Assembly (NCBI GenBank): GCA_964643995.1 | Contig: CAZXUJ010000003.1 | Location: forward strand, 65,927 to 129,926 | Length of the DNA: 64,000 nucleotides | Source of the DNA: an uncultured Candidatus Saccharibacteria bacterium | GTDB taxonomy: Bacteria > Patescibacteriota > WWE3 > UBA101185 > UBA10185 | Direction of reading: 5' to 3' | Part shown: one piece after another, positions 1 through 64,000 of the stretch | Numbering within the stretch: the first letter of the stretch is position 1 | Layout: every line of letters begins with the position of its first letter | Notes under the pieces: generated by a model | The model's database searches: none | Seen by the model: the letters and a program-made list of their open reading frames with translations, nothing else | What the model was told of the DNA's origin: nothing | Program-made: the position numbers and the translations under genes

Positions 1-3000
1 GTGGTGTTTAGTGCTACTTCATCTATGTTACCACTTGCCAGAGTTAATACTTGTCCAGATTCCGAATTCAAGACTGTAGCTCCATTAGCACCTTGTCTTA
101 AAGCATATCCTGTTAATCCTGATTGATCATAGTGTGAAAAATATGCTAAATCGCTTGCTCTCGCATCTATTCTGATACGCCCAATAATTGCAGTTTGATC
201 GGTATCTGCACCTGCATTTATAACTGTATCCCAGCCTGTGCCTATATTTAATGCTGAACTTGTTATGGAGTCACCGTTTCCAGTGGTCTCTGTTAACGCG
301 CCAATGTTTAAGGCTCGCACGTTACCTGTTATTGCACTACCACCAGTGTCAGAGACTGTTGCTGTAAAACTATCTATATCTATGATATTCCATGTCTCAG
401 AAGTGTCGTCAGCATTATTGTCTGTAAAAGTAGGCGAGATATCAACTATATTGCCTGATGCGTCATCTGCCGTGAAGGTGAGTTGTAAACTATCCACGCC
501 ATCGGTGGCTGATGTCCCAGCGTTTATTGTAAATACATCTACTGTAGGTGCTGCGGTTTTTGTAATGTTGGCTCCATCGCCTGCATCTAATGCTATGTTA
601 AAGTCTCCGCCTGAAAGATCTAAATCACCATCAGAAATTAATATATCACCTGCAGGTATAACTAATGCATCGGTGCCATCTGTTCCTCCTGTTGTTCTGA
701 CGTCTGTATCTGCATCGATTGTGAATACGTAATCTCCTGTGGAGTTAGCTCCAAATGTTATTGCTCCGGTTGTTGCTTCTCCGACGTCTATTGTTGCTGA
801 GTTTGCTCCTGCTATATCGCCCCCAGTAACTGTAAAGTCTCCAGCAATAGTTAGGTTCCCTGTATTGGTCAAAGCTAGTTGATCTGCTCCAGCTGAGTTT
901 TCGAATACAGCCAAATTAGTTGTTTGTGTACCATTTCCTTGCACCAGGAGTTGAATTTCATCGTTATCACCATCTATAGCTAGTTTGCTTGATAGTGACG
1001 CTGAACCACCTAGTATGACTTCATCTGTTGTGTTTGTTAAGTAGGCAAGTCCTGTGCCCTGTGTCCACTTGGAAGCACCTGCACCGATTGCTGCATCTAG
1101 GTCATCCAATACATCTTGCACGTTTGCAGCGTTAGAATTCGCAAATTCATCAAAAACCCCTACCAAATATGCTCCTGAATCTGTCGTTCCTGTTGTTTCT
1201 CCCAAAGATGTCGTACCTCCAAATATGATATCAGTTGCAGCAGTTATATTAAGATTATCTCCTGATGCTAGTGTCACATCCCCGCCACTCGCATCTATGC
1301 CTAGATCCCCATTTGTATCAACTGTAAAGCTTGCTTGTGTTCCATCTGCATATGATAGTCTTAACTGTTCTGTCGTTGCTAAAACCTCTAACTTTGCATC
1401 TGGTGTTGTATCCCCAAGACCAAGGTTTCCGTCTAAGTACGATTGCTCTGGCGCCGCTGAGTAGAGTGCATAGTTAGTTGCTCCATCAGTTATGTTATCT
1501 GCAATGTATATTCCAGAGTTGTTTGTTGCATTATATGCACCGGCCACATATATGGCATAGTTGTTATCAGCTAAATCTCCCGCTGTAAAAGTGCCGCCAA
1601 CATGTTGTGTTGTACCTGCAGTACCCAATGACCCTCCCGAAACCGCAGAAATTCCGAAATTGTAGTTTGTCAAATTTGCATTGCTGCTGTTAGTAGAAAG
1701 ATTTACAAATTGCCCTGCTATAGTTGTAAAAGTTGTAGAGCTGGCTAAATTTGTAATGGTTGGAGTATAGCTAACCAAGCCATAGACTCCTGTCTGTTCG
1801 ATAGTAATGCCTCCTGTACCTACAGTATCATTTATTGTTGGGGAACCGACTACATATGTTAATTCTCCATATGTGTTTTGTGTTAATGGTTCAGTATCGG
1901 AGTTTCCTAAATCCAAACCCGATACTTCTATAGTGTTATAGATCCCATAAGCGTTTAATCTTCCTTCACCAGAGCCAGAAGAGCTTAACATTACCGATGG
2001 ATCAAAATCCATGTCAAGATTTTGTATGGTTCTGGCAACTGCTGAGATAGTTCCAAGATTTAAGTCGTTGTCTAAGAATACGTTCGTTGAGTTTTCGTTT
2101 GCATTGTTATCCTGGTTAAATATAGCAATATAATCAGCGTCTTCTGCTGTTGAGCCGTTTACCTCGAGTTTTGTACCCGTAGTAGGAGTAGTTATTCCTA
2201 TTGCTACAGATCCGCTAGCATCAATTACAAATGGAGTTGTATCTGCTGCCACATCATTAACTACAAAACTGTTACCAGCTGTTGTGTTGGTCAAAGTTAG
2301 TAACTCGGCACTTTCGTCAAAGAATAGCGAGGAAGTGGAGTCAGTTCCGCCAACCGCTAAGTCGTCTGTTACCGATGTTAAGTATGTAACAGCGCCGCCA
2401 TCGGTCCACTTGGATCCACCTGCACCACCTGCACAGTTTCCTGACGATAAACAAACTGTACCTGTCTCGTTAGGGAATGTTATGGTTTTGTCTGAGCTTG
2501 TTGGATCGGTAAAGGCTATAAAAGTTTCTATTGAATCGTTGGTGCTACCCTCGACTTCAAAAGCGAAATCCCAGGCTTCACCAACTCTTAACGCGGTTTC
2601 AACAACAGTTCCATCTGCCGAGGTTACGTTTCCTAATTGAATACCATACATAGTATCGGCATCTCCGGTGTTAGCAGATGTAACGTCTATATTGATAGCT
2701 GAGATTGTATCAGCGTCGGTGTCGTTCACTAAGGTGAGGTTTAGATCAAATAATGTACCTGTATCTGAGGTTAGTGACCCAGTTGTACTAATGTTGGAGT
2801 CATCGTCTGTACCTAAAACTATGTCACCGGTGCCTGCTGGGGTTAGCGTAAGCGCAGTGTTTGTTCCGGTGGTTATGGTTCCTGTACCAGTAAAGTCAAG
2901 AGAGTTTACATCTAAAGCAGTACTTCCAATGAGTAGGCTGTTAGAAATTGTTAAATCACCTGAGTTACTCAAGGATAGCAGATCGGATCCAGCAGACGTC

Positions 3001-6000
3001 TCAAAAACCACTAGATTAGCCGTTTGAGTGCCGTTACCTTGTACTAGCAGCTGAATTTCATCATTATCCCCATCAACAGCTAATTTTGAAGATAGGGAAG
3101 CGCTACCTCCAATTATGACTTCGTCAGTTGTATTTGTTAGGTAAATAAGTCCTGTTCCTTGGGTGAATTTTGATGCACCAGCACCAATTGCAGCATCTAA
3201 GTCATCAAGCACATCTTGGACGTTTGCTCCGTTGGAGTTATTGAACTCATCAAAAGTACCGACTAAGTATGCACCCGAATCAGTTGCTCCTGTTGTTTCA
3301 CCAAGTGATGTTGTTCCGCCAAAAATAAGATCCGTGGCAGCTGTTAAGTTGAGATTGTCCCCTGAAGCCAAGGTCACATTTCCTCCTGTTACGTCAATTG
3401 TTAGATCACCGTTTGTATCCACGCTGAATCTGGCGTCTGCGGATCCATCTGCATAGGAAAGCCTTAGTTGTTCAGATGTGGCAAGCACTTCTAACTTGGC
3501 ATCAGGTGAGGTATCCGCTAGACCTATGGCACCACCAAAGTAGTTAACCGCTCCTGTATCTACCTGATATATACCGTAGTCATTAGTTATTGTTCCTGTC
3601 TCAGTTGAATCTGCTATGTATATTCCGTAGGCGTTTGTTATAGCGTTTGTAGCACTCAAATTTCTTATTTCGGAATATACTCCATATGCAGTTGTGATAG
3701 GGCCTGTGGACCCTTTGTCTACCAAAGCATATAAGCCATATGCTGAACTCAGTGTGCCTGTTCCTAGATGGTTAACGAAGGAGTTAAACCCTTTTGCATT
3801 GCCGGTGATATTGCTACTTACACTGGAATCTATAGTTGCATTACCGTCAACTCCTATATATGATGCAGAAGAGTCTGCCCCAGCTACTGCCCACGCTCTA
3901 GAAAATGTGCCATATAATGTACCCGATGTGTCAGAAAATTGTTCACTTATGTTAACCCCTGTTGTTGTACTAACTGAGCCCTGATCACCAAAAGCAGCAT
4001 TGGAGTTAACATCTAAGCTACCTCCCGAAATGGTAAAGGTATCTGTTGTACCAAAGGATATACTTGCGGTATCACTGTTTGTTGCTTCAAAGGTCAAGGT
4101 TGGGTTTGCTGACTGGTCCCCACCAAATAAGAATGTTCCAGCACTTTCATCAATGGAAAATATCGAGGAGGCTAGGGAAGTTCCACCTACAGCAAAGTCA
4201 TTTGTTGCTGTGGTAGGATATATGACACCGCCGCTGAGTGTCCATAAACCACCATTTGTTCCTGTTGCGGCATCGTACACGTCGTTGATAGCATCAACTA
4301 TTCCTTGTGTTAATGAGGCGTTTAAGGCATTATCCGCTAGAGCTAGAGGAAGTGAGGTACTTAATTGTGTGTCATCAAACAGTATGTCATCTGCTGAATT
4401 TAGTGTGATGTCGTTTGTTGCACCGTTTGAGGTTATACCGATTGTGGTACCTGATATAGCTATAGAATCACCGTCGTCTCCCAATGTAACAACTCCGTTT
4501 GCATCAAATGTTCCGTTAGCTGTGAGTGTACCAGTTGCTGTTGCAGTAGAATCGAAAGTGATAGCACTCGTTATGTTCCCTCCGCTAATGGCTATGTCTC
4601 CTGCTATTGTTAGGTTACCACCATTGGTTAGTGATAGTTGGTCAGTCCCAGCAGAATTTTCAAATACAACCAAATTGGTAGTCTGAGTGCCGTTACCTTG
4701 TACTAGCAATTGAATCTCATCATTATCCCCATCAACAGCTAATTTTGAAGATAGGGAAGCGCTACCCCCAATGATGACTTCGTCAGTCGTAGATGTGAGG
4801 TATATTAAACCGGTTCCTTGAGTCCACTTAGAGGCCCCAGAACCTACTGCAGCATCTAAATCGTTTAGGACAGCCTGCACATTTGTGCTGTTTGAGTTTG
4901 CAAATTCATCAAATACCCCAACTAGATATGCTCCAGAATCAGTTGCCCCTGTAGTTTCTCCTAAGGACGTAACCCCACCAAATACTAAATCAACAGCTGA
5001 GGAAAGGTTTAAGTTGTCATTTGTACCAATCGAAACTTCACCATTTCCCGCATCAATTGTTAGATTCCCACCTGCTGGGCCAGTTATGCTTGCCCCATCA
5101 TTTGCATCTACGAAAGTTAAATCTCCAGTGCTCCCAATATTTATGTAGTCAGTTTGTCCTATTCTGGCAGTGCCGTCATCGAGAAATTGTACGAATGCGG
5201 TACCTCCATCCTGAACAATAAAGTCTCCTGTCGAGTCTAAATCAAAAACTAAATTACTTGCTCCTAGATTTGTTTCAGTAGTGGCATCCAGATCTAAGGT
5301 GTCCTGAAGTTCGCCGTAGTCCAATATGTCATCGGCGATTGAAATGTTTACTTCATTCGCTGGAGAAGCACTCAAATTAAAATCGGTAGTAAAATCTAAT
5401 GTATCTACGTTGGCTCCAACAGGCGTATCATTGCTCTCTACATTGATAATTGCACTCGCCGCTCCAGAGTCGGTGGCGCATTCCCATGAGTCATTGGTTT
5501 CGTTCCATTTTAGTACCTCGCCATTAGCACACCCTTGTAACAAGCTAATCCCTCCTGAGAATACTTCAAGACCTGAGCCATTAGTTATGGTCGAGGAAAG
5601 TCCATTCGTAGCTGTTACGGTTTGTATAGTTAATGCTCCTGCAGATAGTGTCAGTCCGTTTCCGGTTATGTCATCTATAGTCTCAGAATTTAAAATTAGG
5701 CTGCTTGCAATTGTTAGGTCTCCAGTGTTGGAAAAATTGAACAAATCAGTTCCAGAAGAGTCCTCAAATGTAACTAAGTCCGCGGATTGAGTACTGTTTC
5801 CCTGTACTAAGAGTTGTATTTCATTCGAGTCGCCATCTACAGCTAGTTTACCTAGATTCGTATTTGAACCTATTGTTACGTTATCCGTTGAGGTTATAAG
5901 GTTTGCTATGTTACTGGTTGTTTGCCATGGCCCTGTGGAACCGGCACTTTGCCAAGATGCATTACCACTTGCATCTGATGTAAGAACGTAGCCATTCGCT

Positions 6001-7153
6001 GCACCAGTAGAAAGTATAAGTCCTGTGGTTGTGACTGTGCCACTGACATCTAGTGTTGAAGTGGGTGTATTAGTCCCCAATCCTAATCTATCAGTGCTGT
6101 CATTCCAGAAGAAGTTAACACTGTCTTGTGCAAAAGTGCTTCCATCCCCAAAATATACTCCGCCGCTTTCTGTTGTTAAACCCGATAAAACATTAATTTC
6201 ATCTGCTGTTGTGGTTACCTCGCTTCCAGCAATTTCGAACGTTCCGTCTAGATTGATAGTTCCTGTAATTTTCAGTGTGCCATTGTATGACAATTCTTCA
6301 GCAAGCCTCACTTCGGTCAAGCCATTATTGTTTACACTTACTACATCTCCTGCTATATCGAGTGAGTTTTCTAGGGTAGTTTCGGTTGTCTCGTCTATCT
6401 GGGCTAATCCTTCCAAACTTGCAACTCCAATTAAGTTGATACTTGGTGTTTGTACGCCTCCTGCTAGGTTAGCTTGCCCTGTAACATCAATTAATCCTGC
6501 TATAGAGACATCTTGACCAACAGTCAAATCTTGTTTTACGATTACATTTTGGAGGAACTCTGATGCTAAATGAAATACCATATCAAATTGTCCTAGTTTG
6601 ACGTTATAACCCAATACATCTGCCGATAATCCGGTTGAATCTACAATTAGGTTTGCTCTTTGAGCTTTTTGTTCGGCATAGCTCAGTACTCTATCTGGTT
6701 GGGAATTTCTCTTAAACCCAAATCCCATAATGGTTAATATGGTTAATGTTACTAACAAGAAAGCAGGTAGTTTGCTTCTTAAGTTTAATGGTTTAGAACT
6801 TGTGGCCTGTATTTTCACTTCTTCGGTAGCTGCCGGAAGTTTAACAGGCTGTTCTATGATTTTGTTTTGAAGGTTGTATTTAACTAATCGTTCTTTCTTG
6901 ATAAGTTTTTCTGTAGTTTCCTTTTGGATTTTCTCGAGACGTAATTCTTCTTTTAACTTTTGAATTTCTTCCAATCTAAAAACTCGGTAACCATTATCTT
7001 GTCTTATGGATGTGATTCGTAAATCTTTTTCATAGTTTCTTAAAGTTGAAGGTGATACTCCCAAAATTTGAGCAGCCTCGGATACATTTAGCATCTTGGA
7101 ATTATCAGCCTGATCTAAAGATTTATTATGTTGGACAGTATTCTTACTCATGA
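1..7153 (-). CDS. Giant membrane-anchored surface protein, 3' end beyond window start (at least 2384 aa). Has an N-terminal MerR-type HTH (about aa 10-55), a coiled/charged linker, one TM helix (LPAFLLVTLTILTIMGFGF) and a huge T/S/G/N/D-rich repetitive ectodomain with three near-identical ~110-aa repeats.
   Basis: Reverse-complement translation from the ATG at 7153-7151 (in-frame TAA 27 nt upstream) reads MSKNTVQHNKSLDQADNSKMLNVSEAAQILGVSPSTLRNYEKDLRITSIRQDNGYRVFRLEEIQKLKEELRL... with no stop down to position 1. The track omits edge-truncated ORFs. All plus-strand ORFs in 1-6500 are low-complexity antisense artefacts sharing repeated motifs. The repeat core DEVIIGGSASLSSKLAVDGDNDEIQLLVQGNGTQT occurs three times (DNA near-identical at ~3035-3135 and ~4695-4795, more diverged at ~960-1030). 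Confidence 0.8.
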
Positions 7154-7348
7154 GGGCAGCTACCTTACAAAAACCCTGTTATTATAGGTTTTTATAATGA
7201 TACAAAGTTTTATAATCAGTGTCAACAGTTTACTCGATCGTAAATTGGTCTTTTTACGCTTTCTCTAAAAGGTTTTGTAAGAAGCACCTCTTGTGCTATA
7301 CCTCCTATATTGTTGACGCTCATACTTATTAAAGGTAAGCTAAATATT

Positions 7349-8119
7349 ATGTATACTCTGCCCAAGAAGTATCTAGTATTTTTGATGCTTTTGACTATTT
7401 CTGCATATTTTGTACCGAGCACTTTTGCTACGACTAGTGTTTCGGTGTCTATTCCTATCGATGACCCTGACGCCACCGCTGGACATATCGTAACCTTAAG
7501 AAACGGCGTATATATTTTGAGCTTTTCAGCTCGTGAACCCGGCGTGTTCGGTGTTATTACAGACGATCCGATAATCTCAATTAATGATAGGTCCTTAACT
7601 AATTTCAAGTATGTTGTAACTTCAGGTGAGGTGAAAGTGAAAGTCTCTGGCATCAATGGGAATATCGAAGAGGGCGACTACCTCAGTGCTTCAAATTTAG
7701 CTGGAATTGGACAAAAGGCTTCTGGCAGTGGTCCAGTAATAGGTGTAGCTCTTGAAGACTATGCTCCTACAGACCCTAACGCTGTTAACGAGATTTCAGC
7801 ATTCCTAAATATTACCTCGGCCTTTGTTGGCGAGCGTCAAGAACAGGATCTCATTGGTTTGCTAAGAGGAGGTCTACAAGTTCCTTTCGTAACGCCGTTA
7901 ACCTCCTTTAGATATATTCTGGCGGCTTTGATAGCAATGGTCTCATTTTTTATTGGCTTTTCATCTTTTGGCAGGATATCTATTAATGGTATAGAAGCTC
8001 TTGGAAGAAACCCTTTGGCAAGTAGGCTTATAAAATCCGCAATAGTACTAAATTTCATATTTACGTTTGGGATTATGGCAGTAGGGTTAGCTATTTCATA
8101 TCTCATTCTGAGCATCTAA
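7349..8119 (+). CDS. Signal-peptide protein (~170-aa beta-rich ectodomain) fused to a C-terminal ATP synthase c-subunit-like helical hairpin. The conserved ion-binding carboxylate is replaced by Phe. An in-frame start further upstream at 7310 is also possible.
   Basis: First gene of the atp operon, directly upstream of atpF. The C-terminal 60 aa MVSFFIGFSSFGRISINGIEALGRNPLASRLIKSAIVLNFIFTFGIMAVGLAISYLILSI align without gaps to the Bacillus PS3/E. coli c-subunit loop and helix 2 ([39 protein letters not shown]), with RNP in place of RQP and F at the Glu/Asp position. N-terminus is MYTLPKKYLVFLMLLTISAYFVPSTFA. RBS AAAGGTAAG lies 10 nt upstream. Confidence 0.6.
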   Translation: MYTLPKKYLVFLMLLTISAYFVPSTFATTSVSVSIPIDDPDATAGHIVTLRNGVYILSFSAREPGVFGVITDDPIISINDRSLTNFKYVVTSGEVKVKVSGINGNIEEGDYLSASNLAGIGQKASGSGPVIGVALEDYAPTDPNAVNEISAFLNITSAFVGERQEQDLIGLLRGGLQVPFVTPLTSFRYILAALIAMVSFFIGFSSFGRISINGIEALGRNPLASRLIKSAIVLNFIFTFGIMAVGLAISYLILSI

Positions 8120-8123
8120 GATT

Positions 8124-8831
8124 ATGTTTACACTTGACTACACATCAATCTTCTTAATACTTCTCAATGCCTTTGTATTTGTTTTATTTATTTTTCTCAT
8201 TGTTGCCATATTTCAGAGTTACAAATCTAGTATTATCACGGAACAGGAGCTAGTGCGCCAGGACGCCTACAAAAAAGCCCTGGCTATTCTGGATAAGGCT
8301 CGTGACGAATCCTTACGTATGCTGAAGAATACTGAGTACTTAACAGATGACACTAAGCAGGTTATGAAAAAAGAATTTGATTCAATTGTTTCTAAGTTAT
8401 CCAATCAGCTTTCCACTGATTTATCCGAAACTATGAAGGAGGAGAGTATCCAAGGTGTTGCGTCTATTAGAAAAGTTTCGAAAGTAATTGAAGATAGTGC
8501 CTTTGACGAACTTAAAAAGTTTGAAGGTGTTTCTGAGTCTATGGAGAAGGAGGCATTGCGTGAGTTAGAAAACTTTCGTCAGGAGTTACATGCGGGAACC
8601 ATTCATAATGAAGAGGCAATGCAAGAACGTCTAAGCAAGGAGTATGAGAATGTACGCCAACGTCTCATTGACTACGAAAACGCTAAGATGTCACAGATAG
8701 ACATAAAGATTAAAACCATTTTTTCTCAAATGACCCGCGAGCTTTTTGATAAGTCTATTGATATTGCCACAAGTGAACAAATGGTTATGGAGGCCCTTTC
8801 TAAAGCAAAAAGAGAGAACATGTTCGTATGA
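8124..8831 (+). CDS. atpF: F0F1 ATP synthase subunit b (long, 235 aa)
   Basis: N-terminal TM helix followed by a long charged coiled-coil. Position in the operon is before delta. Confidence 0.8.
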   Translation: MFTLDYTSIFLILLNAFVFVLFIFLIVAIFQSYKSSIITEQELVRQDAYKKALAILDKARDESLRMLKNTEYLTDDTKQVMKKEFDSIVSKLSNQLSTDLSETMKEESIQGVASIRKVSKVIEDSAFDELKKFEGVSESMEKEALRELENFRQELHAGTIHNEEAMQERLSKEYENVRQRLIDYENAKMSQIDIKIKTIFSQMTRELFDKSIDIATSEQMVMEALSKAKRENMFV

Positions 8832-9286
8832 TAAAAAATGATTTTGCTACCAAAGCTGATCTGGACAGAATTCTTTACTCAATTGATAAATTTAAATTGG
8901 ATTTGTACACCTATAGCTCCAAAGAGTTGGAGCGTTGCTTACACTATCAATATGACATTAAGTTCAATGCTATTGTTCAAGGTGTTCTTGCAAAAAATGA
9001 AATTGATCTTGGTGATGAAAACAAAGTTACAGTAGAAAAGCTATTAAATGCTTTGTCAGTAGATCTCGCTGCAATTGAGATACTAGATATTACTATGTCA
9101 TTTTCTCCCTCAGCAAGATTTCTAAACATTTTACGCAATTGGGCATATGAAAATGTTACTGAGAATATTGTTCTTGATATTCATGTAGATCCTTCGGTTC
9201 TTGGGGGTGCTTCTTTGATTTATCGTGGGCGGTATCTTGACTTGACCATAAGTAATAAATTGAAAAGTTTTAACTTTAGTCTGTAA
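8828..9286 (+). CDS. atpH: F0F1 ATP synthase subunit delta (OSCP)
   Basis: 152 aa. Overlaps atpF and atpA by 4 and 1 nt. Typical position and OSCP-like C-terminus. Confidence 0.75.
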   Translation: MIKNDFATKADLDRILYSIDKFKLDLYTYSSKELERCLHYQYDIKFNAIVQGVLAKNEIDLGDENKVTVEKLLNALSVDLAAIEILDITMSFSPSARFLNILRNWAYENVTENIVLDIHVDPSVLGGASLIYRGRYLDLTISNKLKSFNFSL

Positions 9287-10739
9287 TGAAGGATATATTT
9301 AACGAGATATTACATGCTACTAATGAGATTGGTTATGTAGAGTCGAGCAAGTTCCCTCTGGTGTATGTAAAAGGTTTACCAAATGTACGTCCAACAGAGG
9401 TGGTCTTGTTTGAAACAGGGCAGTTTGGCCAAGTGAAATCACTGGATGTAGACCTCGTAGAGGTTTTAGTTTACTCAAAACAGTCAGTTATAATGGGACT
9501 ACGTGCAGTTCGTACCGGGCATTACTTAGATGTGATGGTTGGTCCTGGTTTGTTAGGTGCTTCTGTTGATGCGTTGGGCGCTCCATTGTATAAAGATGCT
9601 GCTAAAAGTAATATAAACGAGAGCTACAAAATAGAATTGTCGGCTCGTGGCATAGCCGAACGTAAGGAAATTCATGAGCCAATGTTTACTGGAGTGAGCA
9701 TAGTTGACATGATGGTACCTTTGGGTAGAGGCCAAAGAGAGTTGATAATAGGGGACAAGCAAACTGGTAAAACTGCTTTTGCTTTGCAGGTGATGCTTAA
9801 CCAAGCGCGCTTGGGGACAGTGTGTGTATACGGGTGTATAGGAAAGACAAAAGCTGACATTGAGAGTGTTCAGAGATTCATAAACAAAAATAAGATACGT
9901 GACAAATGTGTTGTCGTTGCCTCTGGGGCTGATGACCCCTTGGGTAATATTTACTTAACTCCTTATACTGCTATGAGCGTGGCAGAGTATTTTAGGAATA
10001 GTGGACAGCATGTGCTACTTATTTTGGATGATTTAACAACGCATGCAAAATACTATCGAGAAATTTCACTACTAGGAAATAAATTTCCTGGTAGAGAATC
10101 CTACCCAGGCGATATCTTTTATACCCACTCACGTTTGTTAGAAAGGGCAGGTAACTTTTCTGAAGGATCTATAACTTGTTTACCCCTCGTAACAACAGTG
10201 CAAGGTGATATCTCTGGTTACATTCAAACAAATCTTATGTCAATGACTGACGGACATATATTTTTTGACAAAGATCTCTTTTATAGTGGCCAAAGGCCTG
10301 CTGTAAATTACTACATATCCGTAACAAGAGTTGGGAGACAAACTCAGTCAAAATTACGCTGGTCAATAAACAGAGAGCTAAGTACATTTTTGACCCTATA
10401 TAAACGTACTGAAAATTTTGTACATTTTGGTGCGGAACTTAGCGAAGGAATAAAATCTACCCTATCAATGGGCTCAAAGATCTTTCAGTTTTTTACTCAA
10501 CTTACTAATACAACTCTAGATATTGATTTGCAAATACTGTTTTTTATTATCTTATGGAGTGGCCACTGGAATTCCAAGAATGAAGAAGAATTAGGCAAGG
10601 CTATTCATACGATTTTACAGAAATATTCAGAGGACTCTAAATTTAGATCTCAGATAAGTGAATTAATAAATCAAGACGAAGACGTAAATGCATTGCTTAG
10701 CAAATTTATGAAGGCTTTGCCAACCTTTAGTGCTTACTT

Positions 10740-10743
<4 letters not shown>
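9286..10743 (+). CDS. atpA: F0F1 ATP synthase subunit alpha
   Basis: Walker A GDKQTGKTAFAL. Alpha-subunit-wide similarity by eye. Confidence 0.95.
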
Positions 10744-12963
<2,220 letters not shown>

Positions 12964-12971
12964 GATAATTT

Positions 12972-13214
12972 ATGTCATTCAACCTAACAATTCTAAGCCG
13001 AGATGGCCAAATCTTTAAAGGTGTTTGTTCCACGGTTACATCTTTCAACTCTGTTGGTGAGTTCGATGTATTGGAACATCATGCCAATTTCATTACCATG
13101 ATCAATAAATATGTAGTAGTGGATAAGAGTACTGCCAGTGAAAAGAAATTTTCACTAGAAAGGGGAGTGCTCTCCTCTAAAGGAGATACTGTTGAGGTTT
13201 TTATTCAGGATTAG
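12972..13214 (+). CDS. atpC: F0F1 ATP synthase subunit epsilon (short form, beta-sandwich only)
   Basis: 80 aa immediately after atpD. Lacks the C-terminal helical hairpin. Confidence 0.7.
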   Translation: MSFNLTILSRDGQIFKGVCSTVTSFNSVGEFDVLEHHANFITMINKYVVVDKSTASEKKFSLERGVLSSKGDTVEVFIQD

Positions 13215-13864
13215 TTACTAATAGAGACTCTAACTGAGGCACCCATTGTGGTAGATATGAAGCAGGATTTTATGTATGTTTCAGGTCTTACTTTTTGAGG
13301 TCTATTACTTTTTATCGTATTTAAAATTTCATTGAAATTTTCTACTAGTTTACTATCTTCAAAGCTTTTTTTACCGAATATCACGTGTACTATTGGTGCA
13401 TTAGCTTCATTTCTGATTTCGATTTTTCCTTGTTTCAATGAGTGAACTGCTTTTTCTATGTCGTCGGTGACTGTGCCGGACTTTGGACTTGGCATTACTC
13501 CTGCTGGTCCCAAAATTTTAGCTACCTTAGCTAGTTTAGGCATATATTTAGGTTCAGCAACCAAAACGTCGAAATCAACTTTTGGTCTAATTTCACTCTT
13601 TTCAAGCCTTACTAAGTCATCCTCAGTTAACTCTAAGTCGGCATCCTTGATTTTCTTTGATGCAAAAACCGCGACTCTGACTTGTTTACCAGTTCCATTA
13701 GGTAATGTAGTGCTTACTCTGATACTTTGCTCTGGTTTCTTGTTATCTATTCCAAGATTGAAATGTGCCTCTAGTGTTGCATCAAACTTCGTCTTGCAAT
13801 TCTCTTTAGCAAGTTTTATTGCTTCTTCGATACTATATTGCTTATCTTTTTCTAGTGTATTCAT
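13211..13864 (-). CDS. rplA: 50S ribosomal protein L1
   Basis: 217 aa, L1 family similarity. Follows rplK. Confidence 0.9.
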
Positions 13865-14301
13865 AGTTCTACCTCTACTCCCATAGATCTTGCAGTTCCT
13901 GCAATAACTTTAACGGCTTCGTTTATATCATTTGTGTTCAAATCGGGCATTTTAGCTTTAGCTATGTTTTCTAGTTGGTCTCTTGTTAGTTTACCGACTT
14001 TTTTCTTATTTGGTTCTCCTGAACCACTGGAAATTTTTAGAGCTTTTTTGATTAACCCAGCTGCCAAAGGAGTTTTGGTTATAAATTTGAAAGTTCTATC
14101 CTGATATACGGTAATAACCACTGGTATCACATCGCCGACCATACTTTGGGTTCTTGCATTGAATTCTTTGCAGAAGTCCATCAAAGGCACACCGTGTTGT
14201 CCTAATGCGGGGCCCACTGGAGGTGCGGGAGTAGCCTGCCCGGCAGGTACATTTAATTTTATATATGCTTTAACTTTTTTTTGTTTTTTCTTTTCTGCCA
14301 T
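13861..14301 (-). CDS. rplK: 50S ribosomal protein L11
   Basis: [20 protein letters not shown] motif. Confidence 0.95.
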
Positions 14302-14353
14302 AAAACCTTGTAAAATGCTTTACCTACGGGACATTATAGGTTTGGAAATTCTA

Positions 14354-14965
14354 TCACAAATTTTTAACTTGTGTAAAATCTAACTCAACAGGGGTCTCTC
14401 GTCCAAACACTGATACGAGAACTTTCAGCTTTCCTTGTTCCTCATTTACTTCTTCTACCTTACCTAAAAATTCTGCAAAAGGTCCCTCAGTGATCTTTAC
14501 TGAATCTCCAGTTGTGAACTTTGCCTCGAATTTAGGTTCATCCGATTTTAGGTATCTCACTAGTTCTTGTACTTCTTTCTCAGGTAATGGGGTAGGTGTT
14601 GATCCAGTACCAACAAATCCGGTAACTCCTCTAGTAGATCTAACCAAATGCCATGTTTCGTCACTCAAAATCATTTGAACTAAAACATAGCCGGGGAAAA
14701 GTCTTTCATCTACTTTTCTTTTTTTGCCCTCCGATACTACGATTTTCTGTTTTTGAGGGACTAAAATTTTAAAAAACTTATCAGCATATCCGATTGCATC
14801 TATACGTTGTTTCAAAACCGTGGCGACTTTATTCTCATGTCCTGAATAAGTGTGAACAACAAACCACTTTGCCATAGGGTTTGACTTGGTATTAATGATA
14901 ATAATACTTCCATCATTGATTCCGGTGTCTTTATTGGTTATGTCATTAAAATTATCTTCGCCCAT
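14354..14965 (-). CDS. nusG: Transcription termination/antitermination factor NusG
   Basis: KWFVVHTYSGHENKV NGN domain. KOW motif GxxVxVxxGPF. Confidence 0.9.
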   Translation of the reverse strand: MGEDNFNDITNKDTGINDGSIIIINTKSNPMAKWFVVHTYSGHENKVATVLKQRIDAIGYADKFFKILVPQKQKIVVSEGKKRKVDERLFPGYVLVQMILSDETWHLVRSTRGVTGFVGTGSTPTPLPEKEVQELVRYLKSDEPKFEAKFTTGDSVKITEGPFAEFLGKVEEVNEEQGKLKVLVSVFGRETPVELDFTQVKNL

Positions 14966-14983
14966 TGTCGTATTAAGAAAAAT

Positions 14984-15175
14984 TTATCCTAAATAAATAC
15001 TTAACAATTCTTTAAATATATAATCAATCCCTGCTACAAACAAGCCAACCAGTAAGCTAGCACTAATAACAAATCCAGTCAAGCGAATTGTTTCTTCTTT
15101 GCTTGGCCAGTCAACCTTTTTAAATTCTGCATATGATTCGCCAAAGAATTTTATCATGCCTAGGTATTTTACCAT
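14984..15175 (-). CDS. secE: Preprotein translocase subunit SecE
   Basis: 63 aa with a single C-terminal TM helix, immediately upstream of nusG. Confidence 0.8.
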   Translation of the reverse strand: MVKYLGMIKFFGESYAEFKKVDWPSKEETIRLTGFVISASLLVGLFVAGIDYIFKELLSIYLG

Positions 15176-15231
15176 CTTTAATTGGAAAAGATAGCTGTAA
15201 TGCCGTTCTCTACAGGTGATATACTATCCCT

Positions 15232-15864
15232 ATGTTATTGAACACTTTATTTCAAAATCCGCTACTTTTTCTTTTCATTGCTGGATCTTTGGTTATTTGT
15301 ATCTCTATTCATGAGTTTGCGCACGCCTACGTTGCCGATAAACTAGGGGATAGCACCCCCAGATTGTTGGGACGAGTAACCCTAAACCCAAGAGCGCACC
15401 TTGATCCAATCGGAACTCTACTATTGATAGTGGCAGGCTTTGGATGGGGGAAACCAGTCCCATTCAACCCTTATAACTTGAAACACCCCAAGCGTGATAG
15501 TGCCCTAATTGCTTTGGCCGGACCGGTATCTAACTTCATTTTAGCTGTGATCTTATCTCTTATGCTAAAAGGGCTGGTCTTTTACGCACCTTCGCAATTG
15601 CTTATGTCTTTCTTGCAGCCATTTCTCTTTCTGACGATTTTATATAATTTAGTCCTTGGTATATTTAATCTGATACCTATACATCCCCTAGACGGATTTC
15701 GTATCGTTAATGGTCTTTTGCCTGATGATTTATCTTATCAATGGTTGCAGATGGCCCCATATGGGATTTATATATTACTCTTGTTAATAATAACCAATAC
15801 AACTGACAAATTAATCAATCCTGTGATTGGTTTTGCAGCAAATTTACTTGGTCTCTCGTTTTGA
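15232..15864 (+). CDS. Site-2 protease family (M50-like) membrane zinc metalloprotease
   Basis: HEFAH zinc motif in the first TM helix. Multi-pass membrane protein. Confidence 0.75.
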
Positions 15865-16180
15865 TACTTTTGCTACAATGAATACTCTTTCTGTGGCATT
15901 TATTCCTTTTAGAACAATATATAGCCTTGGTTGACAGAATGTTTGTAAGTAGTAACATGTAGACAGGTTTGATAGGTTCTATAAAAAGAATCTATAGCGC
16001 CTGATATGTTCGCTGAAACCGATTGACATACTGCTTTTCTGACCAATAAGTTTGGAAAGGGATCACTGAAATTGGGAAACATTGTTTTTCAAAGAAGTGA
16101 ACCCACTTTATTCCAACGGAAACAGTATCGGTGGGAATGGCATATCGGGTGGGTATCATTAATATTGGTTAAATATTTAT

Positions 16181-16213
16181 CTAAATCCGCATTTTAATGC
16201 GGATTTTTCTTTC
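16181..16213 (+). terminator. Rho-independent terminator hairpin (AAATCCGCA-loop-TGCGGATTT followed by TTTCTTTCTT)
   Basis: Perfect 9-bp stem followed by a T-run. Lies 320 nt downstream of the nearest plus-strand gene, so it may terminate an unannotated small RNA in 15865-16213. Confidence 0.55.
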
Positions 16214-16234
16214 TTAAGGTAAGATACTATATGT

Positions 16235-17050
16235 ATGGAACTGTTTCATGGTAACAAACATGCCTTTGAGTTAGATCGTCATATTGTGCATCACTTGTCA
16301 TTGATAGATCGTGATGCATTGGGTGTTCTAGCAATAATACAAATTGGTTCTAATCCTTCTTCCACTAAATACGTCAATTTAAAGCTAGCTTTGTGCTCAA
16401 AACTTGGTATTAAAGCCAATTCTTATCAGTTTTCAGACTCTATGCCTCACGAGGAGCTCTCCTCAGAAATAAGTAAAATTTGTTCTTCCCCAAATACCAG
16501 GAGTGTAATTATCCAATTACCTTTGCCCCAAGGTGTAGCTAAAGAAATTCTTGACCTTATACCTCTAGAAAAAGACGTCGACTCTCTGTCGGATAGTGCC
16601 CAGAAACGTTTTTACTCCGGTGAGTTCACTATGATCCCTCCCGTAGTTCGTGCCGTAAAGTATTTTCTCGAAGCCTGTAGAATGAATGTATCAGGACTTA
16701 CTGTAGATATTGTGGGAAAGGGTTTTCTAGTAGGTGCCCCCTTGGCATATTATCTTGAACACTGTGGCGCTACAGTTACGAGTTATGATGAGCATGACGA
16801 TGTTTCTGAAATAATTTTTAAATCTGATTTAGTAATATCTGCAACAGGTAGGTCAAAACTGCTGCAGGGTGGTAATTTTTACCATGGTACAAGTGTTATT
16901 GATTTTGGATCTTCTGTATTGGAAGGAAAGGTGGTGGGAGATATCAACTTGGATTCCGAAACTAGTCATTTAAAAATTCTTTCTCCATCTCCTGGTGGTT
17001 TAGGTCCATTGGTTGTTAGATTTCTTTTGATTAACCACCTTGGTTTTTAG
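16235..17050 (+). CDS. folD: Bifunctional methylenetetrahydrofolate dehydrogenase / methenyl-THF cyclohydrolase
   Basis: QLPLP motif, GKG..VG.PLA Rossmann segment, SPSPGGLGPLVV C-terminal motif. Confidence 0.9.
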   Translation: MELFHGNKHAFELDRHIVHHLSLIDRDALGVLAIIQIGSNPSSTKYVNLKLALCSKLGIKANSYQFSDSMPHEELSSEISKICSSPNTRSVIIQLPLPQGVAKEILDLIPLEKDVDSLSDSAQKRFYSGEFTMIPPVVRAVKYFLEACRMNVSGLTVDIVGKGFLVGAPLAYYLEHCGATVTSYDEHDDVSEIIFKSDLVISATGRSKLLQGGNFYHGTSVIDFGSSVLEGKVVGDINLDSETSHLKILSPSPGGLGPLVVRFLLINHLGF

Positions 17051-17317
17051 AAATGTAATATTTATTGCTTTCCTATACTGTCATATAGTATCACTATAAA
17101 GTCCACCCATAGCTAACCTATAATTATGGCTTGTGTGATATACTCCTCGAAAACCGAAATTAATATTGCTTAATTTTTTCCTTGCACTGGTATAATATGC
17201 TTTGTTGCAGGTTTAAACTATTAAGTTTAATTAGTAATAGAAGGAAGACCTATATCATTCAAATTTATTGTTATTTTTGAAATTATCTTCCTTGAATCTG
17301 CCCCCCAATGGGTTAAT

Positions 17318-18550
17318 ATGGTCGAATCTTTGTTAAATGAAGTTTATAAGTATGTTGTTCTGTCTACTTTTGTAGTCAGTCAATTCTTTGGAACATTTAT
17401 GTCTGCAGATAAAACTACATCAACAGAGCTGTATGTCGAAAAATATCCTGAAGTGGTTTTGCAAAGTTTATGGTTGGAGTATAGAGATCGTTTTATACAA
17501 AAAGACGGACGTACTGTAGATCGTACCCGTAACTATATAACAACTTCAGAAGGGCAATCCTATTCGTTGTTGCGATCGGTATGGGTTGATGACAAGATAA
17601 CATTCGACCAAAGTCTGAAATGGACAATAAATAATTTACGTAAGAGAGGTGATGACAAACTTTTCGCTTGGAAATGGGGACAGGACAGTCATGGTAAATG
17701 GGATGTACTTGTTGATGAGGGAGGTATCAACACTGCTACCGATTCCGATCAAGATATAGCTTTGGCTCTGATATTTGCATCTAAGCGCTGGAACAATGAA
17801 GATTACCTCAAGCTCGCGCGCGTGATTCTAGACGATATGTGGCGTGTAGAGGTTGAGGAGATTAATGGGCGCCCTTATTTATTGGCAGGGAACTGGTCCA
17901 AGGACGCTCCAGAGCCAACCGTTAATCCATCTTATTACTCTTTTGCAGCATATCCTATATTTGCTGAGGTTGATCCAACTAAAGACTGGATGGGTTTAAA
18001 AGATACTTCATATGAGGTTTTGAACTCGGCAACTTCTGCATCTCTAGGTGTTGAAAACAATATTTTATTGCCTCCAGACTGGGTGGGCCTAGATCCTACG
18101 ACCGCTGAGGTTAAGCTTCCACTTAATGCCGATAAAGACACTAGTTTTTCGGACGATGCTATCAGAATACCTTGGCGAGTAGCTTTGGATTATATGTGGC
18201 ATAAGGACCCTAGGGCTTTGGAATATTTGCAAAAACTGGAATTCCTTTCTAAAGAGTGGGATTCTCGCGGGAAGCTTTTTAGTGGCTATAACCGTGATGG
18301 CTCCCCTAAAACTGATTACGAAAGTGTCAGTACCTATGGTGGTAGTTTAGGTTATTTTCTGCTGGTTGATCCAGAAAATGCTCATGAAATTTTTAATCAA
18401 AAACTTGTTTCAACCTACAACTCAGATACTGAAACACTTCATAACTTCGATGAATTAGCTTATTACGAACAGAATTGGTTATGGTTCGGTATTGCCTTGT
18501 ATCATCATGAATTACCAAATTTGTATTCCGAAATTAAAGGAGAAGAATAA
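17318..18550 (+). CDS. Glycoside hydrolase family 8 endoglucanase (BcsZ-like)
   Basis: GH8 signature ATDSDQDIALALIFASKRW. TSEGQSYSLL. N-terminal hydrophobic anchor. Confidence 0.85.
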   Translation: MVESLLNEVYKYVVLSTFVVSQFFGTFMSADKTTSTELYVEKYPEVVLQSLWLEYRDRFIQKDGRTVDRTRNYITTSEGQSYSLLRSVWVDDKITFDQSLKWTINNLRKRGDDKLFAWKWGQDSHGKWDVLVDEGGINTATDSDQDIALALIFASKRWNNEDYLKLARVILDDMWRVEVEEINGRPYLLAGNWSKDAPEPTVNPSYYSFAAYPIFAEVDPTKDWMGLKDTSYEVLNSATSASLGVENNILLPPDWVGLDPTTAEVKLPLNADKDTSFSDDAIRIPWRVALDYMWHKDPRALEYLQKLEFLSKEWDSRGKLFSGYNRDGSPKTDYESVSTYGGSLGYFLLVDPENAHEIFNQKLVSTYNSDTETLHNFDELAYYEQNWLWFGIALYHHELPNLYSEIKGEE

Positions 18551-18551
18551 T

Positions 18552-20183
18552 ATGTTCCATAAAACGTCTCATGAAATAATATCCCAACGTACTACCGTTT
18601 CTAGAGTGGTATTGGTTGCTTTCAGTTTAATATCTTTAGTCTATCTAGGCTGGTGGTTTGATTTTAGTAATTCGGGAAACATATTTTTGTACTCGATATT
18701 AGTTCTAGGAGAGATTTATCATGTCTGGCAGGCTTTAGGTTATATATATACTATTTGGGATCAGCAAGAGGTGAAATCGCCGGAATTAACTGAATTTCCA
18801 CGAGTTGATGTTTTTATAACTGTTGTAAATGAACCTATGAACATAATGCGTCGCACTATTGAGGCTGCTATAGCTATGGATTACCCCAATTTTAGAGTAT
18901 TAATATTAAACGATGGTTATGTTGGTGGTGCCAAACACTGGAAAGAAATCGCCGACTTAGCAAAAGAATACGACATTGACGTTATAACTCGTCGTGTGCC
19001 TGGTGGCTTCAAAGCAGGCAATGTCAATAATGGTTTGTCACTGACCGAAGCACCTCTTTTTGCATTATTTGATGCAGACCATGTTCCGCATAAAGATTTC
19101 TTAAAGAAGACTGTTGGTTTCTTTACTGATCCTAAAATGGCGATTATTCAAACTCCGCAATACTATGAAAATAAAGACGATAGCTTTTTAACCACTGCTG
19201 CTTGGGAACAGCAAGAGTTATTCTTTGGACCTATTTGTAGAGGTAAAAATCGTATGAACGCCACCTTTTGGTGTGGCACTAATGCTGTGATAAGACGTGA
19301 AGCACTGGCGCAGGTTGGGGGAGTACCGGAGAATAATATTGCCGAGGATTTTATAGCTTCAATGTTTATTCATGAAAAAGGTTGGAAGACATTGTTTTTA
19401 CCCGAAATATTAGCCCAGGGTTTAGCTCCGCATAACCTACAGGAATACGCGAAACAACAATTTCGTTGGGCACGTGGCTCCCTTGAAATTATCTTTAAGT
19501 ACAACCCGCTTTTCAGAAGAGGCCTCACTTTTGCCCAGAAAATGCAATACTTGTACTCCGCAGGATATTACTTGAACGGTTTAGTAGTTCTTCTAGATGC
19601 TTTAATTCCTGTTGTAGTTCTGATGACTGGATTGAAGCCTGTCAATGAAACATCAACTAATTTCATAGCATTTTTCTTTCCATTTATGTTCCTGACTATG
19701 TACATATTAATGGCGTCAACCGACCATACTGTTACATTTAGAGCATTGCAGTTATCCATTAGCTCGTTTTATGTGTTTATAAAGGCAATGTTTTCAACAA
19801 TTTTTGGTATAAAGGTTAAATTTGAGGTTACCTCTAAGGAGGCCCGCTCAGGCAACTTTATCAAACTTGCCATGCCTCACTTCACATATATTGCTATTTC
19901 AATTGTAGCTATAGTTGTTGGCATATTACGAGAAGGACTGATACCATCAGTTATAACCAATATCTCTTGGATAATATTCAATATAGTCTTTTTCTCTGGT
20001 TTTATTAAGGTCGCTTACCCATGGAAGGAAACCTTCCTTTTTAATGTTAGTCACCTCAAAAATGTTATTGTCTCAGAAATTGTTGCGAAGGCCAAGGTTC
20101 CCTTTATACGTGAGTCTGCATACGTTTTTGCAGAGGAGAAAATTGAGGTGAAAAATGACACCACTAGAGCTGAGCAGAAGTAA
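18552..20183 (+). CDS. Processive family-2 glycosyltransferase, cellulose-synthase-like (BcsA-like without a PilZ domain)
   Basis: DAD...DxD. IAEDF (TED-like). QQFRWARG (QxxRW). TM helices at both ends. Strong RBS AAAGGAGAAG before the ATG at 18552. The track start at 18492 overlaps the GH8 gene. Confidence 0.85.
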   Translation: MFHKTSHEIISQRTTVSRVVLVAFSLISLVYLGWWFDFSNSGNIFLYSILVLGEIYHVWQALGYIYTIWDQQEVKSPELTEFPRVDVFITVVNEPMNIMRRTIEAAIAMDYPNFRVLILNDGYVGGAKHWKEIADLAKEYDIDVITRRVPGGFKAGNVNNGLSLTEAPLFALFDADHVPHKDFLKKTVGFFTDPKMAIIQTPQYYENKDDSFLTTAAWEQQELFFGPICRGKNRMNATFWCGTNAVIRREALAQVGGVPENNIAEDFIASMFIHEKGWKTLFLPEILAQGLAPHNLQEYAKQQFRWARGSLEIIFKYNPLFRRGLTFAQKMQYLYSAGYYLNGLVVLLDALIPVVVLMTGLKPVNETSTNFIAFFFPFMFLTMYILMASTDHTVTFRALQLSISSFYVFIKAMFSTIFGIKVKFEVTSKEARSGNFIKLAMPHFTYIAISIVAIVVGILREGLIPSVITNISWIIFNIVFFSGFIKVAYPWKETFLFNVSHLKNVIVSEIVAKAKVPFIRESAYVFAEEKIEVKNDTTRAEQK

Positions 20184-21654
20184 CAAAATTGCTAACAGAA
20201 TAATTGTTTTCGCCTTGATTGTTGTTGGATGTTTAGTCAGATTATGGAACTTGGATAAAGAAGGTCTTCGTTTGGATGAGTCCCAAAGTGTTTGGCAGGC
20301 AATGCACTCTATGGAGTTTATAGGCAAGTACATGGTAAAGAATGTACATTTACCTCTGCACAATACCTTGTTGCACTTTTGGATTCAGTTTTTCGGGTCA
20401 TCTGAGATAGCTGTTAGAATTCTTGCAGTTATACCTGGTGGTTTATCTTTAATAGCCTTTTATTACTTAGCCAAGGAATATTTTGAGGATTTCGCTAAAC
20501 TAAAATTTGCGCTATTTTTGGCCGTTGTATCACCATTTTGGGTTTGGTTTAGTAGAGAAATACGTATGTATTCCTTGCTTGCCTTGTTGTCCACTTTGTC
20601 ATATCTATTTTTTATCAGAATATTGAAATATGACAACAAACGAAATTATTTTTTTTACTTTCTAGTAAATTTAGTAGGTTTGTATACACATTATTATTTT
20701 TCGCTAGTTTTATTAGTTAAAGTTGTTTTCTTTTTCATGTCTATAAAAAGCACATATTTTGGGGTATCTAACAAGGCAAAAGTGTTGTTGAAGTTAGGTA
20801 TTGTAGCTACAACTTTAGTGGCCTTACTATCTCCATGGGTTTATTTTTTGTTAAGTTCCCATGGCTCAGGTAGTTTGGCTCCTGAGTTGGGTAATCCCAA
20901 TGCTTTTGATATGTTTGTTTCCTACTTTAATTTCATCTTTGGTTTCCAACAGGAAGTTGTTTCGTCTGTAATATTAGGTCTCTGGCCAATAGTTTTTTTG
21001 ATGGGTTTTGTATTTCTCACCAAGCGCCATAATCCCTTTAATCCTTTGGTAATGCTGTCGGTTTTAGGTACATTTTTGCCAGTAGCCTTAATACTGTTTA
21101 TAAGTATTTATTTCAAACCAATCTATTTAACGCGTTACTTAACCCCTGTGACACCGATGTTATATATTTTAATTGTTTGGGCCGTTTATGAGTTGAAGGG
21201 CCGTTTCCGTAATCTGGTTGTGTTAGTATTTGGCATTGGCATGGTTATTGCGCTTTACTTGCAGCTAAATGATAATCGTAGTCCCATACGTGAAGATTAT
21301 CGTACTGCGGTAGAGTTCATAAATACAGAGACAACATACCGTGACATTGTTCTTATAGCGCCTCCATACAACATATATCCTTTCTATTATTATTACGAAG
21401 GCAAGGCTACAGTCCAGACGTTGCCAAAGTGGGACAAAAGAGACGGAGCAATACCTAGCATATCAACTGAATTAATTGCTAATGATATTGAATCTGCTCG
21501 TGTTGGCCATCAGAAAATGTATTTGTTAATTTCTGAAAATTTGGCGCATACGGTAGAGTTCAAAGAATACATGAACAACAACTTCACAAAAATTTATAAA
21601 AAGGAATTTTCAAAGGATCTCTGGCTTCATGTATACCAGGCAGAGTATGAATAG
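20155..21654 (+). CDS. GT-C fold membrane glycosyltransferase (ArnT/PMT family 39/83-like)
   Basis: About 12 TM helices. DE motif in the first extracytoplasmic loop (GLRLDESQSVW). RBS GAGGTG. Confidence 0.75.
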   Translation: MTPLELSRSNKIANRIIVFALIVVGCLVRLWNLDKEGLRLDESQSVWQAMHSMEFIGKYMVKNVHLPLHNTLLHFWIQFFGSSEIAVRILAVIPGGLSLIAFYYLAKEYFEDFAKLKFALFLAVVSPFWVWFSREIRMYSLLALLSTLSYLFFIRILKYDNKRNYFFYFLVNLVGLYTHYYFSLVLLVKVVFFFMSIKSTYFGVSNKAKVLLKLGIVATTLVALLSPWVYFLLSSHGSGSLAPELGNPNAFDMFVSYFNFIFGFQQEVVSSVILGLWPIVFLMGFVFLTKRHNPFNPLVMLSVLGTFLPVALILFISIYFKPIYLTRYLTPVTPMLYILIVWAVYELKGRFRNLVVLVFGIGMVIALYLQLNDNRSPIREDYRTAVEFINTETTYRDIVLIAPPYNIYPFYYYYEGKATVQTLPKWDKRDGAIPSISTELIANDIESARVGHQKMYLLISENLAHTVEFKEYMNNNFTKIYKKEFSKDLWLHVYQAEYE

Positions 21655-21659
21655 CTAAA

Positions 21660-23738
21660 CTAATGTTTCACGAAAACAATAAGTTTCTCAGTATCTATTG
21701 TCTTTCCCTCTAGATCTTGTGCCACTACTTCAACATTGTATGGTCCCGAGCCATTCCAGGACCACTGATCAAATTCAATCTTAGCTTGTTTGATATCATC
21801 GCTCTTAGAATCCTCAAGATCAATTTTTCTACCATCTACCATAATGTAGGCTGTGTAGTTTGATCTAGCCAGTCCAGGAATATATGCTTTTAATTTTTTT
21901 TCTCCAGATATTATTGCACCACTTTGTGGTTCTTCCACTACCAGCTTAATCTCTGATATCTCTAGAGGCTTTGTGTTTGTAGCCTCTGTCACTTCGACGT
22001 TATTATTATCACTCATATCAATTGAATCTTCAGGTATAGTAATGGTTTCCTCATTTGTTATGTTTGTATCAATGGCACCTTCAACCTGTGGGCTATTAAC
22101 GCCAGTTATGAAAACTATGTAGTTGCTTTTCGCACCAGCGCTACCATTAAAGTTTCCCCCAAGCTCAACTAGCCCTTTTGTGAAATCCTTTTTGTATAGT
22201 ACGAAATTAGTGTCATTTGTCATAATTTGTTCGTTAAGCCTTTCCCAATCACGTAACCACTCTGGTAATCTCGTAGCTCTATAGTCGTATCCTACATATA
22301 CTGAACTTTCTTCTGTTATTGCAAAAGATAAATGATTGTCAAGGAAAGCCAGTTTATGATTGTTTGCAGTAACTATCTCTGCCTCGTTTAGTATTACTTT
22401 TGGTAATTCTTTGATGATATAGTCCCGATCATAAAAAATCTTTTGTCCTACTTTTGCATATGTTAGGTAATAGTTGCTTGGCGATTTAATCTCGATACCG
22501 CTAATATTAACTGAAGGTTGTTCTGCATCGATTTCAACTCCGTTTTCGATATTAATTACTGGAGGAACTTGTTCTATGATATTTTCCACTTCTTGAACTA
22601 TTACCTCCGGTGAAACATCGTTGCTGCCTTCTACCAAACCTTGAATAAAGTTCCTTATTAGAACTTGTAGCGCCGGTTTGTTTTGAGGAGTGTAATCGTC
22701 GTCTTTTTCACCTCCTGGGTTGTCTCCCAAATTCCAGTCCCACATATGGACACCGTTCATATATGACTTTTTTTCCCAATAAGTGAAAAGAGCATTGTAA
22801 AGGTCTACTTGTTCTTGTAGATCAACCTCTGCCTTTACCTTATAATCACCAGGTTCTTCAGCTGCACCATCCATACTTCTATAGCCAATTTCTGTAAATA
22901 CAATTGGCTTTTTATACTTGTTATAAAGAGGCTCTACAAAATTTTTATCTATTACCTTCCAGTTGTTTTGAAGACTCTCCGCTGTATATTTGTCATCCTC
23001 TGACAATGGATAGTACATAGATAAACCTATTACATCCAGCGCATCCCAAAAAGGGAGAGTAGTCTCATCGAAATTCGTGGCACTAGCATTAGCATTAAAG
23101 GTCAATGTGCCACTATATACTTTCCTAGTCTCCGTGATTATATCTCGCCAATATGGTTCGTTGGTTTTGTTAGTGCTTAATGCAAATAGTTCTGATCCAA
23201 GAGAGAACTGTTCAACTTTATAACTTTGTGACAGTTTGGCGTAATGTAGAATCATACTTTTGTAGTTTTTGAAAAAGGTAGCCTTATCAGTTGGATTCAT
23301 TTTCGCACGCCATTCTCCAGTTTTAGGATCAATGTGTGGCTTTATAAAGACTTTTAGACCAATAGAATGTGCACGATTTATAGTGTATATGAGTAGTTCG
23401 TCAGCCGGTGTACGCTCTTTTCTGTCTACGTTTGAGGTAGTCAATGTATCGGTGTGCCATCCCGGGGTTATAGTTACGTAATTAGCACCTGTAGCCTTTA
23501 TATCTTCAAGAGATTTATTAACCTGTCCAATTTCTTGGTTTACAAGTCTCAGGGTAATACCTTTTTGATCCCATTGTACCGCGGCAGTAACAAAGCGGGG
23601 AGTAGTAAGGGCAAAAAGTGTCAGTACTATTAATGCTGTAAATACAGACGTTAATTTTTTAGACACTAAATGATTATAATGTGTATAAAAATTTATGCAA
23701 CTACAAGTCATACATAATATGACAAAAATACGATACAA
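21660..23738 (-). CDS. Secreted clan GH-A glycoside hydrolase (GH5/GH113-like) with C-terminal Ig-like domains. The start may be the internal ATG at 23711 or the GTG at 23666.
   Basis: NEP acid/base motif (NKTNEPYW) and FTEIGY nucleophile motif. Signal-peptide-like N-terminus. Convergent with the GT-C gene. Confidence 0.75.
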   Translation of the reverse strand: MYRIFVILCMTCSCINFYTHYNHLVSKKLTSVFTALIVLTLFALTTPRFVTAAVQWDQKGITLRLVNQEIGQVNKSLEDIKATGANYVTITPGWHTDTLTTSNVDRKERTPADELLIYTINRAHSIGLKVFIKPHIDPKTGEWRAKMNPTDKATFFKNYKSMILHYAKLSQSYKVEQFSLGSELFALSTNKTNEPYWRDIITETRKVYSGTLTFNANASATNFDETTLPFWDALDVIGLSMYYPLSEDDKYTAESLQNNWKVIDKNFVEPLYNKYKKPIVFTEIGYRSMDGAAEEPGDYKVKAEVDLQEQVDLYNALFTYWEKKSYMNGVHMWDWNLGDNPGGEKDDDYTPQNKPALQVLIRNFIQGLVEGSNDVSPEVIVQEVENIIEQVPPVINIENGVEIDAEQPSVNISGIEIKSPSNYYLTYAKVGQKIFYDRDYIIKELPKVILNEAEIVTANNHKLAFLDNHLSFAITEESSVYVGYDYRATRLPEWLRDWERLNEQIMTNDTNFVLYKKDFTKGLVELGGNFNGSAGAKSNYIVFITGVNSPQVEGAIDTNITNEETITIPEDSIDMSDNNNVEVTEATNTKPLEISEIKLVVEEPQSGAIISGEKKLKAYIPGLARSNYTAYIMVDGRKIDLEDSKSDDIKQAKIEFDQWSWNGSGPYNVEVVAQDLEGKTIDTEKLIVFVKH

Positions 23739-23753
23739 TAATTCAAATACGTT

Positions 23754-24593
23754 ATGTTTTTAACTCGAAGTCAAAAAGCTTTTGATAACCTTGAAAGAAA
23801 ACTCGAACTACCTATGCTTTTTGCGACCTTGTTATTGCTAGGTTTGATCATACTTAGAAACAGCTTTTTATTAGACCCTTCTGTTCTGCTAATTTTCGAT
23901 ATAGCTGAACTTAGTCTATGGTTACTATTTTTTGTTGAGCTTATTACTATGACAATGCTTTCTCAGGATCGCTTTCTCTATTTAAAGACTCACTGGTACA
24001 ATATTTTTACGGTCCTATTGCCGCTTTTGCGTATAGCCGCCCTTGATCAAAGTGCGGCGCTGTTTTATCTTATAGGCCCTCTCTCATACTTCTATAATGT
24101 TATTTTTATATTATTTGGTGCTGATACTTTGTTTGTACGCATTATCCCTTTAATTTTTAGAGGTCTCGCTACTATGAAAGTGCTTTTCCGAAGGCATAGG
24201 CTTGATTACATTATTTATGTTATTTTCATAGTCGTAGTGTTTTTGGGTCCTCTCGCTGCAGTGTTTGAACGTAACAATCCTGATGCTAACTTGAGAACTG
24301 TCACCGATGGCATCTGGTGGGCATTTATTAGTATGTCGACTGTTGGCTACGGGGATTTTTTCCCAGTTACATTGCAAGGTAGACTAATAGGTCTTGTAGT
24401 CATAGTTCTTGGTGTTACCTTATTCTCTCTTCTTACGGCACATGTTTCCTCAATTATGGTAGAGGACAGTGAAAATGCTGAACGTGCCGACATTAGACAG
24501 CATTTAGATGCCATTGAGCATACTCTTGAGCATTTAGAAGAAGAGATTGAGGAAGAGCACCACCCCAAATATCGTAAACATCCCAAAAGTTAA
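23754..24593 (+). CDS. Potassium channel protein (TVGYGD selectivity filter) with an S4-like arginine-rich helix
   Basis: MSTVGYGDFFPVT pore motif. RIIPLIFRGLATMKVLFRRHR segment. Confidence 0.85.
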   Translation: MFLTRSQKAFDNLERKLELPMLFATLLLLGLIILRNSFLLDPSVLLIFDIAELSLWLLFFVELITMTMLSQDRFLYLKTHWYNIFTVLLPLLRIAALDQSAALFYLIGPLSYFYNVIFILFGADTLFVRIIPLIFRGLATMKVLFRRHRLDYIIYVIFIVVVFLGPLAAVFERNNPDANLRTVTDGIWWAFISMSTVGYGDFFPVTLQGRLIGLVVIVLGVTLFSLLTAHVSSIMVEDSENAERADIRQHLDAIEHTLEHLEEEIEEEHHPKYRKHPKS

Positions 24594-24603
24594 CGTCTCC
24601 TTT

Positions 24604-25720
24604 TTATAGTCCAAAATCATTTATGTTTAATTCTTTATGCAACATGCTACTTTCGCTAGTAGGCGTGTTTGTTGTTGTGGTTATGTTTATTGCTGATATG
24701 CTGGTATTTTCGGTTTCTGCAGTTTTTGTTATTGTGACGTCATTCTCCGGTCTTACACTTGATGGATTACCTGCGGAGTCGAGAGCTCTTACAGCATAGT
24801 ATGGTGTTCTATCACAGTGGTCATTGTCTATCGCATCTACAAATGTGTGTTCTTCGTTTGAGCCTATATCTATGGTCTCAACCCTAGTATCCTCATAGGC
24901 CTCAACCTCGGTATTGCTTGCTCTATAGATCTCCAAATAGGACGTTTCCCATTATGCTAATAGCAAGTACACCCAATAATAGTGTCGAGATCATTGCTAA
25001 AAGGGTAGTCTTTTTAATACTGCCTAAGATTCCAGCCGCTACAAAGATTAATACCGTCAAAAAGACTGTTACAACAATTATTTACCAGATTGGGTTGGCT
25101 CCAGTGTCAGGTAATCTATGTGAAGTGCTAGCTAAGACTTCTTCTATCTCTATATCAACAGTAACTTCTGTTTTTGGGGACTTGTTTAGTCTGTCTACCT
25201 CTACTTAGACTTCGGTTCCTACAAACACTCTATCTCCTGTATTGCCCTCATTCGCTAAAATATTAACCTGCCCGAATTTACCTTGGGCCCAAGCCAGGTC
25301 GTTATAGATAACTGGGGCCACCTCACTATTGATTTTTGTTTTATACGTCAACTATAATTTCACCTAGTTCCCTGCTTCCAATAGAACAATTACCGGGAGA
25401 TGCATAGGTAGGTTCTGTGACTACTATGTCTTTTATATTTCCGTGAATATTTGAGTTAGCTGTCCACGAACTATTTAAGTACTCAAAACCTTCTGGGGGA
25501 AGATCAATCAAAGATACATCTTCCAAACTGCTTATGGCTTCAAGTTTCAGTGTATAGGTAACCTAAGTATAAGGTATATAGTTTTCCTTTAGGTTTTCTC
25601 TAGCCCAAATTCCAGGGGCACCTTGGGTGTCATAGACTCTTATTCTTGCTGGTTCTCCTGAGATAAATGTGAGAGCTACCAATAATGTAAGTCTTAAAAT
25701 TGTTTTAGGCTACTAATTCA
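24604..25720 (-). pseudogene. Fragmented, probably decayed gene for a secreted Fn3/Ig-like protein. It shows only as in-frame stops and short ORFs.
   Basis: Minus-strand reading gives a signal-peptide-like ILRLTLLVALTFISGEPARIRVYDTQGAPG then a TAG stop. Short ORFs follow (25341..25526, then one with a TTG start at 24936) containing an Fn3-like C-terminus YYAVRALDSAGNPSSV. There is no continuous frame. Confidence 0.45.
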
Positions 25721-25760
25721 ATAAGAAGAGATATATCACAAATCCTTAACTTTGGTAATC

Positions 25761-26474
25761 CTATAGCGTGTAATCTTTGCCGATAAATATTATAATATCG
25801 GTTTCAGTAGGGTTTTCACCACTTGGTAATTTGGCAATTTCCGCGTCTAGTAATGTTGAAATTTTATTCATTATGCCCGCATCGAGGCTCTTATTATTTA
25901 TCACTAGTGTTCTTTCATACTCGCTTTTTGCATTTCCAATATTGATGACCTCGAATTTAATGTTTTCGTACTCTGTGCTAAGTTTTGTACTCAAAGCAGA
26001 AGCTAATCCCTGGGTGCCTGTGCTGTTATATATGCTTACTTTTATAGGTGCTATTACACCCTCTACATTTTCTTCAGGTTTTATCTCTCCCTGTTCGGTT
26101 AGTTTTATAGTCATAGTCTCGATGATTTTGTTGCTATATGGGCGGTATAGTACTGCACGTCTAGCCTTGTTATATATGAGTAACTTGTCACCGTTTTGAG
26201 CGTGAGAAAAAAACACCTGATTATTAAGTTTTTCTACGTCCTTCACCGTGGCTATTACTGGAATCTCGTCGTAGGGAACCTCTGCTAGCATGGTTACCCG
26301 ATTTAATATTTCGGCAGTGGATATCACCTCAGCTTCTTTGCTTTTGTTGTTATTTGATTTTATCTCCTTGTAGCCAATATACCCAACCAATACTATGAAA
26401 CCTACTAATATTCCCAGAACGATCACCAAACCCGCTTTAGGAAAGCCTCTTTTTGTATTTTCAATTGAAGTCAT
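25761..26474 (-). CDS. Membrane-anchored LytR_C domain protein
   Basis: N-terminal TM helix. C-terminal VSIYNSTGTQGLASALSTKL...FEVINIGNAKS matches the LytR C-terminal domain pattern. Confidence 0.7.
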   Translation of the reverse strand: MTSIENTKRGFPKAGLVIVLGILVGFIVLVGYIGYKEIKSNNNKSKEAEVISTAEILNRVTMLAEVPYDEIPVIATVKDVEKLNNQVFFSHAQNGDKLLIYNKARRAVLYRPYSNKIIETMTIKLTEQGEIKPEENVEGVIAPIKVSIYNSTGTQGLASALSTKLSTEYENIKFEVINIGNAKSEYERTLVINNKSLDAGIMNKISTLLDAEIAKLPSGENPTETDIIIFIGKDYTL

Positions 26475-26480
26475 AGGAAG

Positions 26481-27077
26481 TTAATTATTGGTTGGGTTTT
26501 CACCTACAATAACCATCACATCGGCATCTAGAGAATTTTCGATGTCATTATCTTCTTGGAGTTCTGCATTAAGTGTAGCAATCAGGAAAGGTGCCGTTTT
26601 TTTTCCAGTGCCCGTAACAGGTACTACTACAGTTCGTTCGTACAAATCTAGCGCATCACCTGTTGATATATCTAGTTCAAACTTTGAAAAATTGGCGTCA
26701 AGATTGTCGCGCATTTCTCCGGCGACGCCTACTGAATTAGTTCCGTTTAGCACTAACACTTTCACAGGCGCTTCAATATCAATTTCCTTGTTCATAATAT
26801 TGGATTTGTAATCACTTACAACTACATTCTGAGTTTTTAAACTAGGATTGTTTCGAAATTGAACCAGCTCACTTTCAGCTGACATATACATACCATAGTA
26901 ATAAATGGCGATCAGTGAGGAGGGGAGTGCAAAAGCGATCATTATTAAAGTGTTATGTAATCTTGGGGAATGTAGATTCAAGCCATCAAGTTTAACTTTT
27001 TTAACGGGTTTTTTAATGGATGTTTTGGACTTTGGAGCAGGCATATATAAAGTATATATTGTTGAGAAAAAAATCAC
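26481..27077 (-). CDS. Membrane-anchored LytR_C domain protein (tandem paralog)
   Basis: KVLVLNGTNSVGVAGEMRDNL LytR_C-like segment. N-terminal TM helix. Confidence 0.7.
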   Translation of the reverse strand: MIFFSTIYTLYMPAPKSKTSIKKPVKKVKLDGLNLHSPRLHNTLIMIAFALPSSLIAIYYYGMYMSAESELVQFRNNPSLKTQNVVVSDYKSNIMNKEIDIEAPVKVLVLNGTNSVGVAGEMRDNLDANFSKFELDISTGDALDLYERTVVVPVTGTGKKTAPFLIATLNAELQEDNDIENSLDADVMVIVGENPTNN

Positions 27078-27139
27078 CAGATCTGCAATTTATTGTAAAA
27101 CCTATTTAGGTTGTACATAACAAATCCGGTGATTTTTTT

Positions 27140-27510
27140 ATTGTCACAGTGATAATCTATCGCTTGTATCACCAGCACCCCTGGTTCTTACAAGTCTATT
27201 TTGTGTAGTGGTGCGCGAAGGTGCGCATGCATTTGGGGCAATGCGATAAATGGGGTACCGCGTATCCACGGGACTTATGGACCCATGGCTTGGAGTGCTA
27301 CAGCATCCGCCTTTCAAGCAAATTGGTTTCTAACAGTTTGCATATGGGGAGCTGTCATACTAATTGGGATGGGATCACTGATATTAAACATTAGTGCCAT
27401 ATATGTATTACGTAGTTTAAGGCACTAGTGCTCTACCCTGTGAACTGTTTGTGGAACTGGACTTATTTATCCATTTATTTTCCACTCTCATTTCACAGGG
27501 CTTTTTTTTG
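27140..27510 (+). ncRNA. Candidate small structured RNA, ORF-poor and GC-elevated, bounded by hairpins. Identity unknown.
   Basis: Hairpin ATCACCAGAT...ATCCGGTGAT with a T-run at ~27067-27140. A terminal hairpin CCCTGTGAA...TTCACAGGG followed by CTTTTTTTTG at 27437-27510. The next gene's TATAAT follows immediately. Confidence 0.3.
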
Positions 27511-27525
27511 CTTTATAATTTTACC

Positions 27526-28311
27526 ATGGCAACATTTTCAAATCTCGAAAAAACTCTCCGCCACCCACGCATTATTAAAAATATTGCTTTACTTATGGCA
27601 AAAAGGTTTATTCCCATTTGGTTTGTGTCTTTCATAGTAATTGACTTAATTCTTAATCTTGAGCCTTTGATATGGCTTTTGAGTATTTTAAGTTACTTTA
27701 TAGTCGAACTGTTTTTTCTGCATTCTTGGTACTTTAGCCATATCCTTCCGACACACCAACGCAAACTTAAGAGTTCTATAGATCTTTACAACCAATGTGT
27801 TGCAGATCCCACGAACGCATATCTACAGGATTTCATAGAAACCATCACCGAAGACTCTGCGTGGAGTATTGTCAATTTTGGGTATATGAACTACCCAACG
27901 ATAATATGGCCTAAAGTCTATCGAGTAATTTTTAATCTTGTAGTTAAGCCGTGTGAGGTTTCTGCAGAAGATTTGTTAGTTGGTTACAATAGCTCTCGTC
28001 CCAATCTTTTAAGAGACTTAAAATATCCTTATGGTCTTACGTCTACTGACACCACGCAACGAACACAGAGTGAAGAAAAGCTTAAAACAGTGCTTTCAAA
28101 TCTTAAAGTTAAGGAAAATTATTTTCTAAAAATACTTAAAATTACTCAAGGATACATTAGTTTGCAAAAGGATTATGAGATTAATGCTTTTGCTTATGAT
28201 AACTATCTACGTGAGCTACTTAATAAGTTTGCCCAAAGTGTCAGCGTTGCGCCAGATGAGGTTTTTGACTACAGATGGGAGTCTTTAATCATTAGACACA
28301 AAAAAGTTTAA
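27526..28311 (+). CDS. Hypothetical membrane protein, possibly leaderless (TATAAT 7 nt upstream of the ATG)
   Basis: 261-aa ORF with two N-terminal TM helices. The track's longer form starts at 27451 with no better signals. Confidence 0.6.
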   Translation: MATFSNLEKTLRHPRIIKNIALLMAKRFIPIWFVSFIVIDLILNLEPLIWLLSILSYFIVELFFLHSWYFSHILPTHQRKLKSSIDLYNQCVADPTNAYLQDFIETITEDSAWSIVNFGYMNYPTIIWPKVYRVIFNLVVKPCEVSAEDLLVGYNSSRPNLLRDLKYPYGLTSTDTTQRTQSEEKLKTVLSNLKVKENYFLKILKITQGYISLQKDYEINAFAYDNYLRELLNKFAQSVSVAPDEVFDYRWESLIIRHKKV

Positions 28312-28368
28312 AATTTGCTATATTACCTTTAGAGATTACTAACCCCAACATAAAAAGGAGAAAATGCT

Positions 28369-28659
28369 ATGTCTAGTTATCAAGCCGGGTGGGAACCAAC
28401 CTGGCAGTACATTATTCGTGGAAGAGGGACGAAACCCTCAAGAGTGTTGTTTGCAGTTGTCGGAGAAAACGAGCCAATGGCTCAACCAACGAGGGGATCT
28501 GGATTGCAGTTGCAGGAAATTACAATTGACGAGTTTAAACGCCAGTTCGCTCATTTCGAGACTGCTTTAGCAGTCGTGGAGCTGGCTTTGGCCAGAGCTA
28601 AGGATCAGCGCATGCGCTTGCCCAAGGTCTTCACGGCTAATGATCTCATTGTTGTTTAG
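28369..28659 (+). CDS. Hypothetical small protein (96 aa), GC-elevated
   Basis: RBS AAAAGGAG 8 nt upstream of the ATG. The alternative frame at 28364 has 3-nt spacing and is rejected. Confidence 0.6.
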   Translation: MSSYQAGWEPTWQYIIRGRGTKPSRVLFAVVGENEPMAQPTRGSGLQLQEITIDEFKRQFAHFETALAVVELALARAKDQRMRLPKVFTANDLIVV

Positions 28660-28751
28660 TTTTTGCGCCAAAGAAGTTTACTACTGAAGAGTAGCAAATA
28701 TAAATTTCTTTGGAGCATCCCTTTTCTCATCATGTTACAATCAAGCTTGGT

Positions 28752-30371
28752 ATGTCTCTCAAAGTTTTAATCAATGGTCCAAAGGGAAGCGGTAAGTCTA
28801 CTTTGGCAAAAAACATTTATAAATTCCACCATCCTAAAGATACTTGGGTTATTTTTGATAGAGGTGTTGCCGGTGAGGAAAGACACTCTCCTCGAGTAGT
28901 TTCGAAGAAAGGTGATGCCACCCAAACTTACACCTTGGCTAATCCGTTGCTGGATGTTGTGCTGCGTATAAGAAGGTTTCTTGAGGTTCATAGATATTTC
29001 AAAGTTCTCGAATACTTCATGTTTTTAGTTACTCCGATCTATGCCTACGCGCAGTTGAACTTTTCCAAAACCATTGATGCTAAGTACTTGGTTAATGCTC
29101 AGCCACTATACTTAAGAAATCTTAAAAGACTCGGATCTTTAGCAAAAATTGGGGCACTAAGAAAACTTATGGCATGGCCGTTTCAATATGACTTTATTGT
29201 TAATGTCTCTATTAGATCAAAGGAGATATCAAAGAGGCTTCAAATACGAAAGTATGCAGAGGCGTTGCCGTACTTTGTTGAATTTGCCCGAGAAGAAATA
29301 AATTTTCAGAAGTATGTTTTGTCTAAATATTCCAATGTTGTAAACATCGATGGCTATAAGCCCTCTTATGACCTGTCCTCAGAATTTGCAGTCTACACTG
29401 AGTTAGTAGGTACTTTTTATGATGTATTAGCGAAAACGAAGCAGACATACCCAGAAACCTTTTTTATCGAGCGTCCCAACAATATCGATACTCCGGAGGT
29501 TACAAGTTATTTTGAAACCAATATTCAACCTCATGTTATCGAGCTCTTTGGTGACTCCAACACTTTTGTGAACTATGTTCTTCATTCTTATCACAGGCAA
29601 CATATATTTGTTTTTACACATGTCCTTTCTCATAACGCTGACTTCCCACTTGCTGATGAACTCGCTTCCTTAATGGTTGGAGTCTGGGGTTATTTGCTTT
29701 GGTTTGATGATGTTGTGGATAATGCGGCTACCCGCAACAATAAAGCTTCTTTAGCAGGTGTTAATACGTACAATGCAGATGCACACTTCTCTCGTGTAAA
29801 AGCATTATCCGAGGAACTTTTTGGTCGTAATCAAACTCTATGGTTATCCAAAGCTGTAAGTATAACCAAGGAATCTATGTTAAAGCATGGTTCATTGGGC
29901 TTTGATGCCCCTTATATTGATGTAGTATGTAACTACCTTGACCGTGGGTATTCATATTCTGTGTGGCCTGCTTCGATACTATCTCGAGGGTTAGGATTTC
30001 AAGATAAATTCCCCCTACATAAGTTGAATGTCTACAAACATTTTGGGGGTCAGCTGATAAACGATATTCGCGACATTAACCTTGGGAATTTTGACGATAT
30101 AAGGGTTGGTCAGGTGACAATACCTTTGTTACTTTTGCGTGACTCCTGTAGTAGCGCAGAGCGTACCAAACTTTCCTCTTTGTTCGGTCATGTTCTTGGG
30201 GAGTCCGAAAAATCCTTACTCACGAGTTTGTTTTCCAAATACAACATTCTTCAAAAGACGCAACATATAGCTAATTTCTACTTCGCTGAAGCACTGGGTA
30301 TAGTTGATAGTTCTAGTGTTATGGAACAGTCTCCTATAAAAATATGGTTGCAAGAGCGTTGCAAGAGTTAG
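28752..30371 (+). CDS. Two-domain protein. N-terminal P-loop kinase-like domain (NMP/deoxynucleoside-kinase-like). C-terminal all-helical domain with DDxxD and NDxxD motifs resembling a class I isoprenoid synthase fold. Alternative TTG start at 28710.
   Basis: Walker A LINGPKGSGKSTLAKN. DDVVD at about aa 329. QLINDIRDINLGNFDD about 116 aa later. No close family recognised by eye. Confidence 0.6.
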   Translation: MSLKVLINGPKGSGKSTLAKNIYKFHHPKDTWVIFDRGVAGEERHSPRVVSKKGDATQTYTLANPLLDVVLRIRRFLEVHRYFKVLEYFMFLVTPIYAYAQLNFSKTIDAKYLVNAQPLYLRNLKRLGSLAKIGALRKLMAWPFQYDFIVNVSIRSKEISKRLQIRKYAEALPYFVEFAREEINFQKYVLSKYSNVVNIDGYKPSYDLSSEFAVYTELVGTFYDVLAKTKQTYPETFFIERPNNIDTPEVTSYFETNIQPHVIELFGDSNTFVNYVLHSYHRQHIFVFTHVLSHNADFPLADELASLMVGVWGYLLWFDDVVDNAATRNNKASLAGVNTYNADAHFSRVKALSEELFGRNQTLWLSKAVSITKESMLKHGSLGFDAPYIDVVCNYLDRGYSYSVWPASILSRGLGFQDKFPLHKLNVYKHFGGQLINDIRDINLGNFDDIRVGQVTIPLLLLRDSCSSAERTKLSSLFGHVLGESEKSLLTSLFSKYNILQKTQHIANFYFAEALGIVDSSSVMEQSPIKIWLQERCKS

Positions 30372-30547
30372 TCTTCAGATTTCTTTTCAATTATTGTCGT
30401 AATTATTTTACTCAAATATAATTTTAACGCTATAGTAGCGGTATATAAGAAAATTGTTGACAGTACATTTTTTATATAGTAACGTTTACTTATTGAGAAA
30501 TTAATAGACTCTTTCTGCCAAACAAGAGCCAAGATCCCGCAGGAAGA

Positions 30548-30580
30548 GTGTCAACTTCTTTCGAGATGTTGGCTTTTTTT
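30548..30580 (+). terminator. Rho-independent terminator (CAACTTCT-TTCG-AGATGTTG followed by GCTTTTTTTGTTTT)
   Basis: Stem with a UUCG loop followed by a T-run. Lies 180 nt after the kinase-fusion gene. A TTGACA promoter-like element sits at 30452. Confidence 0.5.
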
Positions 30581-30639
30581 GTTTTCTGAGTGTTTGTACA
30601 AATGTACTCGGTAGTTTGTTTTTGTTTTTTGCACCTTAT

Positions 30640-31488
30640 TATTCGAATAGCCATTCTTCTAAGTCTCGAAAGAGGGTAGTAGTCCGAAAAGTATTTTTTT
30701 GACTGCTATCCTTCTTTTGAGAGTTTGCCTGCAGCTTGCTGTAGTGCCGTAAGCAGTGATGCTTCGGCTGAGTATAGTCTTGGAATTGTTTGAACTTTAT
30801 CGAGCCTGGGAGTGTCACAACTCCGATATAGCGGCTGGGTTTAGTCTCATGCTCACTGTATATTCGATTTGACCTAGTTCCGTTCTGAGCTTGCTTGCAG
30901 TTCATCTAGAAGGATGCGGTGATCGACCGCAAAGACCATATCTATGGTTTTGATCGTTCAGCTAATGTTGCTGAGCGTGCTCCGTGTACATAATGTACCG
31001 CTCCGACCAGACTGAATGAACTTCGTTGTTTTCAGCCCCCTGGTCGACCTACAGTCACGCGAAACGCTGTCATAAGTACGAACGATAACCGAAGCTTCCC
31101 TTGCGAGCGCATTGTTTTCTTAGCGTCTCGGTCATTCCTGAAGCGGGTGAAACTCTCTTGAAGCTCTGTTGCACAAAGGTGCCACTTCATCTGAAGTTTC
31201 CCCAGAAGAGGATCATGAATCTTTTCTACTTGCCCTGAAAGATAAGATTAAAAAGTAAGGTCTGCCCAAATGCACAACAAATCTTTGTGAGCATGTTCCT
31301 GCTATCAGCCTCATCTTTGTCAAACGACTTGGTTATTATGAATATTCATAGTAGTCAGATTGTTTGGCAAAGGTGGGGCTTTTTCTTTTTTTGATGGTTT
31401 GAAAAAATAGGGAATAACAAGATTTGTTATTTTTGAGACTAAGAATATACCTTAGCGCCCTGTGGATCTCAAACTTTAAACATTCAAA
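30640..31488. other. ORF-free, GC-elevated ~850 nt segment with multiple stable-tetraloop hairpin motifs. Candidate large structured ncRNA or a degraded foreign insertion.
   Basis: No ORF of 60 aa or more on either strand across 30905-31488. GC is visibly higher than the flanks. UUCG and GNRA tetraloops sit in GC stems on both strands (for example GCTTCGGC at ~30760 on plus; GCTTCGGT and CGCAAG on minus at ~31090-31110). Confidence 0.35.
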
Positions 31489-31875
31489 CTAACTCAGCTT
31501 CTCACATTTGAGAATGTTCTGAAACAATCCCACCTGTGAAAAACTACGGCCGCCAGCAACTGTTAGTCGGTAAGTCGTTTCAACCGTGAACATTTGCTGG
31601 ATTTGGATCGTCTGCCCCAAAAATTTACCGGAAAAAAGATTTGCTCCGTTATAGAGCATTTCTGTTCTTCCATTGGGGTGCATTACGGTCCAGATATCCA
31701 ACGTTCCGTTTTTGTTGTAACGCCGTTCCGTCGCAATTGCGGTCACCGTGATGGTGCGTTTACCGCGGTTTGAGTACCAGAACATCAACAGTACCAGCCC
31801 GCCAACAACAGGCGCCATGATCAAACAAGGCGCGCAAAGTATAAGCAGGCCCGTAAAAGGTCCTAAAATTTCCAT
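31489..31875 (-). CDS. Small single-TM protein (128 aa) with enterobacterial-like codon usage. Likely horizontally acquired or a contaminant.
   Basis: Strong RBS AAAAGGAGATAATGAC before the ATG. Codons CTG/GCG/CGC/ACC dominate, unlike the rest of the window. N-terminal TM helix then a soluble domain. Confidence 0.65.
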   Translation of the reverse strand: MEILGPFTGLLILCAPCLIMAPVVGGLVLLMFWYSNRGKRTITVTAIATERRYNKNGTLDIWTVMHPNGRTEMLYNGANLFSGKFLGQTIQIQQMFTVETTYRLTVAGGRSFSQVGLFQNILKCEKLS

Positions 31876-31964
31876 GTCATTATCTCCTTTTGATTTGTTT
31901 TTTGGAAACTGATTAGGTGTATATTATACGATAAATGAGTCCAGATGTAAAACTATAGGTCTAA

Positions 31965-32038
31965 TGGCAGGGGTGGCAGGAATCGAACCCGCGCAAATGG
32001 TTTTGGAGACCATTGTACTACCACTATACGACACCCCT
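31965..32038 (-). tRNA. tRNA-Trp (anticodon CCA), CCA end encoded
   Basis: 74-nt cloverleaf folded by hand: acceptor AGGGGTG/CACCCCT, anticodon stem ATGGT/ACCAT with loop CTCCAAA, T-loop TTCGATT. Confidence 0.85.
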
Positions 32039-32115
32039 ATGTATATTGCTCTTGCATTATAGAGGTGGGTGAGATTATGAGCAATATTTACTATAAAAAA
32101 TGAAAAAAGTATTTA

Positions 32116-32191
32116 TGGAGCCCACTGGCAGGATTGAACTGCCGACCTCATCCTTACCATGGATGTGCTCTACCAACTGAGCTAAGTGGGC
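32116..32191 (-). tRNA. tRNA-Thr (anticodon GGT), CCA end encoded
   Basis: 76 nt: acceptor GCCCACT/AGTGGGC, D-stem GCTC/GAGC, anticodon loop ATGGTAA, T-loop TTCAATC. Confidence 0.85.
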
Positions 32192-32286
32192 GAGAGATCA
32201 CTTGTCAAACTTACTAAGTCATCTGGTGGCGATTCGCTTCGCTATCGCACATCAGGTTGTAAGTCTCGCTTTGCTCAACAACAACC

Positions 32287-32372
32287 TGGTGCCGGAAGCA
32301 GGATTCGAACCTGCGAAGGCATAAGCCAACTGATTTACAGTCAGTCCCCTTTGGCCACTTGGGTATTCCGGC
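32287..32372 (-). tRNA. tRNA-Tyr (anticodon GTA), long variable arm, CCA end encoded
   Basis: 86 nt: acceptor GCCGGAA/TTCCGGC, anticodon stem ACTGA/TCAGT with loop CTGTAAA, class II variable arm, T-loop TTCGAAT. Confidence 0.85.
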
Positions 32373-32461
32373 ATGCGCTCGCTAAGTCATCTGGAGGCAA
32401 TTCGTCGCTACGTTCCTATTGCACCCCATCTGACTAAGCTCACGATGTTCGCTAAGTCATC

Positions 32462-32536
32462 TGGAGCCACCTGTGAGATTTGAACTCACGACCTATCCCT
32501 TACAAGAGGATTGCTCTACCCCTGAGCTAAGGTGGC
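32462..32536 (-). tRNA. tRNA-Thr (anticodon TGT), CCA end encoded
   Basis: 75 nt: acceptor GCCACCT/AGGTGGC, anticodon loop CTTGTAA, T-loop TTCAAAT. Confidence 0.85.
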
Positions 32537-32562
32537 AAACTTTGTAAATTGTAGCATACAGC

Positions 32563-32994
32563 CTAAAAAAGTGAGGATATCATTGCGGGTTCATCTACAC
32601 TATCTGCATCATCTATTTTCTCAGTTTCAAAAGTGCCTTCATTTAGTAGGGAAGACTTAATCTCGGTCGTTTCTCTCTCCATTATCTCAAGTATTCTTTC
32701 TTGGTGGGTTTCCATCTTTATCATACGTTCTTCCCAACGCTTTTGTGAAGCATGTAAAAGTGCCATGGTTAGGAATATTATGACACTAGTGACTGTATGA
32801 AAGATAATATACCAATGTTCGCCAAACCCGATCACAAAACCGCTCAAAAGCCAAACCACAACAATTACTAAAGATATAGAAAACCACATGGGAGAGCTCA
32901 AGACCTTGCTGGCAACCTCAGAAATGTTTTCAAAAACATTTACGGTTTTTTTCTTTTTAATAGATTTGTAGTTGTAAAAACTTGATTTGGGCAT
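32563..32994 (-). CDS. Hypothetical small membrane protein (2 TM helices plus a C-terminal acidic coiled region)
   Basis: 143-aa ORF. Hydrophobic helices WFSISLVIVVVWLLSGFVIGF and IIFHTVTSVIIFLTMALL. Confidence 0.55.
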   Translation of the reverse strand: MPKSSFYNYKSIKKKKTVNVFENISEVASKVLSSPMWFSISLVIVVVWLLSGFVIGFGEHWYIIFHTVTSVIIFLTMALLHASQKRWEERMIKMETHQERILEIMERETTEIKSSLLNEGTFETEKIDDADSVDEPAMISSLF

Positions 32995-33064
32995 TACTTT
33001 AATGTTACTAGATTTGTCTATCTTCTTACAGTCTATAATTTACTATTTGCTATAATGTTCCCAC

Positions 33065-34381
33065 ATGAACGGAACACTTAGAATTCATGGTGGAAAGAAA
33101 CTAAAGGGTGAGGTTGTCCCCATTCCAAATAAGAACGCTATTGTAGCCACATTGCCTGCTTGCATACTTTCTGATGAAACAATTGTTTATTATGATTTAC
33201 CAGACACCTCCGATGTTCAAAAAATATTAAATATTCTACGTAAGTTGGGTGCTGACGTCGTCTCAGACAACCTATCCAAAGTAACAATCTGTTGTAAAAA
33301 CGTTAAAAGTTACGAAATTGATTACGAACTTGGTTCACAATTCAGAGCATCAATAATGTTTGCTGGTCCGTTGTTAGCTCGTTTTGGTCGAGTTTCCGTA
33401 CCAATGCCGGGGGGTTGTGTTCTTGGTGCGCGATCAATTGCTGCTCATATAGACTCTTTTAGCAAAGTAGGAATTAAAGTAGAGTACAAAAAGGACACTA
33501 TAGAATTTATTGCTCCCAAAAAACCACTTAAAGATGAGCTGATTTGGCAAACAGAGGCCAGTGTTACTGCAACAGAAAATGTTGCTATGTATTTAGCAGG
33601 TGTTTCAGGCAATGTGACTATAATTAACGCCGCCTCTGAACCTCATGTTTCACAACTTTTACAAATGCTACAAACCATGGGTGCGAGGATAGACGGTATA
33701 GGATCTAATCGAATTACTATCGAGGGTAATTCTAAGCTTGGTACCTGCGCGTACCATCCAGAACCAGACCAAGTAGATATTGCAGGTTTTATCGTGGCTG
33801 CAGCTATAACCAAGGGAAAGATCAAAATCAAGGGTGCTAACAAGTTTGACATCGTAGGTGGTCTTCTCAATGTATTTGAAAAGTTTAACATCGCAATAGA
33901 TCCAATAGGTGACGATTTAGTTGTTGATGGCTCAGGAGATATTTGGATAGATCTAGAATCATCCGGTTTTCCGCTTGCTGGTAAAGATCTCCCAAAACTT
34001 AATCCACAACCATGGCCGTCTTTTCCTGTAGATGTTTTGCCAGTTATGGCCACCTTAGCTTGCAAAATGGATGGAAAGCTACTTTTACAGAATTGGATGT
34101 ATGAAACCGGATTGGACTTTATACGTGAACTTAACAAACTTGGTGCCAATATCTTTATGTGCGACCCCCAAAGAGTCATTGTTAACGGTCCTATAGAATT
34201 TAAGGGAGGTGGTATTGTTTCTCCTGGGATTATCCAAGCCTGTAAAGCAATATTTCTCGCGGCACTTTGTGACGACGTTGTTACTGTCTTGCACGGTACC
34301 GATGTTTTGAAGAGACGTTATCCTGACATTGTCAGTGTTTATAAGAGTCTTGGTGCTGATATTGAAGAAGTCAAAAATTGA
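33065..34381 (+). CDS. murA: UDP-N-acetylglucosamine 1-carboxyvinyltransferase
   Basis: 438 aa with EPSP-synthase-fold MurA similarity throughout (for example GGCVLGARSIAAHID, active-site Cys region). Confidence 0.9.
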   Translation: MNGTLRIHGGKKLKGEVVPIPNKNAIVATLPACILSDETIVYYDLPDTSDVQKILNILRKLGADVVSDNLSKVTICCKNVKSYEIDYELGSQFRASIMFAGPLLARFGRVSVPMPGGCVLGARSIAAHIDSFSKVGIKVEYKKDTIEFIAPKKPLKDELIWQTEASVTATENVAMYLAGVSGNVTIINAASEPHVSQLLQMLQTMGARIDGIGSNRITIEGNSKLGTCAYHPEPDQVDIAGFIVAAAITKGKIKIKGANKFDIVGGLLNVFEKFNIAIDPIGDDLVVDGSGDIWIDLESSGFPLAGKDLPKLNPQPWPSFPVDVLPVMATLACKMDGKLLLQNWMYETGLDFIRELNKLGANIFMCDPQRVIVNGPIEFKGGGIVSPGIIQACKAIFLAALCDDVVTVLHGTDVLKRRYPDIVSVYKSLGADIEEVKN

Positions 34382-34390
34382 GCTTAAGTT

Positions 34391-35428
34391 ATGACATCAG
34401 ATCTTTTAAGGGAGTTACAGTCTACTGGGGCTCACGTGGTCTGTGATGAACCATTAGCCAAATATACAAGTCTTAAGGTTGGTGGCCCCGCTGATTATTT
34501 TGCCAAAGTCTCAGACCAAGAAACTTTAACCAAACTCTATACAAAAGCATATGAGATTAAACTTCCAATCTTTACCTTGGGTATGGGCACGAACATACTG
34601 GTGGGAGACAAAGGTATACGAGGATTGGTTATCAAAAATTCAGTTACTGACATTAAAATAGGCAACAAGTTCCCTCTAAAAATACAAAAATCACAAAAAC
34701 AGCGTCGACAGGAAACACATTGGAAACCAGGTTTTCTTAAACTATCTGACATTAACTTCGATATTTCTGCAACCGAAGGTGTTGAGGTAACAATCTCGGC
34801 CGGAACACCGCTAGCATATGCAATTACCTTCTTATTAGACAAGGGTATCACTGGCCTAGAGTACTTTGCAGGAATTCCAGGCACGTTTGGCGGGGCCGTA
34901 TGGAACAATGTACACGGTGCTGATTGGTTGCTAGAAGACTTTCTGAAAGAGGTAGAGGTGATGCTTCCTGATGGCTCAGTTCAAATTCTTTCAAAGCAAG
35001 ACCTTGGGTTACATTATGATTTTTCAATTTTTCACAGTAATGCGTCGCTTATACTTTCTGCCACATTGATTCTGCCCTTAGGTGACAAAAAGCAAGCTCA
35101 GTATGTCGCTGAGGAATGGGCTAAGCGCAAATCCTTCCAGCCTAAAAACACAGCGGGGTGTACTTTTGGCAATATTTCCGAAGAACAGCGCCTCCAAGCC
35201 CATCTTGAAAATTGTGGCACAGGTTACATAGTTGACAGAGTGCTTAATGCACGAGGTAAAAGAGTTGGTAACGCATGGATTTCCGAAAAACACTGTAATT
35301 TTATTGAAACCTCTCCTGGAGCGACTGCTAAAGATGTTTCGCATTTAGTCGACTATATCAAGTTGCGCACCTATGCGGAACTTGGCATTTGGTTACATGA
35401 AGAAATTTTGAGAGTAGGGGAGTTTTAG
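34391..35428 (+). CDS. murB: UDP-N-acetylenolpyruvoylglucosamine reductase
   Basis: GGPADYF FAD-binding motif, LGMGTNILV. Follows murA. Contains an internal insertion. Confidence 0.85.
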   Translation: MTSDLLRELQSTGAHVVCDEPLAKYTSLKVGGPADYFAKVSDQETLTKLYTKAYEIKLPIFTLGMGTNILVGDKGIRGLVIKNSVTDIKIGNKFPLKIQKSQKQRRQETHWKPGFLKLSDINFDISATEGVEVTISAGTPLAYAITFLLDKGITGLEYFAGIPGTFGGAVWNNVHGADWLLEDFLKEVEVMLPDGSVQILSKQDLGLHYDFSIFHSNASLILSATLILPLGDKKQAQYVAEEWAKRKSFQPKNTAGCTFGNISEEQRLQAHLENCGTGYIVDRVLNARGKRVGNAWISEKHCNFIETSPGATAKDVSHLVDYIKLRTYAELGIWLHEEILRVGEF

Positions 35429-35480
35429 GTTTTCCTGACAGTTGACAGTCTTGTAGTGCCCGTGTTTTAATCATCCTGCT

Positions 35481-35708
35481 ATGTCAAGAATGTGTGAAGT
35501 TTGCGGAAAAACATATAAAAAAGGAAACCTTGTGCCACGTGGTATAGGTAATCGTGTTACCCGCAGGACCATTACCCGTCAAAAACCAAACTTGCGTAAT
35601 AAAAGAGTTACTTTTGGTGACAATAGCGTACGTTTGAAACTTTGCGCTTCCTGTTTGAAGAGACTTAAGTTTGAATCTAGAGTAGTAGAAGAAACAACTG
35701 AAAATTAA
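35481..35708 (+). CDS. rpmB: 50S ribosomal protein L28
   Basis: MSRMCEVCGKTYKKGNLV...RRTITRQKPNLRNKRV matches the L28 N-terminal pattern. Confidence 0.8.
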   Translation: MSRMCEVCGKTYKKGNLVPRGIGNRVTRRTITRQKPNLRNKRVTFGDNSVRLKLCASCLKRLKFESRVVEETTEN

Positions 35709-35710
35709 TC

Positions 35711-36643
35711 TCAGTTCTTACCCTGCGCATATCCATTTACGAATTCTCCCCAGTTCATTTTATTTTTACCCTCAACCTGTATTTCAAGTATATTCAACTT
35801 ACCATCAATAACATTTGCACGATAGATCTTCACTCTTAAATTCCAATCATTACGAAGTTTTATTATTTTTGCTGCTTCCATATCTTTTAATGTTGTCCAG
35901 GCTATTGGCCATGGATAATAAGCTCTAACCATTCTCTCTATTTGGTCAATACTCATAGACTCCCAGTCTATTTTGGCATCTTCCTTATAAATATACGTAC
36001 TCTTTTGATTAGTTAAAGAATAACAATATGTTGCGTCGTCATGGTTTTGAGGCACCGGAGTAAGATTGTTGTTCACATAACCGTCTAATACTACAGGTAA
36101 AGTTTCAGCCGCCTGTATAAATAATGTATCGTACAGTACATCTGTAGTCTCGACGCCCTGCATTTTATACTCAAATTGATAAATAACATCTCCAGTGTCC
36201 ATACCCTTATCAACCAATTGAAAAGTAACCCCTGTAACTTCATCTCCATTTAGAAGTGCATGTTGCACAGGGCTTGCACCTCGATACTTTGGTAACAATG
36301 AAAAATGAATATTTACAATGCCAAACTTTGGTTTTGAAAAAATATCTTCAGGGATAATAAAATTAAAATCTGCAACAACGCCAATATCAATGCTATATAA
36401 CTCTAATGCTTCGAGCACTCTTTGTTTATCTTCATCTCTCAGGGAATGTATCTCGATGAATGGCACCTCGTTTTGATCTGCCCAGATCTTTACTCCCGTT
36501 TCCCTAACATCCTGGTGTCTGCCAACTAAAGTGTCAGCTTTTGTGACACAAAGCCTTAAATCAAAATTTTCCTTCAAAACCTCAAGTATTGAATCCGATT
36601 TATCCGAAGTCCCAAAGAAAGCAACCTTTAAATCTTTATTCAT
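35711..36643 (-). CDS. fmt: Methionyl-tRNA formyltransferase
   Basis: HFSLLPKYRGASPVQHALLNGDEVTGVT formyltransferase motif. Downstream of def. Confidence 0.9.
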   Translation of the reverse strand: MNKDLKVAFFGTSDKSDSILEVLKENFDLRLCVTKADTLVGRHQDVRETGVKIWADQNEVPFIEIHSLRDEDKQRVLEALELYSIDIGVVADFNFIIPEDIFSKPKFGIVNIHFSLLPKYRGASPVQHALLNGDEVTGVTFQLVDKGMDTGDVIYQFEYKMQGVETTDVLYDTLFIQAAETLPVVLDGYVNNNLTPVPQNHDDATYCYSLTNQKSTYIYKEDAKIDWESMSIDQIERMVRAYYPWPIAWTTLKDMEAAKIIKLRNDWNLRVKIYRANVIDGKLNILEIQVEGKNKMNWGEFVNGYAQGKN

Positions 36644-36652
36644 AATTTCTTA

Positions 36653-37219
36653 CTACAAACCTTTTTGTTCCTCCATCATCATTCTATCCAACTCAGCTTC
36701 CGTTACAAGGTTTCCGATAGTACGGCTCGTATATAACACACCATTCAAGTGGTCCAGCTCATGCTGCAAAACCCTTGCAAAAAAACCCTCAGCCTTAAAC
36801 TTTACCGGATTACCATTTTCATCAAGAGCAGTAACTTTAACTCTTTTAGCACGCTCCACCATCCCAAAAATCCCTGGCACACTCAAACAAGCCTCCCAAC
36901 GCACATTTGTAGCAGGGGATTCGGATGTAATCTCTGGGTTAATAAGCACAAAATCTTGCGCATACTCCTTTTCTGGGTTTGCCGAATCCTGAATAAACTT
37001 ACGTACCACGCAAACTCTTTTACCAACACCAACTTGTGGTGCCGAAAGTCCAGCAGCACTATTTTCAGGAAGTCTTACAGTATCCAGCATGTCTTGTATC
37101 AACGCCTTTATCTCTGGAGTGATCTCTTTCACATACTCACACTTGGTTTTTAATACCTCTGGAACCTCCAAAACTGCCTTATTTTCGATTTTTACCTTGA
37201 CGATTGGTAATACAGCCAT
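36653..37219 (-). CDS. def: Peptide deformylase
   Basis: GLSAPQVG, EACLS and HELDHL motifs. Confidence 0.95.
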   Translation of the reverse strand: MAVLPIVKVKIENKAVLEVPEVLKTKCEYVKEITPEIKALIQDMLDTVRLPENSAAGLSAPQVGVGKRVCVVRKFIQDSANPEKEYAQDFVLINPEITSESPATNVRWEACLSVPGIFGMVERAKRVKVTALDENGNPVKFKAEGFFARVLQHELDHLNGVLYTSRTIGNLVTEAELDRMMMEEQKGL

Positions 37220-37315
37220 GTTCGTATTTTAACACCTAATGCCTCGTTTTTTAATTTCAAAACCTGTATCTTTAGGATATAATGCTGCCATCTCGATATA
37301 AGGAGGCTAAAAAGC

Positions 37316-37570
37316 ATGGAAATGATGTTTGTACTAGTGCTGTTTTTTGGTGCCTTTCTGGGCATAAGTAGCGAAAACTGGGGAATTGCAGTTATTGTCG
37401 CGGCTGTAGCGAGCTTGTTAATGGCCGTTGTTGGTCGTGACACTAAGTTTCAAACTGTAGGCTCAATAATTCTGCAATTTGGAATTTTTTTTGTAGTCTC
37501 AGAAATCATTGTTATTTTAGCTTATTTGATCATTGAAATGGATCTTTTTGGCCAAATAGCCAGAATGTAG
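37316..37570 (+). CDS. Hypothetical small membrane protein (84 aa)
   Basis: Strong RBS AAGGAGG 8 nt upstream. Two hydrophobic helices. Confidence 0.6.
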   Translation: MEMMFVLVLFFGAFLGISSENWGIAVIVAAVASLLMAVVGRDTKFQTVGSIILQFGIFFVVSEIIVILAYLIIEMDLFGQIARM

Positions 37571-37809
37571 CTATCTCAGTGCTCTGCCGGTAGGTACTTT
37601 TGCTGTTATTACAGTTAAAAGTGCCTATCGGGCTATTTGCCAGTCTTTGTTACATACTCGACTTTCACTTTGTTCAGTCACATTATATCATCGTTAATTT
37701 TGACCGTTACTGCAGCATAAAGACGTCATGCAGCCTCCACAAAACTATAGAAAGCCCTATAATAGTACCACAATACAAATGTTTTACATTCAATTTACAG
37801 GAGAACGAA

Positions 37810-38034
37810 ATGGACCCGATCATATTGGTTTTGGCCGTGTTAGCTGGTATTGCAAGTTATGTAGTAGGGGTTACCTTTGATCAGCAGATTTGCTCGTCAA
37901 TTGCGCCTTTTGTATTCGTCGTTGGTGTGGTTTTTGCTTTCCTTGGCCGTGGGCGTAGCCCTCGCCATAGTGGCAGCAAGTCTGATATAGAAGCCGCGCA
38001 TGGGCCATATTCTGGTAACGGTCCTCGTTATTAG
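37810..38034 (+). CDS. Hypothetical small membrane protein (74 aa) with a G/R/P-rich C-terminal tail ending GPRY
   Basis: RBS AGGAGAA 5 nt upstream of the ATG at 37810. The track's longer 37600 form lacks signals. GC-elevated. Confidence 0.55.
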   Translation: MDPIILVLAVLAGIASYVVGVTFDQQICSSIAPFVFVVGVVFAFLGRGRSPRHSGSKSDIEAAHGPYSGNGPRY

Positions 38035-38329
38035 TTTATGCCCTGGGGCCGTCTGTAGAGAGTTCGTATTTAGATTTGATCCAATTTAGTTCTGATCAAA
38101 CCTTTATACAAATATAACTCTCACAGGCGGCCTTTTCCTTTTTTGATAAGCTTTTTCCTAAATCTTCTACTTATACTTTATATTTATATGTTGCTAGTAG
38201 TTGTACCTATGTTTATCCCTTATCAGCAGCCTTTAATCACAGTCACCTAAGCAAAAACTTCACTTATGCAGGATAATTATCTCATAGTGCGAATCATACG
38301 TTCCAGTTCACATCCCAGCGGAGGAAAAA

Positions 38330-38686
38330 ATGAAAGGTTTAGGCTTAACGTTGTTGGATCTGGTTTTCGCCCATTTGTATTTTATTGCAGTGGGACTGCT
38401 TTTCGATGCCCCTATGATAGGTTTTGGAATTCATGTCCTGGTAATCATTGTTACCGGAGGCTGGAACAACAATTTATCAGATCAAATAGTCATTGATTTA
38501 TTTGTTTGGGGGATCTTGGCATTGGCTTGTGGCCAATGGTTTGTTGGTCTGGGGTTGCTGATTGTAGCCAGTGTTTTTAGCGCGATGATTCTTCTGAATA
38601 TTAATCGTTCAGAACAACATCGTGTTTATGCCTGGCACAGTGGGTGCAACACTCGAGGCCCACGTGACCCGTATGTAGGTCAGTAG
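38330..38686 (+). CDS. Hypothetical small membrane protein (118 aa), probable paralog of 37810..38034 (shared VGxxFD...I core and GPRxPY tail)
   Basis: RBS GGAGGAAAAA before the ATG. Three TM helices. Confidence 0.6.
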   Translation: MKGLGLTLLDLVFAHLYFIAVGLLFDAPMIGFGIHVLVIIVTGGWNNNLSDQIVIDLFVWGILALACGQWFVGLGLLIVASVFSAMILLNINRSEQHRVYAWHSGCNTRGPRDPYVGQ

Positions 38687-38829
38687 ACTTTTGAGCCATC
38701 AAAGTCGATTGTTTGAGATTTTTGCTTTCGCACTAATATAAATCTCAGATCTTCGCTTTGGTGGCTCTTTTTTTTACTTTACACCAACACAATTTTGCAA
38801 ATATAAATTCTTCAGGTATTCTTCTTTAG

Positions 38830-40995
38830 ATGAAGCTGGTTATTGTTGAGTCGCCTACGAAGGCAAAGACTTTAAGCAAAATACTTCCAAAGGATTACAT
38901 AATAGAGGCCTCAATGGGTCATGTCAGAGATTTGCCAAAGAAGGGTTTGGCGATAGATGTTGATCACAATTTTGCACCTGAGTATGAGATTCCGGAAAAA
39001 GCGAAAAAGGTGGTTACGAAACTTAAGAAGGATCTTCAAGAGGTTGATGGTGTTATTCTGGCAACTGACCCTGATAGAGAAGGCGAAGCTATTGCGTGGC
39101 ATTTAAAGCATATCTTGACTGAGGTCAAAAAATACAAGAATTTACCTTATAGTAGAGTATTTTTTCACGAGCTTACAAAAGACGCAGTTTTGGAGGCATT
39201 TAATCATCCAGTTGATGTTGACCAAAATCTTGTTGATTCCCAGCAGGCTAGGCGAGTGCTTGATAGGTTGGTTGGATATAAACTATCCCCGCTACTTTGG
39301 AAGAAAGTTAGATTTGGTTTATCTGCAGGACGTGTGCAAAGTGTAGCCGTGAGGTTGATTGTTGAGCGTGAACGTGAGAGAGATGCATTTGTGCCAGAGG
39401 AATATTGGTCTATTTTTACAGATTTGCATGCCGCAGAAGATGTTAAACGCCAAGTAAGGGCAGAGGTAAATAAATTCAAAGATGAAAAGCTTGAAATTAA
39501 AGATGAGAAAGCGGCTACAAAAATAAAGACTGATTTAGAAAAGAGCACTTTTGTTATCAGTGAAATAAAAAAGACTGAAAAGTCTAAGGCTCCTCGTGCT
39601 CCATATAAAACTTCTACCTTGCAACAGGATATGGCTAACAAGTTTGGTTTTGGTGCTAGCCGTACCATGAAGGCGGCACAAAAATTGTTTGAAAATGGTT
39701 TGATAACTTACCACAGAACAGACTCTTTGGTTTTGTCTCCACAGTTTACGGAAGCTGCGCGTAAGTTTATAAAAAAGGAATTTGGTAAGGAATATATTCC
39801 AGAAGAGACACGTATATATAAAACCCAAGATAAAAGCGCGCAGGAAGCTCATGAAGCTATACGCCCTACTGATGTGAGCATGTTACCAAGTGACTTAAAG
39901 AAAGCTTTACCTGAGGACGATAAAAAAGTGTACTTGGCTATTTGGACAAGAGCTTTGGAATGCCAGATGAGCAATGCTGTTTATGATCAAACTTCTTTGA
40001 AGATTACTACCGATACTAAGTACGAATTGAAGGCCAGTGGATCTGTTGTAAAGTTTGAGGGTTGGTTAAAGATTACATCCTTTTTAGATGTTGATGACGA
40101 AAAGGAAGAGCTTAAAGTTTTGGCAGACTTTTCTGAGAGCGAAGTTCTAGATTTGGAGCAGGTTGAAACCAACCAGCACTTCACACAACCTCCCGCTAGA
40201 TATTCAGATGCTAGTTTGATTAAACGTTTGGAGGAGCTTGAGATTGGAAGACCTTCTACTTATGCTCCAACACTCCAAACTATAAAAGCTCGTGGTTATG
40301 TAGATAAGGATGGCCGTTATTATTTTCCGAAGGATGTAGCTTACGTTGTATCAGATCTTTTGGTAGAACACTTTCCAACGATAACAGATTACGAGTTTAC
40401 AGCCGATTTAGAAAAAAAATTGGATTCAATTGCCCAGGGTGAAACCAAATGGGTGCCCATAATAAAAGACTTCTATACACCTTTTGAAAAAACTTTAGCC
40501 AAAAAGGATAAGGAACTAAACAAACATGATGTGACGAATTTGGGTGAAGCCGAAGGTAAATGTCCTGAATGCGGGAGTACGTTACTTTATAAGCTAGGTA
40601 AGTACGGAAAGTTTATAAGTTGTTCAAATTACCCAACATGCGAGTATGCCCAGCCAATGCCAGATCAAGTTCCAACAGATGAAAATGGCGAAGCGATTAC
40701 TGATTTTGGTAAGTGTGAGGTCTGCAATGATGGTATATATGTACTCAAACAAGGGCGCTTTGGTAAGTTTCTGGCCTGTAGTAATTACCCAAAATGTAAG
40801 ACCACTAAGCCTTATCTTGAAAAGATCGGCATGAAATGTCCTAAGTGCGAAGATGGTGAAGTTATTGTTAAAAAAGCTAAGGGTAGAACTTTTTTTGGAT
40901 GTAGTAATTACCCTAAATGTGACTATGCCAGTTGGAAGAATCCTTTGAATGATGGCAAAAAAGACGAGGACTCCGAAGACATGCCACCCGAATAA
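38830..40995 (+). CDS. topA: DNA topoisomerase I
   Basis: Toprim domain at the N-terminus (IVESPTKAKTL...). Active-site Tyr region. Three C-terminal C4 zinc ribbons (CPECGS..CSNYPTCEY and similar). Confidence 0.95.
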   Translation: MKLVIVESPTKAKTLSKILPKDYIIEASMGHVRDLPKKGLAIDVDHNFAPEYEIPEKAKKVVTKLKKDLQEVDGVILATDPDREGEAIAWHLKHILTEVKKYKNLPYSRVFFHELTKDAVLEAFNHPVDVDQNLVDSQQARRVLDRLVGYKLSPLLWKKVRFGLSAGRVQSVAVRLIVERERERDAFVPEEYWSIFTDLHAAEDVKRQVRAEVNKFKDEKLEIKDEKAATKIKTDLEKSTFVISEIKKTEKSKAPRAPYKTSTLQQDMANKFGFGASRTMKAAQKLFENGLITYHRTDSLVLSPQFTEAARKFIKKEFGKEYIPEETRIYKTQDKSAQEAHEAIRPTDVSMLPSDLKKALPEDDKKVYLAIWTRALECQMSNAVYDQTSLKITTDTKYELKASGSVVKFEGWLKITSFLDVDDEKEELKVLADFSESEVLDLEQVETNQHFTQPPARYSDASLIKRLEELEIGRPSTYAPTLQTIKARGYVDKDGRYYFPKDVAYVVSDLLVEHFPTITDYEFTADLEKKLDSIAQGETKWVPIIKDFYTPFEKTLAKKDKELNKHDVTNLGEAEGKCPECGSTLLYKLGKYGKFISCSNYPTCEYAQPMPDQVPTDENGEAITDFGKCEVCNDGIYVLKQGRFGKFLACSNYPKCKTTKPYLEKIGMKCPKCEDGEVIVKKAKGRTFFGCSNYPKCDYASWKNPLNDGKKDEDSEDMPPE

Positions 40996-41121
40996 TATTC
41001 TGTGCTATAGTCCCCAAGCAAATATAGAACCCGTTGATTTGACAAAAAAATAAAACAAAAAAAGGAAAAAGGAGTAATTTCTAGTTTGGGTTCTTCTAGA
41101 TAATGCTCCAGAGGTGAGACA

Positions 41122-41334
41122 ATGCATAAGATACGCTGTTTGAACACTTTATTGTTGGGGCTGTTTTTCGTCCCGAAACCGGCAGAGGCTCAGTTTAATC
41201 TCAATCCTGCAACCTGTGCCCTGGTGAAGTTATTACGGGACAACGACGTAGATGAAATTGTAGGCTATCGGCGGTGGTGTTTTGATCCTGCTAACTTTGG
41301 GAATTTGCTCTTTTTGGCCGCGGCGGCGATCTAG
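41122..41334 (+). CDS. Hypothetical small secreted protein (70 aa, signal peptide, 3 Cys), GC-elevated
   Basis: RBS GAGGTGAGACA before the ATG. Cleavage-like site AEA-Q. Confidence 0.4.
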   Translation: MHKIRCLNTLLLGLFFVPKPAEAQFNLNPATCALVKLLRDNDVDEIVGYRRWCFDPANFGNLLFLAAAAI

Positions 41335-41444
41335 TGGCAGTGCGCGCTTAGCGACATAATTTTCTGCATTGTATGCGAGATTTAACAAAAATCTTATTAG
41401 TCATGCATACAATGCCTCCTATGTTCGTGATAAAATCCTAATGC

Positions 41445-42683
41445 ATGAATTCTGTATCTTATACTTTTTACACCGCACAAAAGAAAAAGCTTGCAGCTCA
41501 GCAGAGTCGAAAAGCTAAATTCGTAGATTTTAAAGATTTGGTAAAAGTTTCTAATAAGCTAAAAAAAAAGAATCAAAAGATAGTGTTTACTACCGGAACA
41601 TTTGATTTATTAAATCCCGGTCATTGTAGATACTTGGCTGAAGCAAGGAGTAGGGGAGATGTCTTAGTTGTAGGTGTAAGTCCTGATTATTCGGTAAGAC
41701 AGGCTAAGGGTGATTTATATCCCCTTATTAACCAAGACTTACGTGCAGAATTAGTTAGTTATTTGAAAACAGTAGATTATGTTACTTTTTGTCCGGAGGG
41801 TCAACCACATGGCGTGTTGGCGCTTCTGAAACCGGATGTGTTTTTCACAAGTGCTGGGGCCTGGGACGATGGTTTGCGTGACATGCAGGAGGAGTATTTG
41901 GTTAAGTCTTATGGTGGGGTTGTTGTTAGACGTAAGAGACATAGTCCATACCTTAGTACTGTTCAACTTGTAGAGCACATTGCCAACATCCGAGTTTTGC
42001 AAATTCTCGAGAACTATATAAAGCAGGAAGTTAAGTCTTTTCAGCTAAACCCTGATGAGCACCTACATCCTGCTGACTATTCTGATCAAATTCCTATTTA
42101 TGATAATGCCTTTAACCCCATGGATCGTGTGAGAAACTTTTCTGATATTCCTGAACTAGTAAAAGAGTTTAGATCCAAAAAGAAGACGGTTGTGTTTGTT
42201 TCAGGGTCTTATGATTTACTACATACAGGTCACGCTAGATTTATTGAAAAGGCCGGTACTCTAGGTGACTTGCTGGTCGTTGGCATTCCTTCTGATCGTT
42301 CGCTTAGAGTTCTTAAGGGTGTTGGAAGACCAGTTATATCTGAAACCGCACGTGCGTATGTTCTTTCAAATCTTGATCTAGTAAATTATGTTGTAGTTTT
42401 TGATCACACTACTATATTGAGTACACTTCAAGAATTAAAACCTGATGTGTTTTTTACTGTCGATGAGAGTTGGAACTCAGGACTGGAGGATAGCCCAGAA
42501 TATAAAACCGTAGTTAGTTATGGTGGTAAGGTCGTAAAGGCCGAGAGACAATCTCCGTTTTTGTCTTCTTCCGCAATTATAAATAAGGTTGCTGGTGAAA
42601 AGGTTAAAGAAATTTTTAGTGATTGTATGGACGATAGAAAATATGAAAACATAATTAAAGAAAGGTCGAAATTTCAAAAATGA
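41445..42683 (+). CDS. Protein with two tandem cytidylyltransferase-like (HxGH nucleotidyltransferase) domains
   Basis: GTFDLLNPGHCRYL and GSYDLLHTGHARFI motifs about 200 aa apart. Each is followed by a GVSPDYS/GIPSDRS segment and a KPDVFF motif. Confidence 0.75.
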   Translation: MNSVSYTFYTAQKKKLAAQQSRKAKFVDFKDLVKVSNKLKKKNQKIVFTTGTFDLLNPGHCRYLAEARSRGDVLVVGVSPDYSVRQAKGDLYPLINQDLRAELVSYLKTVDYVTFCPEGQPHGVLALLKPDVFFTSAGAWDDGLRDMQEEYLVKSYGGVVVRRKRHSPYLSTVQLVEHIANIRVLQILENYIKQEVKSFQLNPDEHLHPADYSDQIPIYDNAFNPMDRVRNFSDIPELVKEFRSKKKTVVFVSGSYDLLHTGHARFIEKAGTLGDLLVVGIPSDRSLRVLKGVGRPVISETARAYVLSNLDLVNYVVVFDHTTILSTLQELKPDVFFTVDESWNSGLEDSPEYKTVVSYGGKVVKAERQSPFLSSSAIINKVAGEKVKEIFSDCMDDRKYENIIKERSKFQK

Positions 42684-43177
42684 TTAAAGATGCTTATTCC
42701 GATGAGGCTCAGATGAAGGCTCGTTCAGTTTCTGAATGGTACGATAGGATTGTCGCAGCTACTGACAAATGCCCTTTTTGTGATCTAAAGGATAAATATA
42801 TTATACAAGAATTTAGTGGTATGGTTCTGACCGTGAACCTTTTTCCTTATATTGACGGCCATTTGATGATTATACCTATCAGACACATTGAGACTTTTGC
42901 TGAACTTACAGACCAAGAAGTGTTAGCGAGTAAAAAATTACTTGATTTGGGAATGCGTCTGGTTAAGGATGAGTTTAACTATGAAAACCTAAACATATTG
43001 TACCGGGAAGGGAGTAACAAGTCTGGCCAGAGTCTAAAGCATTTACATATACATATTTTACCAATAACGGCGGATTTACTTCAGTATGATAAAACAAACT
43101 TTAAGTGGGTGTTTCAGAAAATTAATTTTCCTCCGCGTGAGGTGGCAGAGAGGTTGCGTGCCAGAATACACAAATGA
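42680..43177 (+). CDS. HIT family (histidine triad) nucleotide hydrolase/transferase
   Basis: LKHLHIHILP histidine triad. C-x-x-C zinc motif near the N-terminus (CPFCD). Confidence 0.85.
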   Translation: MIKDAYSDEAQMKARSVSEWYDRIVAATDKCPFCDLKDKYIIQEFSGMVLTVNLFPYIDGHLMIIPIRHIETFAELTDQEVLASKKLLDLGMRLVKDEFNYENLNILYREGSNKSGQSLKHLHIHILPITADLLQYDKTNFKWVFQKINFPPREVAERLRARIHK

Positions 43178-43622
43178 AGACATTGAATACATGAAAATGG
43201 CCTGTTTGCTTTGCGATAGAGCCCAGTGTGGTTATAAGGTAGGTTGCGTAGTGGTAAATGCTGGTAAAGCTATAGTGGAATCTTGGAATGAGCGTTTAGT
43301 GGGTAATATGTTTTGCAATTATGGCACGTGTGTCCGTGAGGAGGAGAATCTAAAGGGTGGTAAAAATATTGATCGTGTATGTTCTATACATGCTGAGCAA
43401 GCTGCAATTGCTAGTGCTGCTAAAACTGGAACGCCTTTGAAAGGCTGTACGATGTACGTTACAACATATCCTTGTTTGATTTGTGCCAAATCTATTGCTA
43501 AATCTGGAGTGTCTAAACTTTATTATATGTCAGACTACATGGGTGAGAATTTTGCAGATGCCATATTATCTGAGGCTGGTGTGGTAGTAACAAATATTCC
43601 TCAAGATGTTTGCTGGAGTTAA
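43158..43622 (+). CDS. dCMP (deoxycytidylate) deaminase, ComEB-like zinc deaminase. Start uncertain: GTG at 43158 or ATG at 43191.
   Basis: HAEQAA and PCLICAKSI zinc-binding motifs. The N-terminal EDIEYMKMA resembles the conserved WDEYFM segment and lies upstream of the first ATG. Overlaps the end of the HIT gene. Confidence 0.8.
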   Translation: MPEYTNEDIEYMKMACLLCDRAQCGYKVGCVVVNAGKAIVESWNERLVGNMFCNYGTCVREEENLKGGKNIDRVCSIHAEQAAIASAAKTGTPLKGCTMYVTTYPCLICAKSIAKSGVSKLYYMSDYMGENFADAILSEAGVVVTNIPQDVCWS

Positions 43623-43625
43623 TTT

Positions 43626-45134
43626 ATGAGCAATAAAGAATGGCCGTCATATTTTAAAGATCGTTTGATAATTGATAACCTGGACTCGAACGTTGGTATA
43701 GCAACCCTGTGGATGCCTAAGGAAAATGTAGCAGAGGTTCTTAAACCCGGTTCATTTTCTGTGTGTGGGCAACTTTATACCAAACGTGGAATTTCCCCTC
43801 TTTTACGTAATGTTTTAGCAAACCCAAAAATAAGATATTTGGTTGTTTGTGGGCTAGATAGACAGGGGAGCGGTGAGGCGCTAATTAAATACTTTGAAAA
43901 TGGCGTAGTGCCGGAGGAACATGCCGGAGATGTGAAAGGTTGGAAAATTATAGATGACGATGAGGCTTTGCTAGATAAAGAGATTACCCTAGAGGCTTTA
44001 GAGTTAGTAAGGCATCATGTCAAGATTATTGATTTACGAAAAAAACCTTTAGAGGTAATCGCAGAGCATATTGCCACATTAGAAAAACTTCCACCATTTG
44101 CTGAACCTCAATACTTTCCAGAGGTGTTACCACCTGTTGTTGAGCAATACCCGTCTGATATGTCTGTTTTTAAGATCCGTCGAGATTACATTGGGGATTC
44201 CTGGATAGACATACTGAAAGTTCTTCACCGCTTTGGGCATCAAATTCCTGGAATGTATGGCAACGTGAAGCTAGTTCATAACATCTGCGTCGTTATTGAA
44301 AAAGAAGATCCCGATGGTCCTAAGTTTTATGATTTTCTAAATTTCAAAAAAGATGCTCTAGAAAAGTATATCGAAGGTTTTTTTGACAAAGATAAACGTG
44401 ATGAACCCTATACATATGGTGAGCGACTTTTTGATTGGGATGGCTTAGATCAAGTAGCTATCATGACGGAGAAGTTGCAGAGATTTCCTTACGATCGTGG
44501 AGCATTAGCAGTCCTATGGAAGCCTCATAAAGACAACTTTCCACCTGAAAAAAGCCACATCCAGAAAAACGGTCAAACTAAAGGTTGGCGAGTGCCTTGT
44601 TTAGTTATGGTTGCAGGTCAATGCTTAGGTGATAGCTTTAATATGACTGCCTTTTTTAGAAGTAACGATATGTTTGGGGCATGGCCTCTTAATGCATTTG
44701 CACTACGTACTCTGCAAAAGCAAATCTCCCAGAAGATAGGGAAGAGTTTGGGATCATTGACCACTATATCTCACGTGGCTGAGTTGTATGAAATCGATTG
44801 GGACTCTACGACTAAGATCATCCAAGAAAACAACAAACTTGATAGAACATGCATGTATGACTCCAGAAGCTATTACATAGTTGAGGTAGTAGGAGAGGAG
44901 ATTCATCTGACTTTTATGACTCCTGACGGTGCTCAGGAAATTGCTAAGTTTATTGAGGATGGTAAAAAACCTAAAATTGCTCGTGATATGTGTGCGATGG
45001 CAATAAGAGATATGTTAATCAGTGATTTAGGTGCCGCAGCAGATTTAGGTAGGCAGTTGGCAAAAGCAGAGGCCGCAGTGAAGTTGGGCCTAAAGTTTGA
45101 GCAAGACAATTTACTATCAATGAAGCTCAAGTAG
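43626..45134 (+). CDS. Thymidylate synthase (ThyA)-like protein, divergent, with a ~180-aa N-terminal and ~55-aa C-terminal extension
   Basis: RVPCLVMVAGQCLGDSFNMTAFFRSNDMFGAWPLNAFALRTLQ aligns to the ThyA catalytic Cys (PCH), RSAD and FLGxPFNIASYALL region. GMYGN resembles GxxYGxQWR. Adjacent to dCMP deaminase. Confidence 0.6.
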   Translation: MSNKEWPSYFKDRLIIDNLDSNVGIATLWMPKENVAEVLKPGSFSVCGQLYTKRGISPLLRNVLANPKIRYLVVCGLDRQGSGEALIKYFENGVVPEEHAGDVKGWKIIDDDEALLDKEITLEALELVRHHVKIIDLRKKPLEVIAEHIATLEKLPPFAEPQYFPEVLPPVVEQYPSDMSVFKIRRDYIGDSWIDILKVLHRFGHQIPGMYGNVKLVHNICVVIEKEDPDGPKFYDFLNFKKDALEKYIEGFFDKDKRDEPYTYGERLFDWDGLDQVAIMTEKLQRFPYDRGALAVLWKPHKDNFPPEKSHIQKNGQTKGWRVPCLVMVAGQCLGDSFNMTAFFRSNDMFGAWPLNAFALRTLQKQISQKIGKSLGSLTTISHVAELYEIDWDSTTKIIQENNKLDRTCMYDSRSYYIVEVVGEEIHLTFMTPDGAQEIAKFIEDGKKPKIARDMCAMAIRDMLISDLGAAADLGRQLAKAEAAVKLGLKFEQDNLLSMKLK

Positions 45135-45950
45135 AAGTCGATTATACATTTTTTCGAAATAGTCCTTTTCGTTTTGCCAATATTCCTGATTTGTATAGTC
45201 ATTCTTATGCTTAACAATGTTGTTTAGATGTCGTGTTAAAACCAATTTTGCGTAATCATTTAGTTCGTCAACGTTTATACTATTATAGTAATTTTTCTTA
45301 ATCATGGCAGATAAGGTTGTAAAATCAGCTTTTTTAAATCTAAACCACGAGAATACTGCCATATATGCAAGATCATATTCCACCGGTCCCAAAACAACAT
45401 TCTCAAAGTCCAATACTCCAGAAATTTTATTTGATGCTACTATAACGTTTGAGGGTGTTAGGTCACCATGAAGGAGCACTGGTTCGCTTGTGTCTATCAC
45501 CGGTAGGTTTAGTTTACTTAGTCCTTTTGTCTTGTTGGAAAAATTATGAATTTTGTTCAAGACGTCGATCATTTGCTCAAAAATCTCCATATTCATATCA
45601 AATGGCGGGGTCCCCTCAATGTGTTTATGCAAACGAATTGTGTGATCCTCGAATTCTGTTATGTACTGGTTTGCTATGTTTTTTATGTATTTTGGTGTTG
45701 GCAAAGTTTCATTTAATAGGTTTTCGATTTTTATTGCTCTTTCAAGTGTTTCGACTTTTTCTGTGGTATTTTTTGATATACGTGCAATGAGTTTTTCACC
45801 AGACTTTGTTTCTAGATAGATCGTATATGTGTGGTAGCCCCAAGATATAAGTTCACTGGTCTTTATGTTTAGTAGATATGCTTCACGAATTCTATTCTTG
45901 AGTGCTTGGTGTTCTTTAACATTTGCAAAGTTTGCGTATTCATCGAACAT
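45117..45950 (-). CDS. Aminoglycoside/choline-kinase family phosphotransferase (APH fold)
   Basis: LLHGDLTPSNVI catalytic loop. VLDFENV (DFG-like). Convergent, with an 18-nt overlap with the ThyA-like gene. Confidence 0.75.
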   Translation of the reverse strand: MFDEYANFANVKEHQALKNRIREAYLLNIKTSELISWGYHTYTIYLETKSGEKLIARISKNTTEKVETLERAIKIENLLNETLPTPKYIKNIANQYITEFEDHTIRLHKHIEGTPPFDMNMEIFEQMIDVLNKIHNFSNKTKGLSKLNLPVIDTSEPVLLHGDLTPSNVIVASNKISGVLDFENVVLGPVEYDLAYMAVFSWFRFKKADFTTLSAMIKKNYYNSINVDELNDYAKLVLTRHLNNIVKHKNDYTNQEYWQNEKDYFEKMYNRLLLELH

Positions 45951-46124
45951 TCTAGCATTAAAGCATAACTTGTGATATTCTCCTAGTGCTCGAATAATCC
46001 TGGCGAACTTAGGTATAAGGCGCTTTCGGGTAAGTGTTTGACCTTGAGTTAAAACACAATAGAAAAAGGAGGCTATGTAACAAGTTTTTAATTTTTTTAA
46101 GCCTCCAATTTCGGAGGTTTTTTT

Positions 46125-47117
46125 ATGGCAAAAAATAATTATAAAACACCTGATGCAAAAGAATTACTAGATGCGGGTGTGCATTTTGGACATCAAGTTA
46201 GAAGATGGCATCCTAAGATGGAGCCTTATATTTTCACGGTCAAGAAAAATATTCATATTATTGATTTGGAAAAGACTGAACAAATGCTTAAAGAGGCATG
46301 TGACTACCTTCACGGTGTTGCGGCTAGAGGTGGGCAGATTATCTTCGTAGGTACTAAAAAGCAGGCTCGTGACATGATCAAGCTTGAAGCTAAGAGAAGC
46401 GGTGCAATGTACATTAATGAGCGTTGGTTGGGTGGCATTATGACCAATCACGAGGTTATAAAGCGCAACATGAGGAAACTCACTGATTTAATGCATCGCC
46501 GTGAAATTGGGGATCTTATGAGATATACCAAAAAAGAACGTTTGTTAATTGATAGGGAGATCGATAAGCTCGAAAAGTATGTTGGTGGTATTGTTGGGTT
46601 GCATAAGATTCCAGAGGCTTTGTTTATTATTGATGCTCGCCGAGAAAAAACTGCAATTCGTGAGGCCGCTAATGTTGGAGCTAAGGTTGTTGCACTAGTT
46701 GACACAAACACCGACCCAACTGGTATCGATATGGTAATACCAGGCAATGATGACGGTATAAGATCTATTGCAACTGTTCTAAATGCTATAAGTGATGCTA
46801 TTGAGGCTGGTTATAAAGAATTTGCTGACAAGTTACAAAAAGGTGAGGCGACTGTTGAGCAAAAGAAGGATGAACCTGTGACTAAGGTTGTTACACCTAA
46901 AGTGTCACGCTCCGAATCGGTTGTATCCACCAAAGGCGCTAAAGATGCTGTCGTTGATCCGCTAGATATAGTTCCACTAGTAGTTGATGACGCTGAGATA
47001 GTTGAAGAGTTGGGTATAAAAGTCGAAATACCCGTTGTAAATGAAGAAAAAGAGGGCGAAGTAAAGATAAAAAAAAGCAAAGCCAATGTAACGAAAAAAG
47101 CAAAGAAGGGTAAATAG
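46125..47117 (+). CDS. rpsB: 30S ribosomal protein S2 with a ~100-aa Lys/Glu/Val-rich C-terminal extension
   Basis: Conserved S2 N-terminus (LLDAGVHFGHQVRRWHPKM). Low-complexity tail. Confidence 0.9.
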   Translation: MAKNNYKTPDAKELLDAGVHFGHQVRRWHPKMEPYIFTVKKNIHIIDLEKTEQMLKEACDYLHGVAARGGQIIFVGTKKQARDMIKLEAKRSGAMYINERWLGGIMTNHEVIKRNMRKLTDLMHRREIGDLMRYTKKERLLIDREIDKLEKYVGGIVGLHKIPEALFIIDARREKTAIREAANVGAKVVALVDTNTDPTGIDMVIPGNDDGIRSIATVLNAISDAIEAGYKEFADKLQKGEATVEQKKDEPVTKVVTPKVSRSESVVSTKGAKDAVVDPLDIVPLVVDDAEIVEELGIKVEIPVVNEEKEGEVKIKKSKANVTKKAKKGK

Positions 47118-47144
47118 TCAGTTCGTATATTTTTAAGGAGAATT

Positions 47145-47600
47145 ATGGAATTAAATATTCAGGATATAAAAAAACTTAGAGAAGAGACCGGAGCAGGTGT
47201 CTTGGATGCCAAACAGGCCCTACAAGATAGCGCTGGGGATTACGAAACGGCTAAGGCTCAATTGGCGGCCAAAGGGTTAGCAAAAGCTGATAAGAAGGCT
47301 GCTAGGGTAACTAAAGACGGTTTAATTTACTCATACATCCATGGGAATGGGAAAATAGGTAGTATGGTTTATGTTGCATGCGAGACTGATTTTGTAGCTA
47401 AGACAGAAGATTTTAAGAATCTATGTCATGCAGTAGCTTTGCAGGTTTGTTCGGGTGACTATCAAGATGTTGAGGAGTTAGTGAATGACGATTACATCCG
47501 TGACCCAAGCAAAACTATTCTTTCATTGGTCAAAGAAACAATTGCAAAAGTTGGAGAAAACATAGAGGTAAAGAGTTTTAGCAAACTGGCAGTTAATTAG
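47145..47600 (+). CDS. tsf: Elongation factor Ts (short form)
   Basis: UBA-like N-terminus IKKLREETGAGVLDAKQAL. Follows rpsB. Confidence 0.85.
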   Translation: MELNIQDIKKLREETGAGVLDAKQALQDSAGDYETAKAQLAAKGLAKADKKAARVTKDGLIYSYIHGNGKIGSMVYVACETDFVAKTEDFKNLCHAVALQVCSGDYQDVEELVNDDYIRDPSKTILSLVKETIAKVGENIEVKSFSKLAVN

Positions 47601-47639
47601 CTGGAAAAAGTATCGTATTTAACGTAATATCTTAAATGT

Positions 47640-48194
47640 ATGCAAACTTCTGAGTTGAAGAAAAAACTTGATTCCGCTATAGACTTTCTAGAATCCGAAC
47701 TATCTCAAATTCGTACTGGACGCGTGACAACAACCTTGTTGGACGTTGTATCTATTGAGGCCTATGGAACAAGAATGACCTTACGTGAGGTAGGGACCAT
47801 AAGTGTTTTAGATCCCCAAACTTTGCAGGTGACCCCTTGGGATAAAAGTCTACTAGAACCTATTTCCAAAGCTATCAGGGAAAGTGAACTCGGTATAAAT
47901 CCAGTGTCTAAAAGTGATTTAGTATTAATTCCGGTGCCCCCACTTACCGAGGATCGTCGCAAGGAGTTTGCTAAAATGGCTACTCTAAAAGTCGAGAATG
48001 TTAAGAATACCATTCGTGGAGTGCGTCAAGAAGCAATGAAGGACATTGATGCCGATTTTGCTAATAAGGCTTTTGGTGAGGACGACAAATTTAGATTTAA
48101 GGACGAGGTCGAAGACACTGTGAAAAAATACACAGAAAAAGCCGAAGAATTGGGCGAAGCCAAAAAGACAGATATAATGTCTGTAGGCAAGTAA
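47640..48194 (+). CDS. frr: Ribosome recycling factor
   Basis: IRTGRVTTTLLDVVSIEAYG and PVPPLTEDRRKEF motifs. Confidence 0.9.
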   Translation: MQTSELKKKLDSAIDFLESELSQIRTGRVTTTLLDVVSIEAYGTRMTLREVGTISVLDPQTLQVTPWDKSLLEPISKAIRESELGINPVSKSDLVLIPVPPLTEDRRKEFAKMATLKVENVKNTIRGVRQEAMKDIDADFANKAFGEDDKFRFKDEVEDTVKKYTEKAEELGEAKKTDIMSVGK

Positions 48195-48204
48195 GGAATT
48201 TTTT

Positions 48205-49365
48205 ATGCTAACTTTACTGCTTTTTATCTTAATACTCTCGATCTTAGTCATTATTCATGAATTTGGACATTTTTATGTTGCTAAACGTGCCGGTGTTAGG
48301 GTAGAAGAATTTGGGTTTGGGCTCCCTCCTCGCTTACTTGGGAAAAAAATAGGTGAGACTCTTTATTCCATAAATCTATTACCTTTTGGCGGTTTTGTTA
48401 AACTTGCTGGAGAAGATGAGCCGGATGAAACCAGTTATGAAACTGCCTCAAAAGATCCTCGAAATTTTATGTCTAAGACAGTACTTCAACGATCTGCTAT
48501 TGTCTTGGCAGGAATTGTGATGAATAGTTTGTTGGCAGTACTCCTATACTATGTTTTTTTTATATTCACTGGTTTTAAATCTCTCACTATACCAAATTTT
48601 TTTGATTATAGATTTAGATTTGGAACCTCGGAGGAGATTAACACTGTAGTATTGGGGTATACCGTTGATTCCTCGTCTGAGGCTTTGGTTTCAGTAGGCG
48701 AAGCTATTTTGGAAGTTGATGGTAAGGCTGTTTACAGCGTTTCAGATATACGGGAGTCGGTAAAATATAAGGCTAATCAAGACGTGAATCTTTTACTCAT
48801 GAATGTTAGTTCTGTAAATCGTGAGTTGCGCTCGACTACTGTCAAACCAACAGCAAACGATGCCGGAGAGGGTGTTTTAGGTGTATACATAGGTGAGGCC
48901 ACCGTTCTTAACTATTCAAACACCAAGATTTTATCAGGACCAATGCATGCTTATAATATTTTGGCATATTCCAAATTTACATTGGGTAGGTTAGTGGGGG
49001 AGTCTGTTAGTCAACGCTCTGTTGAGCCTGTTTCTGCCAGTGTCTCTGGTCCAGTAGGAATAATGTCGGTTGTTGGTGGTATTTTGGATCAATCATCGGG
49101 TATATCGTCAGCCCCGGATCGTTTTAAAACTGTTGCTTTAAGTTTAATTGATCTCACTGCCTTACTTTCGGTAAGCTTGGCATTTATAAATGCAATACCA
49201 TTTCCAGCTTTGGATGGAGGACGCTTAGCATTTATTTTGCTTGAAGGAATTCGCGGTAAAAGAATATCTCCTAAATATGAGGTAGCGTTTCATCAAGCGG
49301 GCATGATTCTGCTTTTAGGACTTTTGGTGATGGTTACAATACGAGATGTAGCCCGTATTTTTTAA
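48205..49365 (+). CDS. rseP: RIP metalloprotease RseP (site-2 protease, M50) with a PDZ domain
   Basis: HEFGHFYVAKRAG HExxH in TM1. Central PDZ-like region. C-terminal LDGG motif. Confidence 0.85.
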   Translation: MLTLLLFILILSILVIIHEFGHFYVAKRAGVRVEEFGFGLPPRLLGKKIGETLYSINLLPFGGFVKLAGEDEPDETSYETASKDPRNFMSKTVLQRSAIVLAGIVMNSLLAVLLYYVFFIFTGFKSLTIPNFFDYRFRFGTSEEINTVVLGYTVDSSSEALVSVGEAILEVDGKAVYSVSDIRESVKYKANQDVNLLLMNVSSVNRELRSTTVKPTANDAGEGVLGVYIGEATVLNYSNTKILSGPMHAYNILAYSKFTLGRLVGESVSQRSVEPVSASVSGPVGIMSVVGGILDQSSGISSAPDRFKTVALSLIDLTALLSVSLAFINAIPFPALDGGRLAFILLEGIRGKRISPKYEVAFHQAGMILLLGLLVMVTIRDVARIF

Positions 49366-49527
49366 TACTCGTTTTTGCTTTTTTATCCGCTGTTATGCTA
49401 TCATTTACCAGCATTAGTTTGTATAAAATATATTTAGGTATATACTAAAAATATCTGCGTACCAAATTGATAAAAGTTTTTGGAGGTGTATTCCACATTA
49501 GTGCTGTATAAGCACAATGAACGTAAC

Positions 49528-49725
49528 ATGACACGTGTAAAAGTAAGACACGGCGAAAGTTTGGATCAAGCTTTAAGAAGATTTAATCGCGAAGTTTTAA
49601 AAGCAGGGATTCTAAAAGAACTGAGAAAAAGAGAAAGATATAGAAAACCTAGTGAAATTAAGACTGAAAAGAAAAAAGAGAAAAAGCGAAAAATTTATAT
49701 TGAAAGATTGAAAAGTGGAAGATAA
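49528..49725 (+). CDS. rpsU: 30S ribosomal protein S21
   Basis: [23 protein letters not shown] matches the S21 N-terminus, with a basic tail. The track ORF begins earlier at 49480; ATG at 49528 chosen. Confidence 0.8.
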
Positions 49726-49743
49726 TTCTTCCCCTAGTTTGTC

Positions 49744-50058
49744 GTGATCATAGAAAAATTGCAAAAAGATCTTGTAACTGCACAAAAAGAAAAAGCCGCA
49801 CAAACCGTGTTGGTAATTAGGTATTTGATATCACAGATTCGTAATTATGAGATTGAAATACGCGTAGAAAACCGCTCCTTAACTGATGAGGATGCTATGT
49901 TAGTATTAAAGCGCCAGATAAAGCGTCGCAAGAAAGCTATAGAAGAATTTGAAAAAGGTAATCGACCGGATATTGTGGCTAAAGAAAAAGCTGAACTTTC
50001 TTTGGTTGAGACTTATTATGCTGACTTTGAGAAAGAACTTGGTTTAAGTGTAGAATAG
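49744..50058 (+). CDS. GatB/YqeY domain protein
   Basis: 104 aa with YqeY-like pattern (LVIRYLISQIRNYEIE). Commonly follows rpsU. Confidence 0.65.
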   Translation: MIIEKLQKDLVTAQKEKAAQTVLVIRYLISQIRNYEIEIRVENRSLTDEDAMLVLKRQIKRRKKAIEEFEKGNRPDIVAKEKAELSLVETYYADFEKELGLSVE

Positions 50059-50064
50059 CTGAGC

Positions 50065-50388
50065 ATGAAATTTGATAAACCATTTAACATTTCGGTACGC
50101 ATATCTGATGATACTGAGATCCAAGAACTAAATAAAAAACATTTTGATAGAGATTACCCAACAGATGTGTTGTCCTTTAACATGGATACAACTACTGAAG
50201 AAGGGGAGTTTTACCTCGGAGACATTATTGTGAACAAGGATCAGGCTCAGAGACAATCTCAAGAGTTTGGCAATGACCTTGAGCATGAGATTGCTGATTT
50301 AGTGGCACATGGCATTTTACATCTTTTGGGCGTTCATCACCCTGATGATGATGAAAATTCTATTCATGGCCTAAACAATCAGAAATAA
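50065..50388 (+). CDS. ybeY: rRNA maturation endoribonuclease YbeY (short)
   Basis: HGILHLLGVHH zinc-binding motif. Confidence 0.8.
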   Translation: MKFDKPFNISVRISDDTEIQELNKKHFDRDYPTDVLSFNMDTTTEEGEFYLGDIIVNKDQAQRQSQEFGNDLEHEIADLVAHGILHLLGVHHPDDDENSIHGLNNQK

Positions 50389-50514
50389 GCTTCTCAGGTG
50401 AATTCATAATCTGTTCTTCTACGGGTAGTAGGTTTTTTTCATTAGGGTCGTTTTCAAGATCATACTTTTCTATAATGTTTTCAGTTTGTTGGATAATGTA
50501 TTTATCAGGGTAGT

Positions 50515-52182
50515 TTAAACCGCGATATACCGTCCCGAGAATGGTTGTACTGCAATAACACACTTTTCTTGTTCTTCTTCTGTATCTGATGAATCTCTGT
50601 TTATCAGTAGGTGAGTAAACCCTTTTGACTCTTTATGGTCATCTAGAATTTCCAGAATAGTTCTAGGTAACATTCTGTTTGATACCAGTTCCTTTTTTTC
50701 ACTACCTATTGCCATAGAACCCCTATCTGATGCTGGCGGTATGTATCCAAGTGCAGTAACCATGCCCTCTTGATAAGCGAAAAACGTATTGAAATAATTG
50801 TTTTCATGTACTTGAATTGGAAATGAATGATCGCCGAAAATAAATAGATGCGAGTTGTTATCGTAGTTTCCAAAGGAATACCTTTTCAGCGCCTCTCCCA
50901 TTAATTCATCCTGTAAATACGTGGTGTTAGTTATTGTTTCTCTTAGATTTTTCGTGTCTTGATAGGGCAGCTCATTTTTATAAGTATCGTATATGCTTTC
51001 TTCAGCTGCATCGAATGGATAGTGATTTATGCTCCCAACTGCCATGTGTACAAATAATTTTTCATCTTTGTATTTATCATTGATGTACTCGAAGTATCTT
51101 TCATACGCTATTCCATCTGTATAGCCCCACTCATGTTTGGGGTCAGTGTCCTGAAAGAGTTCCAGGCCTAAAACCTCATCAAAGCCTATATTTTTTAGGA
51201 ATACATCCATGTTTGCAAATCCTGTGTCATACAATTGCATATAAATTGTTTTATATCCCGCCTCTTTGAGGATTCTGGGCAAACAGTTCAGTTCATTAGT
51301 GTTGGTTTTATTGGTAGCTGTTGTTTTATATAGCGGTGGAAGTATTCCGCAGAGGAATACTTCTTGATTGGAGGTAGTATTCACCGCTGACGCTTGAAAG
51401 TTTTTTATTAATACACCCTTTTCTTTCGTTATGGTCAAAAATTCAGGTGTGCTTACATTGTTTACAAATTCCGTGTTTAGACTTTCCAGTTGAATTAGGA
51501 AAACGTTTTCCTTTTTATTTTTCAAGTTTTCGAGATTTATAGCTTCTGTCAGATTTCCGTTGCGATTTTTTTCAAGTTCTTGTTGGTACAGTTTTGTGTA
51601 AGTCTTAAGTACCACTTTGTTACTGGTGATTTCCCTTTTAACACTGATGCTAAATTGGCTGTAAAAAATTGTTGTAAATATTGAAATCACTAACAATATA
51701 TTTATAAGTTGCTTTTTTTTGTTTAAGGCGCCTTGATATGCAATGTTTTTGGCTAATTCCTTATGAAATGTAAAACTCAGTATACAGCTGATGATTAGCA
51801 AGGTTGCTATAAGCTCAACATTGAAACCAAGTTTGTTCGCAACTTCGAGTAGCTCTGAATACTTTATCAAATAGTCTCTTACCATGAAAGTAACCTCAAA
51901 TTTCGCATAAAAAATGTTAAAGAGTACTAGCAAGTGTTGTATGAACACTAGTCCGCATATGCTGGCATTTATGGTCGTTGTTTTTGCATTAGACTTGTTT
52001 AGCCGCAATGCGCTTAGCCAAGTTAACACCAGTAAAAATAAGCAGAATGGTAGGGTCAAAACTTCTAGTATTCCCAAGTTGAGCAATGCCACATAATACA
52101 GGTTGATGTAAAAAAATGTTACTATTTGAATGATTTGAGCAATCTTTAGTGAAACAATTGAAATCTTGTTAAGTATTCTCAA
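50515..52182 (-). CDS. LTA-synthase/sulfatase family membrane protein (alkaline-phosphatase superfamily, LtaS-like)
   Basis: Five N-terminal TM helices. C-terminal ectodomain with sulfatase-like metal-binding motifs (GDHS, HMAVGSINHYP). Confidence 0.7.
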   Translation of the reverse strand: MRILNKISIVSLKIAQIIQIVTFFYINLYYVALLNLGILEVLTLPFCLFLLVLTWLSALRLNKSNAKTTTINASICGLVFIQHLLVLFNIFYAKFEVTFMVRDYLIKYSELLEVANKLGFNVELIATLLIISCILSFTFHKELAKNIAYQGALNKKKQLINILLVISIFTTIFYSQFSISVKREITSNKVVLKTYTKLYQQELEKNRNGNLTEAINLENLKNKKENVFLIQLESLNTEFVNNVSTPEFLTITKEKGVLIKNFQASAVNTTSNQEVFLCGILPPLYKTTATNKTNTNELNCLPRILKEAGYKTIYMQLYDTGFANMDVFLKNIGFDEVLGLELFQDTDPKHEWGYTDGIAYERYFEYINDKYKDEKLFVHMAVGSINHYPFDAAEESIYDTYKNELPYQDTKNLRETITNTTYLQDELMGEALKRYSFGNYDNNSHLFIFGDHSFPIQVHENNYFNTFFAYQEGMVTALGYIPPASDRGSMAIGSEKKELVSNRMLPRTILEILDDHKESKGFTHLLINRDSSDTEEEQEKCVIAVQPFSGRYIAV

Positions 52183-52223
52183 AATATCATTAATCTTAAT
52201 TTTTAGATGGTATCATATACCTA

Positions 52224-52744
52224 TGGTTGTAATGCAAAAGAAGCTAATCGTAGGGCTGGGTAATCCCGGTGACAAATATAAAAATACCAGACATAATGTT
52301 GGTTTTATGCTTGTGGATAACCTTGTAGAGAAACTCAACTTAAAATGGGAGTTTGATAAAAGGTTTAACTCTGAGGTCGCTGCCAATAATGAGTATATTT
52401 TCGCAAAGCCTCAAACATTTATGAATGAGTCTGGGAGTGCTGTAAAAAGGCTAGTCTCATATTTTGGCATTAACCTAGATGCTTTGATAGTAATTCACGA
52501 TGATGTTGATTTAGAAGCTGGAGATGTCAAATTTAAAAAAGGTTCGGGTTCTGCAGGGCATCATGGCGTAGAGGATATTATAGAGAAGCTTGATTCAAAA
52601 GATTTTTGGAGATTGCGTGTAGGTATAGGTAGACCACAAAATCAAAGTTTTGATGTTCACTCTTTTGTTTTAGGCAAAATCCCCGAAAATTTTACCCTCA
52701 ATTTAGCCGAGTTACTTTCTCTCCTCGAATTAAATATTGAATAA
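52224..52744 (+). CDS. pth: Peptidyl-tRNA hydrolase
   Basis: LIVGLGNPGDKYKNTRHNVGF signature. The track ORF starts earlier, at 52166. Confidence 0.9.
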
Positions 52745-52753
52745 TAGAGATTT

Positions 52754-52782
52754 GCCCTTGACCTATTATGGCGCTATAATCC
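52754..52782 (+). promoter_or_regulatory. Sigma70-like promoter TTGCCC-17-TATAAT
   Basis: TTGCCCttgacctattatggcgcTATAAT. Upstream of a GC-elevated small ORF and dnaX. Confidence 0.45.
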
Positions 52783-52819
52783 CTTCATTACTGACTGTTG
52801 CACAAGGAGAAAAAAAACT

Positions 52820-52999
52820 ATGCAACTTCCAGATCGCCCTAACAGACCGCGGATCAATGCTGAATTGCCTGGGTGTACAGTACTTCTGGCCGTTGGTTAC
52901 ATTCAATTTGGCCTATGGCTAAATTGTAAATGTGTAAACAACGGACTATGTTTCCTTATTCTCGTATCTATATTGGTAGACACCAATTTTCTAAATTAG
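52820..52999 (+). CDS. Hypothetical 59-aa peptide with a strong RBS, in the slot where the SRP RNA gene (ffs) often lies upstream of dnaX. Could instead be part of a small RNA.
   Basis: AAGGAGAAAAAAAACT before the ATG. Below the 60-aa track cutoff. The first half is GC-elevated. Confidence 0.35.
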   Translation: MQLPDRPNRPRINAELPGCTVLLAVGYIQFGLWLNCKCVNNGLCFLILVSILVDTNFLN

Positions 53000-53036
53000 T
53001 AAACTTAAAAAGAATCTAGTTTTCCCCGAACAATTT

Positions 53037-54662
53037 ATGTATTACACAAAGTATAGACCGCAAAAATTTAGTGATATTTCCCAGCCTAATGATATTGCGT
53101 CGGCTTTGATGACACAACTTAAGGATGGTAAAACTGCCCATGCGTATTTGTTTGTTGGCCCACGAGGAACAGGTAAAACCACTACAGCACGTATTTTGGC
53201 TAAGGCTCTAAACTGTGAGGCACTTGATACATCTGGAGACCCATGTAATAAATGTTTTGTTTGTAAAGCTGTAATGAATGGAAATTTTGTTGATCTTATT
53301 GAAATTGATGCCGCAAGTAATCGTGGGATTGATGACATTCGAGAATTACGCGACAAAATAAAATTATCTCCGACGACAGGAAAAAACAAAATTTATATAA
53401 TCGATGAGGTTCATATGCTTACCACAGAAGCCTTCAATGCTTTACTTAAAACTCTTGAGGAACCCCCCTCCCATGCTGTTTTTATTTTATGCACAACCGA
53501 GTCTCATAAGGTTCCTGACACCATTAAATCGCGTTGTCAGGTTTTCAAATTTAAACGCGCTACGGTCGACCAACTGGTTGTGAAACTAACTGACATTTGT
53601 AAAAAAGAGAAAGTTAAAGGTATCAAGTCGGAAGATTTAAGAAAAATCGCTGAGGCCTCTTTTGGTGGTTTCCGCGATGCCGAAACATTACTCCAACAAG
53701 TTGTAGATGGTGGTATGGATGCTGATACTTTTGTTGGGCTGTCTGCGGTACAGAACTATCTAAATTTTGTAGAAAACCTTATAAATCATGATTCTAGATC
53801 TGCTCTGAAATTTGTTGGCCAGTTAGTAAATGATGGTATAGACATTAATGTCTGGCTTTCCGGGCTTTTAAATCATTTACGGGATCTGTTGTTTGTGAAA
53901 ACTAAAGTTGATGTTATGACCGATTTTTCTCCCGAGCTCTTGGCTAAGTTGCAGCTTCAAGCAGAAGTGCTTACGTATGGACAATTGGTTGCCTTTACAA
54001 GTGAATTTATTGAGGCGAGCAACCATGTTACCGACTCAATGTTGCCGCAGCTGCCGCTAGAAATTAGTATCATTAAACTTTGTGAGGACTTGACTATGCC
54101 AACTAATATTTCCACAAAAAATGAGCCTCCTGTAATACCTAACCCTCCCGAAGCAGGTGACCATAAGCAATCAAATAAAGATAATGAGGACTACGGTGAT
54201 GATTTTTTTGAGGAGGCCGTGGAGGTTGATGATGGTGCTCAGGATATAGTTGAGATTGTTTCAGATGTTCCATTGGTTGCAATATCCGTAATAGAGGAGA
54301 AGTGGAAATCTTTGGTTAAAAGTACAGTTCAAATTAATGCTTCTATACATACATTGCTAAAATCGGCGCACCCTATTGAGGTAGTAGGGAATAAGCTTTA
54401 TATTGAGGTTTCTTACAAATTTCATAAGGAACGCATCGAGTCTCCAAAAAACAGGCAGATAATTGAAAACACTCTTCGCGAAATTTTGGGGGAGGACATA
54501 AAAATAGAATGCAAAGTAAATGAGGGTAAACGTCCTGCTCCAAAGGAGCCTAAGGCTACAGGGGATTTAACTGATTACAACGTTTCTGCTCCAATATTTT
54601 CTGCTGGAACTAGTGAAAGCGCGAATATATCTGATATATTTGATGGCGCACTACCTTATTAA
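53037..54662 (+). CDS. dnaX: DNA polymerase III subunit gamma/tau
   Basis: Walker A GPRGTGKTTTARILA. Zinc module CNKCFVC. IDEVHML. Confidence 0.95.
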   Translation: MYYTKYRPQKFSDISQPNDIASALMTQLKDGKTAHAYLFVGPRGTGKTTTARILAKALNCEALDTSGDPCNKCFVCKAVMNGNFVDLIEIDAASNRGIDDIRELRDKIKLSPTTGKNKIYIIDEVHMLTTEAFNALLKTLEEPPSHAVFILCTTESHKVPDTIKSRCQVFKFKRATVDQLVVKLTDICKKEKVKGIKSEDLRKIAEASFGGFRDAETLLQQVVDGGMDADTFVGLSAVQNYLNFVENLINHDSRSALKFVGQLVNDGIDINVWLSGLLNHLRDLLFVKTKVDVMTDFSPELLAKLQLQAEVLTYGQLVAFTSEFIEASNHVTDSMLPQLPLEISIIKLCEDLTMPTNISTKNEPPVIPNPPEAGDHKQSNKDNEDYGDDFFEEAVEVDDGAQDIVEIVSDVPLVAISVIEEKWKSLVKSTVQINASIHTLLKSAHPIEVVGNKLYIEVSYKFHKERIESPKNRQIIENTLREILGEDIKIECKVNEGKRPAPKEPKATGDLTDYNVSAPIFSAGTSESANISDIFDGALPY

Positions 54663-54668
54663 TTACTT

Positions 54669-55301
54669 ATGAAAACCCCAAGACCTATTGAAAAGTTAAT
54701 AAACCATTTTGAGCGGTTGCCTGGTATAGGGCCAAAAACAGCACAGCGTCTGGTTTTTCACTTATTACATTTTCCTCAGGAGGAAATAGAAAAGTTTTCG
54801 GAGTCGTTGATAAAATTTAAAACTGATATCCAAATTTGTAATGTTTGTAAAAATGTGGGTGAGTCCAACCCTTGTGAGATATGTCAGGACTTAAATCGTT
54901 CTGATAGTTTAGTTGCAGTGGTGTCAACGCCTTTGGATGTTTTTGCTTTGGAACGTGCTGGTTTTAAAGGTAAATATCATGTATTGCATGGGGTTATTGA
55001 TCCATTAAACAATGTTGGTCCTGACGAGCTGTTTATAAGTCACCTAGTCATTAGGATTAAAGAGTATATTGATAACCCAATGACGTCCTTTAATACTTTG
55101 GAGCTGATTTTGGCCACAAACACCAGCATGGAAGGTGAGTCGACCGCAATGTACCTTACTAAGCTGATACGCGAGCAGGGTTTCCCCACAGAACAAGTAA
55201 AAATAACCAGAATCGCTAGAGGACTTCCTGTTGGAGGCGACATTGAATATGCAGACGATTTCACACTACTTAAGGCTTTGGAAGGCAGATCTGTGTGCTA
55301 G
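54669..55301 (+). CDS. recR: Recombination protein RecR
   Basis: HhH LPGIGPKTAQRL. C4 zinc finger CNVCKN...CEIC. Toprim domain. Confidence 0.95.
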   Translation: MKTPRPIEKLINHFERLPGIGPKTAQRLVFHLLHFPQEEIEKFSESLIKFKTDIQICNVCKNVGESNPCEICQDLNRSDSLVAVVSTPLDVFALERAGFKGKYHVLHGVIDPLNNVGPDELFISHLVIRIKEYIDNPMTSFNTLELILATNTSMEGESTAMYLTKLIREQGFPTEQVKITRIARGLPVGGDIEYADDFTLLKALEGRSVC

Positions 55302-55310
55302 AATATTGGT

Positions 55311-56705
55311 ATGACACTAAGGTTATACAATTCCCTTACACGTCAAATAGAGGACTTTAAACCTTTAAAAGAAGGCGAGGTAAGTTTATATGCCTGCGGC
55401 CCTACCGTTTACTATTATGCGCATATCGGTAACTTCAGGTCATTTGTATTAGCCGATTTAGTTTATCGAACACTCAAATTTAATGCTTTCAATGTCCGCT
55501 ACATTATGAATCTTACGGATGTCGGGCATTTAACGGGTGACAATTTGGGCGACGCTAATATTGGTAATGATCGTCTGGAGCAGGCTGCTGACAAAGAAGG
55601 CAAGAGCGCGAGAGAAATAGCCGATTTTTATATTAAACATTTTCTTTTGGACTACGAAAAGCTTAAATTATCGAGACCATTAAAATTTACTCGTGCAACT
55701 GATTACATCGCTGAGCAAATTGAGCTTGTGCGTGTTTTAGAAAGAAAAGGTTATACGTATAAAACTTCGGATGGTGTCTACTTTGATACCTCGAAATTCG
55801 CAAGCTACGGAATTATGTCAGGTATGGTGGCGGATAATGAGGAACGTGAAGCTAGAGTATCTGAAAATCTAGAAAAGAAGAATCCTTCGGATTTTGCATT
55901 ATGGAAATATTCCCCAAAAGGTGAACGTCGTTGGCAAGAATGGGAATCCCCATGGGGTATGGGCTTTCCTGGGTGGCATATAGAGTGTAGTGCTATGAGT
56001 ATGCGAGAACTTGGGGCAACCATTGATATTCACACTGGGGGGGAAGATCATAAAATGATTCATCATCCAAATGAAATAGCCCAGAGCGAATGTGCCACTG
56101 GTGAAAAGTTTGTTCGTTACTGGTTGCACTCAGCTTTTATGAAAATAGATGATCAGAGAATGGGAAAGAGTAATAACAATGCATATACTTTATCTGATAT
56201 TGAGGAAAAAGGGTTTTCTCCGGTTGATCTCCGTTATTTTTATATGACTGCTCATTACCGTACGCCGCTAAATTTTACTTGGGGTGCATTACAGAGCGCG
56301 TCTAGTGCTCTTAGAAAGCTCTACACTGTGGTTGAGGGTTATAAAGATGATTCAGGTGCCCTGCCTGATAAAAGTGAACTGCGTAAGTTTGAGGAGGCTT
56401 TAAATGACGATTTAAACATGCCCAAGGTGTTAGCAATCGTTTGGGATGTTCTTAAAAACGAGTCCATGTCTGAAGGCGTCAAATTAGCGACTCTTCAAAA
56501 ATTTGATACAGTGTTGGGATTTGGACTTGATTCTCATATAGGTCTTGAAATTCCGGAAAAGGTGCAACATTTAGCCACTACTAGGCAAGAATATCGCAAG
56601 GCAGGTATTTGGGATAAAGCGGACGTTTTGCGTCGAGAAATAGAATCCCAAGGGTATGTTGTCGAGGATGTAGCTGAGGGTTTCAAGATTAAACGCAAGA
56701 TATAG
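55311..56705 (+). CDS. cysS: Cysteine--tRNA ligase
   Basis: HIGN (HIGH) motif, Zn-binding Cys, RMGKS (KMSKS) motif. Confidence 0.9.
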   Translation: MTLRLYNSLTRQIEDFKPLKEGEVSLYACGPTVYYYAHIGNFRSFVLADLVYRTLKFNAFNVRYIMNLTDVGHLTGDNLGDANIGNDRLEQAADKEGKSAREIADFYIKHFLLDYEKLKLSRPLKFTRATDYIAEQIELVRVLERKGYTYKTSDGVYFDTSKFASYGIMSGMVADNEEREARVSENLEKKNPSDFALWKYSPKGERRWQEWESPWGMGFPGWHIECSAMSMRELGATIDIHTGGEDHKMIHHPNEIAQSECATGEKFVRYWLHSAFMKIDDQRMGKSNNNAYTLSDIEEKGFSPVDLRYFYMTAHYRTPLNFTWGALQSASSALRKLYTVVEGYKDDSGALPDKSELRKFEEALNDDLNMPKVLAIVWDVLKNESMSEGVKLATLQKFDTVLGFGLDSHIGLEIPEKVQHLATTRQEYRKAGIWDKADVLRREIESQGYVVEDVAEGFKIKRKI

Positions 56706-58679
56706 TTATTTTCTGCTTACCCATTCAATAGTACTTTCATCAAAAAATTCCCTAAGTTGAATCATATATTTGGGTTCAAAGATAAAAGACTCGGCGGGAG
56801 TATCATTGTTTTGGGTGCCTTGTAATGTACGTTGCAACTTAATTTCATCCGCACTGTATATTCCTTTCAAGTTCAAGGTTTGTGTAGCTTCGCCGTCTTC
56901 TATGTTATACGCCGAAAATATATCGCCGTCGGCAAATATTGCAATTCCCAGTGTATTGACCCCTTTATCTATGTAAACATCGCCCTCAACGATAAACAAT
57001 GCTGTAGATGAACTTGAGACTGCAATATCATTATCAATGCTTAAGTTTCCATTTACAAAAACTATTTGATTAAATGTGGCTGATCCATAGTTGTTAGGTG
57101 TGGACTGATTATCAATTGTGTAGTCTCCGTTTATCTCATATACTCCTGTACTGCTAACTAGATCTGCGTTCGTCGATATGGTGGTCTTTATGCCTGTAAC
57201 TTGATTGTATAGTCCTGTATAACCTTCGACTGATGGGGTAGGGGAGTTGTAGATTTTCCAATCCTCCTCCGAAGTGAAAAAGTCAATCGAATTTCCGCCA
57301 ATTTCTATCAGTCCATCAGTGTTGTCTTCATTCGCTTCAGATACCATGTCTATGTGCGCATTTGCCCTTACAAACCCATGTCCACGTACTTTTATCCAAG
57401 GTCCATTTAGGCATATTTCTTTAGTATCTATGTTGCCAGCCCTATCCTCCGCATAAAAGCGGACTTCCTTACAATCTCTCCAGTTACTGTCGCAGAAATC
57501 TGTTCTTTGTGTGCGCAGTTGTGCTGTGGTCTCTCCATTGGCGTGCACGCCATTGAGCAGCTCTCTCCACAAATTTGTGTTCCATGTAGAATTACATCCT
57601 AATAAGTTTCTAAAGTAACCGAACGTGGGGTTTCTACTTGTTAGGTACTGATATTTGTTTGTTTCAACAGACAGGCCGGACGTTAGGTCGTCTACTGTTA
57701 TAAAAACCCATAACCTATGTACCGAGCTACTCCCACCGCCGATTTGCCTTGTAGCTCCGGAGTCGTGCCAATTGCCTGGGGGTGTTTGATCTAGTTTAAA
57801 CTCTATACAATGTGACTTGGGCGAGGTGCAGCTGTGTACCTCCGAGTTATCAGAAAAGTCTGTACTGTAGTACTCAATAGTATGTGCGGCGTTATCTGTG
57901 GCGACCGTAAAATTTGTAGAAATGTTCTCTAGCGATGTTGTTATTGTCGCAGCATCTGCCCACAATGTTCCAGGCCCACTCAGACCGATATCCATATATA
58001 CACCTGTGGCGCCACTAACGCTTACGGTGAAGTCTAGTGTAACCAACGTCCATCCAGTTGTACCGGTTACTGTTGTTGACTGTGCAATTAGTGGGTAAGT
58101 GAAACCACCGGCACCATCGGGTACCACAGCATAAATCCGATAATTTGCTGTTCCTGTTACGTTGTCGGTCTTTAACCAGACTGATGAAGTCATGTTATCG
58201 AAAGGGGAGGCAGCTGCATAATAGGTCATATGATTTATACCATGCCAAGTACCACCTGTTGTTTCTATTTTTGCTGAGGCACTAGCGTAGCCAGGTGCGT
58301 AGTTACCATTGTCTTTTGAGTAAGTAACTTCTGGATCGACTAAAGTTCCTTCCCAACGCGATAGTCCTGTTGTTGTACTGCCGGAAGCAGTTTCAAACGA
58401 TGCATTAGGTGCTAAATTCGCGGTATTAGAGAAGTCTACTGTTTGCCAGTTTCCTCCATCAATTCGGTAATTTATGTTTTTTACACCACTCTCAAGATCT
58501 GTTGCATTAAGCTGAATTTGCACTGGAGAGACGTACCAGCTGTTATTCCCGTCTGGAACTGCTGGGTTAAGTGTATAGGTTGTTGTTGGGGGTGTTACAT
58601 CTACCGGTTGTGCTTGTATCCTGGGCGTAATCAGAACTAATAAAGTTAATATTGCAAAGTATCTGAAATATTTGGGCAT
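56706..58679 (-). CDS. Secreted protein with an Ig-like domain, a carbohydrate-binding-module-like beta-sandwich and a C-terminal beta-helix-like repeat region
   Basis: Signal peptide MPKYFRYFAILTLLVLITPRIQA. ESGVKNINYRIDGGNWQTV Ig-like motif. Many Thr/Gly-rich beta-repeat segments. Confidence 0.65.
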   Translation of the reverse strand: MPKYFRYFAILTLLVLITPRIQAQPVDVTPPTTTYTLNPAVPDGNNSWYVSPVQIQLNATDLESGVKNINYRIDGGNWQTVDFSNTANLAPNASFETASGSTTTGLSRWEGTLVDPEVTYSKDNGNYAPGYASASAKIETTGGTWHGINHMTYYAAASPFDNMTSSVWLKTDNVTGTANYRIYAVVPDGAGGFTYPLIAQSTTVTGTTGWTLVTLDFTVSVSGATGVYMDIGLSGPGTLWADAATITTSLENISTNFTVATDNAAHTIEYYSTDFSDNSEVHSCTSPKSHCIEFKLDQTPPGNWHDSGATRQIGGGSSSVHRLWVFITVDDLTSGLSVETNKYQYLTSRNPTFGYFRNLLGCNSTWNTNLWRELLNGVHANGETTAQLRTQRTDFCDSNWRDCKEVRFYAEDRAGNIDTKEICLNGPWIKVRGHGFVRANAHIDMVSEANEDNTDGLIEIGGNSIDFFTSEEDWKIYNSPTPSVEGYTGLYNQVTGIKTTISTNADLVSSTGVYEINGDYTIDNQSTPNNYGSATFNQIVFVNGNLSIDNDIAVSSSSTALFIVEGDVYIDKGVNTLGIAIFADGDIFSAYNIEDGEATQTLNLKGIYSADEIKLQRTLQGTQNNDTPAESFIFEPKYMIQLREFFDESTIEWVSRK

Positions 58680-58704
58680 GTAACAATAAGTATATATCCT
58701 TTCT

Positions 58705-59988
58705 TTATACGTTTACAGTCTTTTGATCCCCAGACTTCATATCTTTGATCTGGATCTCATTTTTCTCTATCTCGGCTGTTCCCGCGATAATGACATTACT
58801 AAATCCAAGTTTGTTTGCTTCTCTTAATCCCTCAGATAGTTGAACGCTTTTGATTCCTGTTTGTACTCTATAGCCCTGTTTTCTTAGTTTGTTGGCAATT
58901 TCAAGAGCAGTCAAGAAACTCACATTTTCTAAAAGTGGAAGGTAATACATATCTGTATATTTGCTCAATTCAGGAATTAAGTCCCAATTTTCAAGGAATA
59001 TTCTAAACGTTTCACTCCCAGGTGCAAAGCCTACTGCAGGCATTGAGTCTATGCCAAAGAGTTCCGCTAACCCGTTATAGCGACCACCTCCGAACAAAGA
59101 TCTAGGATTTTCCTTGTTAGCATCAAACACCTCAAAAATTAAACCATCATAGTAATCAAATCCTCGAATAATATTAGCTTTAAACTCTACATACTGCGCA
59201 TATCCTAAATTTGTTAAGGCTTCTTGAGTATAAATAATTTCCTTAGCTCCATCGCTTGATTCTAGTTCTGGAAAGTTCTCTAGTAACGTTAGGCTGTTTG
59301 CAGTTAAGAAATTAACTATTTTTGTTATTTCTGCATCATCAAATCCTAAGTCAACTAAAGCTTTTACGTATGCATCTTTTGAGTCGTATTTATCAAACTT
59401 ATCCATCAGTCTTACTAGCTGGGTTTTTTTCTCAGTTGACACTTTTAAAACGTCATCCAAAAAAGCATTTATAAGCTTTCGGTTGTTGTAGTAGAGCTTA
59501 AAAGCATTTTCTGGAGGATTAAAGGCTAACATAAGCTCAAGTGCCAAAGACAAAATTTCTAAATCAGAGTTTATTGAAGCGTCTCCAAAAATATCGGCAT
59601 TTAGCTGCCAAAACTCTCTGTTGCGCCCTTTTTGTGGTTTTTCATTGCGACAAAAATTACTTACATTAAAAAATCTTATTGGTTTTGGAGATTCCTTGTA
59701 AACCTTTGCGACGAGTCTAGTTACCGAGGGTGTCATCTCAGGACGTATTGCTAATTCGCGCCCACCGAGGTCTGTTAGCGTATACAGTTCCTTACCGCCA
59801 ACATCTTCACCTGACTTTGCACGATATATCTCAGCCGACTCAAGTAGGGGAGTCTGATACTCTCTATAGCCAAATCTTAAGCACACCTCTTTCCAAGTAT
59901 TAAACATGAACTCTTGCACCAAAAATTCATCTGGCAAAAGATCTTTCATTCCTTTATTTGGTTGTGTACTTAGTTGCTGTTGTGCCAT
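58705..59988 (-). CDS. hisS: Histidine--tRNA ligase
   Basis: KGMKDLLP motif 1 region, RPEMTPS motif 2, C-terminal anticodon-binding domain (VIIAGTAEIEKNEIQIKDM). Confidence 0.85.
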   Translation of the reverse strand: MAQQQLSTQPNKGMKDLLPDEFLVQEFMFNTWKEVCLRFGYREYQTPLLESAEIYRAKSGEDVGGKELYTLTDLGGRELAIRPEMTPSVTRLVAKVYKESPKPIRFFNVSNFCRNEKPQKGRNREFWQLNADIFGDASINSDLEILSLALELMLAFNPPENAFKLYYNNRKLINAFLDDVLKVSTEKKTQLVRLMDKFDKYDSKDAYVKALVDLGFDDAEITKIVNFLTANSLTLLENFPELESSDGAKEIIYTQEALTNLGYAQYVEFKANIIRGFDYYDGLIFEVFDANKENPRSLFGGGRYNGLAELFGIDSMPAVGFAPGSETFRIFLENWDLIPELSKYTDMYYLPLLENVSFLTALEIANKLRKQGYRVQTGIKSVQLSEGLREANKLGFSNVIIAGTAEIEKNEIQIKDMKSGDQKTVNV

Positions 59989-59996
59989 ATCTACTT

Positions 59997-60437
59997 CTAA
60001 TTTACTACCTTTATGCCTTTTACGCTAGTAAAATCATTGTCGAAAGAAGCAATTTTAGTTATCTTCTCTTTTTTCATGATTTCAAGAATCATAGCGTCTC
60101 TGGGTCTTAATTTATGTGCTTTCATAATTTTCAAAGTATCTACTAGATCTTCCTGTGTTAGTACAGTTTCAAGCAAAGCAAAGTTTAAGAAATTAAAAAC
60201 ATTTGTTGTAGCTTTATTTAGTCTTTTGAATAGGTCATTTTTGCTTAGTTTAAGTTCTCTCCATATAGCGATTGATACATACCACAGTTCATCAAAAACT
60301 AAATTATGTGTCACTAATACATTTTCAGCAGCTGCGAACTCACTTAAAAGTTCTTTGGCTCTAGGATAAAAAATATGTCCTTCTATTTGTGATGCTACAA
60401 GAAAATTAGTGTCAAGAAAAACGGATGCTCTTGTCAT
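59997..60437 (-). CDS. vapC: PIN-domain ribonuclease toxin VapC
   Basis: VFLDTNFLV N-terminal acidic motif plus the downstream D/E residues of a PIN fold. Start at the ATG at 60437; the track's earlier 60473 start is less likely. Confidence 0.75.
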   Translation of the reverse strand: MTRASVFLDTNFLVASQIEGHIFYPRAKELLSEFAAAENVLVTHNLVFDELWYVSIAIWRELKLSKNDLFKRLNKATTNVFNFLNFALLETVLTQEDLVDTLKIMKAHKLRPRDAMILEIMKKEKITKIASFDNDFTSVKGIKVVN

Positions 60438-60696
60438 AGGGATTTTCCTTAAACTTTTTAACAATCTTGGCAATTTCTTGTGCCGATACCTCGTCTTTAA
60501 CTATCAAACCCCCCATAACATTTTGCGGATAGTCTTCGTGCAAATTTGTGGTATCAATTTGTTCATCAACAATTTCATATGTAATTTTATTTTTTACTCG
60601 CTTTGAGAACTTTAGCTTAGTACCTGGAGTTATATTAGCTTCTTTAGGAACTGTTATAGCAATGCTATTTCCAATTTTAAATGCTTTTTGGATCAT
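60412..60696 (-). CDS. vapB: AbrB/MazE/SpoVT-type antitoxin VapB
   Basis: KIGNSIAITVPKE swapped-hairpin motif. Immediately upstream of and overlapping vapC. Confidence 0.75.
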   Translation of the reverse strand: MIQKAFKIGNSIAITVPKEANITPGTKLKFSKRVKNKITYEIVDEQIDTTNLHEDYPQNVMGGLIVKDEVSAQEIAKIVKKFKENPYDKSIRFS

Positions 60697-60743
60697 ACAT
60701 GGATAATAGATAATGTTTAAACGTGAGTCAATAAGGTGTTTAA

Positions 60744-60815
60744 ATGATTGTGGCTAGGTCAGACTGAAAAATTTTGTTTCTTCTTTATGTGGAAGATTAT
60801 TATTTTTTCAGTCTG
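60744..60815. terminator. Perfect 20-bp inverted repeat hairpin (GGCTAGGTCAGACTGAAAAA ... TTTTTCAGTCTGAACCTAGCC) with a ~31-nt loop. Probable terminator or insulator between minus-strand genes.
   Basis: Read directly from the sequence. Lies between the 3' end of the 60834..61163 gene and the 5' region of vapB. Confidence 0.5.
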
Positions 60816-60833
60816 AACCTAGCCGGTTGATGT

Positions 60834-61163
60834 CTATTTCTTAATGAGTAGTTTCCAGGCCAATGAACCTAGATAAATAATTCCTACTCCATTAAGAACC
60901 ATTACTGAGATTGCGGCGATTACCCATGTGTTGTTTTGGATCCATGTGGGTAATGTGAACAATGCCGCGAGCCAGAAAACTGGATTAAGGATGGTACGCA
61001 CTAATGCTTGCATGAACTGCTCCACGCTTACAAACTCGGCGCCATTACGTAACACAAATGTGGGAGCTGATGTGATCGCAATGAAAATTACTGTTACGCC
61101 TACTAGCGCCAAAAAAACAGCTAGCATTATGGCCAATGTTTTTTCTGTACTCATGTGTTTCAT
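60834..61163 (-). CDS. Hypothetical small membrane protein (3 TM helices)
   Basis: 109-aa hydrophobic ORF. Confidence 0.55.
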   Translation of the reverse strand: MKHMSTEKTLAIMLAVFLALVGVTVIFIAITSAPTFVLRNGAEFVSVEQFMQALVRTILNPVFWLAALFTLPTWIQNNTWVIAAISVMVLNGVGIIYLGSLAWKLLIKK

Positions 61164-61289
61164 CTTTCAATCTCCTGTGAATTGGTGGATTTTCTCTGAT
61201 CTTTCGATCTATGCCTTTAATTATACCTCTACCTACAACATTTTAAGCCTCATAGTTGTCTATTTGCTTGTTACTGCGCCAAGGGGCTG

Positions 61290-62990
61290 TTAGTGTTTTT
61301 TATTGTTATAGCAGGCTTCTATGAAGCCTATGAAAAGAGGGTGCGGTTCCAATGGTCTTGAGATGTATTCAGGGTGATATTGTGTTCCTACGAAGAAAGG
61401 ATGTACATCACGTGACAGTTCTATTGCCTCAGCAAGCTTGCCATCAGGCGATGTTCCGGAGATTATCAAACCAGCTTTTTCGAGTTGTTTTTTGTATTGG
61501 TTGTTAACCTCGTATCTGTGACGATGTCTTTCTTGAACAATACCTCCACGCCTTTTTTCGGTTTTGTAGTGTTTTTTATAAAGTTCTTCCAAAAGACTTC
61601 CGCTTTTTAGTTTACATGGCCATGCTCCAAGTCTAATTGTTCCTCCATATTCATCATTTTTCATATGTTTCTCTTGCTCAGGCATAATATAGATAACTGG
61701 ATCTTTAGTTTTAGGATTAGCTTCTGTTGAGTTAGCGTTTTTAAGCCCCAATACGTTTCTAGCATACTCAATGACAGCCATTTGCATACCAAAGCATAGT
61801 CCTAAGTAGGGTATTTTATTTTCTCTTGCAAACTGTACTGCACGTATTTTGCCCTCGACGCCTCGGCTGCCCCAACCTTGCGGAACTATAATTCCGTCAA
61901 ACTCTTTAAGCTCTTCTTCTATCTTTTTTCTTTCTTCGGGATTTTCAAATCTTTCTACATCAAACCATTGTATTGTGGGAGTGTTTCCTAGCCTCCATGC
62001 TGCGTGTTTTATGGCTTCGATTACGCAAACGTAGGCGTCTTGCAATACAGATGCTTGCCCTATGTTAAAGTATTTACCAATAATGGCTACTTTTACCCCT
62101 CCATTCGTTCGACTGGTACTTGCTACAAATTTTTCCCATTCTGTGTTTGGTTTTTTCTTTGGCTTTAAATCCATTTCTCCTAGGAGTTTCATACCTAAGT
62201 GCTGTTGTTTGAAGAGTAGGGGAATCTTATATATTGTATCGACGTCAGGTGCGCTTATTATGTGTTCTACGGGTATTCCTGCATTAAATGATATTAATGA
62301 TTTTTTCTTTTTATCGATCGGCTCGTGGCTTCTACAAATAACAAAATTTGGTTGCAGTCCTAGTTTATAAAGTTCATAAATAGATGCTTGTGCAGGTTTA
62401 CTTTTCAGCTCACCCAAAAATACAGGTTTTAAAAGATATACTAAATGAACTATAAAAACGTTTGGATTTTGTTGTTTTAATCTTCGAATTGCTTCAAAGA
62501 ACATTATGTTTTGATATTCTCCAACAGTCCCGCCGACTTCTATCATTATGATCTCGGCATCATCTTTGACGGCCGTTTCGTTTATTCGTCTAATTACTTC
62601 CTGGGGAATATGTACATGTCCTTCAACGTCTTCACCACCGTACTTTAGTTGTCGTTCACGTGTGATTACGTTGTAATAAATCTGCCCCATGGTCATGTAG
62701 TTGTGCTTCAACATGTTTTGATTAAGAAATCTTTCGTAGTTACCTAAATCTTGATCAGTTTCCATTCCATCGTTGGTTACAAAAACCTCACCATGTTCAA
62801 GAGGATTAATTGTTCCTGCATCTAAATTGAGATACATATCAACTTTTACTGCGGAGACTTTATAACCGTAAGATTTGAGAATTTGAGCGATAGAGGCTGT
62901 GCTAATACCTTTGCCGAGTCCTGAGATGACTCCACCAGTCACGAATACATATTTTAGATTCTTGTTTGGTTTAGGTTCTCTGGTGGGCAC
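61290..62990 (-). CDS. pyrG: CTP synthase
   Basis: N-terminal YVFVTGGVISGLGKGI synthase motif. C-terminal glutamine amidotransferase GLCFGMQ with catalytic Cys. Confidence 0.95.
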   Translation of the reverse strand: MPTREPKPNKNLKYVFVTGGVISGLGKGISTASIAQILKSYGYKVSAVKVDMYLNLDAGTINPLEHGEVFVTNDGMETDQDLGNYERFLNQNMLKHNYMTMGQIYYNVITRERQLKYGGEDVEGHVHIPQEVIRRINETAVKDDAEIIMIEVGGTVGEYQNIMFFEAIRRLKQQNPNVFIVHLVYLLKPVFLGELKSKPAQASIYELYKLGLQPNFVICRSHEPIDKKKKSLISFNAGIPVEHIISAPDVDTIYKIPLLFKQQHLGMKLLGEMDLKPKKKPNTEWEKFVASTSRTNGGVKVAIIGKYFNIGQASVLQDAYVCVIEAIKHAAWRLGNTPTIQWFDVERFENPEERKKIEEELKEFDGIIVPQGWGSRGVEGKIRAVQFARENKIPYLGLCFGMQMAVIEYARNVLGLKNANSTEANPKTKDPVIYIMPEQEKHMKNDEYGGTIRLGAWPCKLKSGSLLEELYKKHYKTEKRRGGIVQERHRHRYEVNNQYKKQLEKAGLIISGTSPDGKLAEAIELSRDVHPFFVGTQYHPEYISRPLEPHPLFIGFIEACYNNKKH

Positions 62991-63308
62991 GTCTAAGTAT
63001 ATCTAAAAATATTGTTTAACAGCAAGAGAGATTTTTTATAGTATTTTTCCCGCATTTGTGAATTGTTGATAACTTGAAGATAATTAAGTGATTATCGCAT
63101 ATATACCGCATATGGCTTTTCAACAGGTTTTGAGCATGATTTTTGAGCTTAATTCGGTCAATTAGGTACCATGTATTTTGACAGAAACATTTTTAAGTTC
63201 GATTTTCGGCTTACATTTTACATTGTTTAGCGGACAAACAACTATGTCGCCAGCAGTACATTAAGTTCAGTACTTTATGTATGGTGAACCTGATGGTAAT
63301 ATTAGATT

Positions 63309-64000
63309 ATGAAGACAATTACTTCTGAAAAGATTTTGGATCTTATTAAAAAACGTAAAAGGGTTAAATCAGAAGAAATTATCAATCATATTGGTTTGAC
63401 TGATAGAGCAGTGTACAAATCATTGAATAAATTAGTTGAGTCAGGGCAACTAGTTAGGCATGGAACTCCACCGAAGGTTCATTATAGTTTGGGAGTAGGG
63501 AATACACTTGCTAAGGTTACGGCGCTAGAGTATGTTGTGACGGAAGCTAGCCAAGTTGCAAAACTGTCAGAAACCTTATCTCCGGTAGTTAATTTGTGCT
63601 TACTTATACATAAGGATGGAAAGTTTTTAGCGCTGGAGTCGAGTGGTTGCTTGGAGCTACCAAGCATAGATATGAAATACTATGATAATATCCCCTCTAC
63701 AATTGAAAAAATATCTAGGTCTCAGCTTAAAGGTTTAAAGTTTTCTACAGCACAATGTATAAATACAGTTCAAACTTTATCCCTAGATAAATCCTTTGTT
63801 AGCATCAGTATTTGTTACATGTGCGACTATATCTCAGGTACTTCCACAACTAAAAAAATGTTTTGGGTTGATAAATCTTATTTATTATCCGGCAAAAAAC
63901 TCTCTCACGAGACTAAAACTATTCTAGTGGAGAATTATAAATATTTTGAATCCAGGTTAACTAAATCAAATGCCGAGACGCTTCATAGATCATCGCATAT
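63309..64000 (+). CDS. Winged-helix (DeoR/HTH_11-like) DNA-binding domain protein, 3' end beyond the window
   Basis: ILDLIKKRKRVKSEEIINHIGLTDRAVYKSLNKLVESGQLV wHTH at the N-terminus. Open frame to the window end. Not in the track because it is edge-truncated. Confidence 0.6.
   Translation, partial: MKTITSEKILDLIKKRKRVKSEEIINHIGLTDRAVYKSLNKLVESGQLVRHGTPPKVHYSLGVGNTLAKVTALEYVVTEASQVAKLSETLSPVVNLCLLIHKDGKFLALESSGCLELPSIDMKYYDNIPSTIEKISRSQLKGLKFSTAQCINTVQTLSLDKSFVSISICYMCDYISGTSTTKKMFWVDKSYLLSGKKLSHETKTILVENYKYFESRLTKSNAETLHRSSH

What the first reader, a model, noticed from the sequence alone, without database searches (positions are those of the whole stretch)
1..7153. Giant surface protein with an N-terminal MerR-type HTH, invisible to the ORF track
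The largest gene in the window (more than 7.1 kb, at least 2384 aa, still open at position 1) is missed by the ORF track because it runs off the edge.

Its first ~55 residues match the MerR-family HTH pattern closely (LNVSEAAQILGVSPSTLRNYEKDLRITSIRQDNGYRVFRLEEIQKL). A lysine-rich coiled segment follows, then a single TM helix, then a very large Thr/Ser/Gly/Asn-rich ectodomain with beta-helix/adhesin-like composition.

A cytoplasmic DNA-binding domain tethered to a giant extracellular protein is an unusual architecture. It could be a membrane-tethered one-component regulator, an RsgI/anti-sigma-like arrangement, or a regulatory moonlighting N-terminus on an adhesin.
Basis: partly seen in the sequence, partly recalled or inferred. 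Interest (0 to 1): 0.7.

Follow-up and report, generated by a model that had tools for sequence, protein, structure and literature searches.

The report
Giant DNA-binding surface fibre protein
The window holds the first half of a 4651-residue membrane protein from an ultra-small (CPR/Patescibacteria) bacterium, with a small MerR-type DNA-binding domain inside the cell joined to a giant phage-tail-fibre-like filament outside; this design is conserved across several CPR lineages and has not been described in any paper I could find.

Summary
The ORF is open on the minus strand from 7178 to 3. The first ATG is at 7151, not 7153. The window holds 2383 codons, and an identical public protein (P0001) runs to 4651 aa. 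Residues 20-69 are a bona fide MerR-type winged HTH (Pfam 42.6 bits, cut-off 28.2). The model's best structural matches are the effector-less BldC and RacA. A variable Lys-rich linker, one TM helix (128-146) and an acidic repeat-rich ectodomain follow.

This is not an artefact. Of the 150 best relatives, 88 have HTH followed by TM, and 18 of those are 1000-7185 aa. Small members with two HTHs share the same C-terminal extracellular module. That module resembles a phage tailspike end: a phi29 gp12-type auto-chaperone barrel (replaced by Peptidase_S74 in some homologues), a coiled coil and a tailspike-like beta-sandwich.

In nine loci from WWE3, Saccharibacteria, Nomurabacteria and other CPR, the gene lies divergent from the same atypical F1-type ATPase operon.

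Best reading: a type-II anchored, probably trimeric surface fibre whose cytoplasmic tail binds DNA, that is, a giant transmembrane transcription regulator or DNA tether. DNA binding and its targets are inferred, not shown. Novelty: new variant of a known kind.

The parts
3..7151 (-). Coding sequence, N-terminal 2383 of 4651 codons; runs off the left edge of the window
   Evidence: Open frame 7178..3, first ATG at 7151. 100 % identical to residues 1-2383 of P0001, 4651 aa.
7197..7225 (-). Sigma-70-type promoter-like site: TTGACA (7225-7220), 17-nt spacer, TATCAT (7202-7197)
   Evidence: 11 of 12 consensus matches. Only two sites in the window reach 11/12. Equivalent promoters sit upstream of 16 homologous genes. 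Not mapped experimentally.
7165..7197 (-). Leader inverted repeat / 5' hairpin (arms 7197-7187 and 7175-7165, 11-nt loop)
   Evidence: dG -10.8 kcal/mol, z -1.74 (weak on its own). A hairpin at the same place occurs in most of the 14 non-redundant single-HTH leaders. Function unknown: possibly an operator or an mRNA 5' stabiliser.
7162..7166 (-). Shine-Dalgarno-like AAGGT, 11 nt before the ATG
   Evidence: Read directly from the sequence.
7149..7151 (-).
   Evidence: Homologues also have 15-35 residues before the HTH.
6945..7094 (-). Residues 20-69: MerR-type winged helix-turn-helix (beta1-alpha1-alpha2-beta2-beta3)
   Evidence: Pfam MerR 42.6 bits. AF2 pLDDT 88-95 over residues 20-80. Foldseek: BldC 6ama/6amk E 2.7e-4, RacA 5i44 E 2e-3, then NmlR, SoxR, GlnR, CueR. 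Profile against PDB: BrlR, BldC, CueR, GlnR, RacA.
6771..6944 (-). Residues 70-127: Lys/Glu-rich helical then low-complexity cytoplasmic linker
   Evidence: The model has a helix to about residue 98, with low confidence after about 80. In the family the linker is 16-145 aa, not conserved, and 18 % K+R.
6714..6770 (-). Residues 128-146: single transmembrane helix (signal anchor, N-in / C-out)
   Evidence: Kyte-Doolittle maximum 2.09. The N-side has more K+R than the C-side in 59 of 88 family members, and the reverse in 6.
3..6713 (-). Residues 147-2383: first half of the acidic, repeat-rich extracellular shaft
   Evidence: Composition. The full ectodomain has K+R 102 against D+E 588, and 10 Cys in 5 close pairs. 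No Pfam, NCBIfam or PHROG family is detected.
4521..5120 (-). Shaft repeat module, copy 1 (residues 678-877)
   Evidence: About 80 % aa identity to copies 2 and 3. About 70 % nt identity, so these are old duplications and not an assembly collapse.
2811..3542 (-). Shaft repeat module, copy 2 (residues 1204-1447)
750..1439 (-). Shaft repeat module, copy 3 (residues 1905-2134)
5673..5930 (-). Partial repeat module (residues 408-493)
   Evidence: 45-58 % identity to the C-terminal part of the module.
7349..8119 (+). Divergent neighbour: signal peptide + ectodomain + C-terminal ATP-synthase-c-like hairpin without the ion-binding carboxylate
   Evidence: Conserved next to the giant gene in 10 loci. 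A profile of the hairpin hits only c subunits in the PDB, best E 2.9e-5, and the Glu column holds F/S/G/A. Pfam and NCBIfam find nothing.
8124..13214 (+). Rest of the syntenic F1-type ATPase operon (b-like, delta, alpha, gamma, beta, short epsilon)
   Evidence: Beta passes the atpD cut-off (476 against 463). Alpha (430 against 554) and gamma (70 against 194) do not. Synteny across CPR classes.

Best explanation
The gene encodes a type-II (N-in, C-out) membrane protein of a CPR/Patescibacteria bacterium.

Shown:
- A conserved minimal MerR-type winged HTH at the cytoplasmic N-terminus.
- A variable basic linker and one TM helix.
- A very long acidic repeat shaft ending, beyond the window, in a phage-tailspike-like module: a phi29-gp12-type auto-chaperone barrel, a coiled coil and a tailspike-type C-terminal beta-sandwich.
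- The trio HTH(s) + TM + C-terminal module defines a CPR family ranging from 350 to more than 7000 aa. The giants are members in which a shaft has been inserted.

Inferred:
- The ectodomain folds as a trimeric fibre projecting from the cell, which clusters three HTHs at the inner face of the membrane.
- The HTH binds DNA there, so the protein acts as a transmembrane transcription regulator. This is a one-component link between what the fibre tip touches (probably a host-cell or envelope glycan) and gene expression.
- Its own strongly promoted, hairpin-led gene is a likely target.

Whether the signal is transmitted by clustering, tension or proteolysis is unknown.
For: - HTH identity: significant by sequence and by fold.
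- HTH conservation: it is the best-conserved segment among homologues that are only 33-45 % identical. R38, E41, R50, N53, R56 and L66 are invariant (with M1) in the 15-sequence alignment A1. The flanking linker is free to vary in length and sequence.
- Family architecture: 142 of the 150 best representatives carry the HTH, 88 have HTH then TM, and 18 of those are at least 1000 aa. The same layout appears in MAGs of WWE3, Saccharibacteria, Nomurabacteria and in about 30 metagenome contigs.
- Tandem HTHs: many members have two HTHs in tandem, as expected for a domain that must engage two DNA half-sites.
- Shared C-terminal module: small tandem-HTH members share the C-terminal extracellular module with the giants.
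- Phage-like distal end: PDB phi29 gp12 E 1e-4. BFVD gives 68 hits at E <= 1e-3, top 1e-9, annotated as pre-neck appendage barrels, tail fibres and K1-lyase_C proteins. Peptidase_S74 occupies the same position in P0039, and an S74-like SDIRFKENI-type motif, read by eye, in P0009, P0026 and P0097.
- Topology: positive-inside bias, acidic ectodomain, paired cysteines.
- Regulatory signals: consensus promoter plus a leader inverted repeat in nearly all single-HTH loci. The half-site TTAYCAAAT is exact in 5 of 14 leaders against 0.02 expected.
- Precedent: MerR-type HTHs make up about 0.7 % of catalogued transmembrane transcription regulators (PMC10269533).
Against: - No DNA binding, target site or regulon is demonstrated.
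- The window's own leader lacks the TTAYCAAAT motif, and its hairpin is only marginally better than shuffles (z -1.74).
- The motif was derived from the same leaders used to test it, and it is not significant with looser matching.
- Spacing between the inverted arms varies from 4 to 14 nt, which fits an RNA hairpin better than a fixed dimer operator.
- The promoter has a 17-nt spacer, not the 19-20 nt of classical MerR activation.
- Allosteric signalling along more than 4000 residues is implausible, so a structural role for the fibre with a constitutive DNA tether is equally simple.
- Trimerisation is inferred from phage homologues. The monomer model of the middle of the C-terminal module is poor.
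- The in-window shaft matches no known family.
Confidence: 0.45

Rival explanations
1. RacA-like DNA or nucleoid tether rather than a regulator. The HTH binds DNA with little or broad specificity and pins the chromosome (or its own locus, during co-transcriptional, co-translational insertion of a 14-kb gene product) to the membrane at the base of a purely structural attachment fibre.
For: RacA, a chromosome anchor, and BldC, a non-classical multimeric binder, are the best structural matches. There is no effector domain. The basic linker could add non-specific DNA affinity. The gene is positionally conserved like a housekeeping gene. A giant fibre is an unlikely allosteric sensor.
Against: The near-invariant recognition helix and a recurrent leader half-site suggest a specific target. 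Small family members without any shaft look like sensors rather than anchors. The RacA and BldC family models score far below their cut-offs.
Confidence: 0.2
2. The HTH is a protein-binding adaptor that no longer binds DNA, as in RodZ, where a cytoplasmic HTH binds MreB. It would dock the base of the fibre to a cytoplasmic partner, possibly the neighbouring atypical F1-type ATPase.
For: There is precedent for membrane-anchored HTHs used for protein contacts (RodZ, from my own knowledge). Synteny with the ATPase operon is conserved in 9-10 loci across CPR classes. The operon has a carboxylate-less c-like subunit with an ectodomain and no detectable a subunit.
Against: The residues conserved in the family are the canonical MerR DNA-contact signature (TLRR..E....R..NGYR). 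Tandem duplication of the HTH is typical of DNA half-site recognition. Synteny in CPR core regions may be purely historical. The intergenic distance varies from 140 to 1455 bp.
Confidence: 0.13
3. Proteolytically released transcription factor (MYRF-, Notch- or RIP-like). Host contact or fibre maturation triggers cleavage, and the HTH fragment leaves the membrane to regulate genes.
For: Phage intramolecular-chaperone or auto-cleaving domains (S74 or gp12-type) are present in the family. MYRF shows that such a domain can activate a membrane-bound transcription factor (PMC3742443).
Against: Here the chaperone domain is extracellular and near the C-terminus, thousands of residues from the TM helix. 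Its cleavage would release the tip, not the HTH. No conserved juxtamembrane cleavage motif is seen, and the TM helix and linker are not conserved.
Confidence: 0.1
4. Artefact or misassignment: the HTH belongs to a separate upstream ORF (frameshift or chimeric assembly), or the gene is a prophage or tailocin tail-fibre gene rather than a cellular surface protein.
For: The distal module is phage-like. Giant repeat genes are prone to assembly errors.
Against: The frame is uninterrupted from the ATG through the HTH, TM helix and 2237 ectodomain residues. The identical protein is present in an independent record. At least 18 independent giants have the same fusion. Repeats are only about 70 % nt-identical. 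GC3 is native. The chromosomal position is conserved next to ATPase and ribosomal genes in nine lineages. tblastn against 50,697 phage genomes found nothing.
Confidence: 0.02

Closest known systems
Transmembrane transcription regulators (one-component, membrane-integrated: ToxR, CadC, TcpP; survey in PMC10269533)
   Same: A single polypeptide with a cytoplasmic N-terminal DNA-binding domain, one TM helix and an extracytoplasmic C-terminal domain. MerR and MerR_1 domains are listed among such proteins (386 and 350 cases).
   Different: The characterised examples use OmpR-type winged helices and have periplasmic sensors of 100-250 aa. Here the DNA-binding domain is a minimal MerR type and the outside part is a fibre of up to 7000 aa with a phage-tailspike end. 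None of this family has been studied, and regulation is not shown.
MYRF (eukaryotic membrane-bound transcription factor with a phage tailspike intramolecular chaperone domain; PMC3742443)
   Same: A type-II membrane protein that combines a DNA-binding domain, a TM helix and a phage-derived trimerising or auto-cleaving chaperone domain. Trimerisation of a membrane-tethered DNA binder is implied.
   Different: In MYRF the chaperone domain lies between the DNA-binding domain and the TM helix, on the cytoplasmic side, and its cleavage frees the factor. Here it is extracellular, near the C-terminus. The DNA-binding fold differs (Ndt80-like against MerR-like).
RacA (B. subtilis chromosome anchor) and BldC (Streptomyces developmental regulator): effector-less MerR-like DNA binders
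   Same: Best structural matches to the N-terminal domain. Like them, it lacks the effector-binding domain of classical MerR proteins. RacA also continues into a long helix and links DNA to the membrane.
   Different: RacA reaches the membrane indirectly through DivIVA and BldC is soluble. Neither has a TM helix or an ectodomain. Their NCBIfam models score 21.5 (cut-off 265) and 17.4 (cut-off 77).
Phage tailspikes and tail fibres with C-terminal intramolecular chaperones (phi29 gp12 pre-neck appendage; endosialidase-type Peptidase_S74)
   Same: The C-terminal module of the full-length protein matches the gp12 auto-chaperone barrel and tailspike C-terminal beta-sandwiches. Homologues carry Peptidase_S74 at the same position.
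   Different: It is a chromosomal, positionally conserved cellular gene, anchored in the cell membrane by its N-terminus instead of to a virion. A further roughly 300 aa follow the chaperone-like domain. There is no sequence-level match to any of 50,697 phage genomes.
Giant membrane proteins of CPR bacteria (for example Vampirococcus lugosii, PMC8080830)
   Same: Proteins of several thousand residues, membrane-anchored, proposed to form the fibrous surface and mediate host attachment.
   Different: No DNA-binding N-terminus, phage-tailspike end or ATPase synteny is reported for those. The papers I could search mention neither MerR nor an HTH.
Mycoplasma mobile gliding machinery (giant surface proteins Gli349/Gli521 driven by an F1-like ATPase) - recalled from my own knowledge
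   Same: Giant membrane-anchored surface proteins in a wall-less or reduced bacterium together with a divergent F1-type ATPase. The window's alpha and beta also score against the MMOB1660 and MMOB1670 gliding ATPase models, below their cut-offs.
   Different: The window's alpha and beta score higher against genuine atpA and atpD models. No functional link is shown here, only conserved adjacency.

Membership tests
MerR family transcription regulators | N-terminal winged helix-turn-helix matching the MerR profile | tested here: met
   PF00376 42.6 bits (cut-off 28.2) and PF13411 32.5 bits (cut-off 21.6). Fold matches to CueR, SoxR, MtaN, NmlR and BmrR.
MerR family transcription regulators | Long alpha-5 helix forming the antiparallel coiled-coil dimer | tested here: inconclusive
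   A helix at residues 60-98 is predicted, but pLDDT falls to 60-67 after residue 80. This segment is not conserved in the family. No multimer prediction was possible.
MerR family transcription regulators | C-terminal effector (metal, drug or redox) binding domain | tested here: not met
   The HTH is followed by a linker and a TM helix. No effector-domain family is detected.
MerR family transcription regulators | Operator inside a promoter with an over-long (19-20 bp) spacer, often divergent from the target operon | tested here: not met
   The gene's own promoter has a 17-bp spacer. The divergent intergenic region ranges from 140 to 1455 bp among syntenic loci. Other targets could not be tested.
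BldC family (NF033787) | Score above the curated family cut-off; small soluble protein | tested here: not met
   17.4 bits against a cut-off of 77. It is nevertheless the best structural match, so it is BldC-like in fold but not a member.
RacA chromosome-anchoring protein (NF009649) | Score above the curated cut-off; C-terminal DivIVA-binding region | tested here: not met
   21.5 bits against a cut-off of 265. A TM helix takes the place of a DivIVA-binding tail.
Transmembrane transcription regulators (as defined in PMC10269533) | A recognised DNA-binding domain and at least one TM segment in one polypeptide | tested here: met
   MerR domains are included in that survey's list.
Transmembrane transcription regulators (as defined in PMC10269533) | Binds DNA and changes transcription while in the membrane | not testable with these tools
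   Only indirect hints are available: conserved DNA-contact signature, tandem HTH variants and a leader inverted repeat.
   No anti-sigma family appears among Pfam or NCBIfam hits at E <= 1. The N-terminus is a winged HTH.
Phage tailspike/fibre intramolecular chaperones (Peptidase_S74; phi29 gp12 type) | Auto-chaperone domain near the C-terminus of a trimeric fibre | tested here: met
   By structure for the full-length protein: 3suc and 3gqh at E 1e-4, BFVD pre-neck appendage barrels at E 1e-9. By sequence for homologue P0039: PF13884 29.9 bits against a cut-off of 22. This lies outside the window.
Phage tailspike/fibre intramolecular chaperones (Peptidase_S74; phi29 gp12 type) | Trimerisation and auto-cleavage | not testable with these tools
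   Only a monomer model could be made, and its central part is of low confidence.
MYRF-type auto-processed membrane transcription factors | Domain order: DNA-binding domain, chaperone domain, TM helix (chaperone on the DNA-binding side) | tested here: not met
   The order here is HTH, TM helix, shaft, chaperone-like domain. MYRF layout taken from PMC3742443.
F-type ATP synthase subunit c (for the neighbouring gene 7349-8119) | Helical hairpin homologous to subunit c | tested here: met
   A profile of 9 homologues hits only c subunits in the PDB, best E 2.9e-5. It is the only c-like ORF in the window.
F-type ATP synthase subunit c (for the neighbouring gene 7349-8119) | Conserved membrane-embedded Glu/Asp that carries the ion | tested here: not met
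   The column aligned to the Glu of chloroplast subunit c holds F, S, G or A in all nine homologues.

The most novel reading that the evidence does not exclude
The giant HTH-anchored fibre and the adjacent atypical F1-type ATPase are parts of one conserved CPR-specific envelope machine. The ATPase has a c-like ring subunit that lacks the ion-binding carboxylate and carries an extracellular domain, and it has no detectable a subunit. In this reading an ATP-driven motor acts on, or is controlled by, a DNA-tethered host-contact fibre. This would be conceptually like the Mycoplasma mobile gliding apparatus, with a direct line to the chromosome. A milder version of the idea is a bacterial MYRF/Notch-like contact sensor.
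Probability: 0.06. Interest if true: 0.95.

Novelty: new variant of a known kind. Interest (0 to 1): 0.68.

Why it matters
CPR/Patescibacteria make up a large share of bacterial diversity. They live attached to host cells, have tiny genomes with few recognisable regulators, and how they sense and hold their hosts is largely unknown.

This finding describes a conserved, positionally fixed gene family that joins a DNA-binding domain to a phage-tail-fibre-like surface filament. It is a concrete, testable candidate for a direct link between the cell surface and the chromosome in these organisms.

It also extends the known range of transmembrane transcription regulators to proteins of several thousand residues. 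It provides a prokaryotic counterpart to the MYRF design, a membrane-bound DNA binder combined with a phage tailspike chaperone.

Public annotation currently labels such proteins simply as 'MerR family transcriptional regulator', which hides what they are.

The accompanying ATPase observation bears on the open question of why Saccharibacteria keep a dispensable F-type ATPase (PMC10633639).

Tried and rejected
The register was corrected to 7151.
- Self-BLAST of the whole protein returned only the identity hit. Repeats were found by fragment BLAST.
- The word-index homologue search with residues 1-242 found nothing, although the identical protein is in the collection. The exhaustive HMMER search was needed.
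- Exact-protein contig look-ups failed for the b-like gene, P0001 and atpA. The contig could therefore not be extended or named.
- The 15-sequence alignment was too diverse for locus scanning, so a 5-sequence one was used.
- tblastn of the shaft module and of the C-terminal 623 aa against phage genomes gave no match.
- A homologue search with the in-window shaft module gave five unnamed fragments.
- Classical MerR logic, meaning a regulator divergent from its target with an overlapping operator, was rejected. The intergenic length ranges from 140 to 1455 bp and the promoter spacer is 17 bp.
- Leader motif: weakly significant as an 8-mer (9 of 14, 1 of 100 shuffles as good). It is not significant with looser matching, and it is absent from the window's own leader.
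- No regulon signal was found. The six exact motif hits in the window match the chance expectation.
- No second HTH paralogue exists in the window.
- Literature searches for MerR or HTH together with giant CPR proteins, and for F1-like ATPases in Patescibacteria, found nothing relevant.

Full report

Yes, with corrections.

The open frame is two bases off.
- It runs from 7178 to 3. The first ATG is at 7151-7149, and 2383 codons follow without a stop.
- The ORF lister omits it because it runs off the edge.
- An AAGGT lies 11 nt upstream of the ATG. A TTGACA-17-TATCAT promoter-like site (11 of 12 matches) lies at 7225-7197.
- The exhaustive HMMER search recovered a public protein, P0001, of 4651 aa from a 151,597-bp NCBI contig. 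It is identical to the window protein at all 2383 positions. The window therefore holds the first 51 % of the gene.
- GC3 (0.30) is like that of neighbouring genes. The three large shaft repeats are only about 70 % identical at the DNA level. So the gene is native and the repeats are not an assembly collapse.

**2. The N-terminal domain**

- Residues 20-69 score above Pfam's curated cut-offs for MerR (42.6 against 28.2), MerR_1 (32.5 against 21.6) and HTH_17 (30.6 against 27).
- An AlphaFold model built with 15 family sequences is confident over residues 20-80 (pLDDT 88-95). It shows beta1-alpha1-alpha2-beta2-beta3 followed by one long helix.
- Foldseek against the PDB puts BldC (6ama, 6amk; E 2.7e-4; TM-score 0.76-0.81 on the target) and RacA (5i44) first. 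Classical MerR proteins follow: NmlR, SoxR, GlnR, MtaN, CueR, CadR, BmrR and CarH.
- A family profile against PDB sequences gives the same set.
- The domain is therefore a minimal MerR-type winged HTH without the effector domain. It is not a member of the BldC or RacA families by their curated models: 17.4 against a cut-off of 77, and 21.5 against 265.

**3. Linker, membrane anchor, topology**

- After the HTH comes a Lys/Glu-rich helix, then a low-complexity stretch, then one hydrophobic segment at residues 128-146.
- Across 88 family members the 15 residues on the N-side of the TM helix hold more K+R than the C-side in 59 cases, and fewer in 6.
- The cytoplasmic part of P0001 is net basic (25 K+R, 17 D+E). 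The ectodomain is strongly acidic (102 K+R, 588 D+E). Its ten cysteines come in five close pairs.
- This supports an N-in, C-out signal-anchor topology. That is an inference from sequence, not a measurement.

**4. The ectodomain**

- Within the window it is Thr/Gly/Ala/Ser/Asp/Asn-rich. It contains a module of about 200 aa three times at about 80 % identity, plus a partial copy.
- No Pfam, NCBIfam or PHROG family is recognised there. Neither phage genomes nor the large protein database gave informative sequence matches.
- The informative part lies beyond the window. The last 440 aa or so of P0001 are shared with other giants (P0002, P0039, P0009, P0115 and others). They are also shared with small members of 350-950 aa that have two HTHs and a TM helix.
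- In P0039 (Pfam), and by an S74-like motif read by eye in P0009, P0026 and P0097, the first domain of this module is Peptidase_S74. This is the intramolecular chaperone of phage endosialidases and tail fibres (29.9 bits, cut-off 22 in P0039).
- In P0001 the same position holds a different all-beta domain. It is modelled at pLDDT about 88-96.
- That domain matches the phi29 gp12 pre-neck appendage and its auto-chaperone fragment (3suc E 9.6e-5; 3gqh E 2.4e-4).
- In the viral structure library it gives 68 hits at E <= 1e-3. The best (E 1e-9, 26-31 % identity over about 130 residues) are annotated as pre-neck appendage barrels, tail fibres, Mtd N-terminal domain proteins and K1-lyase C-terminal domain proteins.
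- The terminal beta-sandwich (pLDDT 85-95) matches C-terminal domains of tailspikes, depolymerases and a pyocin fibre. It also gives a sub-threshold Pfam hit to K1-lyase_C.
- The ectodomain is thus best described as a phage-tailspike or fibre-like filament. By analogy it is probably trimeric, but trimerisation itself could not be tested.

**5. A family, not a one-off**

- Of the 150 best representatives, 142 carry the HTH, 88 have HTH followed by a TM helix, and 18 of those are 1000-7185 aa.
- The HTH is the most conserved segment. The consensus is LSVSEAAKLLGVSPSTLRRLE..GKI.S.R..NGYR.F. R38, E41, R50, N53, R56 and L66 are invariant (with M1) in the 15-sequence alignment A1. The linker varies from 16 to 145 aa.
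- Genome and metagenome scans found the same layout in MAGs labelled candidate division WWE3, Saccharibacteria, Nomurabacteria and 'Patescibacteria group', and in about 30 metagenome contigs. Most of those ORFs run off the contig end, as expected for giant genes.
- One homologue is annotated by NCBI as 'MerR family DNA-binding transcriptional regulator, partial'.
- The conserved core is HTH (one or two copies) + TM helix + C-terminal extracellular module. The giants are members with a long shaft between the TM helix and that module.

**6. Genomic context**

- All-against-all comparison of flanking ORFs showed that the gene is divergently adjacent to the same operon in the window and in eight other loci: L001, L002, L003, L004, L009, L020, L023 and L025 (partly also L016). 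That operon is followed by rplA-rplK-nusG.
- The operon encodes F1-type subunits. Beta passes the atpD cut-off (476 against 463). Alpha (430 against 554) and gamma (70 against 194) are divergent, delta is marginal, and epsilon is short. No a or b subunit is recognised.
- Its first gene (7349-8119) has a signal peptide, an ectodomain of about 170 aa and a C-terminal hairpin.
- A profile of nine homologues of that hairpin hits only ATP synthase c subunits in the PDB (E 2.9e-5). The column aligned with the essential ion-binding Glu holds F, S, G or A in all nine. It is the only c-like ORF in the window.
- The window's atpD is only 51-55 % identical to those of all syntenic loci. The source organism is therefore a separate CPR lineage that I could not name.
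- The intergenic distance to the giant gene ranges from 140 to 1455 bp. A MerR-style overlapping divergent operator is therefore unlikely.

**7. Regulatory signals of the gene itself**

- Sixteen homologous loci and the window have a near-consensus promoter (9-11 of 12 matches). In most it is followed by a 40-60-nt leader that begins with an inverted repeat.
- Stem sequences and loop lengths (4-14 nt) differ among loci, which favours an RNA hairpin.
- The left arm, however, often reads TTAYCAAAT. It is exact in 5 of 14 non-redundant leaders at +7 to +19 after the -10, against 0.02 expected from background.
- Three caveats apply. The motif was derived from these same sequences. It is only weakly significant in a shuffle test. 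The window's own leader lacks it and folds only modestly better than shuffles (z -1.74).
- Tandem-HTH loci carry a different inverted repeat, GAACAC-N17-GTGTTC, at the same place.
- I regard an autoregulatory operator and a 5' stabilising hairpin as both open.

**8. How it most likely works**

Shown: the domain identities, their order, the family conservation, the phage-like distal module and the synteny.

Inferred:
- The N-terminus stays in the cytoplasm.
- The ectodomain forms a trimeric fibre, clustering three HTHs under the membrane.
- The HTH binds DNA there.

Four observations favour a transmembrane transcription regulator or DNA coupler:
- The canonical MerR DNA-contact signature is conserved.
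- Variants with duplicated HTHs exist.
- Minimal members look like ordinary one-component membrane regulators.
- MerR domains are already catalogued among such regulators (PMC10269533).

A RacA-like tether, a RodZ-like protein adaptor and a proteolytically released factor remain possible. For the last, the chaperone domain is on the wrong side of the membrane compared with MYRF (PMC3742443).

**9. Comparison with what is known, and novelty**

- Giant membrane proteins of CPR bacteria are known and are thought to mediate attachment (PMC8080830).
- Transmembrane transcription regulators are known.
- Phage-type intramolecular chaperones in a membrane-bound transcription factor are known from MYRF.
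- I found no paper describing their combination, its conservation across CPR, or the ATPase synteny.
- I therefore rate it a new variant of a known kind, with moderately high interest. The function of the HTH is still an inference.

Noticed in passing
window 7349-13214 (+): The F1-type ATPase operon has unusual membrane parts. Its first gene fuses a signal peptide and an ectodomain of about 170 aa to a c-subunit-like hairpin that lacks the ion-binding carboxylate. No a subunit is detectable, the b-like subunit matches no family, alpha and gamma score below their curated cut-offs, and epsilon is only 80 aa. The arrangement is conserved in nine CPR loci.
   Followed up: partly
window 7151-14965; L001-L004, L009, L020, L023, L025: Gene order is conserved across CPR classes: HTH-giant gene, divergent ATPase operon, then convergent rplA-rplK-nusG. 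The intergenic gap next to the giant gene varies from 140 to 1455 bp. The longer gaps contain no ORF conserved in three or more loci.
   Followed up: partly
L039, L040, L042, L044, L048, L059 (leaders of tandem-HTH genes): The tandem-HTH subfamily has a different conserved inverted repeat right after its promoter: GAACAC, about 17 nt (AUUAUWUAUACAAA-like), then GUGUUC. With near-fixed spacing it looks more like a protein operator than a hairpin.
   Followed up: no
window 15931-16005 (+): This is the only other 11/12 promoter-like site in the window (TTGACA-16-TAACAT). It is followed by a strong hairpin (-15.8 kcal/mol in 45 nt) and no ORF of at least 80 aa within about 130 nt (the next listed ORF starts at 16235). 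There is no Rfam match. It could be a small RNA or a long structured leader of the 16235 gene.
   Followed up: no
window 49366-50514: An ORF-free gap of about 1.1 kb has no Rfam hit. It contains a promoter-like site at 50027 (+), followed by an exact reverse-complement copy of the leader half-site (ATTTGATAA at 50070).
   Followed up: no
window 7222-7656 (-): A 144-aa TTG ORF sits upstream of the giant gene on the same strand. It overlaps the conserved c-like gene on the opposite strand and the giant gene's promoter, and it matches no family. It is probably not a gene.
   Followed up: partly
window 31965-32536 (-): A tRNA cluster Thr(TGT)-Tyr-Thr(GGT)-Trp. This is ordinary, and it confirms a chromosomal core region.
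   Followed up: no
P0001 residues 541-558 (window 5478-5531) and homologues P0007, P0039: A recurrent short motif with a cysteine pair, GCANGEVLKW....W.CATDSG, is shared by distant giants and repeated many times in P0039. It may mark a small disulfide-bonded insert in the shaft.
   Followed up: no
tool behaviour: The word-index protein search missed the identical 4651-aa protein even though it is in the collection. Exact-product contig look-ups also failed for proteins that the cluster table lists on the 151,597-bp contig. As a result the source organism could not be named.
   Followed up: yes

What the first reader, a model, noticed from the sequence alone, without database searches (positions are those of the whole stretch)
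17318..23738. Cellulose-synthase-like exopolysaccharide module (GH8 + processive GT2 + GT-C, with a convergent secreted GH-A hydrolase)
A GH8 endoglucanase with the family signature sits next to a BcsA-like processive synthase that has D, DxD, TED-like and QxxRW motifs. This pairing is the core of bacterial cellulose operons (bcsZ/bcsA).

Here there is no PilZ domain and no BcsB. Instead a GT-C ArnT/PMT-like enzyme follows, and a secreted GH5/GH113-like hydrolase with Ig-like domains lies convergent.

The module suggests synthesis and trimming of a beta-1,4-linked surface glycan by an organism with an otherwise minimal genome. This could be relevant to an episymbiotic lifestyle. The GT-C enzyme could instead glycosylate proteins or lipids.
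Basis: partly seen in the sequence, partly recalled or inferred. Interest (0 to 1): 0.55.

Follow-up and report, generated by a model that had tools for sequence, protein, structure and literature searches.

The report
Cellulose-synthase-like cassette with GT-C partner
A tiny-genome (Patescibacteria) bacterium carries a stripped-down cellulose-synthase-like gene set whose usual helper and regulatory parts are replaced by a membrane sugar-transferase of a different class; the same three-gene cassette recurs in hundreds of related species and I found no description of it.

Summary
Window 17318-23738 encodes a GH8 endoglucanase, a 543-aa BcsA-type processive GT2, a GT-C-fold transferase and a convergent GH113 hydrolase.

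The GT2 keeps every catalytic motif (LNDG, FDAD, AED for TED, QQFRW, the FEVTSK gating loop). Its model matches BcsA best (TM-score 0.78). It is the minimal 6-TM core. There is no PilZ, and no BcsB, GGDEF or EAL in any ORF of at least 120 aa in the 64 kb.

The main addition is synteny. GH8, GT2 and GT-C form a near-invariant cassette in Patescibacteria: 75 of 78 species-level loci. Searching back from the GT-C gives the same answer (44 of 48). So the GT-C is an obligate partner, not a bystander.

About half of well-flanked loci also carry a small polyprenyl-phosphate-sugar-synthase-like GT2. A similar share carry a second secreted glycanase, usually GH6, sometimes GH5, GH8 or GH113. Most of these share an unannotated ~100-aa module, which the window's GH113 has at its C-terminus.

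Best reading: constitutive synthesis and export of a beta-1,4-glucan-like surface polymer, acted on outside the membrane by the GT-C and trimmed by the hydrolases. The product and the GT-C's role are inferred. I rate it a new variant of a known kind, of moderate interest.

The parts
17188..17196 (+). Candidate extended -10 promoter element TGgTATAAT, 122 nt upstream of the GH8 start codon
   Evidence: Read directly from the sequence. The consensus scan found no enrichment of promoter-like sites in the region, so this is only a lead.
17318..18550 (+). GH8 endoglucanase (BcsZ-like role). The N-terminal hydrophobic segment (aa 13-29) is probably a signal or membrane anchor.
   Evidence: Pfam GH8 7.6e-43. 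BcsZ NF008305 2.6e-40, 138 bits, below its 299-bit cut-off. Best PDB matches are CelA 1cem (1.3e-23) and BcsZ 3qxf (1e-19), far above chitosanase (1e-9) and most xylanases (2e-5 to 1e-4); Rex8A exo-oligoxylanases reach 3e-10 to 2e-9. TTSEGQSY, A.D.D.DIA, NPSY and DA.R are at least 90% conserved in 67 orthologs. 64 of 67 orthologs have an N-terminal hydrophobic segment. It lies immediately upstream of the GT2 in 66 of 78 loci.
18552..20183 (+). PilZ-less, minimal 6-TM BcsA-type processive GT2 synthase. Motifs: D121 (LNDG), D174xD176 (FDAD), A264-E265-D266 (the TED position), Q302QFRW306, and the gating loop F424EVTSK429.
   Evidence: TIGR03030 2e-89 over profile positions 56-565 of 714; PgaC 4e-24; NodC 2e-13. 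PDB sequence search: BcsA 7e-57. AF2 model pLDDT 91.9. Foldseek: BcsA TMq 0.78/0.77, CesA 0.65-0.70, HAS 0.47-0.54. All motifs are at least 90% conserved in 79 sequences.
20155..21654 (+). GT-C-fold glycosyltransferase with about 11 TM helices. It has an RLDESQS motif (D41-E42) in the first outside loop and an outside C-terminal alpha/beta domain with an aromatic-rich conserved motif (aa 403-426). It overlaps the GT2 stop by 29 nt, and GAGGTG lies 5 nt before its ATG.
22680..23522 (-). GH113 (clan GH-A) catalytic domain of the convergent secreted hydrolase. The whole ORF is 21660-23738. The start is uncertain: TTG 23738, ATG 23711, or GTG 23666, which would give a canonical signal peptide.
   Evidence: Pfam PF22612 1.8e-57. 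Solved GH113 mannanases 5ylh 4.7e-37 and 3civ 5e-27, with both catalytic Glu aligned (SLGSELF, VFTEIGY). The public gene call uses the 683-aa version. The sequence around the start was read.
21663..21971 (-). C-terminal ~100-aa module ('MOD', aa ~590-692 of the GH113 protein). It is shared with the GH6, GH5 and GH8 hydrolases that flank the cassette in other genomes, and is a candidate glycan- or wall-binding domain.
   Evidence: phmmer and jackhmmer find it in 27 of 78 loci, as MOD-GH6, MOD-MOD-GH6, GH8-MOD, GH5-MOD and GH113-MOD. The partner domains are confirmed by Pfam. MOD itself has no Pfam family and only weak Ig/PKD-like similarity.

Best explanation
This is the Patescibacteria version of a synthase-dependent beta-glycan system.

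1. The GT2 is a minimal, c-di-GMP-independent BcsA-type synthase. It polymerises a UDP-sugar, most likely UDP-glucose into a beta-1,4-glucan, and pushes the chain through its own 6-TM channel.
2. No BcsB or PilZ is involved. Its constant partner is a GT-C-fold enzyme whose active-site loop and C-terminal domain face outward.
3. The GT-C most likely acts on the emerging chain with a polyprenyl-phosphate-linked sugar, decorating it. The donor would come from the small ArnC/AglJ-like GT2 that sits in or next to the cassette in about half of related genomes. That gene is not in this 64-kb window.
4. The membrane-anchored GH8 trims or releases the chain, as BcsZ does.
5. The secreted GH113-MOD protein fills the slot that GH6/GH5/GH8-MOD enzymes fill elsewhere, and further processes the polymer or the wall.

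Shown here: domain identities, motif conservation, folds, absence of PilZ and BcsB, and the synteny. Inferred: the sugar, the linkage, the GT-C's acceptor and donor, and any physical GT2:GT-C complex.
For: GT2 identity:
- CelA profile 2e-89 against PgaC 4e-24 and NodC 2e-13.
- BcsA 7e-57 and TMq 0.78.
- D, DxD, (A)ED, QQxRW and FxVTxK are conserved.
- FxVTxK contacts the uracil and pyrophosphate of UDP, and the 6-TM minimal core is described in PMC8892547.

GT-C:
- The DE motif is invariant.

Cassette conservation:
- GH8 in 75 and GT-C in 75 of 78 genome loci.
- Starting from the GT-C, 44 of 48 loci have the GT2 and 33 of 35 have the GH8.
- The genes are tightly packed: a 1-nt gap and a 29-nt overlap.

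Small GT2:
- Present in 27 of 52 and 11 of 25 well-flanked loci.
- It sits between GH8 and GT-C in L045 and L057.
- Its best family matches are AglJ, ArnC, PgfS and PpgS.

Second hydrolase:
- Present in 29 of 52 and 16 of 25 well-flanked loci, mainly GH6.
- GH6 is also the family of Streptomyces CslZ (PMC9040799).
Against: - No biochemical data exist for any member.
- The GT2 scores below the CelA equivalog cut-off (300 against 699 bits) and has AED where TED is described as strictly conserved.
- This window's accessory hydrolase is GH113, a family known only for beta-mannan hydrolysis.
- LysM fusions on some GT-C orthologs point to GlcNAc-containing glycans or peptidoglycan.
- The donor-making small GT2 is absent from this window and from the closest WWE3-type loci.
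- No flippase was identified.
- Nothing tested here distinguishes decoration from anchoring or a purely structural partner role.
Confidence: 0.62

Rival explanations
1. The GT-C is not a decorating enzyme. It is the co-polymerase or anchoring partner. Either it supplies the membrane contacts that the BcsB tail gives BcsA (or that GlxA gives CslA), or it transfers the finished, lipid-primed chain in one piece to peptidoglycan or another surface acceptor.
For: The 1:1 adjacency is strict and survives gene-order swaps. The BcsB TM anchor is indispensable for BcsA, and this GT2 lacks the extra N-terminal helices BcsB packs against (PMC8892547; model). CslA needs GlxA (title and abstract of 10.1101/2023.11.20.567928). 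C-terminal LysM on some GT-C orthologs suggests it works at the peptidoglycan. PglB/STT3-type transferases that move whole glycans are among the structural neighbours.
Against: The invariant DE motif and basic residues indicate a catalytically active transferase, not a scaffold. The linked small GT2 looks like a monosaccharide-phosphate-polyprenol synthase, which fits single-sugar transfer better. BcsA-type enzymes are not known to need lipid primers.
Confidence: 0.2
2. The GT-C, with the small GT2, is a PMT-like protein O-glycosyltransferase. It glycosylates secreted proteins, for example the linkers of the neighbouring hydrolases or surface proteins, and is only co-regulated with the synthase.
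Against: The GT-C is present in 75 of 78 loci, but a second hydrolase in only about half. The subfamily is found almost only next to the GT2. The window's GH113 protein has no Pro/Thr-rich linker. The conserved aromatic-rich outside motif would fit glycan binding (my inference).
Confidence: 0.1
3. The polymer is not cellulose-like. It could be a beta-mannan or glucomannan, a GlcNAc- or GlcN-containing beta-1,4 polymer, or a mixed-linkage or beta-1,3 glucan.
For: The window's accessory enzyme is GH113, with solved relatives that are all mannanases. There are LysM fusions on the GT-C. The GT2 is below the CelA equivalog cut-off and is AED rather than TED. The CslF6 mixed-linkage synthase is structurally almost as close as CesA. 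Curdlan and mixed-linkage bacterial synthases were not available for comparison.
Against: The FxVTxK loop indicates a UDP donor rather than GDP. The GH8 is closest to endoglucanases. GH6, the commonest second hydrolase, is a beta-1,4-glycanase family dominated by cellulases. NodC, PgaC and HAS are far more distant.
Confidence: 0.2
4. This is a catabolic locus. GH8 and GH113 degrade environmental or host polysaccharides, as CPR glycoside hydrolases are usually read, and the two transferases are unrelated neighbours.
For: CPR GH8 and GH5 genes are commonly counted as cellulose-degradation potential (PMC12153355).
Against: GH8 is fixed immediately upstream of a synthase in 66 of 78 loci with near-zero spacing, as bcsZ is with bcsA. 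No sugar transporter or downstream catabolic gene lies in the cassette. Its flanks in the window are FolD, an M50 peptidase and a K+ channel.
Confidence: 0.03

Closest known systems
Proteobacterial Bcs systems (BcsA-BcsB-BcsZ-BcsC, types I-III)
   Same: A processive GT2 with D, DxD, (T)ED, QxxRW and the FxVTxK gating loop, and the same fold (TMq 0.78). A GH8 endoglucanase is encoded alongside.
   Different: No PilZ domain, so no c-di-GMP gate. No BcsB co-polymerase, BcsC porin or TPR scaffold. Only 6 TM helices. The GH8 is membrane-anchored. An obligate GT-C partner is present, which no Bcs type has (PMC8892547).
Streptomyces cslA-glxA-cslZ(-lpmP) apical glycan system
   Same: A monoderm setting. 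The cellulose-synthase-like enzyme works without BcsB and depends on a different membrane partner. A GH6 hydrolase is linked; GH6 is also the commonest second hydrolase next to the CPR cassette.
   Different: The partner here is a GT-C transferase, not the copper radical oxidase GlxA. GH8 is always present. No LPMO was seen. This window has GH113 rather than GH6.
Clostridial Ccs (CcsA/B/Z plus acetyltransferases) and the pEtN or acetyl cellulose modification systems (BcsG, WssFGHI)
   Same: The concept of a BcsA-type synthase whose product is modified outside the membrane by a dedicated, operon-encoded enzyme (PMC8892547).
   Different: The proposed modification is glycosylation by a GT-C from a polyprenyl-phosphate sugar, not acylation or phosphoethanolamine. 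No BcsB homolog is present.
Three-component extracytoplasmic glycosylation systems (GtrA/B/C, ArnC/ArnT, CsbB/YfhO, PgfS/PgfM)
   Same: A GT-C-fold enzyme with an outside DE/Asp loop, plus a small cytoplasmic GT2 resembling polyprenyl-phosphate-sugar synthases. That small GT2 is linked in about half of the loci.
   Different: Known systems modify O-antigen, lipid A, teichoic acids or proteins. They are not known to be coupled to a BcsA-type synthase. No flippase was identified here, and the small GT2 is absent from this window.

Membership tests
BcsA / UDP-forming cellulose synthase catalytic subunit (GT2, TIGR03030) | D, DxD, TED and Q(Q/R)xRW catalytic signature | tested here: met
   LNDG (D121), FDAD (D174, D176), IAEDF (D266) and QQFRW (302-306) are all at least 90% conserved in 79 sequences. 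The first residue of TED is Ala.
BcsA / UDP-forming cellulose synthase catalytic subunit (GT2, TIGR03030) | FxVTxK gating loop and a channel-forming TM core (minimal 6 TM) | tested here: met
   FEVTSK at 424-429; F, T and K are conserved. The model has 2+2+2 TM helices. TMq 0.77-0.78 to BcsA.
BcsA / UDP-forming cellulose synthase catalytic subunit (GT2, TIGR03030) | C-terminal PilZ domain (RxxxR, DxSxxG) for c-di-GMP activation | tested here: not met
   The profile match ends at position 565 of 714. There is no PilZ Pfam hit. The model ends in one helix and a disordered tail. All listed homologs (best 120 of 1119) are 419-574 aa.
BcsA / UDP-forming cellulose synthase catalytic subunit (GT2, TIGR03030) | BcsB partner encoded alongside | tested here: not met
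   No BcsB domain in any ORF of at least 120 aa in the window. The only recurrent neighbour families in 78 loci are GH8, GT-C, the small GT2 and the MOD hydrolases.
BcsA / UDP-forming cellulose synthase catalytic subunit (GT2, TIGR03030) | Score above the curated equivalog cut-off | tested here: not met
   300.5 bits against a 699.1 cut-off for TIGR03030; 212 against 992 for NF008558.
BcsA / UDP-forming cellulose synthase catalytic subunit (GT2, TIGR03030) | Product is beta-1,4-glucan made from UDP-glucose | not testable with these tools
   Only indirect support: the accessory GH8, GH6 and GH5 families and the UDP-contacting gating loop.
GH8 / BcsZ-type endoglucanase | GH8 fold-family match with the catalytic Glu (TSEGQ) and Asp (DAxR) motifs | tested here: met
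   Pfam 147 bits against a 24 cut-off. The motifs are invariant. The best solved relatives are endoglucanases.
GH8 / BcsZ-type endoglucanase | BcsZ equivalog cut-off | tested here: not met
   138.5 bits against 299.
GT-C glycosyltransferases (ArnT / PMT / GT39-GT83-like) | Multi-TM GT-C fold | tested here: met
GT-C glycosyltransferases (ArnT / PMT / GT39-GT83-like) | Acidic catalytic motif in the first extracytoplasmic loop | tested here: met
   In RLDESQS, D41 and E42 are invariant in 45 sequences and at least 90% conserved in 67.
GT-C glycosyltransferases (ArnT / PMT / GT39-GT83-like) | Sequence membership of a solved or curated subfamily (ArnT, PMT) | tested here: inconclusive
   PMT_2 scores 34.9 bits against a 26.1 cut-off. 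A family profile finds no PDB sequence at E up to 1. It is a separate subfamily, with scores dropping from 237 to 113 bits.
GT-C glycosyltransferases (ArnT / PMT / GT39-GT83-like) | Polyprenyl-phosphate-sugar donor | not testable with these tools
   Inferred from the fold class and from the linked ArnC/AglJ-like small GT2 in related loci.
GH113 | Family match with the two catalytic Glu of clan GH-A | tested here: met
   Pfam 195 bits against a 27 cut-off. Both Glu align to 5ylh.
GH113 | Beta-mannanase or beta-mannosidase activity | not testable with these tools
   In other genomes the same genomic slot is filled by GH6, GH5 or GH8 enzymes, so the specificity here may differ.
Streptomyces CslA-GlxA-CslZ system | GlxA copper radical oxidase partner | tested here: not met
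   The neighbours in the window are FolD, an M50 peptidase and a K+ channel. No such family appears among the recurrent neighbours.

The most novel reading that the evidence does not exclude
Patescibacteria have a distinct class of synthase-dependent glycan machinery. A minimal BcsA-type synthase would be obligatorily coupled to a GT-C enzyme that glycosylates or anchors the nascent beta-glucan outside the membrane. The result would be a decorated or wall-attached cellulose-like polymer, a major surface component in this phylum. If so, many 'cellulases' counted in CPR genomes as carbon-degradation potential are really biosynthetic accessories.
Probability: 0.35. Interest if true: 0.75.

Novelty: new variant of a known kind. 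Interest (0 to 1): 0.55.

Why it matters
Cell-envelope biology of the Candidate Phyla Radiation is almost unknown, and their surface is where the episymbiotic lifestyle is played out.

A cassette conserved in at least 585 species-level genomes (a lower bound) points to a common surface polymer. It predicts a cellulose-like glycan made without c-di-GMP control and with a GT-C partner. That gives a concrete, testable target: calcofluor or CBM staining and genetics in cultivable Saccharibacteria, and in vitro reconstitution.

It would also add a third kind of extracytoplasmic cellulose modification, after phosphoethanolamine and acetyl groups.

Finally, it cautions against reading the cassette-linked GH8 genes, and the GH6, GH5 and GH113 genes found next to the cassette, as evidence that these organisms degrade plant cellulose. 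The literature commonly does this (PMC12153355).

I found no paper describing the cassette in ten full-text searches.

Tried and rejected
- Promoter and terminator consensus scans of 16900-24700 showed no enrichment over shuffles and were uninformative.
- My first synteny count suggested GH113 near the cassette in about 24 of 80 loci. That was an artefact of the shared C-terminal module. Domain-level re-analysis gave a GH113 catalytic domain in only 3 of 78 loci, and GH6 in 26 of 78.
- A GT-C family profile against PDB sequences gave nothing at E up to 1. The fold search was needed instead.
- The MOD profile against PDB sequences gave only sub-threshold Ig/PKD-like hits. The MOD profile against the protein collection returned only short unannotated fragments. 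Its fold and function therefore stay open.
- The AFDB Foldseek library was unavailable.
- tblastn for the small polyprenyl-phosphate-sugar-type GT2 in the window found nothing. Whether it lies elsewhere on the 151.6-kb source contig could not be checked.
- Considered and rejected: a catabolic cellulase locus; a non-processive GT2 (the QxxRW, channel and gating loop are all present); a spurious GH8 signature (family score 147 bits with conserved catalytic motifs).
- Apparent non-CPR hosts (MAGs labelled Verrucomicrobiia, Acidobacteriaceae, Chloroflexi, Gammaproteobacteria) are mostly on short contigs (2.5-45 kb) or carry doubtful automatic labels; one so-labelled contig is 773 kb. I did not count them as evidence for spread outside Patescibacteria.


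Full report
**1. What is in the window**

The ORF listing confirms four large ORFs in 17318-23738.
- Three are co-directional on the + strand: 17318-18550 (410 aa), 18492/18552-20183 (563/543 aa) and 20155-21654 (499 aa).
- One is convergent: 21660-23738 (-, 692 aa).
- Packing is tight. The likely GT2 start (ATG 18552) lies one base after the GH8 stop. The third gene overlaps the GT2 stop by 29 nt, with GAGGTG 5 nt upstream of its ATG. The convergent stop codons are 5 nt apart.
- The flanks are housekeeping or unrelated genes: an M50 peptidase, FolD and a K+ channel.
- The exact GT2 protein is in public data on a 151.6-kb contig and in run SRR8893623, with the same gene calls.
- The closest named relatives are candidate division WWE3 and other Patescibacteria.

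**2. Identities**

GH8:
- Pfam 7.6e-43. The BcsZ model gives 2.6e-40, below its equivalog cut-off.
- The best solved relatives are endoglucanases: CelA 1.3e-23 and BcsZ 1e-19. Chitosanases (1e-9) and most xylanases (2e-5 to 1e-4) are far weaker; Rex8A exo-oligoxylanases reach 3e-10 to 2e-9.
- TTSEGQSY, A.D.D.DIA, NPSY and DA.R are at least 90% conserved in 67 orthologs.
- 64 of 67 orthologs have an N-terminal hydrophobic segment, so the enzyme works outside the membrane.

GT2:
- TIGR03030 CelA 2e-89, aligned to profile positions 56-565 of 714. PgaC gives 4e-24, NodC 2e-13 and MdoH 1e-7.
- E. coli BcsA 7e-57 and R. sphaeroides BcsA 7e-53. The alignment runs through the post-GT TM helices and stops where PilZ begins.
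- LNDG, GAKAGNIN, FDAD, VQ(T/S)PQ, CGTN (the FFCGS position), IAEDF (the TED position), QQxRW and FxxTxK are conserved across 79 sequences.
- According to the Bcs review (PMC8892547), the D,D,D,Q(Q/R)xRW signature marks processive beta-glycosyltransferases. FxVTxK coordinates the uracil and pyrophosphate of UDP. The minimal synthase core shared by BcsA and plant CesA has 2+2+2 TM helices.
- The AF2 model (pLDDT 91.9) has exactly that core, plus one extra C-terminal helix and a disordered tail.
- Foldseek ranks BcsA first (TMq 0.78 and 0.77), then CesA (0.65-0.70), CslF6 (0.67) and hyaluronan synthases (0.47-0.54).

GT-C:
- By sequence there is only a weak PMT_2 hit (2.3e-8, above the gathering score). 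A family profile finds no PDB sequence.
- The AF2 model is confident (pLDDT 91.5, pTM 0.91).
- An RLDExQS motif follows TM1. It lies outside by the positive-inside rule. D41-E42 are invariant, as are E135, R137, H179 and R327. This argues for an active enzyme.
- Some orthologs carry a C-terminal LysM domain, which places the C-terminal alpha/beta domain outside the cell.
- That domain has a conserved aromatic-rich motif (PxxxYPxxYYYxG...TxPxW). I infer this would fit glycan binding.

GH113 protein:
- Pfam GH113 1.8e-57.
- Solved GH113 mannanases at 4.7e-37, with both catalytic Glu aligned.
- The start codon is uncertain. GTG 23666 would give a classical signal peptide.
- Residues 347-692 have no Pfam family.

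**3. Regulatory and partner parts that are missing**

No PilZ, BcsB, GGDEF or EAL domain occurs in any ORF of at least 120 aa in the 64 kb. All listed homologs (the best 120 of 1119) are 419-574 aa, so the lack of PilZ is a family trait.

**4. Comparative genomics: the main new result**

- A scan of one genome per species found at least 585 species with a relative. The 80 best loci were fetched, nearly all Patescibacteria: WWE3, Saccharimonadales, Paceibacteria/Parcubacteria lineages, Doudnabacteria, Levyibacteriota, Blackburnbacteria and Gracilibacteria.
- ORF calling plus profile searches show GH8 in 75 and the GT-C in 75 of 78 loci. The exceptions are mostly loci on short or truncated contigs.
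- The order is GH8-GT2-GT-C in 65 loci and GH8-GT-C-GT2 in 10.
- The reciprocal test started from the GT-C in metagenome contigs. It found the GT2 within two genes in 44 of 48 loci with enough upstream DNA, and GH8 in 33 of 35. Three of the four exceptions (L154, L160, L161) are low-identity outgroup sequences; the fourth, L100, keeps GH8 with an unlabelled ORF where the GT2 would be.
- The GT-C forms its own subfamily, with scores dropping from 237 to 113 bits.
- Two further members recur in loci with good flanks.
  - The first is a ~256-aa small GT2, in 27 of 52 and 11 of 25 loci. Its best family matches are the polyprenyl-phosphate-sugar synthases AglJ, ArnC, PgfS and PpgS. In L045 and L057 it sits inside the cassette.
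  - The second is an additional secreted glycanase, in 29 of 52 and 16 of 25 loci. By family: GH6 19+8, GH5 6+1, extra GH8 5+3, GH113 2+5. Pfam confirms GH6 at 1e-63, GH5 at 7e-54 and GH8 at 2e-64.
- These glycanases share a ~100-aa module ('MOD'), single or in tandem. The window's GH113 protein carries it at its C-terminus.
- MOD has no Pfam family and only weak Ig/PKD-like similarity.
- The small GT2 is not in this window.

**5. Mechanism**

Shown: a processive BcsA-type synthase without a c-di-GMP gate or BcsB; an outward-facing active GT-C as its constant genomic partner; an exported GH8; a variable secreted glycanase with a common module.

Inferred:
- The substrate is a UDP-sugar (gating loop), most likely UDP-Glc, and the product a beta-1,4-glucan. 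This rests on the closeness to BcsA and CesA and on the accessory GH8, GH6 and GH5 families. GH6 is also the family of Streptomyces CslZ (PMC9040799).
- The GT-C most likely transfers a sugar from a polyprenyl-phosphate donor to the emerging chain. This is by analogy with ArnC/ArnT- and Gtr-type systems, an analogy drawn from my own knowledge of those families.
- Alternatives are a co-polymerase or anchor role replacing the BcsB tail or GlxA, or protein O-glycosylation.
- Evidence against a simple cellulose reading: GH113 is known only as a mannanase family; LysM points to GlcNAc-glycans or peptidoglycan; the motif is AED rather than TED; and the scores are below the equivalog cut-offs.

**6. 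Comparison with known systems, and novelty**

- It works like a Bcs or CslA system. It fails the BcsA membership features of PilZ, a BcsB partner and the curated cut-off, so I do not file it as BcsA proper.
- I know of no described Bcs type, the Streptomyces CslA-GlxA-CslZ system or the clostridial Ccs system that contains a GT-C (PMC8892547).
- Ten full-text searches found no description of this cassette in CPR.
- CPR GH8 and GH5 genes are routinely read as cellulose-degradation capacity (PMC12153355).
- The genes themselves are already in public databases with generic names ('cellulose synthase (UDP-forming)', 'glycosyltransferase family 39 protein'). The window is one ordinary member of a large family that, as far as I could find, has not been analysed.

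**7. Verdict**

Novelty: a new variant of a known kind. Interest is moderate (0.55). It would be higher if the GT-C proves to modify or anchor the nascent glucan.

Noticed in passing
window 1-7178 (- strand): A giant ORF of more than 2380 aa runs off the window start. It has an N-terminal MerR-like HTH-looking segment, one TM helix, then a long repeat-rich extracellular part. The + strand 'ORFs' at 238-6516 with no Pfam hits appear to be its antisense shadows.
   Followed up: partly
window 24604-25700 (- strand): A string of short ORFs (39-110 aa) in different frames between the K+ channel gene and the LytR_C genes. It looks like a degraded or frameshifted gene for a secreted protein.
   Followed up: no
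window 25761-26474 and 26481-27077 (- strand): Two tandem membrane-anchored proteins. Each has only a LytR_C domain, from the cell-envelope-related LytR family, and no LCP catalytic domain.
   Followed up: no
window 43626-45134 (+): An unusual fusion: an MtrA-like domain, a thymidylate-synthase-like domain and a pterin-binding DUF4346. It sits next to dCMP deaminase and HIT genes.
   Followed up: no
window 50515-52182 (-): A membrane sulfatase-superfamily enzyme of the LtaS or phosphoethanolamine/phosphoglycerol-transferase type, 30 kb from the cassette. It belongs to the same superfamily as the cellulose pEtN-transferase BcsG, but no linkage was seen in related loci.
   Followed up: no
window 56706-58679 (-): A 657-aa ORF with no Pfam family at all.
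   Followed up: no
related loci, e.g. L012 14034-16472 (-), L013, L017: Some cassette-flanking GH6 enzymes carry two PA14 domains (MOD-PA14-PA14-GH6). L076 has a 1012-aa double-GT2 protein four genes downstream of the cassette.
   Followed up: partly
GT-C orthologs P0131, P0132, P0135, P0136, P0138, P0140, P0144, P0145, P0147, P0148: A C-terminal LysM domain is fused to the cassette GT-C in a subset of lineages (Yonathbacteria-like and others). This suggests the enzyme is tethered to peptidoglycan.
   Followed up: partly
window 33065-35428 (+): MurA and MurB are present, so the organism makes peptidoglycan. Four tRNA genes cluster at 31968-32536 (-).
   Followed up: no

Follow-up and report, generated by a model that had tools for sequence, protein, structure and literature searches.

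The window, a 64,000-nt stretch of genomic DNA, contains a cassette of three genes (A, B and a fusion gene) preceded by a promoter-like site (Table 1); the product of the fusion gene combines an N-terminal P-loop domain (N-domain) with a C-terminal domain (C-domain) related to trans-isoprenyl diphosphate synthases (trans-IPPS). The host had been regarded as CPR-like in the initial annotation, and the best TopA matches agree with this assignment (uncultured Saccharibacteria, 59–62% identity; other Patescibacteria, 45–48%).

Table 1. Features of the three-gene cassette (window positions).
Feature	Position	Strand	Remarks
Promoter-like site TTCACA-16-TATAAT (11/12)	27492..27519	+	just 5' of gene A
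Gene A, 261-aa protein	27526..28311	+	ORF; three lineages
Gene B, 96-aa soluble protein	28369..28659	+	49.1% GC; AGGAG ribosome-binding site upstream
Fusion gene	28752..30371	+	539 aa plus stop codon
N-terminal P-loop domain, aa 1-245	28752..29486	+	
Walker A GPKGSGKST, aa 9-17	28776..28802	+	direct translation
C-terminal diverged trans-isoprenyl diphosphate synthase-like domain, aa 246-539	29487..30368	+	
FARM equivalent DDVVD, aa 319-323 (D319, D320, D323), then R328	29706..29720	+	
SARM equivalent NDIRD, aa 437-441 (N437, D438, D441)	30060..30074	+	

The fusion gene belongs to a single ORF in the ORF listing (28710..30371, plus strand; 553 aa when read from TTG), in which the ATG at 28752 is the start in all orthologues (MSLKVLINGPKG..., 539 aa). 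A gene-fusion artefact was ruled out, as one ORF is conserved in the NCBI, ENA and Logan assemblies: the fusion is a real, conserved gene of a small Saccharibacteria-like (CPR) lineage. The domain boundary was placed near aa 245, between a variable linker (aa 229–237) and the point from which outside homologues align (approximately aa 248). Given this boundary, about 75 residues of the C-domain precede DDVVD, and NDIRD follows at a distance of 118 residues, values close to the roughly 80 and 116 residues of the initial annotation, which they replace.

Gene A encodes an N-terminal two-helix membrane hairpin (approximately aa 28–66) followed on the C-terminal side by a soluble part (about 190 aa); the gene B product carries an invariant N-terminal QxGWxPxW segment (W8, W12), and the GC content of gene B is raised in comparison with that of the window (38.7%). 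Fusion homologues were found in only three lineages (3 clusters among 5.8 billion proteins), each time after genes A and B, and the gene order and spacing were the same in all three independently assembled lineages; gene B was invariably located 92 nt upstream of the fusion, and its presence co-varied with it. The early suggestion of a small operon that includes the GC-elevated 96-aa ORF and the 261-aa membrane protein is thus borne out by conservation. The promoter-like site is part of a 75-nt block that is 85–88% conserved at the orthologous loci. Genes A and B are under purifying selection (pN 0.08–0.32 versus saturated pS 0.61–0.80), and strong purifying selection was likewise evident for both fusion domains, the N-domain being the more conserved one (pN 0.07 versus 0.17 for the C-domain, in the comparison with L005). 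Neither gene A nor gene B matched a protein family, profile searches of the PDB were empty, and nothing credible was retrieved from PADLOC or PHROGs; a homologue search started from gene A yielded its three orthologues and nothing else. A scan of 185,579 GTDB species representatives with the fusion family yielded no locus, and a housekeeping function is unlikely because the family is far too rare. Directly 3' of the fusion gene, a highly conserved, unannotated segment of about 950 nt is a candidate structured RNA. Elsewhere in the window, an interpretation of the first 7 kb as non-coding or recoded DNA was rejected; this region is instead occupied by a giant minus-strand ORF running off the window.

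Judged from profile comparisons, the C-domain is a true but very diverged homologue of the trans-isoprenyl diphosphate synthases (PF00348). All 87 hits of an exhaustive profile search fell on aa 248–538, and the best outside ones were PF00348 proteins; the profile of the 29-sequence alignment matched GGPP, hexaprenyl, octaprenyl and decaprenyl synthases of the PDB with E values of 5e-31 to 1e-24, hhalign aligned the fusion sub-clade with canonical IPPS at 98.2% probability (E 3.5e-14, 218 columns), and pairwise tblastn connected the C-domain with standalone relatives at E 1e-14 to 1e-16. A second, word-indexed homologue search that started from the 29-sequence alignment added almost nothing new. 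The fusion protein alone scored 13.6 bits against PF00348 (cut-off 27; E 0.04), with only aa 287–334 aligned. The C-terminal part of about 300 aa had been described as all-helical, and AlphaFold2 predicted the same for aa 248–538 at low to moderate confidence (mean pLDDT of the full-length model 48.8); in a Foldseek search with the poor full-length model the top 50 PDB hits were all polyprenyl synthases, at a TM of only about 0.36, and because of this low value the result is considered weak support. The initial annotation had compared the domain with both prenyltransferases and terpene synthases (DDxxD/NSE). It falls on the prenyltransferase side: no terpene-synthase Pfam family matched the fusion protein at E ≤ 1, and NDIRDINLG departs from the NSE/DTE consensus (N/D)Dxx(S/T)xxxE in having Asp instead of S/T and Gly instead of Glu.

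Retention and loss of motifs were read from alignment A2 (29 sequences) together with the PDB alignments. The DDVVD and NDxxD motifs that had been pointed out in the initial annotation were confirmed by direct translation and recovered as equivalents of FARM and SARM, and they are more than chance resemblances, since they occupy invariant columns aligned with bona fide polyprenyl synthases. D319, D320 and D323 are invariant in the 29 sequences, R328 is nearly so, and D449, T456 and P458 downstream of NDIRD are conserved. Compared with the P. horikoshii GGPP synthase (1wy0) and the E. coli octaprenyl-PP synthase (3wjk/5ze6), a homologous domain, predicted to be all-helical, is present that shares the FARM DDxxD with its following Arg, the Gln before the second motif, the downstream Asp and TxP, at a fitting distance of the second motif (118 aa, versus 127 aa in P0091). 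In contrast to these enzymes, the fusion contains an NDxxD SARM (Asn replaces the first Asp, as in the whole divergent clade), a post-SARM loop shortened by 5–6 residues and the additional 245-aa P-loop domain. In other words, the residues of the Mg2+-diphosphate (allylic donor) site are kept (D319, D320, D323, R328, Q434, N437, D438, D441, D449), whereas nearly all canonical basic residues that bind IPP or close the active site are replaced: GGKRxR by SYHRQH, RRG by RNN (loss of the second Arg), the Lys of the KT motif by Tyr/Ser, and both post-SARM Lys residues of GK...GKxT, which reads LG-N...GQVT. The bulky W312, Y314, W317 and F318 precede FARM and argue for a short pocket. According to this pattern of residues, we infer that the C-domain binds a Mg-diphosphate substrate and does not perform chain elongation.

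The NDxxD motif and the loss of Lys/Arg residues could alternatively mean an inactive or purely binding domain. The IPPS-like half would then have degenerated into a module for binding or regulation, comparable to the small subunits of heteromeric prenyl synthases, and the NTPase joined to it would serve an unrelated function; both the Asn at the first SARM position and the sub-threshold Pfam score would suit such a module. However, non-catalytic subunits of this kind typically lose the Asp-rich motifs, whereas here 29 sequences of otherwise approximately 20% identity all keep the metal-binding Asp residues, Q434 and D449 and nearly all keep R328, and the C-domain has a pN much lower than its pS; a non-catalytic domain is therefore regarded as improbable.

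Conversely, the C-domain could be a working short-chain (FPP/GGPP) synthase and the P-loop domain an isopentenyl- or dimethylallyl-phosphate kinase, both together supplying the primer for undecaprenyl-phosphate from salvaged precursors. MurA and MurB are encoded at 33065–35428, so that peptidoglycan precursors are made and, in consequence, a polyprenyl carrier is needed; the FARM is intact, and position −5 is aromatic, a feature shared with bacterial FPP synthases. The view that CPR generally lack isoprenoid biosynthesis, expressed in the initial annotation, was overstated, as mevalonate-pathway genes, IDI-I and trans-IPPS genes have been reported in many CPR (PMC6107057). Against an elongating enzyme stand the replaced IPP-binding residues, the absence of isoprenoid genes (IDI, UppS, MEP/MVA, UbiA) next to the cassette in the three lineages, and the distribution: a housekeeping synthase would be expected in related Patescibacteria, yet the family consists of three members, none of which comes from a GTDB representative. 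Salvage coupled to elongation is accordingly rated unlikely.

The closest outside relatives of the C-domain, matched at E 1e-13 to 1e-7 in the profile search, are IPPS-like “NDxKD” proteins of approximately 340 aa (P0005–P0030) and the fusion proteins P0075 and P0086, in which a NUDIX domain is joined N-terminally to the same IPPS-like fold. Their motif variants (DDIxDxDxxRxG, GQxxNDxKD, SDIRNGxVTIP) are of the same kind as those of the fusion protein of the window, and GGKRxR is missing in both. The partners differ: a NUDIX hydrolase in the “NDxKD” clade (at 4/4 loci examined a NUDIX gene adjoins the standalone relatives), a P-loop domain and two neighboring orphan proteins in the present case. 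The recurrent NUDIX pairing suggests a clade that works with a phosphate-handling partner. An identification of the NUDIX neighbors as IDI-1 was provisionally rejected, since NCBIfam assigned them to MutT/NudI/RppH/YtkD-type hydrolases and gave no IDI model. Standalone and NUDIX-fused relatives are often accompanied by SAM methyltransferases and a GT2 glycosyltransferase. The label “geranylgeranyl pyrophosphate synthase” that some members bear (others are unannotated) is probably wrong for the clade.

Since some NUDIX-fused relatives are found in defence-like neighborhoods, the substrate may be something other than a prenyl compound. Around P0086 there are an overlapping radical-SAM gene and, on the flanks, genes for a NACHT NTPase and a TIR-domain protein, and P0075 is close to GIY-YIG and HSDR_N-like genes. 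By analogy, the cassette might represent an accessory or conflict module in which both domains act on nucleotides or a nucleotide-derived signal, with A as membrane effector and B as regulator. The extremely patchy distribution, the orphan status of all three proteins, the tRNA cluster adjoining the locus and a 3.6-kb insertion in one lineage would be in line with a module of this type. On the other hand, PADLOC and PHROG families matched none of the three proteins beyond the P-loop of the fusion, neither the 50,697 phage nor the 72,556 plasmid records contained a fusion homologue, the flanking order (two LytR_C genes upstream) is stable in the three lineages, and in GC content the fusion gene resembles the host. 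A conflict function is judged to have a minor share of the probability.

A retained FARM combined with a repurposed second motif on the prenyl synthase fold is also characteristic of ComQ, XiaM, PalQ and Ord1, enzymes that use non-IPP acceptors, and Ord1 chains were among the PDB matches in both the profile and the Foldseek searches. IPPS-fold enzymes with kept FARM and altered second motif prenylate indole/Trp acceptors, and the genes of ComQ and PalQ adjoin that of the small peptide they modify (PMC12510300, PMC10853753). Correspondingly, the acceptor of a short prenyl group from the C-domain might be a Trp in protein B (W8/W12, encoded immediately upstream) or another non-IPP molecule, with the P-loop domain supplying or gating the donor. 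Yet the similarity noted to ComQ-type enzymes is that of the superfamily, these enzymes have no P-loop domain, protein B is larger than the known prenylated peptides, its conserved Trp residues are N-terminal and it lacks a leader-core layout, and the cassette contains neither protease nor exporter; this reading is considered quite unlikely. Outside the bacterial enzymes, a second motif with NDXXD instead of DDXXD is reportedly (Rivera et al. 2001) also present in the plant chrysanthemyl diphosphate synthase, an FPPS-derived enzyme of irregular coupling. Unlike the fusion, it retains the other catalytic Lys/Arg residues and a second site for IPP/DMAPP and is unfused, and no specific kinship was apparent.

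The N-domain is far less readily classified. The Walker A motif GPKGSGKST given in the initial annotation was confirmed by translation, and the assignment to the NMP/deoxynucleoside-kinase type that had been derived from it went further than the comparisons allow: hhalign against E. coli adenylate kinase and a KTI12/AAA_33-like kinase aligned the P-loop only (20–25 residues), every family matching in the profile searches stayed below its own cut-off, and no profile in Pfam, NCBIfam, PHROGs, PADLOC or the PDB reached past approximately residue 45. Of the proposed kinase fused to an isoprenoid-synthase-like domain, the fusion and the synthase fold were thus substantiated, the kinase part unproven. 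The structure predictions were too poor for a fold class (AlphaFold2 from a 3-sequence alignment, full length: N-domain pLDDT 25–40; N-domain alone: 38.6). A generic AAA or ABC ATPase, raised in the initial annotation as the opposing possibility, is not indicated. On sequence inspection, an hhhhDE Walker B was absent throughout aa 1–245, as were a GTPase NKxD and a correctly ordered ABC signature, the sole LSxxx-like string (LSSEF, aa 208–212) being placed after the last strand; the ABC_tran and AAA profiles matched aa 5–36 only, below their cut-offs. On account of these absences, the kinase-type division of the P-loop proteins is the best fit.

In its motif order the N-domain is compatible with P-loop kinases (NMP, deoxynucleoside, APS, shikimate, gluconate and animal phosphomevalonate kinases): the Walker A lies at the extreme N-terminus, helix 1 leads straight into a putative Asp-ended strand (TWVIFD36R), the putative strand YDFIVNVSI precedes a basic LID-like segment (R155, K161, R162, R166), a terminal strand-helix (NVVNIDG...) completes the domain, and the catalytic Glu after Walker B is lacking in both. 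In contrast to these kinases, it contains a helical insertion of approximately 60 residues (aa 62–107), and its third strand reads LVNAQ, without the acidic residue, where a Walker-B/DR(Y/H)/ERS-type strand is usual. On the basis of the motif order a kinase is plausible, and the domain may, with less certainty, be described as a KG-class phosphotransferase-like module that binds ATP. The domain is, moreover, strongly basic (37 K+R versus 22 D+E), as expected for a binder of RNA or another polyanion. MiaA and SelU, which it resembles in this respect, are a precedent for a Walker A loop that holds a prenyl diphosphate (DMAPP/GPP) instead of ATP. The N-domain, however, showed no match to IPPT (PF01715) at E ≤ 1 and is missing a DSxQ(V/I)Y-type motif.

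The best explanation of the locus, tentatively preferred at somewhat less than an even chance, is a two-domain diphosphate-handling enzyme within the three-gene cassette, in which a P-loop partner assists a non-elongating C-domain. The substrate of the C-domain would be a short prenyl diphosphate or another diphosphate ester like it, bound and then ionised or used as the donor in a transfer, and, less certainly, the N-domain would bind ATP and act on the phosphate end of the same substrate; in the simplest case, it would convert a scavenged prenyl monophosphate into the diphosphate needed by the C-domain. The candidate substrate would be protein B, with its two invariant Trp residues, and the candidate anchor would be membrane protein A. 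The missing kinase profile match past the Walker A and the score of the fusion below the PF00348 cut-off speak against this explanation, as do the poor models of the N-domain, the lack of an acidic residue in LVNAQ, a possibly inactive C-domain, the absence of isoprenoid genes beside the cassette, the rarity of the family and the defence-like surroundings of some NUDIX-fused relatives. A more specific version, namely that the cassette serves the ATP-driven re-activation of a scavenged monophosphate followed by non-elongating transfer to a dedicated acceptor (protein B or a membrane target held by protein A) in a host-dependent CPR bacterium, is rather doubtful.

The combination of a P-loop domain with a diverged prenyl-diphosphate synthase represents a known fold in a domain architecture without earlier description, and a literature search for kinase-prenyl synthase fusions found none. 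The significance is limited by the tiny size of the family (three lineages) and by a chemistry deduced from sequence. If the proposed logic is true, a phosphate-handling domain attached to a prenyl-synthase fold devoid of an IPP site would be a new architecture for a well-studied fold, and the NDxxD proteins with their NUDIX or P-loop partners would form an uncharacterised clade whose chemistry is other than chain elongation; in a broader and likewise rather doubtful reading, this divergent clade would make up a new functional class among the proteins with a class I isoprenoid-synthase fold. For the biology of CPR, the cassette would be relevant to the acquisition or re-use of isoprenoid carriers by reduced bacteria that depend on a host.

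The gene that joins a P-loop domain (N-domain, aa 1-245) to a class I prenyl-synthase-like domain (C-domain, aa 246-539) is real, conserved and restricted to a few lineages. By translation and ORF listing, the ORF, its three motifs and the two ORFs preceding it (genes A and B) were present in all particulars reported by the initial annotation. The listed ORF (28710..30371, + strand) counts 553 aa from a TTG; the ATG at 28752 (MSLKVLINGPKG...) is the start in all orthologues and yields 539 aa. Among 5.8 billion proteins the family comprised only three clusters, i.e. the window protein, P0002 (80% identity) and P0003 (62%), recovered from independent assemblies (NCBI, ENA, Logan) as a single ORF of 539-540 aa each; an assembly artefact as the origin of the fusion is thereby excluded. 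No match was obtained in the 185,579 GTDB species representatives scanned, and the phage and plasmid collections likewise yielded no homologue. Between lineages, pN was 0.12-0.27 for the fusion, 0.08-0.21 for A and 0.16-0.32 for B, with synonymous sites saturated (pS 0.61-0.80); the N-domain was under tighter constraint than the C-domain (pN 0.07 versus 0.17, against L005, the locus of the P0002 lineage). A, B and the fusion are thus all functional.

Coordinates of the features discussed (window positions unless a locus is named)
Feature	Position	Strand	Remarks
Gene A	27526-28311	+	261 aa; two hydrophobic helices, ~aa 28-66
Gene B	28369-28659	+	96 aa; soluble
Walker A GPKGSGKST	28776-28802	+	aa 9-17, direct translation
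DDVVD	29706-29720	+	aa 319-323, direct translation
NDIRD	30060-30074	+	aa 437-441, direct translation
Candidate structured non-coding RNA	~30441-31400; L005:15271-16245; L001:6618-7654	+	~950 nt; conservation, folding
5' module of RNA candidate	30458-30590	+
Insertion in P0002 lineage	L005:11637-15201	minus	3.6 kb
NUDIX neighbour genes	L008:9025-9402; L010:4269-4766; L011:5538-6041; L012:2708-3169
GC-rich intergenic stretch	27200-27330	+	upstream of A
Conserved intergenic part	27435-27509		upstream of A
Giant ORF	3-7151	minus	at least 2,383 aa; extends past left window end
502-aa protein	43626-45134	+
rpsB-tsf-frr-rseP cluster	46125-49362	+

Sequence comparison established the C-domain as homologous to the trans-isoprenyl diphosphate synthase (IPPS) superfamily (PF00348). 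Searched as a single sequence, the protein barely matched PF00348 (E 0.04) in the region of the first Asp-rich motif (FARM) and, in the PDB, an octaprenyl-PP synthase (E 0.027) in that of the second (SARM). An exhaustive HMMER search with a three-sequence profile returned 87 proteins at E <= 1e-3, all aligning solely to aa 248-538; the PF00348 cut-off of Pfam was reached by nine of nine relatives (P0005-P0013), and P0004 (334 aa, E 3e-47) is apparently a standalone copy of the C-domain, its completeness being uncertain on a 1.15-kb contig. The superfamily homology follows from a profile of 29 C-domain sequences, which matched trans-prenyl synthases of solved structure (E 5e-31 to 1e-24), and from the hhalign comparison of the fusion sub-clade with canonical synthases (98.2% probability, E 3.5e-14, 218 columns). 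Given this homology, DDVVD and NDIRD had been read correctly as FARM and SARM. The accompanying likeness to terpene synthases (DDxxD/NSE) has to be abandoned: no terpene-synthase family was matched and NDIRDINLG falls outside the NSE/DTE consensus. Judged by its sequence, the C-domain belongs with the prenyltransferases of the class I fold and not with the terpene cyclases.

In the 29-sequence alignment (~20% identity to the query), D319, D320, D323, Q434, D438, D441 and D449 were invariant and W312, R328, G336, S375, Y395, R398, N437, T456 and P458 nearly so; in FPPS and GGPPS structures, it is these residues that bind the three-Mg2+/allylic-diphosphate cluster. The canonical IPP-site and lid residues were replaced: GGKRxRP, RRG, KT and GKxxGxDxxxGKxTxP of canonical synthases correspond to HVTKEKP, RxG, FH and RxxFSDIRNGxVTIP in a divergent clade and to SYHRQHIF, RNN, YS and LGNFDDIRVGQVTIP in the window protein, the last segment, after SARM, being shorter by 5-6 residues. 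Bulky residues (W312, Y314, W317, F318) stand ahead of FARM. The C-domain would thus retain binding of a diphosphate ester through Mg2+ and probably ionises it, likely in a short hydrophobic pocket, and would not be a chain-elongating synthase. Chain-elongating IPPS possess a DDxxD second motif and basic residues at the IPP site, whereas the window protein lacks both; annotation of the fusion as a geranylgeranyl or farnesyl diphosphate synthase should be avoided. The predicted structure of the fusion protein (pLDDT 49) was too low in confidence to judge active-site geometry.

The nearest outside relatives, ~340-aa proteins with an NDxKD second motif in common, group into a clade that is uncharacterised; they matched the NCBIfam prenyl-synthase equivalogs weakly (E 1e-8 to 1e-11, versus ~1e-50 for the canonical P0090 and P0091). 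A NUDIX hydrolase gene adjoined the IPPS-like gene in four of four loci examined; these neighbours matched MutT/NudI/RppH/YtkD-type hydrolases and not IDI. SAM methyltransferases and GT2 glycosyltransferases were frequent neighbours (GT2 directly 3' in two of the four loci and ~1 kb off in a third, a CMAS/UbiE-like methyltransferase in two). In two longer matches, P0075 and P0086, NUDIX is fused N-terminally to the IPPS-like fold (FARM LLDDIVDN..., SARM GQLINDYFD; the NUDIX domain is also in precomputed Pfam), and that of P0086 also matches plant Nudix hydrolase 1. Adjacency and fusion thus indicate that the divergent IPPS-like fold is repeatedly coupled to a diphosphate-cutting domain. The N-terminal slot held by NUDIX in these two proteins is held by the P-loop domain in the window protein, and because of this shared position the best available argument, by analogy, is that the P-loop half would work on the phosphate end of the C-domain's substrate. 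P0086 is encoded in a defence-like context, its gene overlapping a radical-SAM gene and having NACHT and TIR genes as flanking neighbours, and the P0075 gene lies near GIY-YIG and HSDR_N-like genes; with part of the clade in conflict-system neighbourhoods, the substrate may be other than a prenyl compound.

The N-domain had been taken for an NMP/deoxynucleoside-kinase type, of which the Walker A at aa 9-17 stood and a kinase profile match beyond aa 45 was lacking. Past Walker A there were no matches in Pfam, NCBIfam, PHROGs, PADLOC or PDB; the sub-threshold ones (ABC_tran, AAA_18, AAA_33, NACHT, thymidylate/dNMP kinases, APS kinase) all lay within aa 1-45, and hhalign aligned 20-25 residues each with E. 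coli adenylate kinase and with a KTI12/AAA_33-like kinase from locus L012. No homologues outside the fusion family were found, exhaustive search included, and two AlphaFold2 attempts gave no usable model of the domain. The sequence lacks an hhhhDE Walker B, an ABC signature ahead of it and NKxD. Helix 1 is directly followed by the strand TWVIFD36R; further on come the strand YDFIVNVSI, an invariant basic stretch (R155, E158, K161, R162, R166) and the last strand-helix NVVNIDGYKPSYDLSSEF. Small-molecule P-loop kinases of the NMP-kinase, APS-kinase and shikimate-kinase families typically show such a motif order. In contrast to these, the third-strand motif, usually acidic, is LVNAQ, and a ~60-residue helical insertion, unusual in such kinases, is present (aa 62-107). 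A kinase-like phosphotransferase is therefore suggested by the motif order, tempered by LVNAQ, the insertion and the lack of profile matches: the leading reading, unproven and with about an even chance of being right. Alternatively, the P-loop may be what binds the prenyl diphosphate, the role that it has in MiaA and SelU, or the N-domain may be a plain NTPase switch. The N-domain carries a strong excess of basic residues (37 K+R versus 22 D+E).

Orthologues of A (259-299 aa) and B (93-97 aa) lay 5' of the fusion with unchanged spacing in every locus, two divergently oriented LytR_C genes being situated farther upstream. Beyond the three lineages no relatives of A and B were detected, nor any family or PDB match. 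As initially described, A is a membrane protein (a hairpin followed by a ~190-aa soluble domain) and B is GC-elevated (49.1% versus 38.7% for the window); despite this excess, B shows the divergence pattern of a coding sequence (pN 0.16, pS 0.61 versus L005). An invariant QxGWxPxW segment lies close to the N-terminus of B. A promoter-like TTCACA-16-TATAAT immediately 5' of A, within a conserved 75-nt block, and the absence of predicted + strand terminators between the three genes make an A-B-fusion operon likely. The orthologous loci do not share the GC-rich stretch upstream of A (GTGCGCGAAGGTGCGCATGC...); conservation in that intergenic region is limited to the tabulated part. No isoprenoid genes were close to the cassette in the loci of the three lineages. 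Trp/indole acceptors are prenylated by IPPS-fold enzymes encoded next door (ComQ, PalQ, XiaM; PMC12510300, PMC10853753), and by this precedent B is a candidate prenyl acceptor.

The 1.1-kb 'gap' directly 3' of the fusion gene, beside a four-tRNA cluster, is occupied by a candidate ~950-nt structured RNA. Its nucleotide identity was 87.8% to L005 and 75.2% to loci L001-L004, versus 75.9% and 68.7% for flanking coding DNA; codon periodicity was absent (substitutions 18/20/17 by phase versus 274/96/50 in the fusion gene), indels measured 1, 4, 7 and 8 nt, and the compared sequences had no long ORF in common. Folding against shuffles gave an MFE z of -11.0 on the + strand and -2.4 on the minus strand, with 18 compensatory pair changes (three sequences only) and, at the 3' end, a 36-bp hairpin and a U-run. 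The candidate had no match in Rfam (even at E <= 10), JGI metagenome contigs, IMG/VR, or phage or plasmid collections. A separate conserved 5' module contains an invariant promoter-like block (TTGACA...TATATAGTAACG), then a terminator- or attenuator-like hairpin (GCCAAGAUCCCGCAGGAAGAG...GAUGUUGGC) with U7, and a poorly conserved spacer divides it from the ~750-nt core. In the P0002 lineage, an insertion with 978-aa and 207-aa ORFs (no Pfam match on record for either) separates the RNA candidate from the fusion gene; the RNA candidate is hence an independent unit, and the site between the two is variable.

The window consists of ordinary chromosomal DNA of a bacterium (F-type ATP synthase, L1, NusG, TopA, S2-Tsf-RRF-RseP, DnaX, RecR, CysRS, HisRS, CTP synthase, MurA, MurB, Fmt). 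TopA shared 59-62% identity with two MAGs of uncultured Candidatus Saccharibacteria and 45-48% with other Patescibacteria, which supports the 'CPR-like' host; a close species representative was lacking. The giant minus-strand ORF, in which an HTH-like segment at the N-terminus and one hydrophobic helix precede a long region rich in Ser/Thr/Gly/Ala/Asn, accounts for the higher GC and same-frame antisense ORF run of the first 7 kb. In the 502-aa protein, an MtrA-like segment at the N-terminus (PF04208, E 3e-9) and a thymidylate-synthase-like domain (PF00303, E 4e-8) occur together, which is unusual. In bacteria, pyrH, uppS and cdsA are commonly located between frr and rseP; the rpsB-tsf-frr-rseP cluster is without them, and no UppS was found in the subset of window ORFs scanned. 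The initial supposition that CPR lack isoprenoid biosynthesis overstates the case: genes of the mevalonate pathway, IDI-I and trans-IPPS are reported in many CPR, if sparsely in Parcubacteria (PMC6107057).

The identity of the C-domain is firm; for the class of the N-domain and the chemistry, we infer that the fusion would work like an Mg-dependent prenyl-diphosphate-binding enzyme tied to a phosphate-handling module. In line with the initial statement that no kinase-terpenoid-synthase fusion has been characterised, the literature search turned up no description of a P-loop/IPPS fusion. Only the fold is familiar; the architecture is new, and the reaction is probably new as well. The family is tiny, and the P-loop fusion and the NUDIX/P-loop partner pattern constitute a new and testable finding.

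Follow-up and report, generated by a model that had tools for sequence, protein, structure and literature searches.

Positions ~30440-31393 of the window, the whole 64-kb stretch of DNA analyzed here and the reference for all coordinates, are likely to constitute a self-contained plus-strand gene for a large structured non-coding RNA (ncRNA) of ~0.8-0.9 kb. The host lineage is WWE3 of the candidate phyla radiation, and the RNA matches no known Rfam family. The guess of a large structured ncRNA, made in the initial annotation of this DNA, was strengthened by a conservation exceeding that of the flanking genes, non-coding indels, strand-specific covariation, and an apparent high abundance of the RNA.

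No credible ORF was found in 30372-31488. As originally described, 30905-31488 contained no ORF of at least 60 aa on either strand, and only an 88-aa minus-strand ORF (30639-30905) was present in 30372-30905. A raised GC content had been claimed for the whole interval, which held for its core only: the interval has a GC content of 39.8% vs 38.7% in the whole window, while the GC-rich part is limited to the core (about 30650-31270), with 47.0% GC at 30700-31250. Among 551-nt segments across the 64 kb, 0.3% reached this core value, and these segments were all located on the core or the tRNA array, the GC maxima of the window, except for those with the adjacent starts 57661 and 57671 inside an ORF. 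The array is composed of four tRNA genes (Trp, Thr, Tyr, and Thr) at 31965-32536 on the minus strand, as first annotated, and is ~570 nt from the RNA element in the window.

The same element was found in the related WWE3 contigs L022 and L024-L027. The comparison set thus included three distinct sequences of one narrow WWE3 clade, namely the window, L022, and the L024 lineage, where L024 is ERZ22157947 NODE_4763. The window shares an identity of 88% with L022 over 980 nt and 75% with L024-L027 over 1056 nt, and the core identities are 93.4% (L022) and 75.2% (L024 lineage). Among three adjacent protein genes, DNA identities were 74-79% and 60-68%, respectively. Indels of 1, 4, 7, and 8 nt were observed in the element, and no ORF kept its frame in all three lineages. 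The element is therefore conserved above the neighboring coding DNA with indels of a non-coding kind, a pattern generic to structured ncRNAs. The following parts of the inferred gene were distinguished:

30440-30485, plus strand: conserved promoter-like block, near-invariant in the three lineages, with TTGACA at 30457-30462 and the invariant TTTTTATATAGTAACGTTTA (TATATAGTAACG at 30473-30484)
30505-31393, plus strand: whole inferred RNA, ~890 nt as the primary transcript, with the 3' limit set at 31393 by the terminal hairpin and U-run
30519-30581, plus strand: 5' element, a near-invariant, terminator-like hairpin with a terminal GGC-U7
30583-30650, plus strand: variable spacer with large indels in the alignments, between the 5' element and the core
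30653-30915, plus strand: 5' core domain, with the long-range helix 30653-30661/30907-30915 as its closing stem (RNAalifold and pair counts) and containing a 26-bp hairpin (30664-30722), a GUGA-loop hairpin (30746-30768), and a branched subdomain (30770-30892)
30916-30951, plus strand: two short hairpins, the invariant GCGGU-GAUCG-ACCGC and a second at 30932-30951
30953-31086, plus strand: central branched domain, part of covariance model R1, with helices 30953-30971/31066-31086, 30975-30981/31053-31060, 30983-31000, 31004-31010/31040-31046, and 31012-31035
31094-31203, plus strand: most conserved part, hairpin 31094-31144 followed by hairpin 31145-31203
31218-31303, plus strand: 3' region of less certain helices
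31307-31393, plus strand: terminal 34-bp hairpin (31307-31341/31346-31380), an inverted repeat, followed by UUUUUCUUUUUUU

An RNAalifold consensus contained 237 pairs, with 96.8% of cells paired, and its core of ~650 nt included ~25 helices. In this structure, 18 pairs were changed on both sides, compared with 7.0 +/- 2.1 after shuffling (0/500) and one to three with slid partners. The structure predicted from the window sequence alone gave a similar picture, with 15 double-sided pairs vs 6.6 +/- 1.9 shuffled (0/500) and one to four slid. Single-sequence folding yielded -267 kcal/mol (z -5.1) for the plus strand and -211 kcal/mol (z -2.7) for the minus strand. When covariation was expressed as a bonus, the sign of which is the reverse of the RNAalifold energy term (-7.0 kcal/mol in the 237-pair consensus run), the plus strand scored +6.8 vs -1.9 +/- 2.8 in shuffles, and the minus strand scored -6.4, not above shuffles. 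Conserved pairing is hence specific to the plus strand. Compensatory changes on one strand and above controls are a further generic mark of structured ncRNAs, and here they provide moderate support, as the covariation counts are small because the comparison covered only three sequences of one clade.

Compensatory changes occurred in the 5'-domain helices 30664-30722, 30731-30742, 30746-30768, 30770-30892, and 30826-30861, and at four pairs of the central domain. Outside its apical loop, hairpin 31094-31144, which contains an asymmetric internal loop (CCU/UUCCU), does not vary, and 31094-31203 includes the 20-21-nt invariant blocks CGAAGCTTCCCTTGCGAGCGC and CTCGGTCATTCCTGAAGCGGG. The 3' region includes a variable insertion site, with +8 nt in L022 and +7 nt in L024. 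The terminal hairpin has many G-U pairs (-43 kcal/mol, z -9.0) and, while conserved, shows one compensatory change and three wobble changes; together with its U-run, it looks like an intrinsic terminator. An inventory of stable tetraloops, part of the initial annotation, was not borne out by the consensus structure, where a single GNRA loop (GUGA, 30756-30759) and no UNCG loop were present. Specifically, the GUAA and UUCG named at 30746-30768 are stem positions of the GUGA-loop hairpin, and the motifs named at 31090-31110 belong to a minus-strand reading, whereas the conserved structure is on the other strand.

At the 5' end, the spacing from TTGACA to any clean -10 hexamer is non-canonical, and TTGACA/TAACGT was not among the canonical promoters listed by a simple promoter scan. 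The 5' end of the RNA probably lies near 30505-30509, ~20 nt farther downstream than expected from the conserved TAACGT. A terminator-like hairpin with a T7 run had been noted previously and was indeed present at about 30548-30581. The 5' element to which it belongs has two possible folds, either the plain CAACUUCU/AGAUGUUG hairpin or a longer form where the A-rich strand is paired with the U-run. Its folding z was -3.0 to -3.9 across all three lineages, and its apical pair, as read from the alignment, alternates between U-A and C-G. This element may act in partial termination or as a stem that protects the 5' end.

Contig names and contig tips were the source for abundance, RNA ends, and tails. 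In ENA, nine short contigs (604-886 nt) were 100% identical to L024 and limited to its positions 6739-7592. Coverage was 307-773x in eight of these element-only contigs, which come from eight independent assemblies (ERZ22157238, -240, -241, -242, -950, -952, and ERZ23868861/-862); genomic contigs of the same lineage had 6.6x (a 13-kb contig carrying the locus) and 6.3x (a 5.9-kb contig). The high-coverage assemblies were absent among the six contigs listed (of seven) that carry the neighboring gene. Two contigs, L053 and L054, were 100% identical to L024 from 6739/6743 to 7574/7592, corresponding to window positions 30505/30509 to 31308/31326, so that the abundant form in the L024 lineage would correspond to about 30505 to 31308-31326, or ~805-820 nt. 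The RNA-like contigs of this lineage break at the 5' base of the terminal hairpin. In three contigs, an Illumina read-2-side adapter was fused to the 5' tip in the plus orientation, and seven carried differing A-rich 3' tails, with a total of 304 nt (A 54%, U 25%, G 19%, and C 2%). Heteropolymeric tails are a known product of PNPase (PMC5872136). The adapter-capped sense 5' ends and the C-poor, A-rich tails suggest an abundant RNA. From these contigs we infer its transcription, ends, and tailing, and that the libraries were apparently RNA-derived, with the RNA very abundant in them.

The remaining seven contigs start at L024 6913-6983, downstream of both the 5' hairpin and the spacer. These starts, together with a first hairpin and U7 that form a near-invariant textbook intrinsic terminator, make it possible that the locus contains two units: a short RNA of ~75-90 nt (30490/30505 to 30581; a small RNA or attenuator-type leader), and a large RNA driven by a separate promoter within TTGCACC..TAATAG just upstream of 30653. 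The poor conservation and large indels of the spacer between the two blocks would also fit such a division. However, L053 and L054 span the 5' hairpin and the spacer into the core without a break, and the starts at 6973-6983 lie just 3' of the 26-bp hairpin, where reverse-transcriptase stops or assembly breaks are expected. A start after TAATAG would additionally come close to removing the bases needed for helix 30653-30661/30907-30915. Division into two RNAs was therefore considered unlikely, and a single transcription unit is preferred.

The boundaries of this unit were shown to be its own by the comparison with L022, where similarity to the window extends from the promoter-like block to just past the terminal hairpin. 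In that contig, minus-strand genes of 978 aa and 207 aa lie between the element and the 539-aa gene, and the similarity starts at the promoter-like block despite a different, opposite-strand gene upstream. In two of the three lineages, the gene directly upstream and on the same strand encodes a 553-aa P-loop/polyprenyl-synthase-like protein, with a polyprenyl-synthase-like domain. From this arrangement alone, the element could be a structured 3' UTR or processed tail of the mRNA of the 553-aa gene, or its cis-regulatory element. Such an origin is quite improbable, as the L022 element is located 3.6 kb from the gene and behind the two opposite-strand genes with its promoter-like block still conserved, the RNA-like contigs begin at the equivalent of 30505 and not within the gene, and the high-coverage assemblies are missing among the listed contigs with the gene, as described above.

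The downstream gene encodes a 128-aa protein without a family match, and unrelated genes of 121 aa or 140 aa occupy its place in other lineages; murA and murB are located 1.6 kb from the element. The adjacent gene had been called foreign-looking, which the gene order conserved in related WWE3 contigs contradicts. Matches to virus families were confined to a membrane protein at 32563-32994 and, in the 553-aa protein, the P-loop end; no phage-structural or integrase match was found among the flanking genes, and scans of the neighbors for defense systems, NCBIfam, and phage families returned P-loop noise only. A phage or island context beside tRNA genes, also proposed at first, was not supported: tRNAs are near the element in the window and L022 and not in L024-L027, and the flanks are not phage-like. 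In twenty WWE3 and related genomes, neither a homologue of the element nor a tRNA array was found within +/-10 kb of MurA.

In two assemblies, gene callers annotated the minus strand of the element with ORFs of 121 aa and 154 aa, and a 38-aa plus-strand ORF is common to the window and L022. The element might thus be taken for a decayed gene, a mobile-element remnant, or the mRNA of a small protein, all of which are very improbable. Although the window is 93% identical to L022, it interrupts the minus-strand ORF; in L024, a 4-nt insertion puts the 38-aa ORF out of frame; and the conservation of the element surpasses that of the true genes next to it. As for a mobile remnant, the 64-kb window contained no second copy, terminal inverted or direct repeats, or notable internal repeats of the element, and a BLAST search of the element region gave no match in phage or plasmid records. 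The lack of a conserved ORF and an identity above that of adjacent genes likewise speak against the degraded mobile-element remnant or frameshifted gene considered in the initial annotation.

Searches for known families and further homologues returned no relative beyond the three lineages. At the gathering score, Rfam matched only the four tRNAs in the whole window. A permissive Rfam search (E up to 10) of the window and the L024 copies gave chance matches only, mostly miRNA-like on long hairpins; the large-RNA families GOLLD, ROOL, HEARO, OLE, and raiA, named initially as candidates, were not matched even at E = 10. Group I and II introns, RNase P RNA, tmRNA, SRP RNA, and rRNA fragments had no match by Rfam or ARAGORN. 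In JGI metagenomes, the invariant 18-mer GGTCATTCCTGAAGCGGG occurred at 23 loci, which were taken as chance because none was matched by the nhmmer profile of the element at E up to 1. Viral contigs scanned with three invariant blocks gave zero, zero, and two matches, the two being chance. The core covariance model recovered only the three known copies in 566 kb of collected loci, a protein search with the antisense-ORF profile added no lineage, and no exact match was found for the antisense ORFs of the window itself. In the literature on WWE3, Patescibacteria, and the candidate phyla radiation, no such large RNA was found described, and no mention of the sample accessions was found. Other identities considered and rejected were a small-ORF mRNA, a GGA sponge of the CsrB type, domain V of a group II intron, and, within the invariant hairpin, a K-turn (by our own reading, tandem G-A is absent).

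Covariance models could in principle overlook a strongly diverged member of a known RNA family, be it OLE, ROOL, or GOLLD, RNase P, an intron, or a piece of rRNA. RNAs of the candidate phyla radiation are often atypical, and the element shares general traits with OLE, being large, rich in helices, apparently abundant, and adjoined by an isoprenoid-pathway gene. This relationship is nevertheless very unlikely, given that no large-RNA family, rRNA, RNase P, or intron was matched by Rfam at E up to 10 and that a length of ~800-890 nt fits none of them. An assembly chimera or contaminant join, an early concern, can practically be dismissed: although the Logan contig of the source sample (SRR8893623) ends in the tRNA array, 146 nt past the 128-aa gene, the region and both of its junctions recur with 100% identity in the Logan assembly, the gene-then-element order recurs in four independent L024-lineage data sets, and the element is present in a third lineage. 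The end of that contig only shows that the tRNA region is hard to assemble.

For the single large RNA gene favored here, the promoter-like block at 30440-30485 would drive transcription from a start at or just upstream of 30505-30509. The polymerase would pass the 5' hairpin and its U-run into the ~650-nt core of ~25 helices, and the RNA would end at the 34-bp hairpin and U-run. The product probably accumulates to high cellular levels, with partial trimming at the base of the terminal hairpin and the subsequent addition of heteropolymeric A-rich tails. Its role would most likely be that of a stable folded RNA, for example a ribonucleoprotein (RNP) scaffold or an RNA-only assembly, like OLE, ROOL, or GOLLD; protein coding or pairing with a neighboring mRNA is an unlikely mode of action. 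By analogy, an OLE-like RNP scaffold is the best guess, a weakly supported one, and a tie to the cell-envelope genes and the polyprenyl-synthase-like neighbor is guessed. The most far-reaching interpretation is a new class of very large ornate RNA (~0.8-0.9 kb), restricted to a clade of ultra-small WWE3 bacteria and among their most abundant transcripts, that acts as an OLE-like RNP, self-assembling particle, or ribozyme with a link to the metabolism of both polyprenyl lipids and the cell envelope; taken as a whole, it is tentative and rather doubtful.

To our knowledge, structured bacterial RNAs that are large (>500 nt) and have no assigned function are few, and OLE, GOLLD, and ROOL each proved structurally unusual. 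Genomes of the candidate phyla radiation are small and streamlined (PMC9698310), and the retention in such a genome of a 0.9-kb ncRNA more conserved than its neighbors argues for an important role. If the RNA does represent an ornate class, a costly RNA machine would have been retained in a minimal genome. Should its apparent abundance be confirmed, the RNA would lend itself to cryo-EM and pull-down work and would serve as a clade marker in metatranscriptomes. On the practical side, 'hypothetical proteins' of 121 aa and 154 aa already deposited in public protein collections arise from antisense translation of the RNA.

One of the closest known systems is OLE RNA (ornate, large, extremophilic; RF01071). 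Both are large multi-helix ncRNAs with long invariant stretches. OLE is among the most abundant cellular RNAs, and the WWE3 RNA may be very abundant as well. The cluster in which the OLE gene lies has links to isoprenoid and cell-wall genes (PMC12265935, PMC10898510), and the WWE3 RNA lies beside a polyprenyl-synthase-like upstream gene with murA and murB 1.6 kb away. In contrast to OLE, the WWE3 RNA has no match to the OLE model, is ~800-890 nt rather than ~600 nt long, and occurs in WWE3 rather than Bacillota. It is also not adjoined by a conserved OapA-like membrane-protein gene, as its downstream genes vary by lineage, and it forms a separate transcription unit, whereas OLE is part of a long operon.

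ROOL (RF03087) and GOLLD (RF01998) are likewise large ornate RNAs, and the distance of ~570 nt between the WWE3 RNA and a tRNA array recalls the proximity to such arrays that is typical of both. The WWE3 RNA differs from them by the absence of a model match, of nearby phage genes, and of true matches in viral contigs, and by the lack of tRNA proximity in the L024 lineage. ROOL and GOLLD RNAs form homo-oligomers (PMC12286853); speculatively, the palindromic GAUC in the GAUCG loop at 30921-30925 of the invariant GCGGU-GAUCG-ACCGC hairpin could mediate a comparable self-association. HEARO, the omega-RNA of IscB-TnpB, resembles the element in being a structured RNA of several hundred nt in an ORF-free stretch, but the WWE3 element has no Rfam match or adjacent IscB, TnpB, or transposase gene, and it is single-copy without terminal repeats. 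Finally, both ends of the WWE3 RNA resemble intrinsic terminators in that a U-run follows a GC-containing hairpin, at 30551-30581 and at 31307-31393. The 34-bp terminal hairpin, however, far exceeds what termination needs and is conserved base for base, which suggests a further role in stability or processing.

A 553-aa gene (28710-30371, plus strand) and a 128-aa gene (31489-31875, minus strand) flank the interval 30372-31488. Sequence comparison indicates that this interval probably holds a genuine and conserved gene for a structured RNA on the plus strand, in agreement with one reading in the initial annotation, which had proposed a large structured noncoding RNA: the element is more conserved than the adjacent genes and includes covarying pairs. 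Its description as ORF-free was borne out, as the sole ORF of at least 60 aa is an 88-aa minus-strand frame. The proposed GC elevation applied to the core at 30700-31250 (47.0%) and not to the whole interval (39.8% vs 38.7% in the window). Only 0.3% of 551-nt windows reached 47.0%, and these fell in the core or the tRNA array, except for two adjacent windows within an ORF (starts at 57661 and 57671). Stretches of 0.8-1.0 kb with no ORF of at least 100 aa were also found at 24936-25761 and 3027-4000, neither of which matched Rfam at the gathering score; the former showed no GC rise in a GC profile of part of the window, and the latter lay outside the profiled part. The parts of the locus are as follows.

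30457-30462, plus strand: TTGACA of a promoter-like block, with invariant TTTTTATATAGTAACGTTTA (three-lineage alignment)
Plus strand: 5' element with almost no variation, which closes with the first hairpin and a U7 run (alignment)
30551-30581, plus strand: first hairpin-plus-U-run, found where a terminator-like hairpin and T-run had been placed (30548-30580)
30583-30650, plus strand: variable spacer, followed by the core (alignment)
31307-31380, plus strand: 34-bp hairpin, then UUUUUCUUUUUUU (-43 kcal/mol, z -9.0)
31965-32536, minus strand: tRNA-Trp, Thr, Tyr, Thr array beyond the 128-aa gene, accounting for the four tRNAs reported nearby

The element is known so far from three WWE3 lineages only. 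A copy was identified at 15247-16279 of L022, a contig of the closest lineage (88% identity over 980 nt), and further copies in L024, L025, L026, and L027, contigs of a more distant lineage from four independent data sets (75% over 1056 nt). The contigs encoding homologues of the 553-aa protein (clusters P0002 and P0003) are those that carry the ORF-free element; in L024-L027, it sits directly downstream of the homologue gene, where no gene is called over 1.0-1.1 kb. Identity to the window was 93.4% for the RNA core and 74-79% for the three adjacent protein genes in L022, and 75.2% and 60-68%, respectively, in L024. In L022, the RNA gene is separated from the polyprenyl-synthase-like gene by two inserted minus-strand genes of 978 and 207 aa (11637-15201), and a 140-aa minus-strand gene (16269-16691) is inserted right after the terminal hairpin of the RNA. 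This local rearrangement leaves the RNA cassette intact. Similarity between L022 and the window begins about 40 nt upstream of TTGACA and ends after the terminal hairpin; the element has thus been kept as a cassette that has boundaries of its own.

The pattern of change indicates that the element evolves as functional noncoding sequence. The core has indels of 1, 4, 7, and 8 nt as well as stretches of 20-25 nt without any change (TAGAAGGATGCGGTGATCGACCGCA, CGAAGCTTCCCTTGCGAGCGC, and CTCGGTCATTCCTGAAGCGGG). No ORF frame is kept across all three lineages: the window lacks an intact version of the 121-aa ORF that was called on the minus strand of L022, and a 38-aa plus-strand frame is shifted in L024 by a 4-nt insertion. 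Antisense translations of the element stand in public protein collections as 'hypothetical proteins' of 121 aa (P0004; L022 15806-16171, minus strand) and 154 aa (P0005; L053-L061, nine short ENA contigs). These are spurious gene calls and useful handles for finding the RNA.

The single-sequence fold gave -267 kcal/mol (z -5.1) on the plus strand vs -211 kcal/mol (z -2.7) on the minus strand. RNAalifold folded the core at -218 kcal/mol into 27 helices with 237 pairs; the covariation energy term was favourable (-7.0 kcal/mol), and 96.8% of cells were paired. Both sides had changed in 18 pairs, vs 7.0 +/- 2.1 in shuffles (0 of 500 as high) and 1-3 when the partners were slid. Because RNAalifold uses covariation to choose its structure, the count was repeated on a predicted structure for which the window sequence was the only input (293 pairs, 92.9% paired), where 15 double changes were found vs 6.6 +/- 1.9 in shuffles (0 of 500) and 1-4 when slid. 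Alignment-column shuffles gave z values of -14.8 (plus) and -8.8 (minus); such shuffling does not preserve dinucleotide content, which inflates these values. Counted as a bonus, with the sign opposite to that of the energy term, covariation on the plus strand was +6.8 vs -1.9 +/- 2.8 in shuffles, while the minus strand (-6.4) was no better than shuffles. The covariation signal was thus confined to the plus strand; with three sequences, this evidence of conserved structure is moderate. The earlier inventory of stable tetraloops did not hold: GUGA (30756-30759) is the sole GNRA loop, the stem of that hairpin contains the quoted GUAA and UUCG, and the motifs quoted on the minus strand are on the wrong strand. 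An invariant plus-strand hairpin, GCGGU-GAUCG-ACCGC (30916-30930), has a self-complementary GAUC in its loop, speculatively a candidate site of loop-loop self-association.

With the spurious 121-aa ORF as a search handle, the 154-aa 'protein' was found on the nine ENA contigs (604-886 nt; SPAdes coverage 307-773x in eight). They match L024 at 100%, solely over 6739-7592, the element itself, while the 13-kb L024 contig of the same accession series has 6.6x coverage. No high-coverage assembly was among the six contigs listed (of seven) with the neighbouring gene, and the accessions of the high-coverage contigs were not found in the searchable literature. In plus orientation, an Illumina read-2-side adapter is fused directly to L024 6743, 6978, or 6983 in three contigs; the fourth adapter fragment is too short for its type to be assigned, and one contig has no adapter and starts at 6739. 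In dUTP-stranded libraries the sense read is read 2, which fits a plus-strand RNA with its 5' end near window 30505-30509. The starts at 6978-6983 lie just 3' of a 26-bp hairpin, where stalling of reverse transcriptase would be expected. At the other end, the genome match of all nine contigs stops at L024 7574-7592, where the terminal hairpin begins, and seven independent assemblies (L053-L059) carry 3' tails there, each different. The tails (304 nt in total; A 54%, U 25%, G 19%, C 2%) are C-poor heteropolymers unlike genomic sequence. They resemble those made by polynucleotide phosphorylase (PMC5872136) and look like non-templated PNPase-type tails on 3'-processed RNA. The coverage, adapter ends, and tails are indirect evidence, from which we infer that the RNA is probably abundant.

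Alternatively, the first hairpin, predicted to be a good terminator, would end a separate transcription unit upstream of the core, and seven contigs do start downstream of it. However, one long transcript is favoured by L053 and L054, which continue from the 5' element across the spacer and on into the core, and we consider two units improbable. An AT-rich minus-strand hairpin, AATAACAAATCTTGTTATT, with a T-run (31414-31440) is probably the terminator of the 128-aa gene, so that the two genes would converge with back-to-back terminators.

The closest relatives of the MurA encoded at 33065-34381 (51-61% identity) are from MAGs labelled candidate division WWE3, so the host is a WWE3 (Patescibacteria) bacterium; a few carry Saccharibacteria or Anaerolineaceae labels, which we take to be mislabels. 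The neighbours are of envelope-type housekeeping function (MurA, MurB, and two LytR_C proteins, with GH113 and an ion channel further upstream), and a PMT_2 gene adjoins such genes in a same-sample Logan contig and in syntenic contigs. Phage and plasmid records gave no match to the 30372-31488 region itself, and a defence-system scan of the neighbours returned nothing beyond P-loop noise. Neither an element copy nor a tRNA array was found in the 20 MurA-linked loci searched, and none of 14 related WWE3 loci scanned had tRNAs upstream of murA; L022 keeps tRNA-Trp alone, about 1.2 kb from the RNA. After the window's array, Thr(UGU)-Tyr-Thr(GGU)-Trp, comes the uncharacterised, membrane-like 128-aa protein in place of tuf or secE-nusG, genes that often go with such arrays.

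Full-length homologues of the upstream 553-aa protein form only three clusters among 5.8 billion proteins, the other two being P0002 (80% identity) and P0003 (62%). In the homologues, which are 539-540 aa long, the alignment begins at residue 15; the TTG at 28710 is therefore probably 14 codons upstream of the true start. The protein looks like a fusion in which a P-loop at the N-terminus (kinase or ABC-like Walker A, residues ~5-58) is joined to a divergent polyprenyl synthase domain at the C-terminus (residues ~262-550), and it includes FDDVVDNAATRNNKAS, which resembles the first Asp-rich motif. Transitive homology supports this assignment for the C-terminal 290 residues: 26 remote relatives were found, about 200-370 aa long (mostly about 320-350 aa), seven of the eight tested passed the Pfam threshold for PF00348, and the best solved-structure match was octaprenyl-diphosphate synthase (E = 0.028).

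Apart from chance hits, mostly miRNA-like and on the hairpins, no Rfam family matched the window copy or the L024 copy, even at E = 10. By the Rfam models, the element is therefore not an intron, RNase P, tmRNA, SRP RNA, or rRNA. Membership of GOLLD, ROOL, OLE, HEARO, or raiA, the families named for checking, is likewise rejected, as those models define them. Nothing in Rfam release 15 matched the family, and no description of it was found in the literature searched. Our best guess, by analogy, is that the RNA may act as a stable scaffold or ribonucleoprotein. OLE is the closest analogy, being large, rich in helices, and very abundant. This is analogy and not membership; in L022, the polyprenyl-synthase-like gene does not adjoin that of the RNA. 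Isoprenoid and cell-wall genes are associated with the OLE gene cluster (PMC12265935, PMC10898510), and the polyprenyl-synthase-like C-terminus of the element's upstream protein recalls that isoprenoid link.
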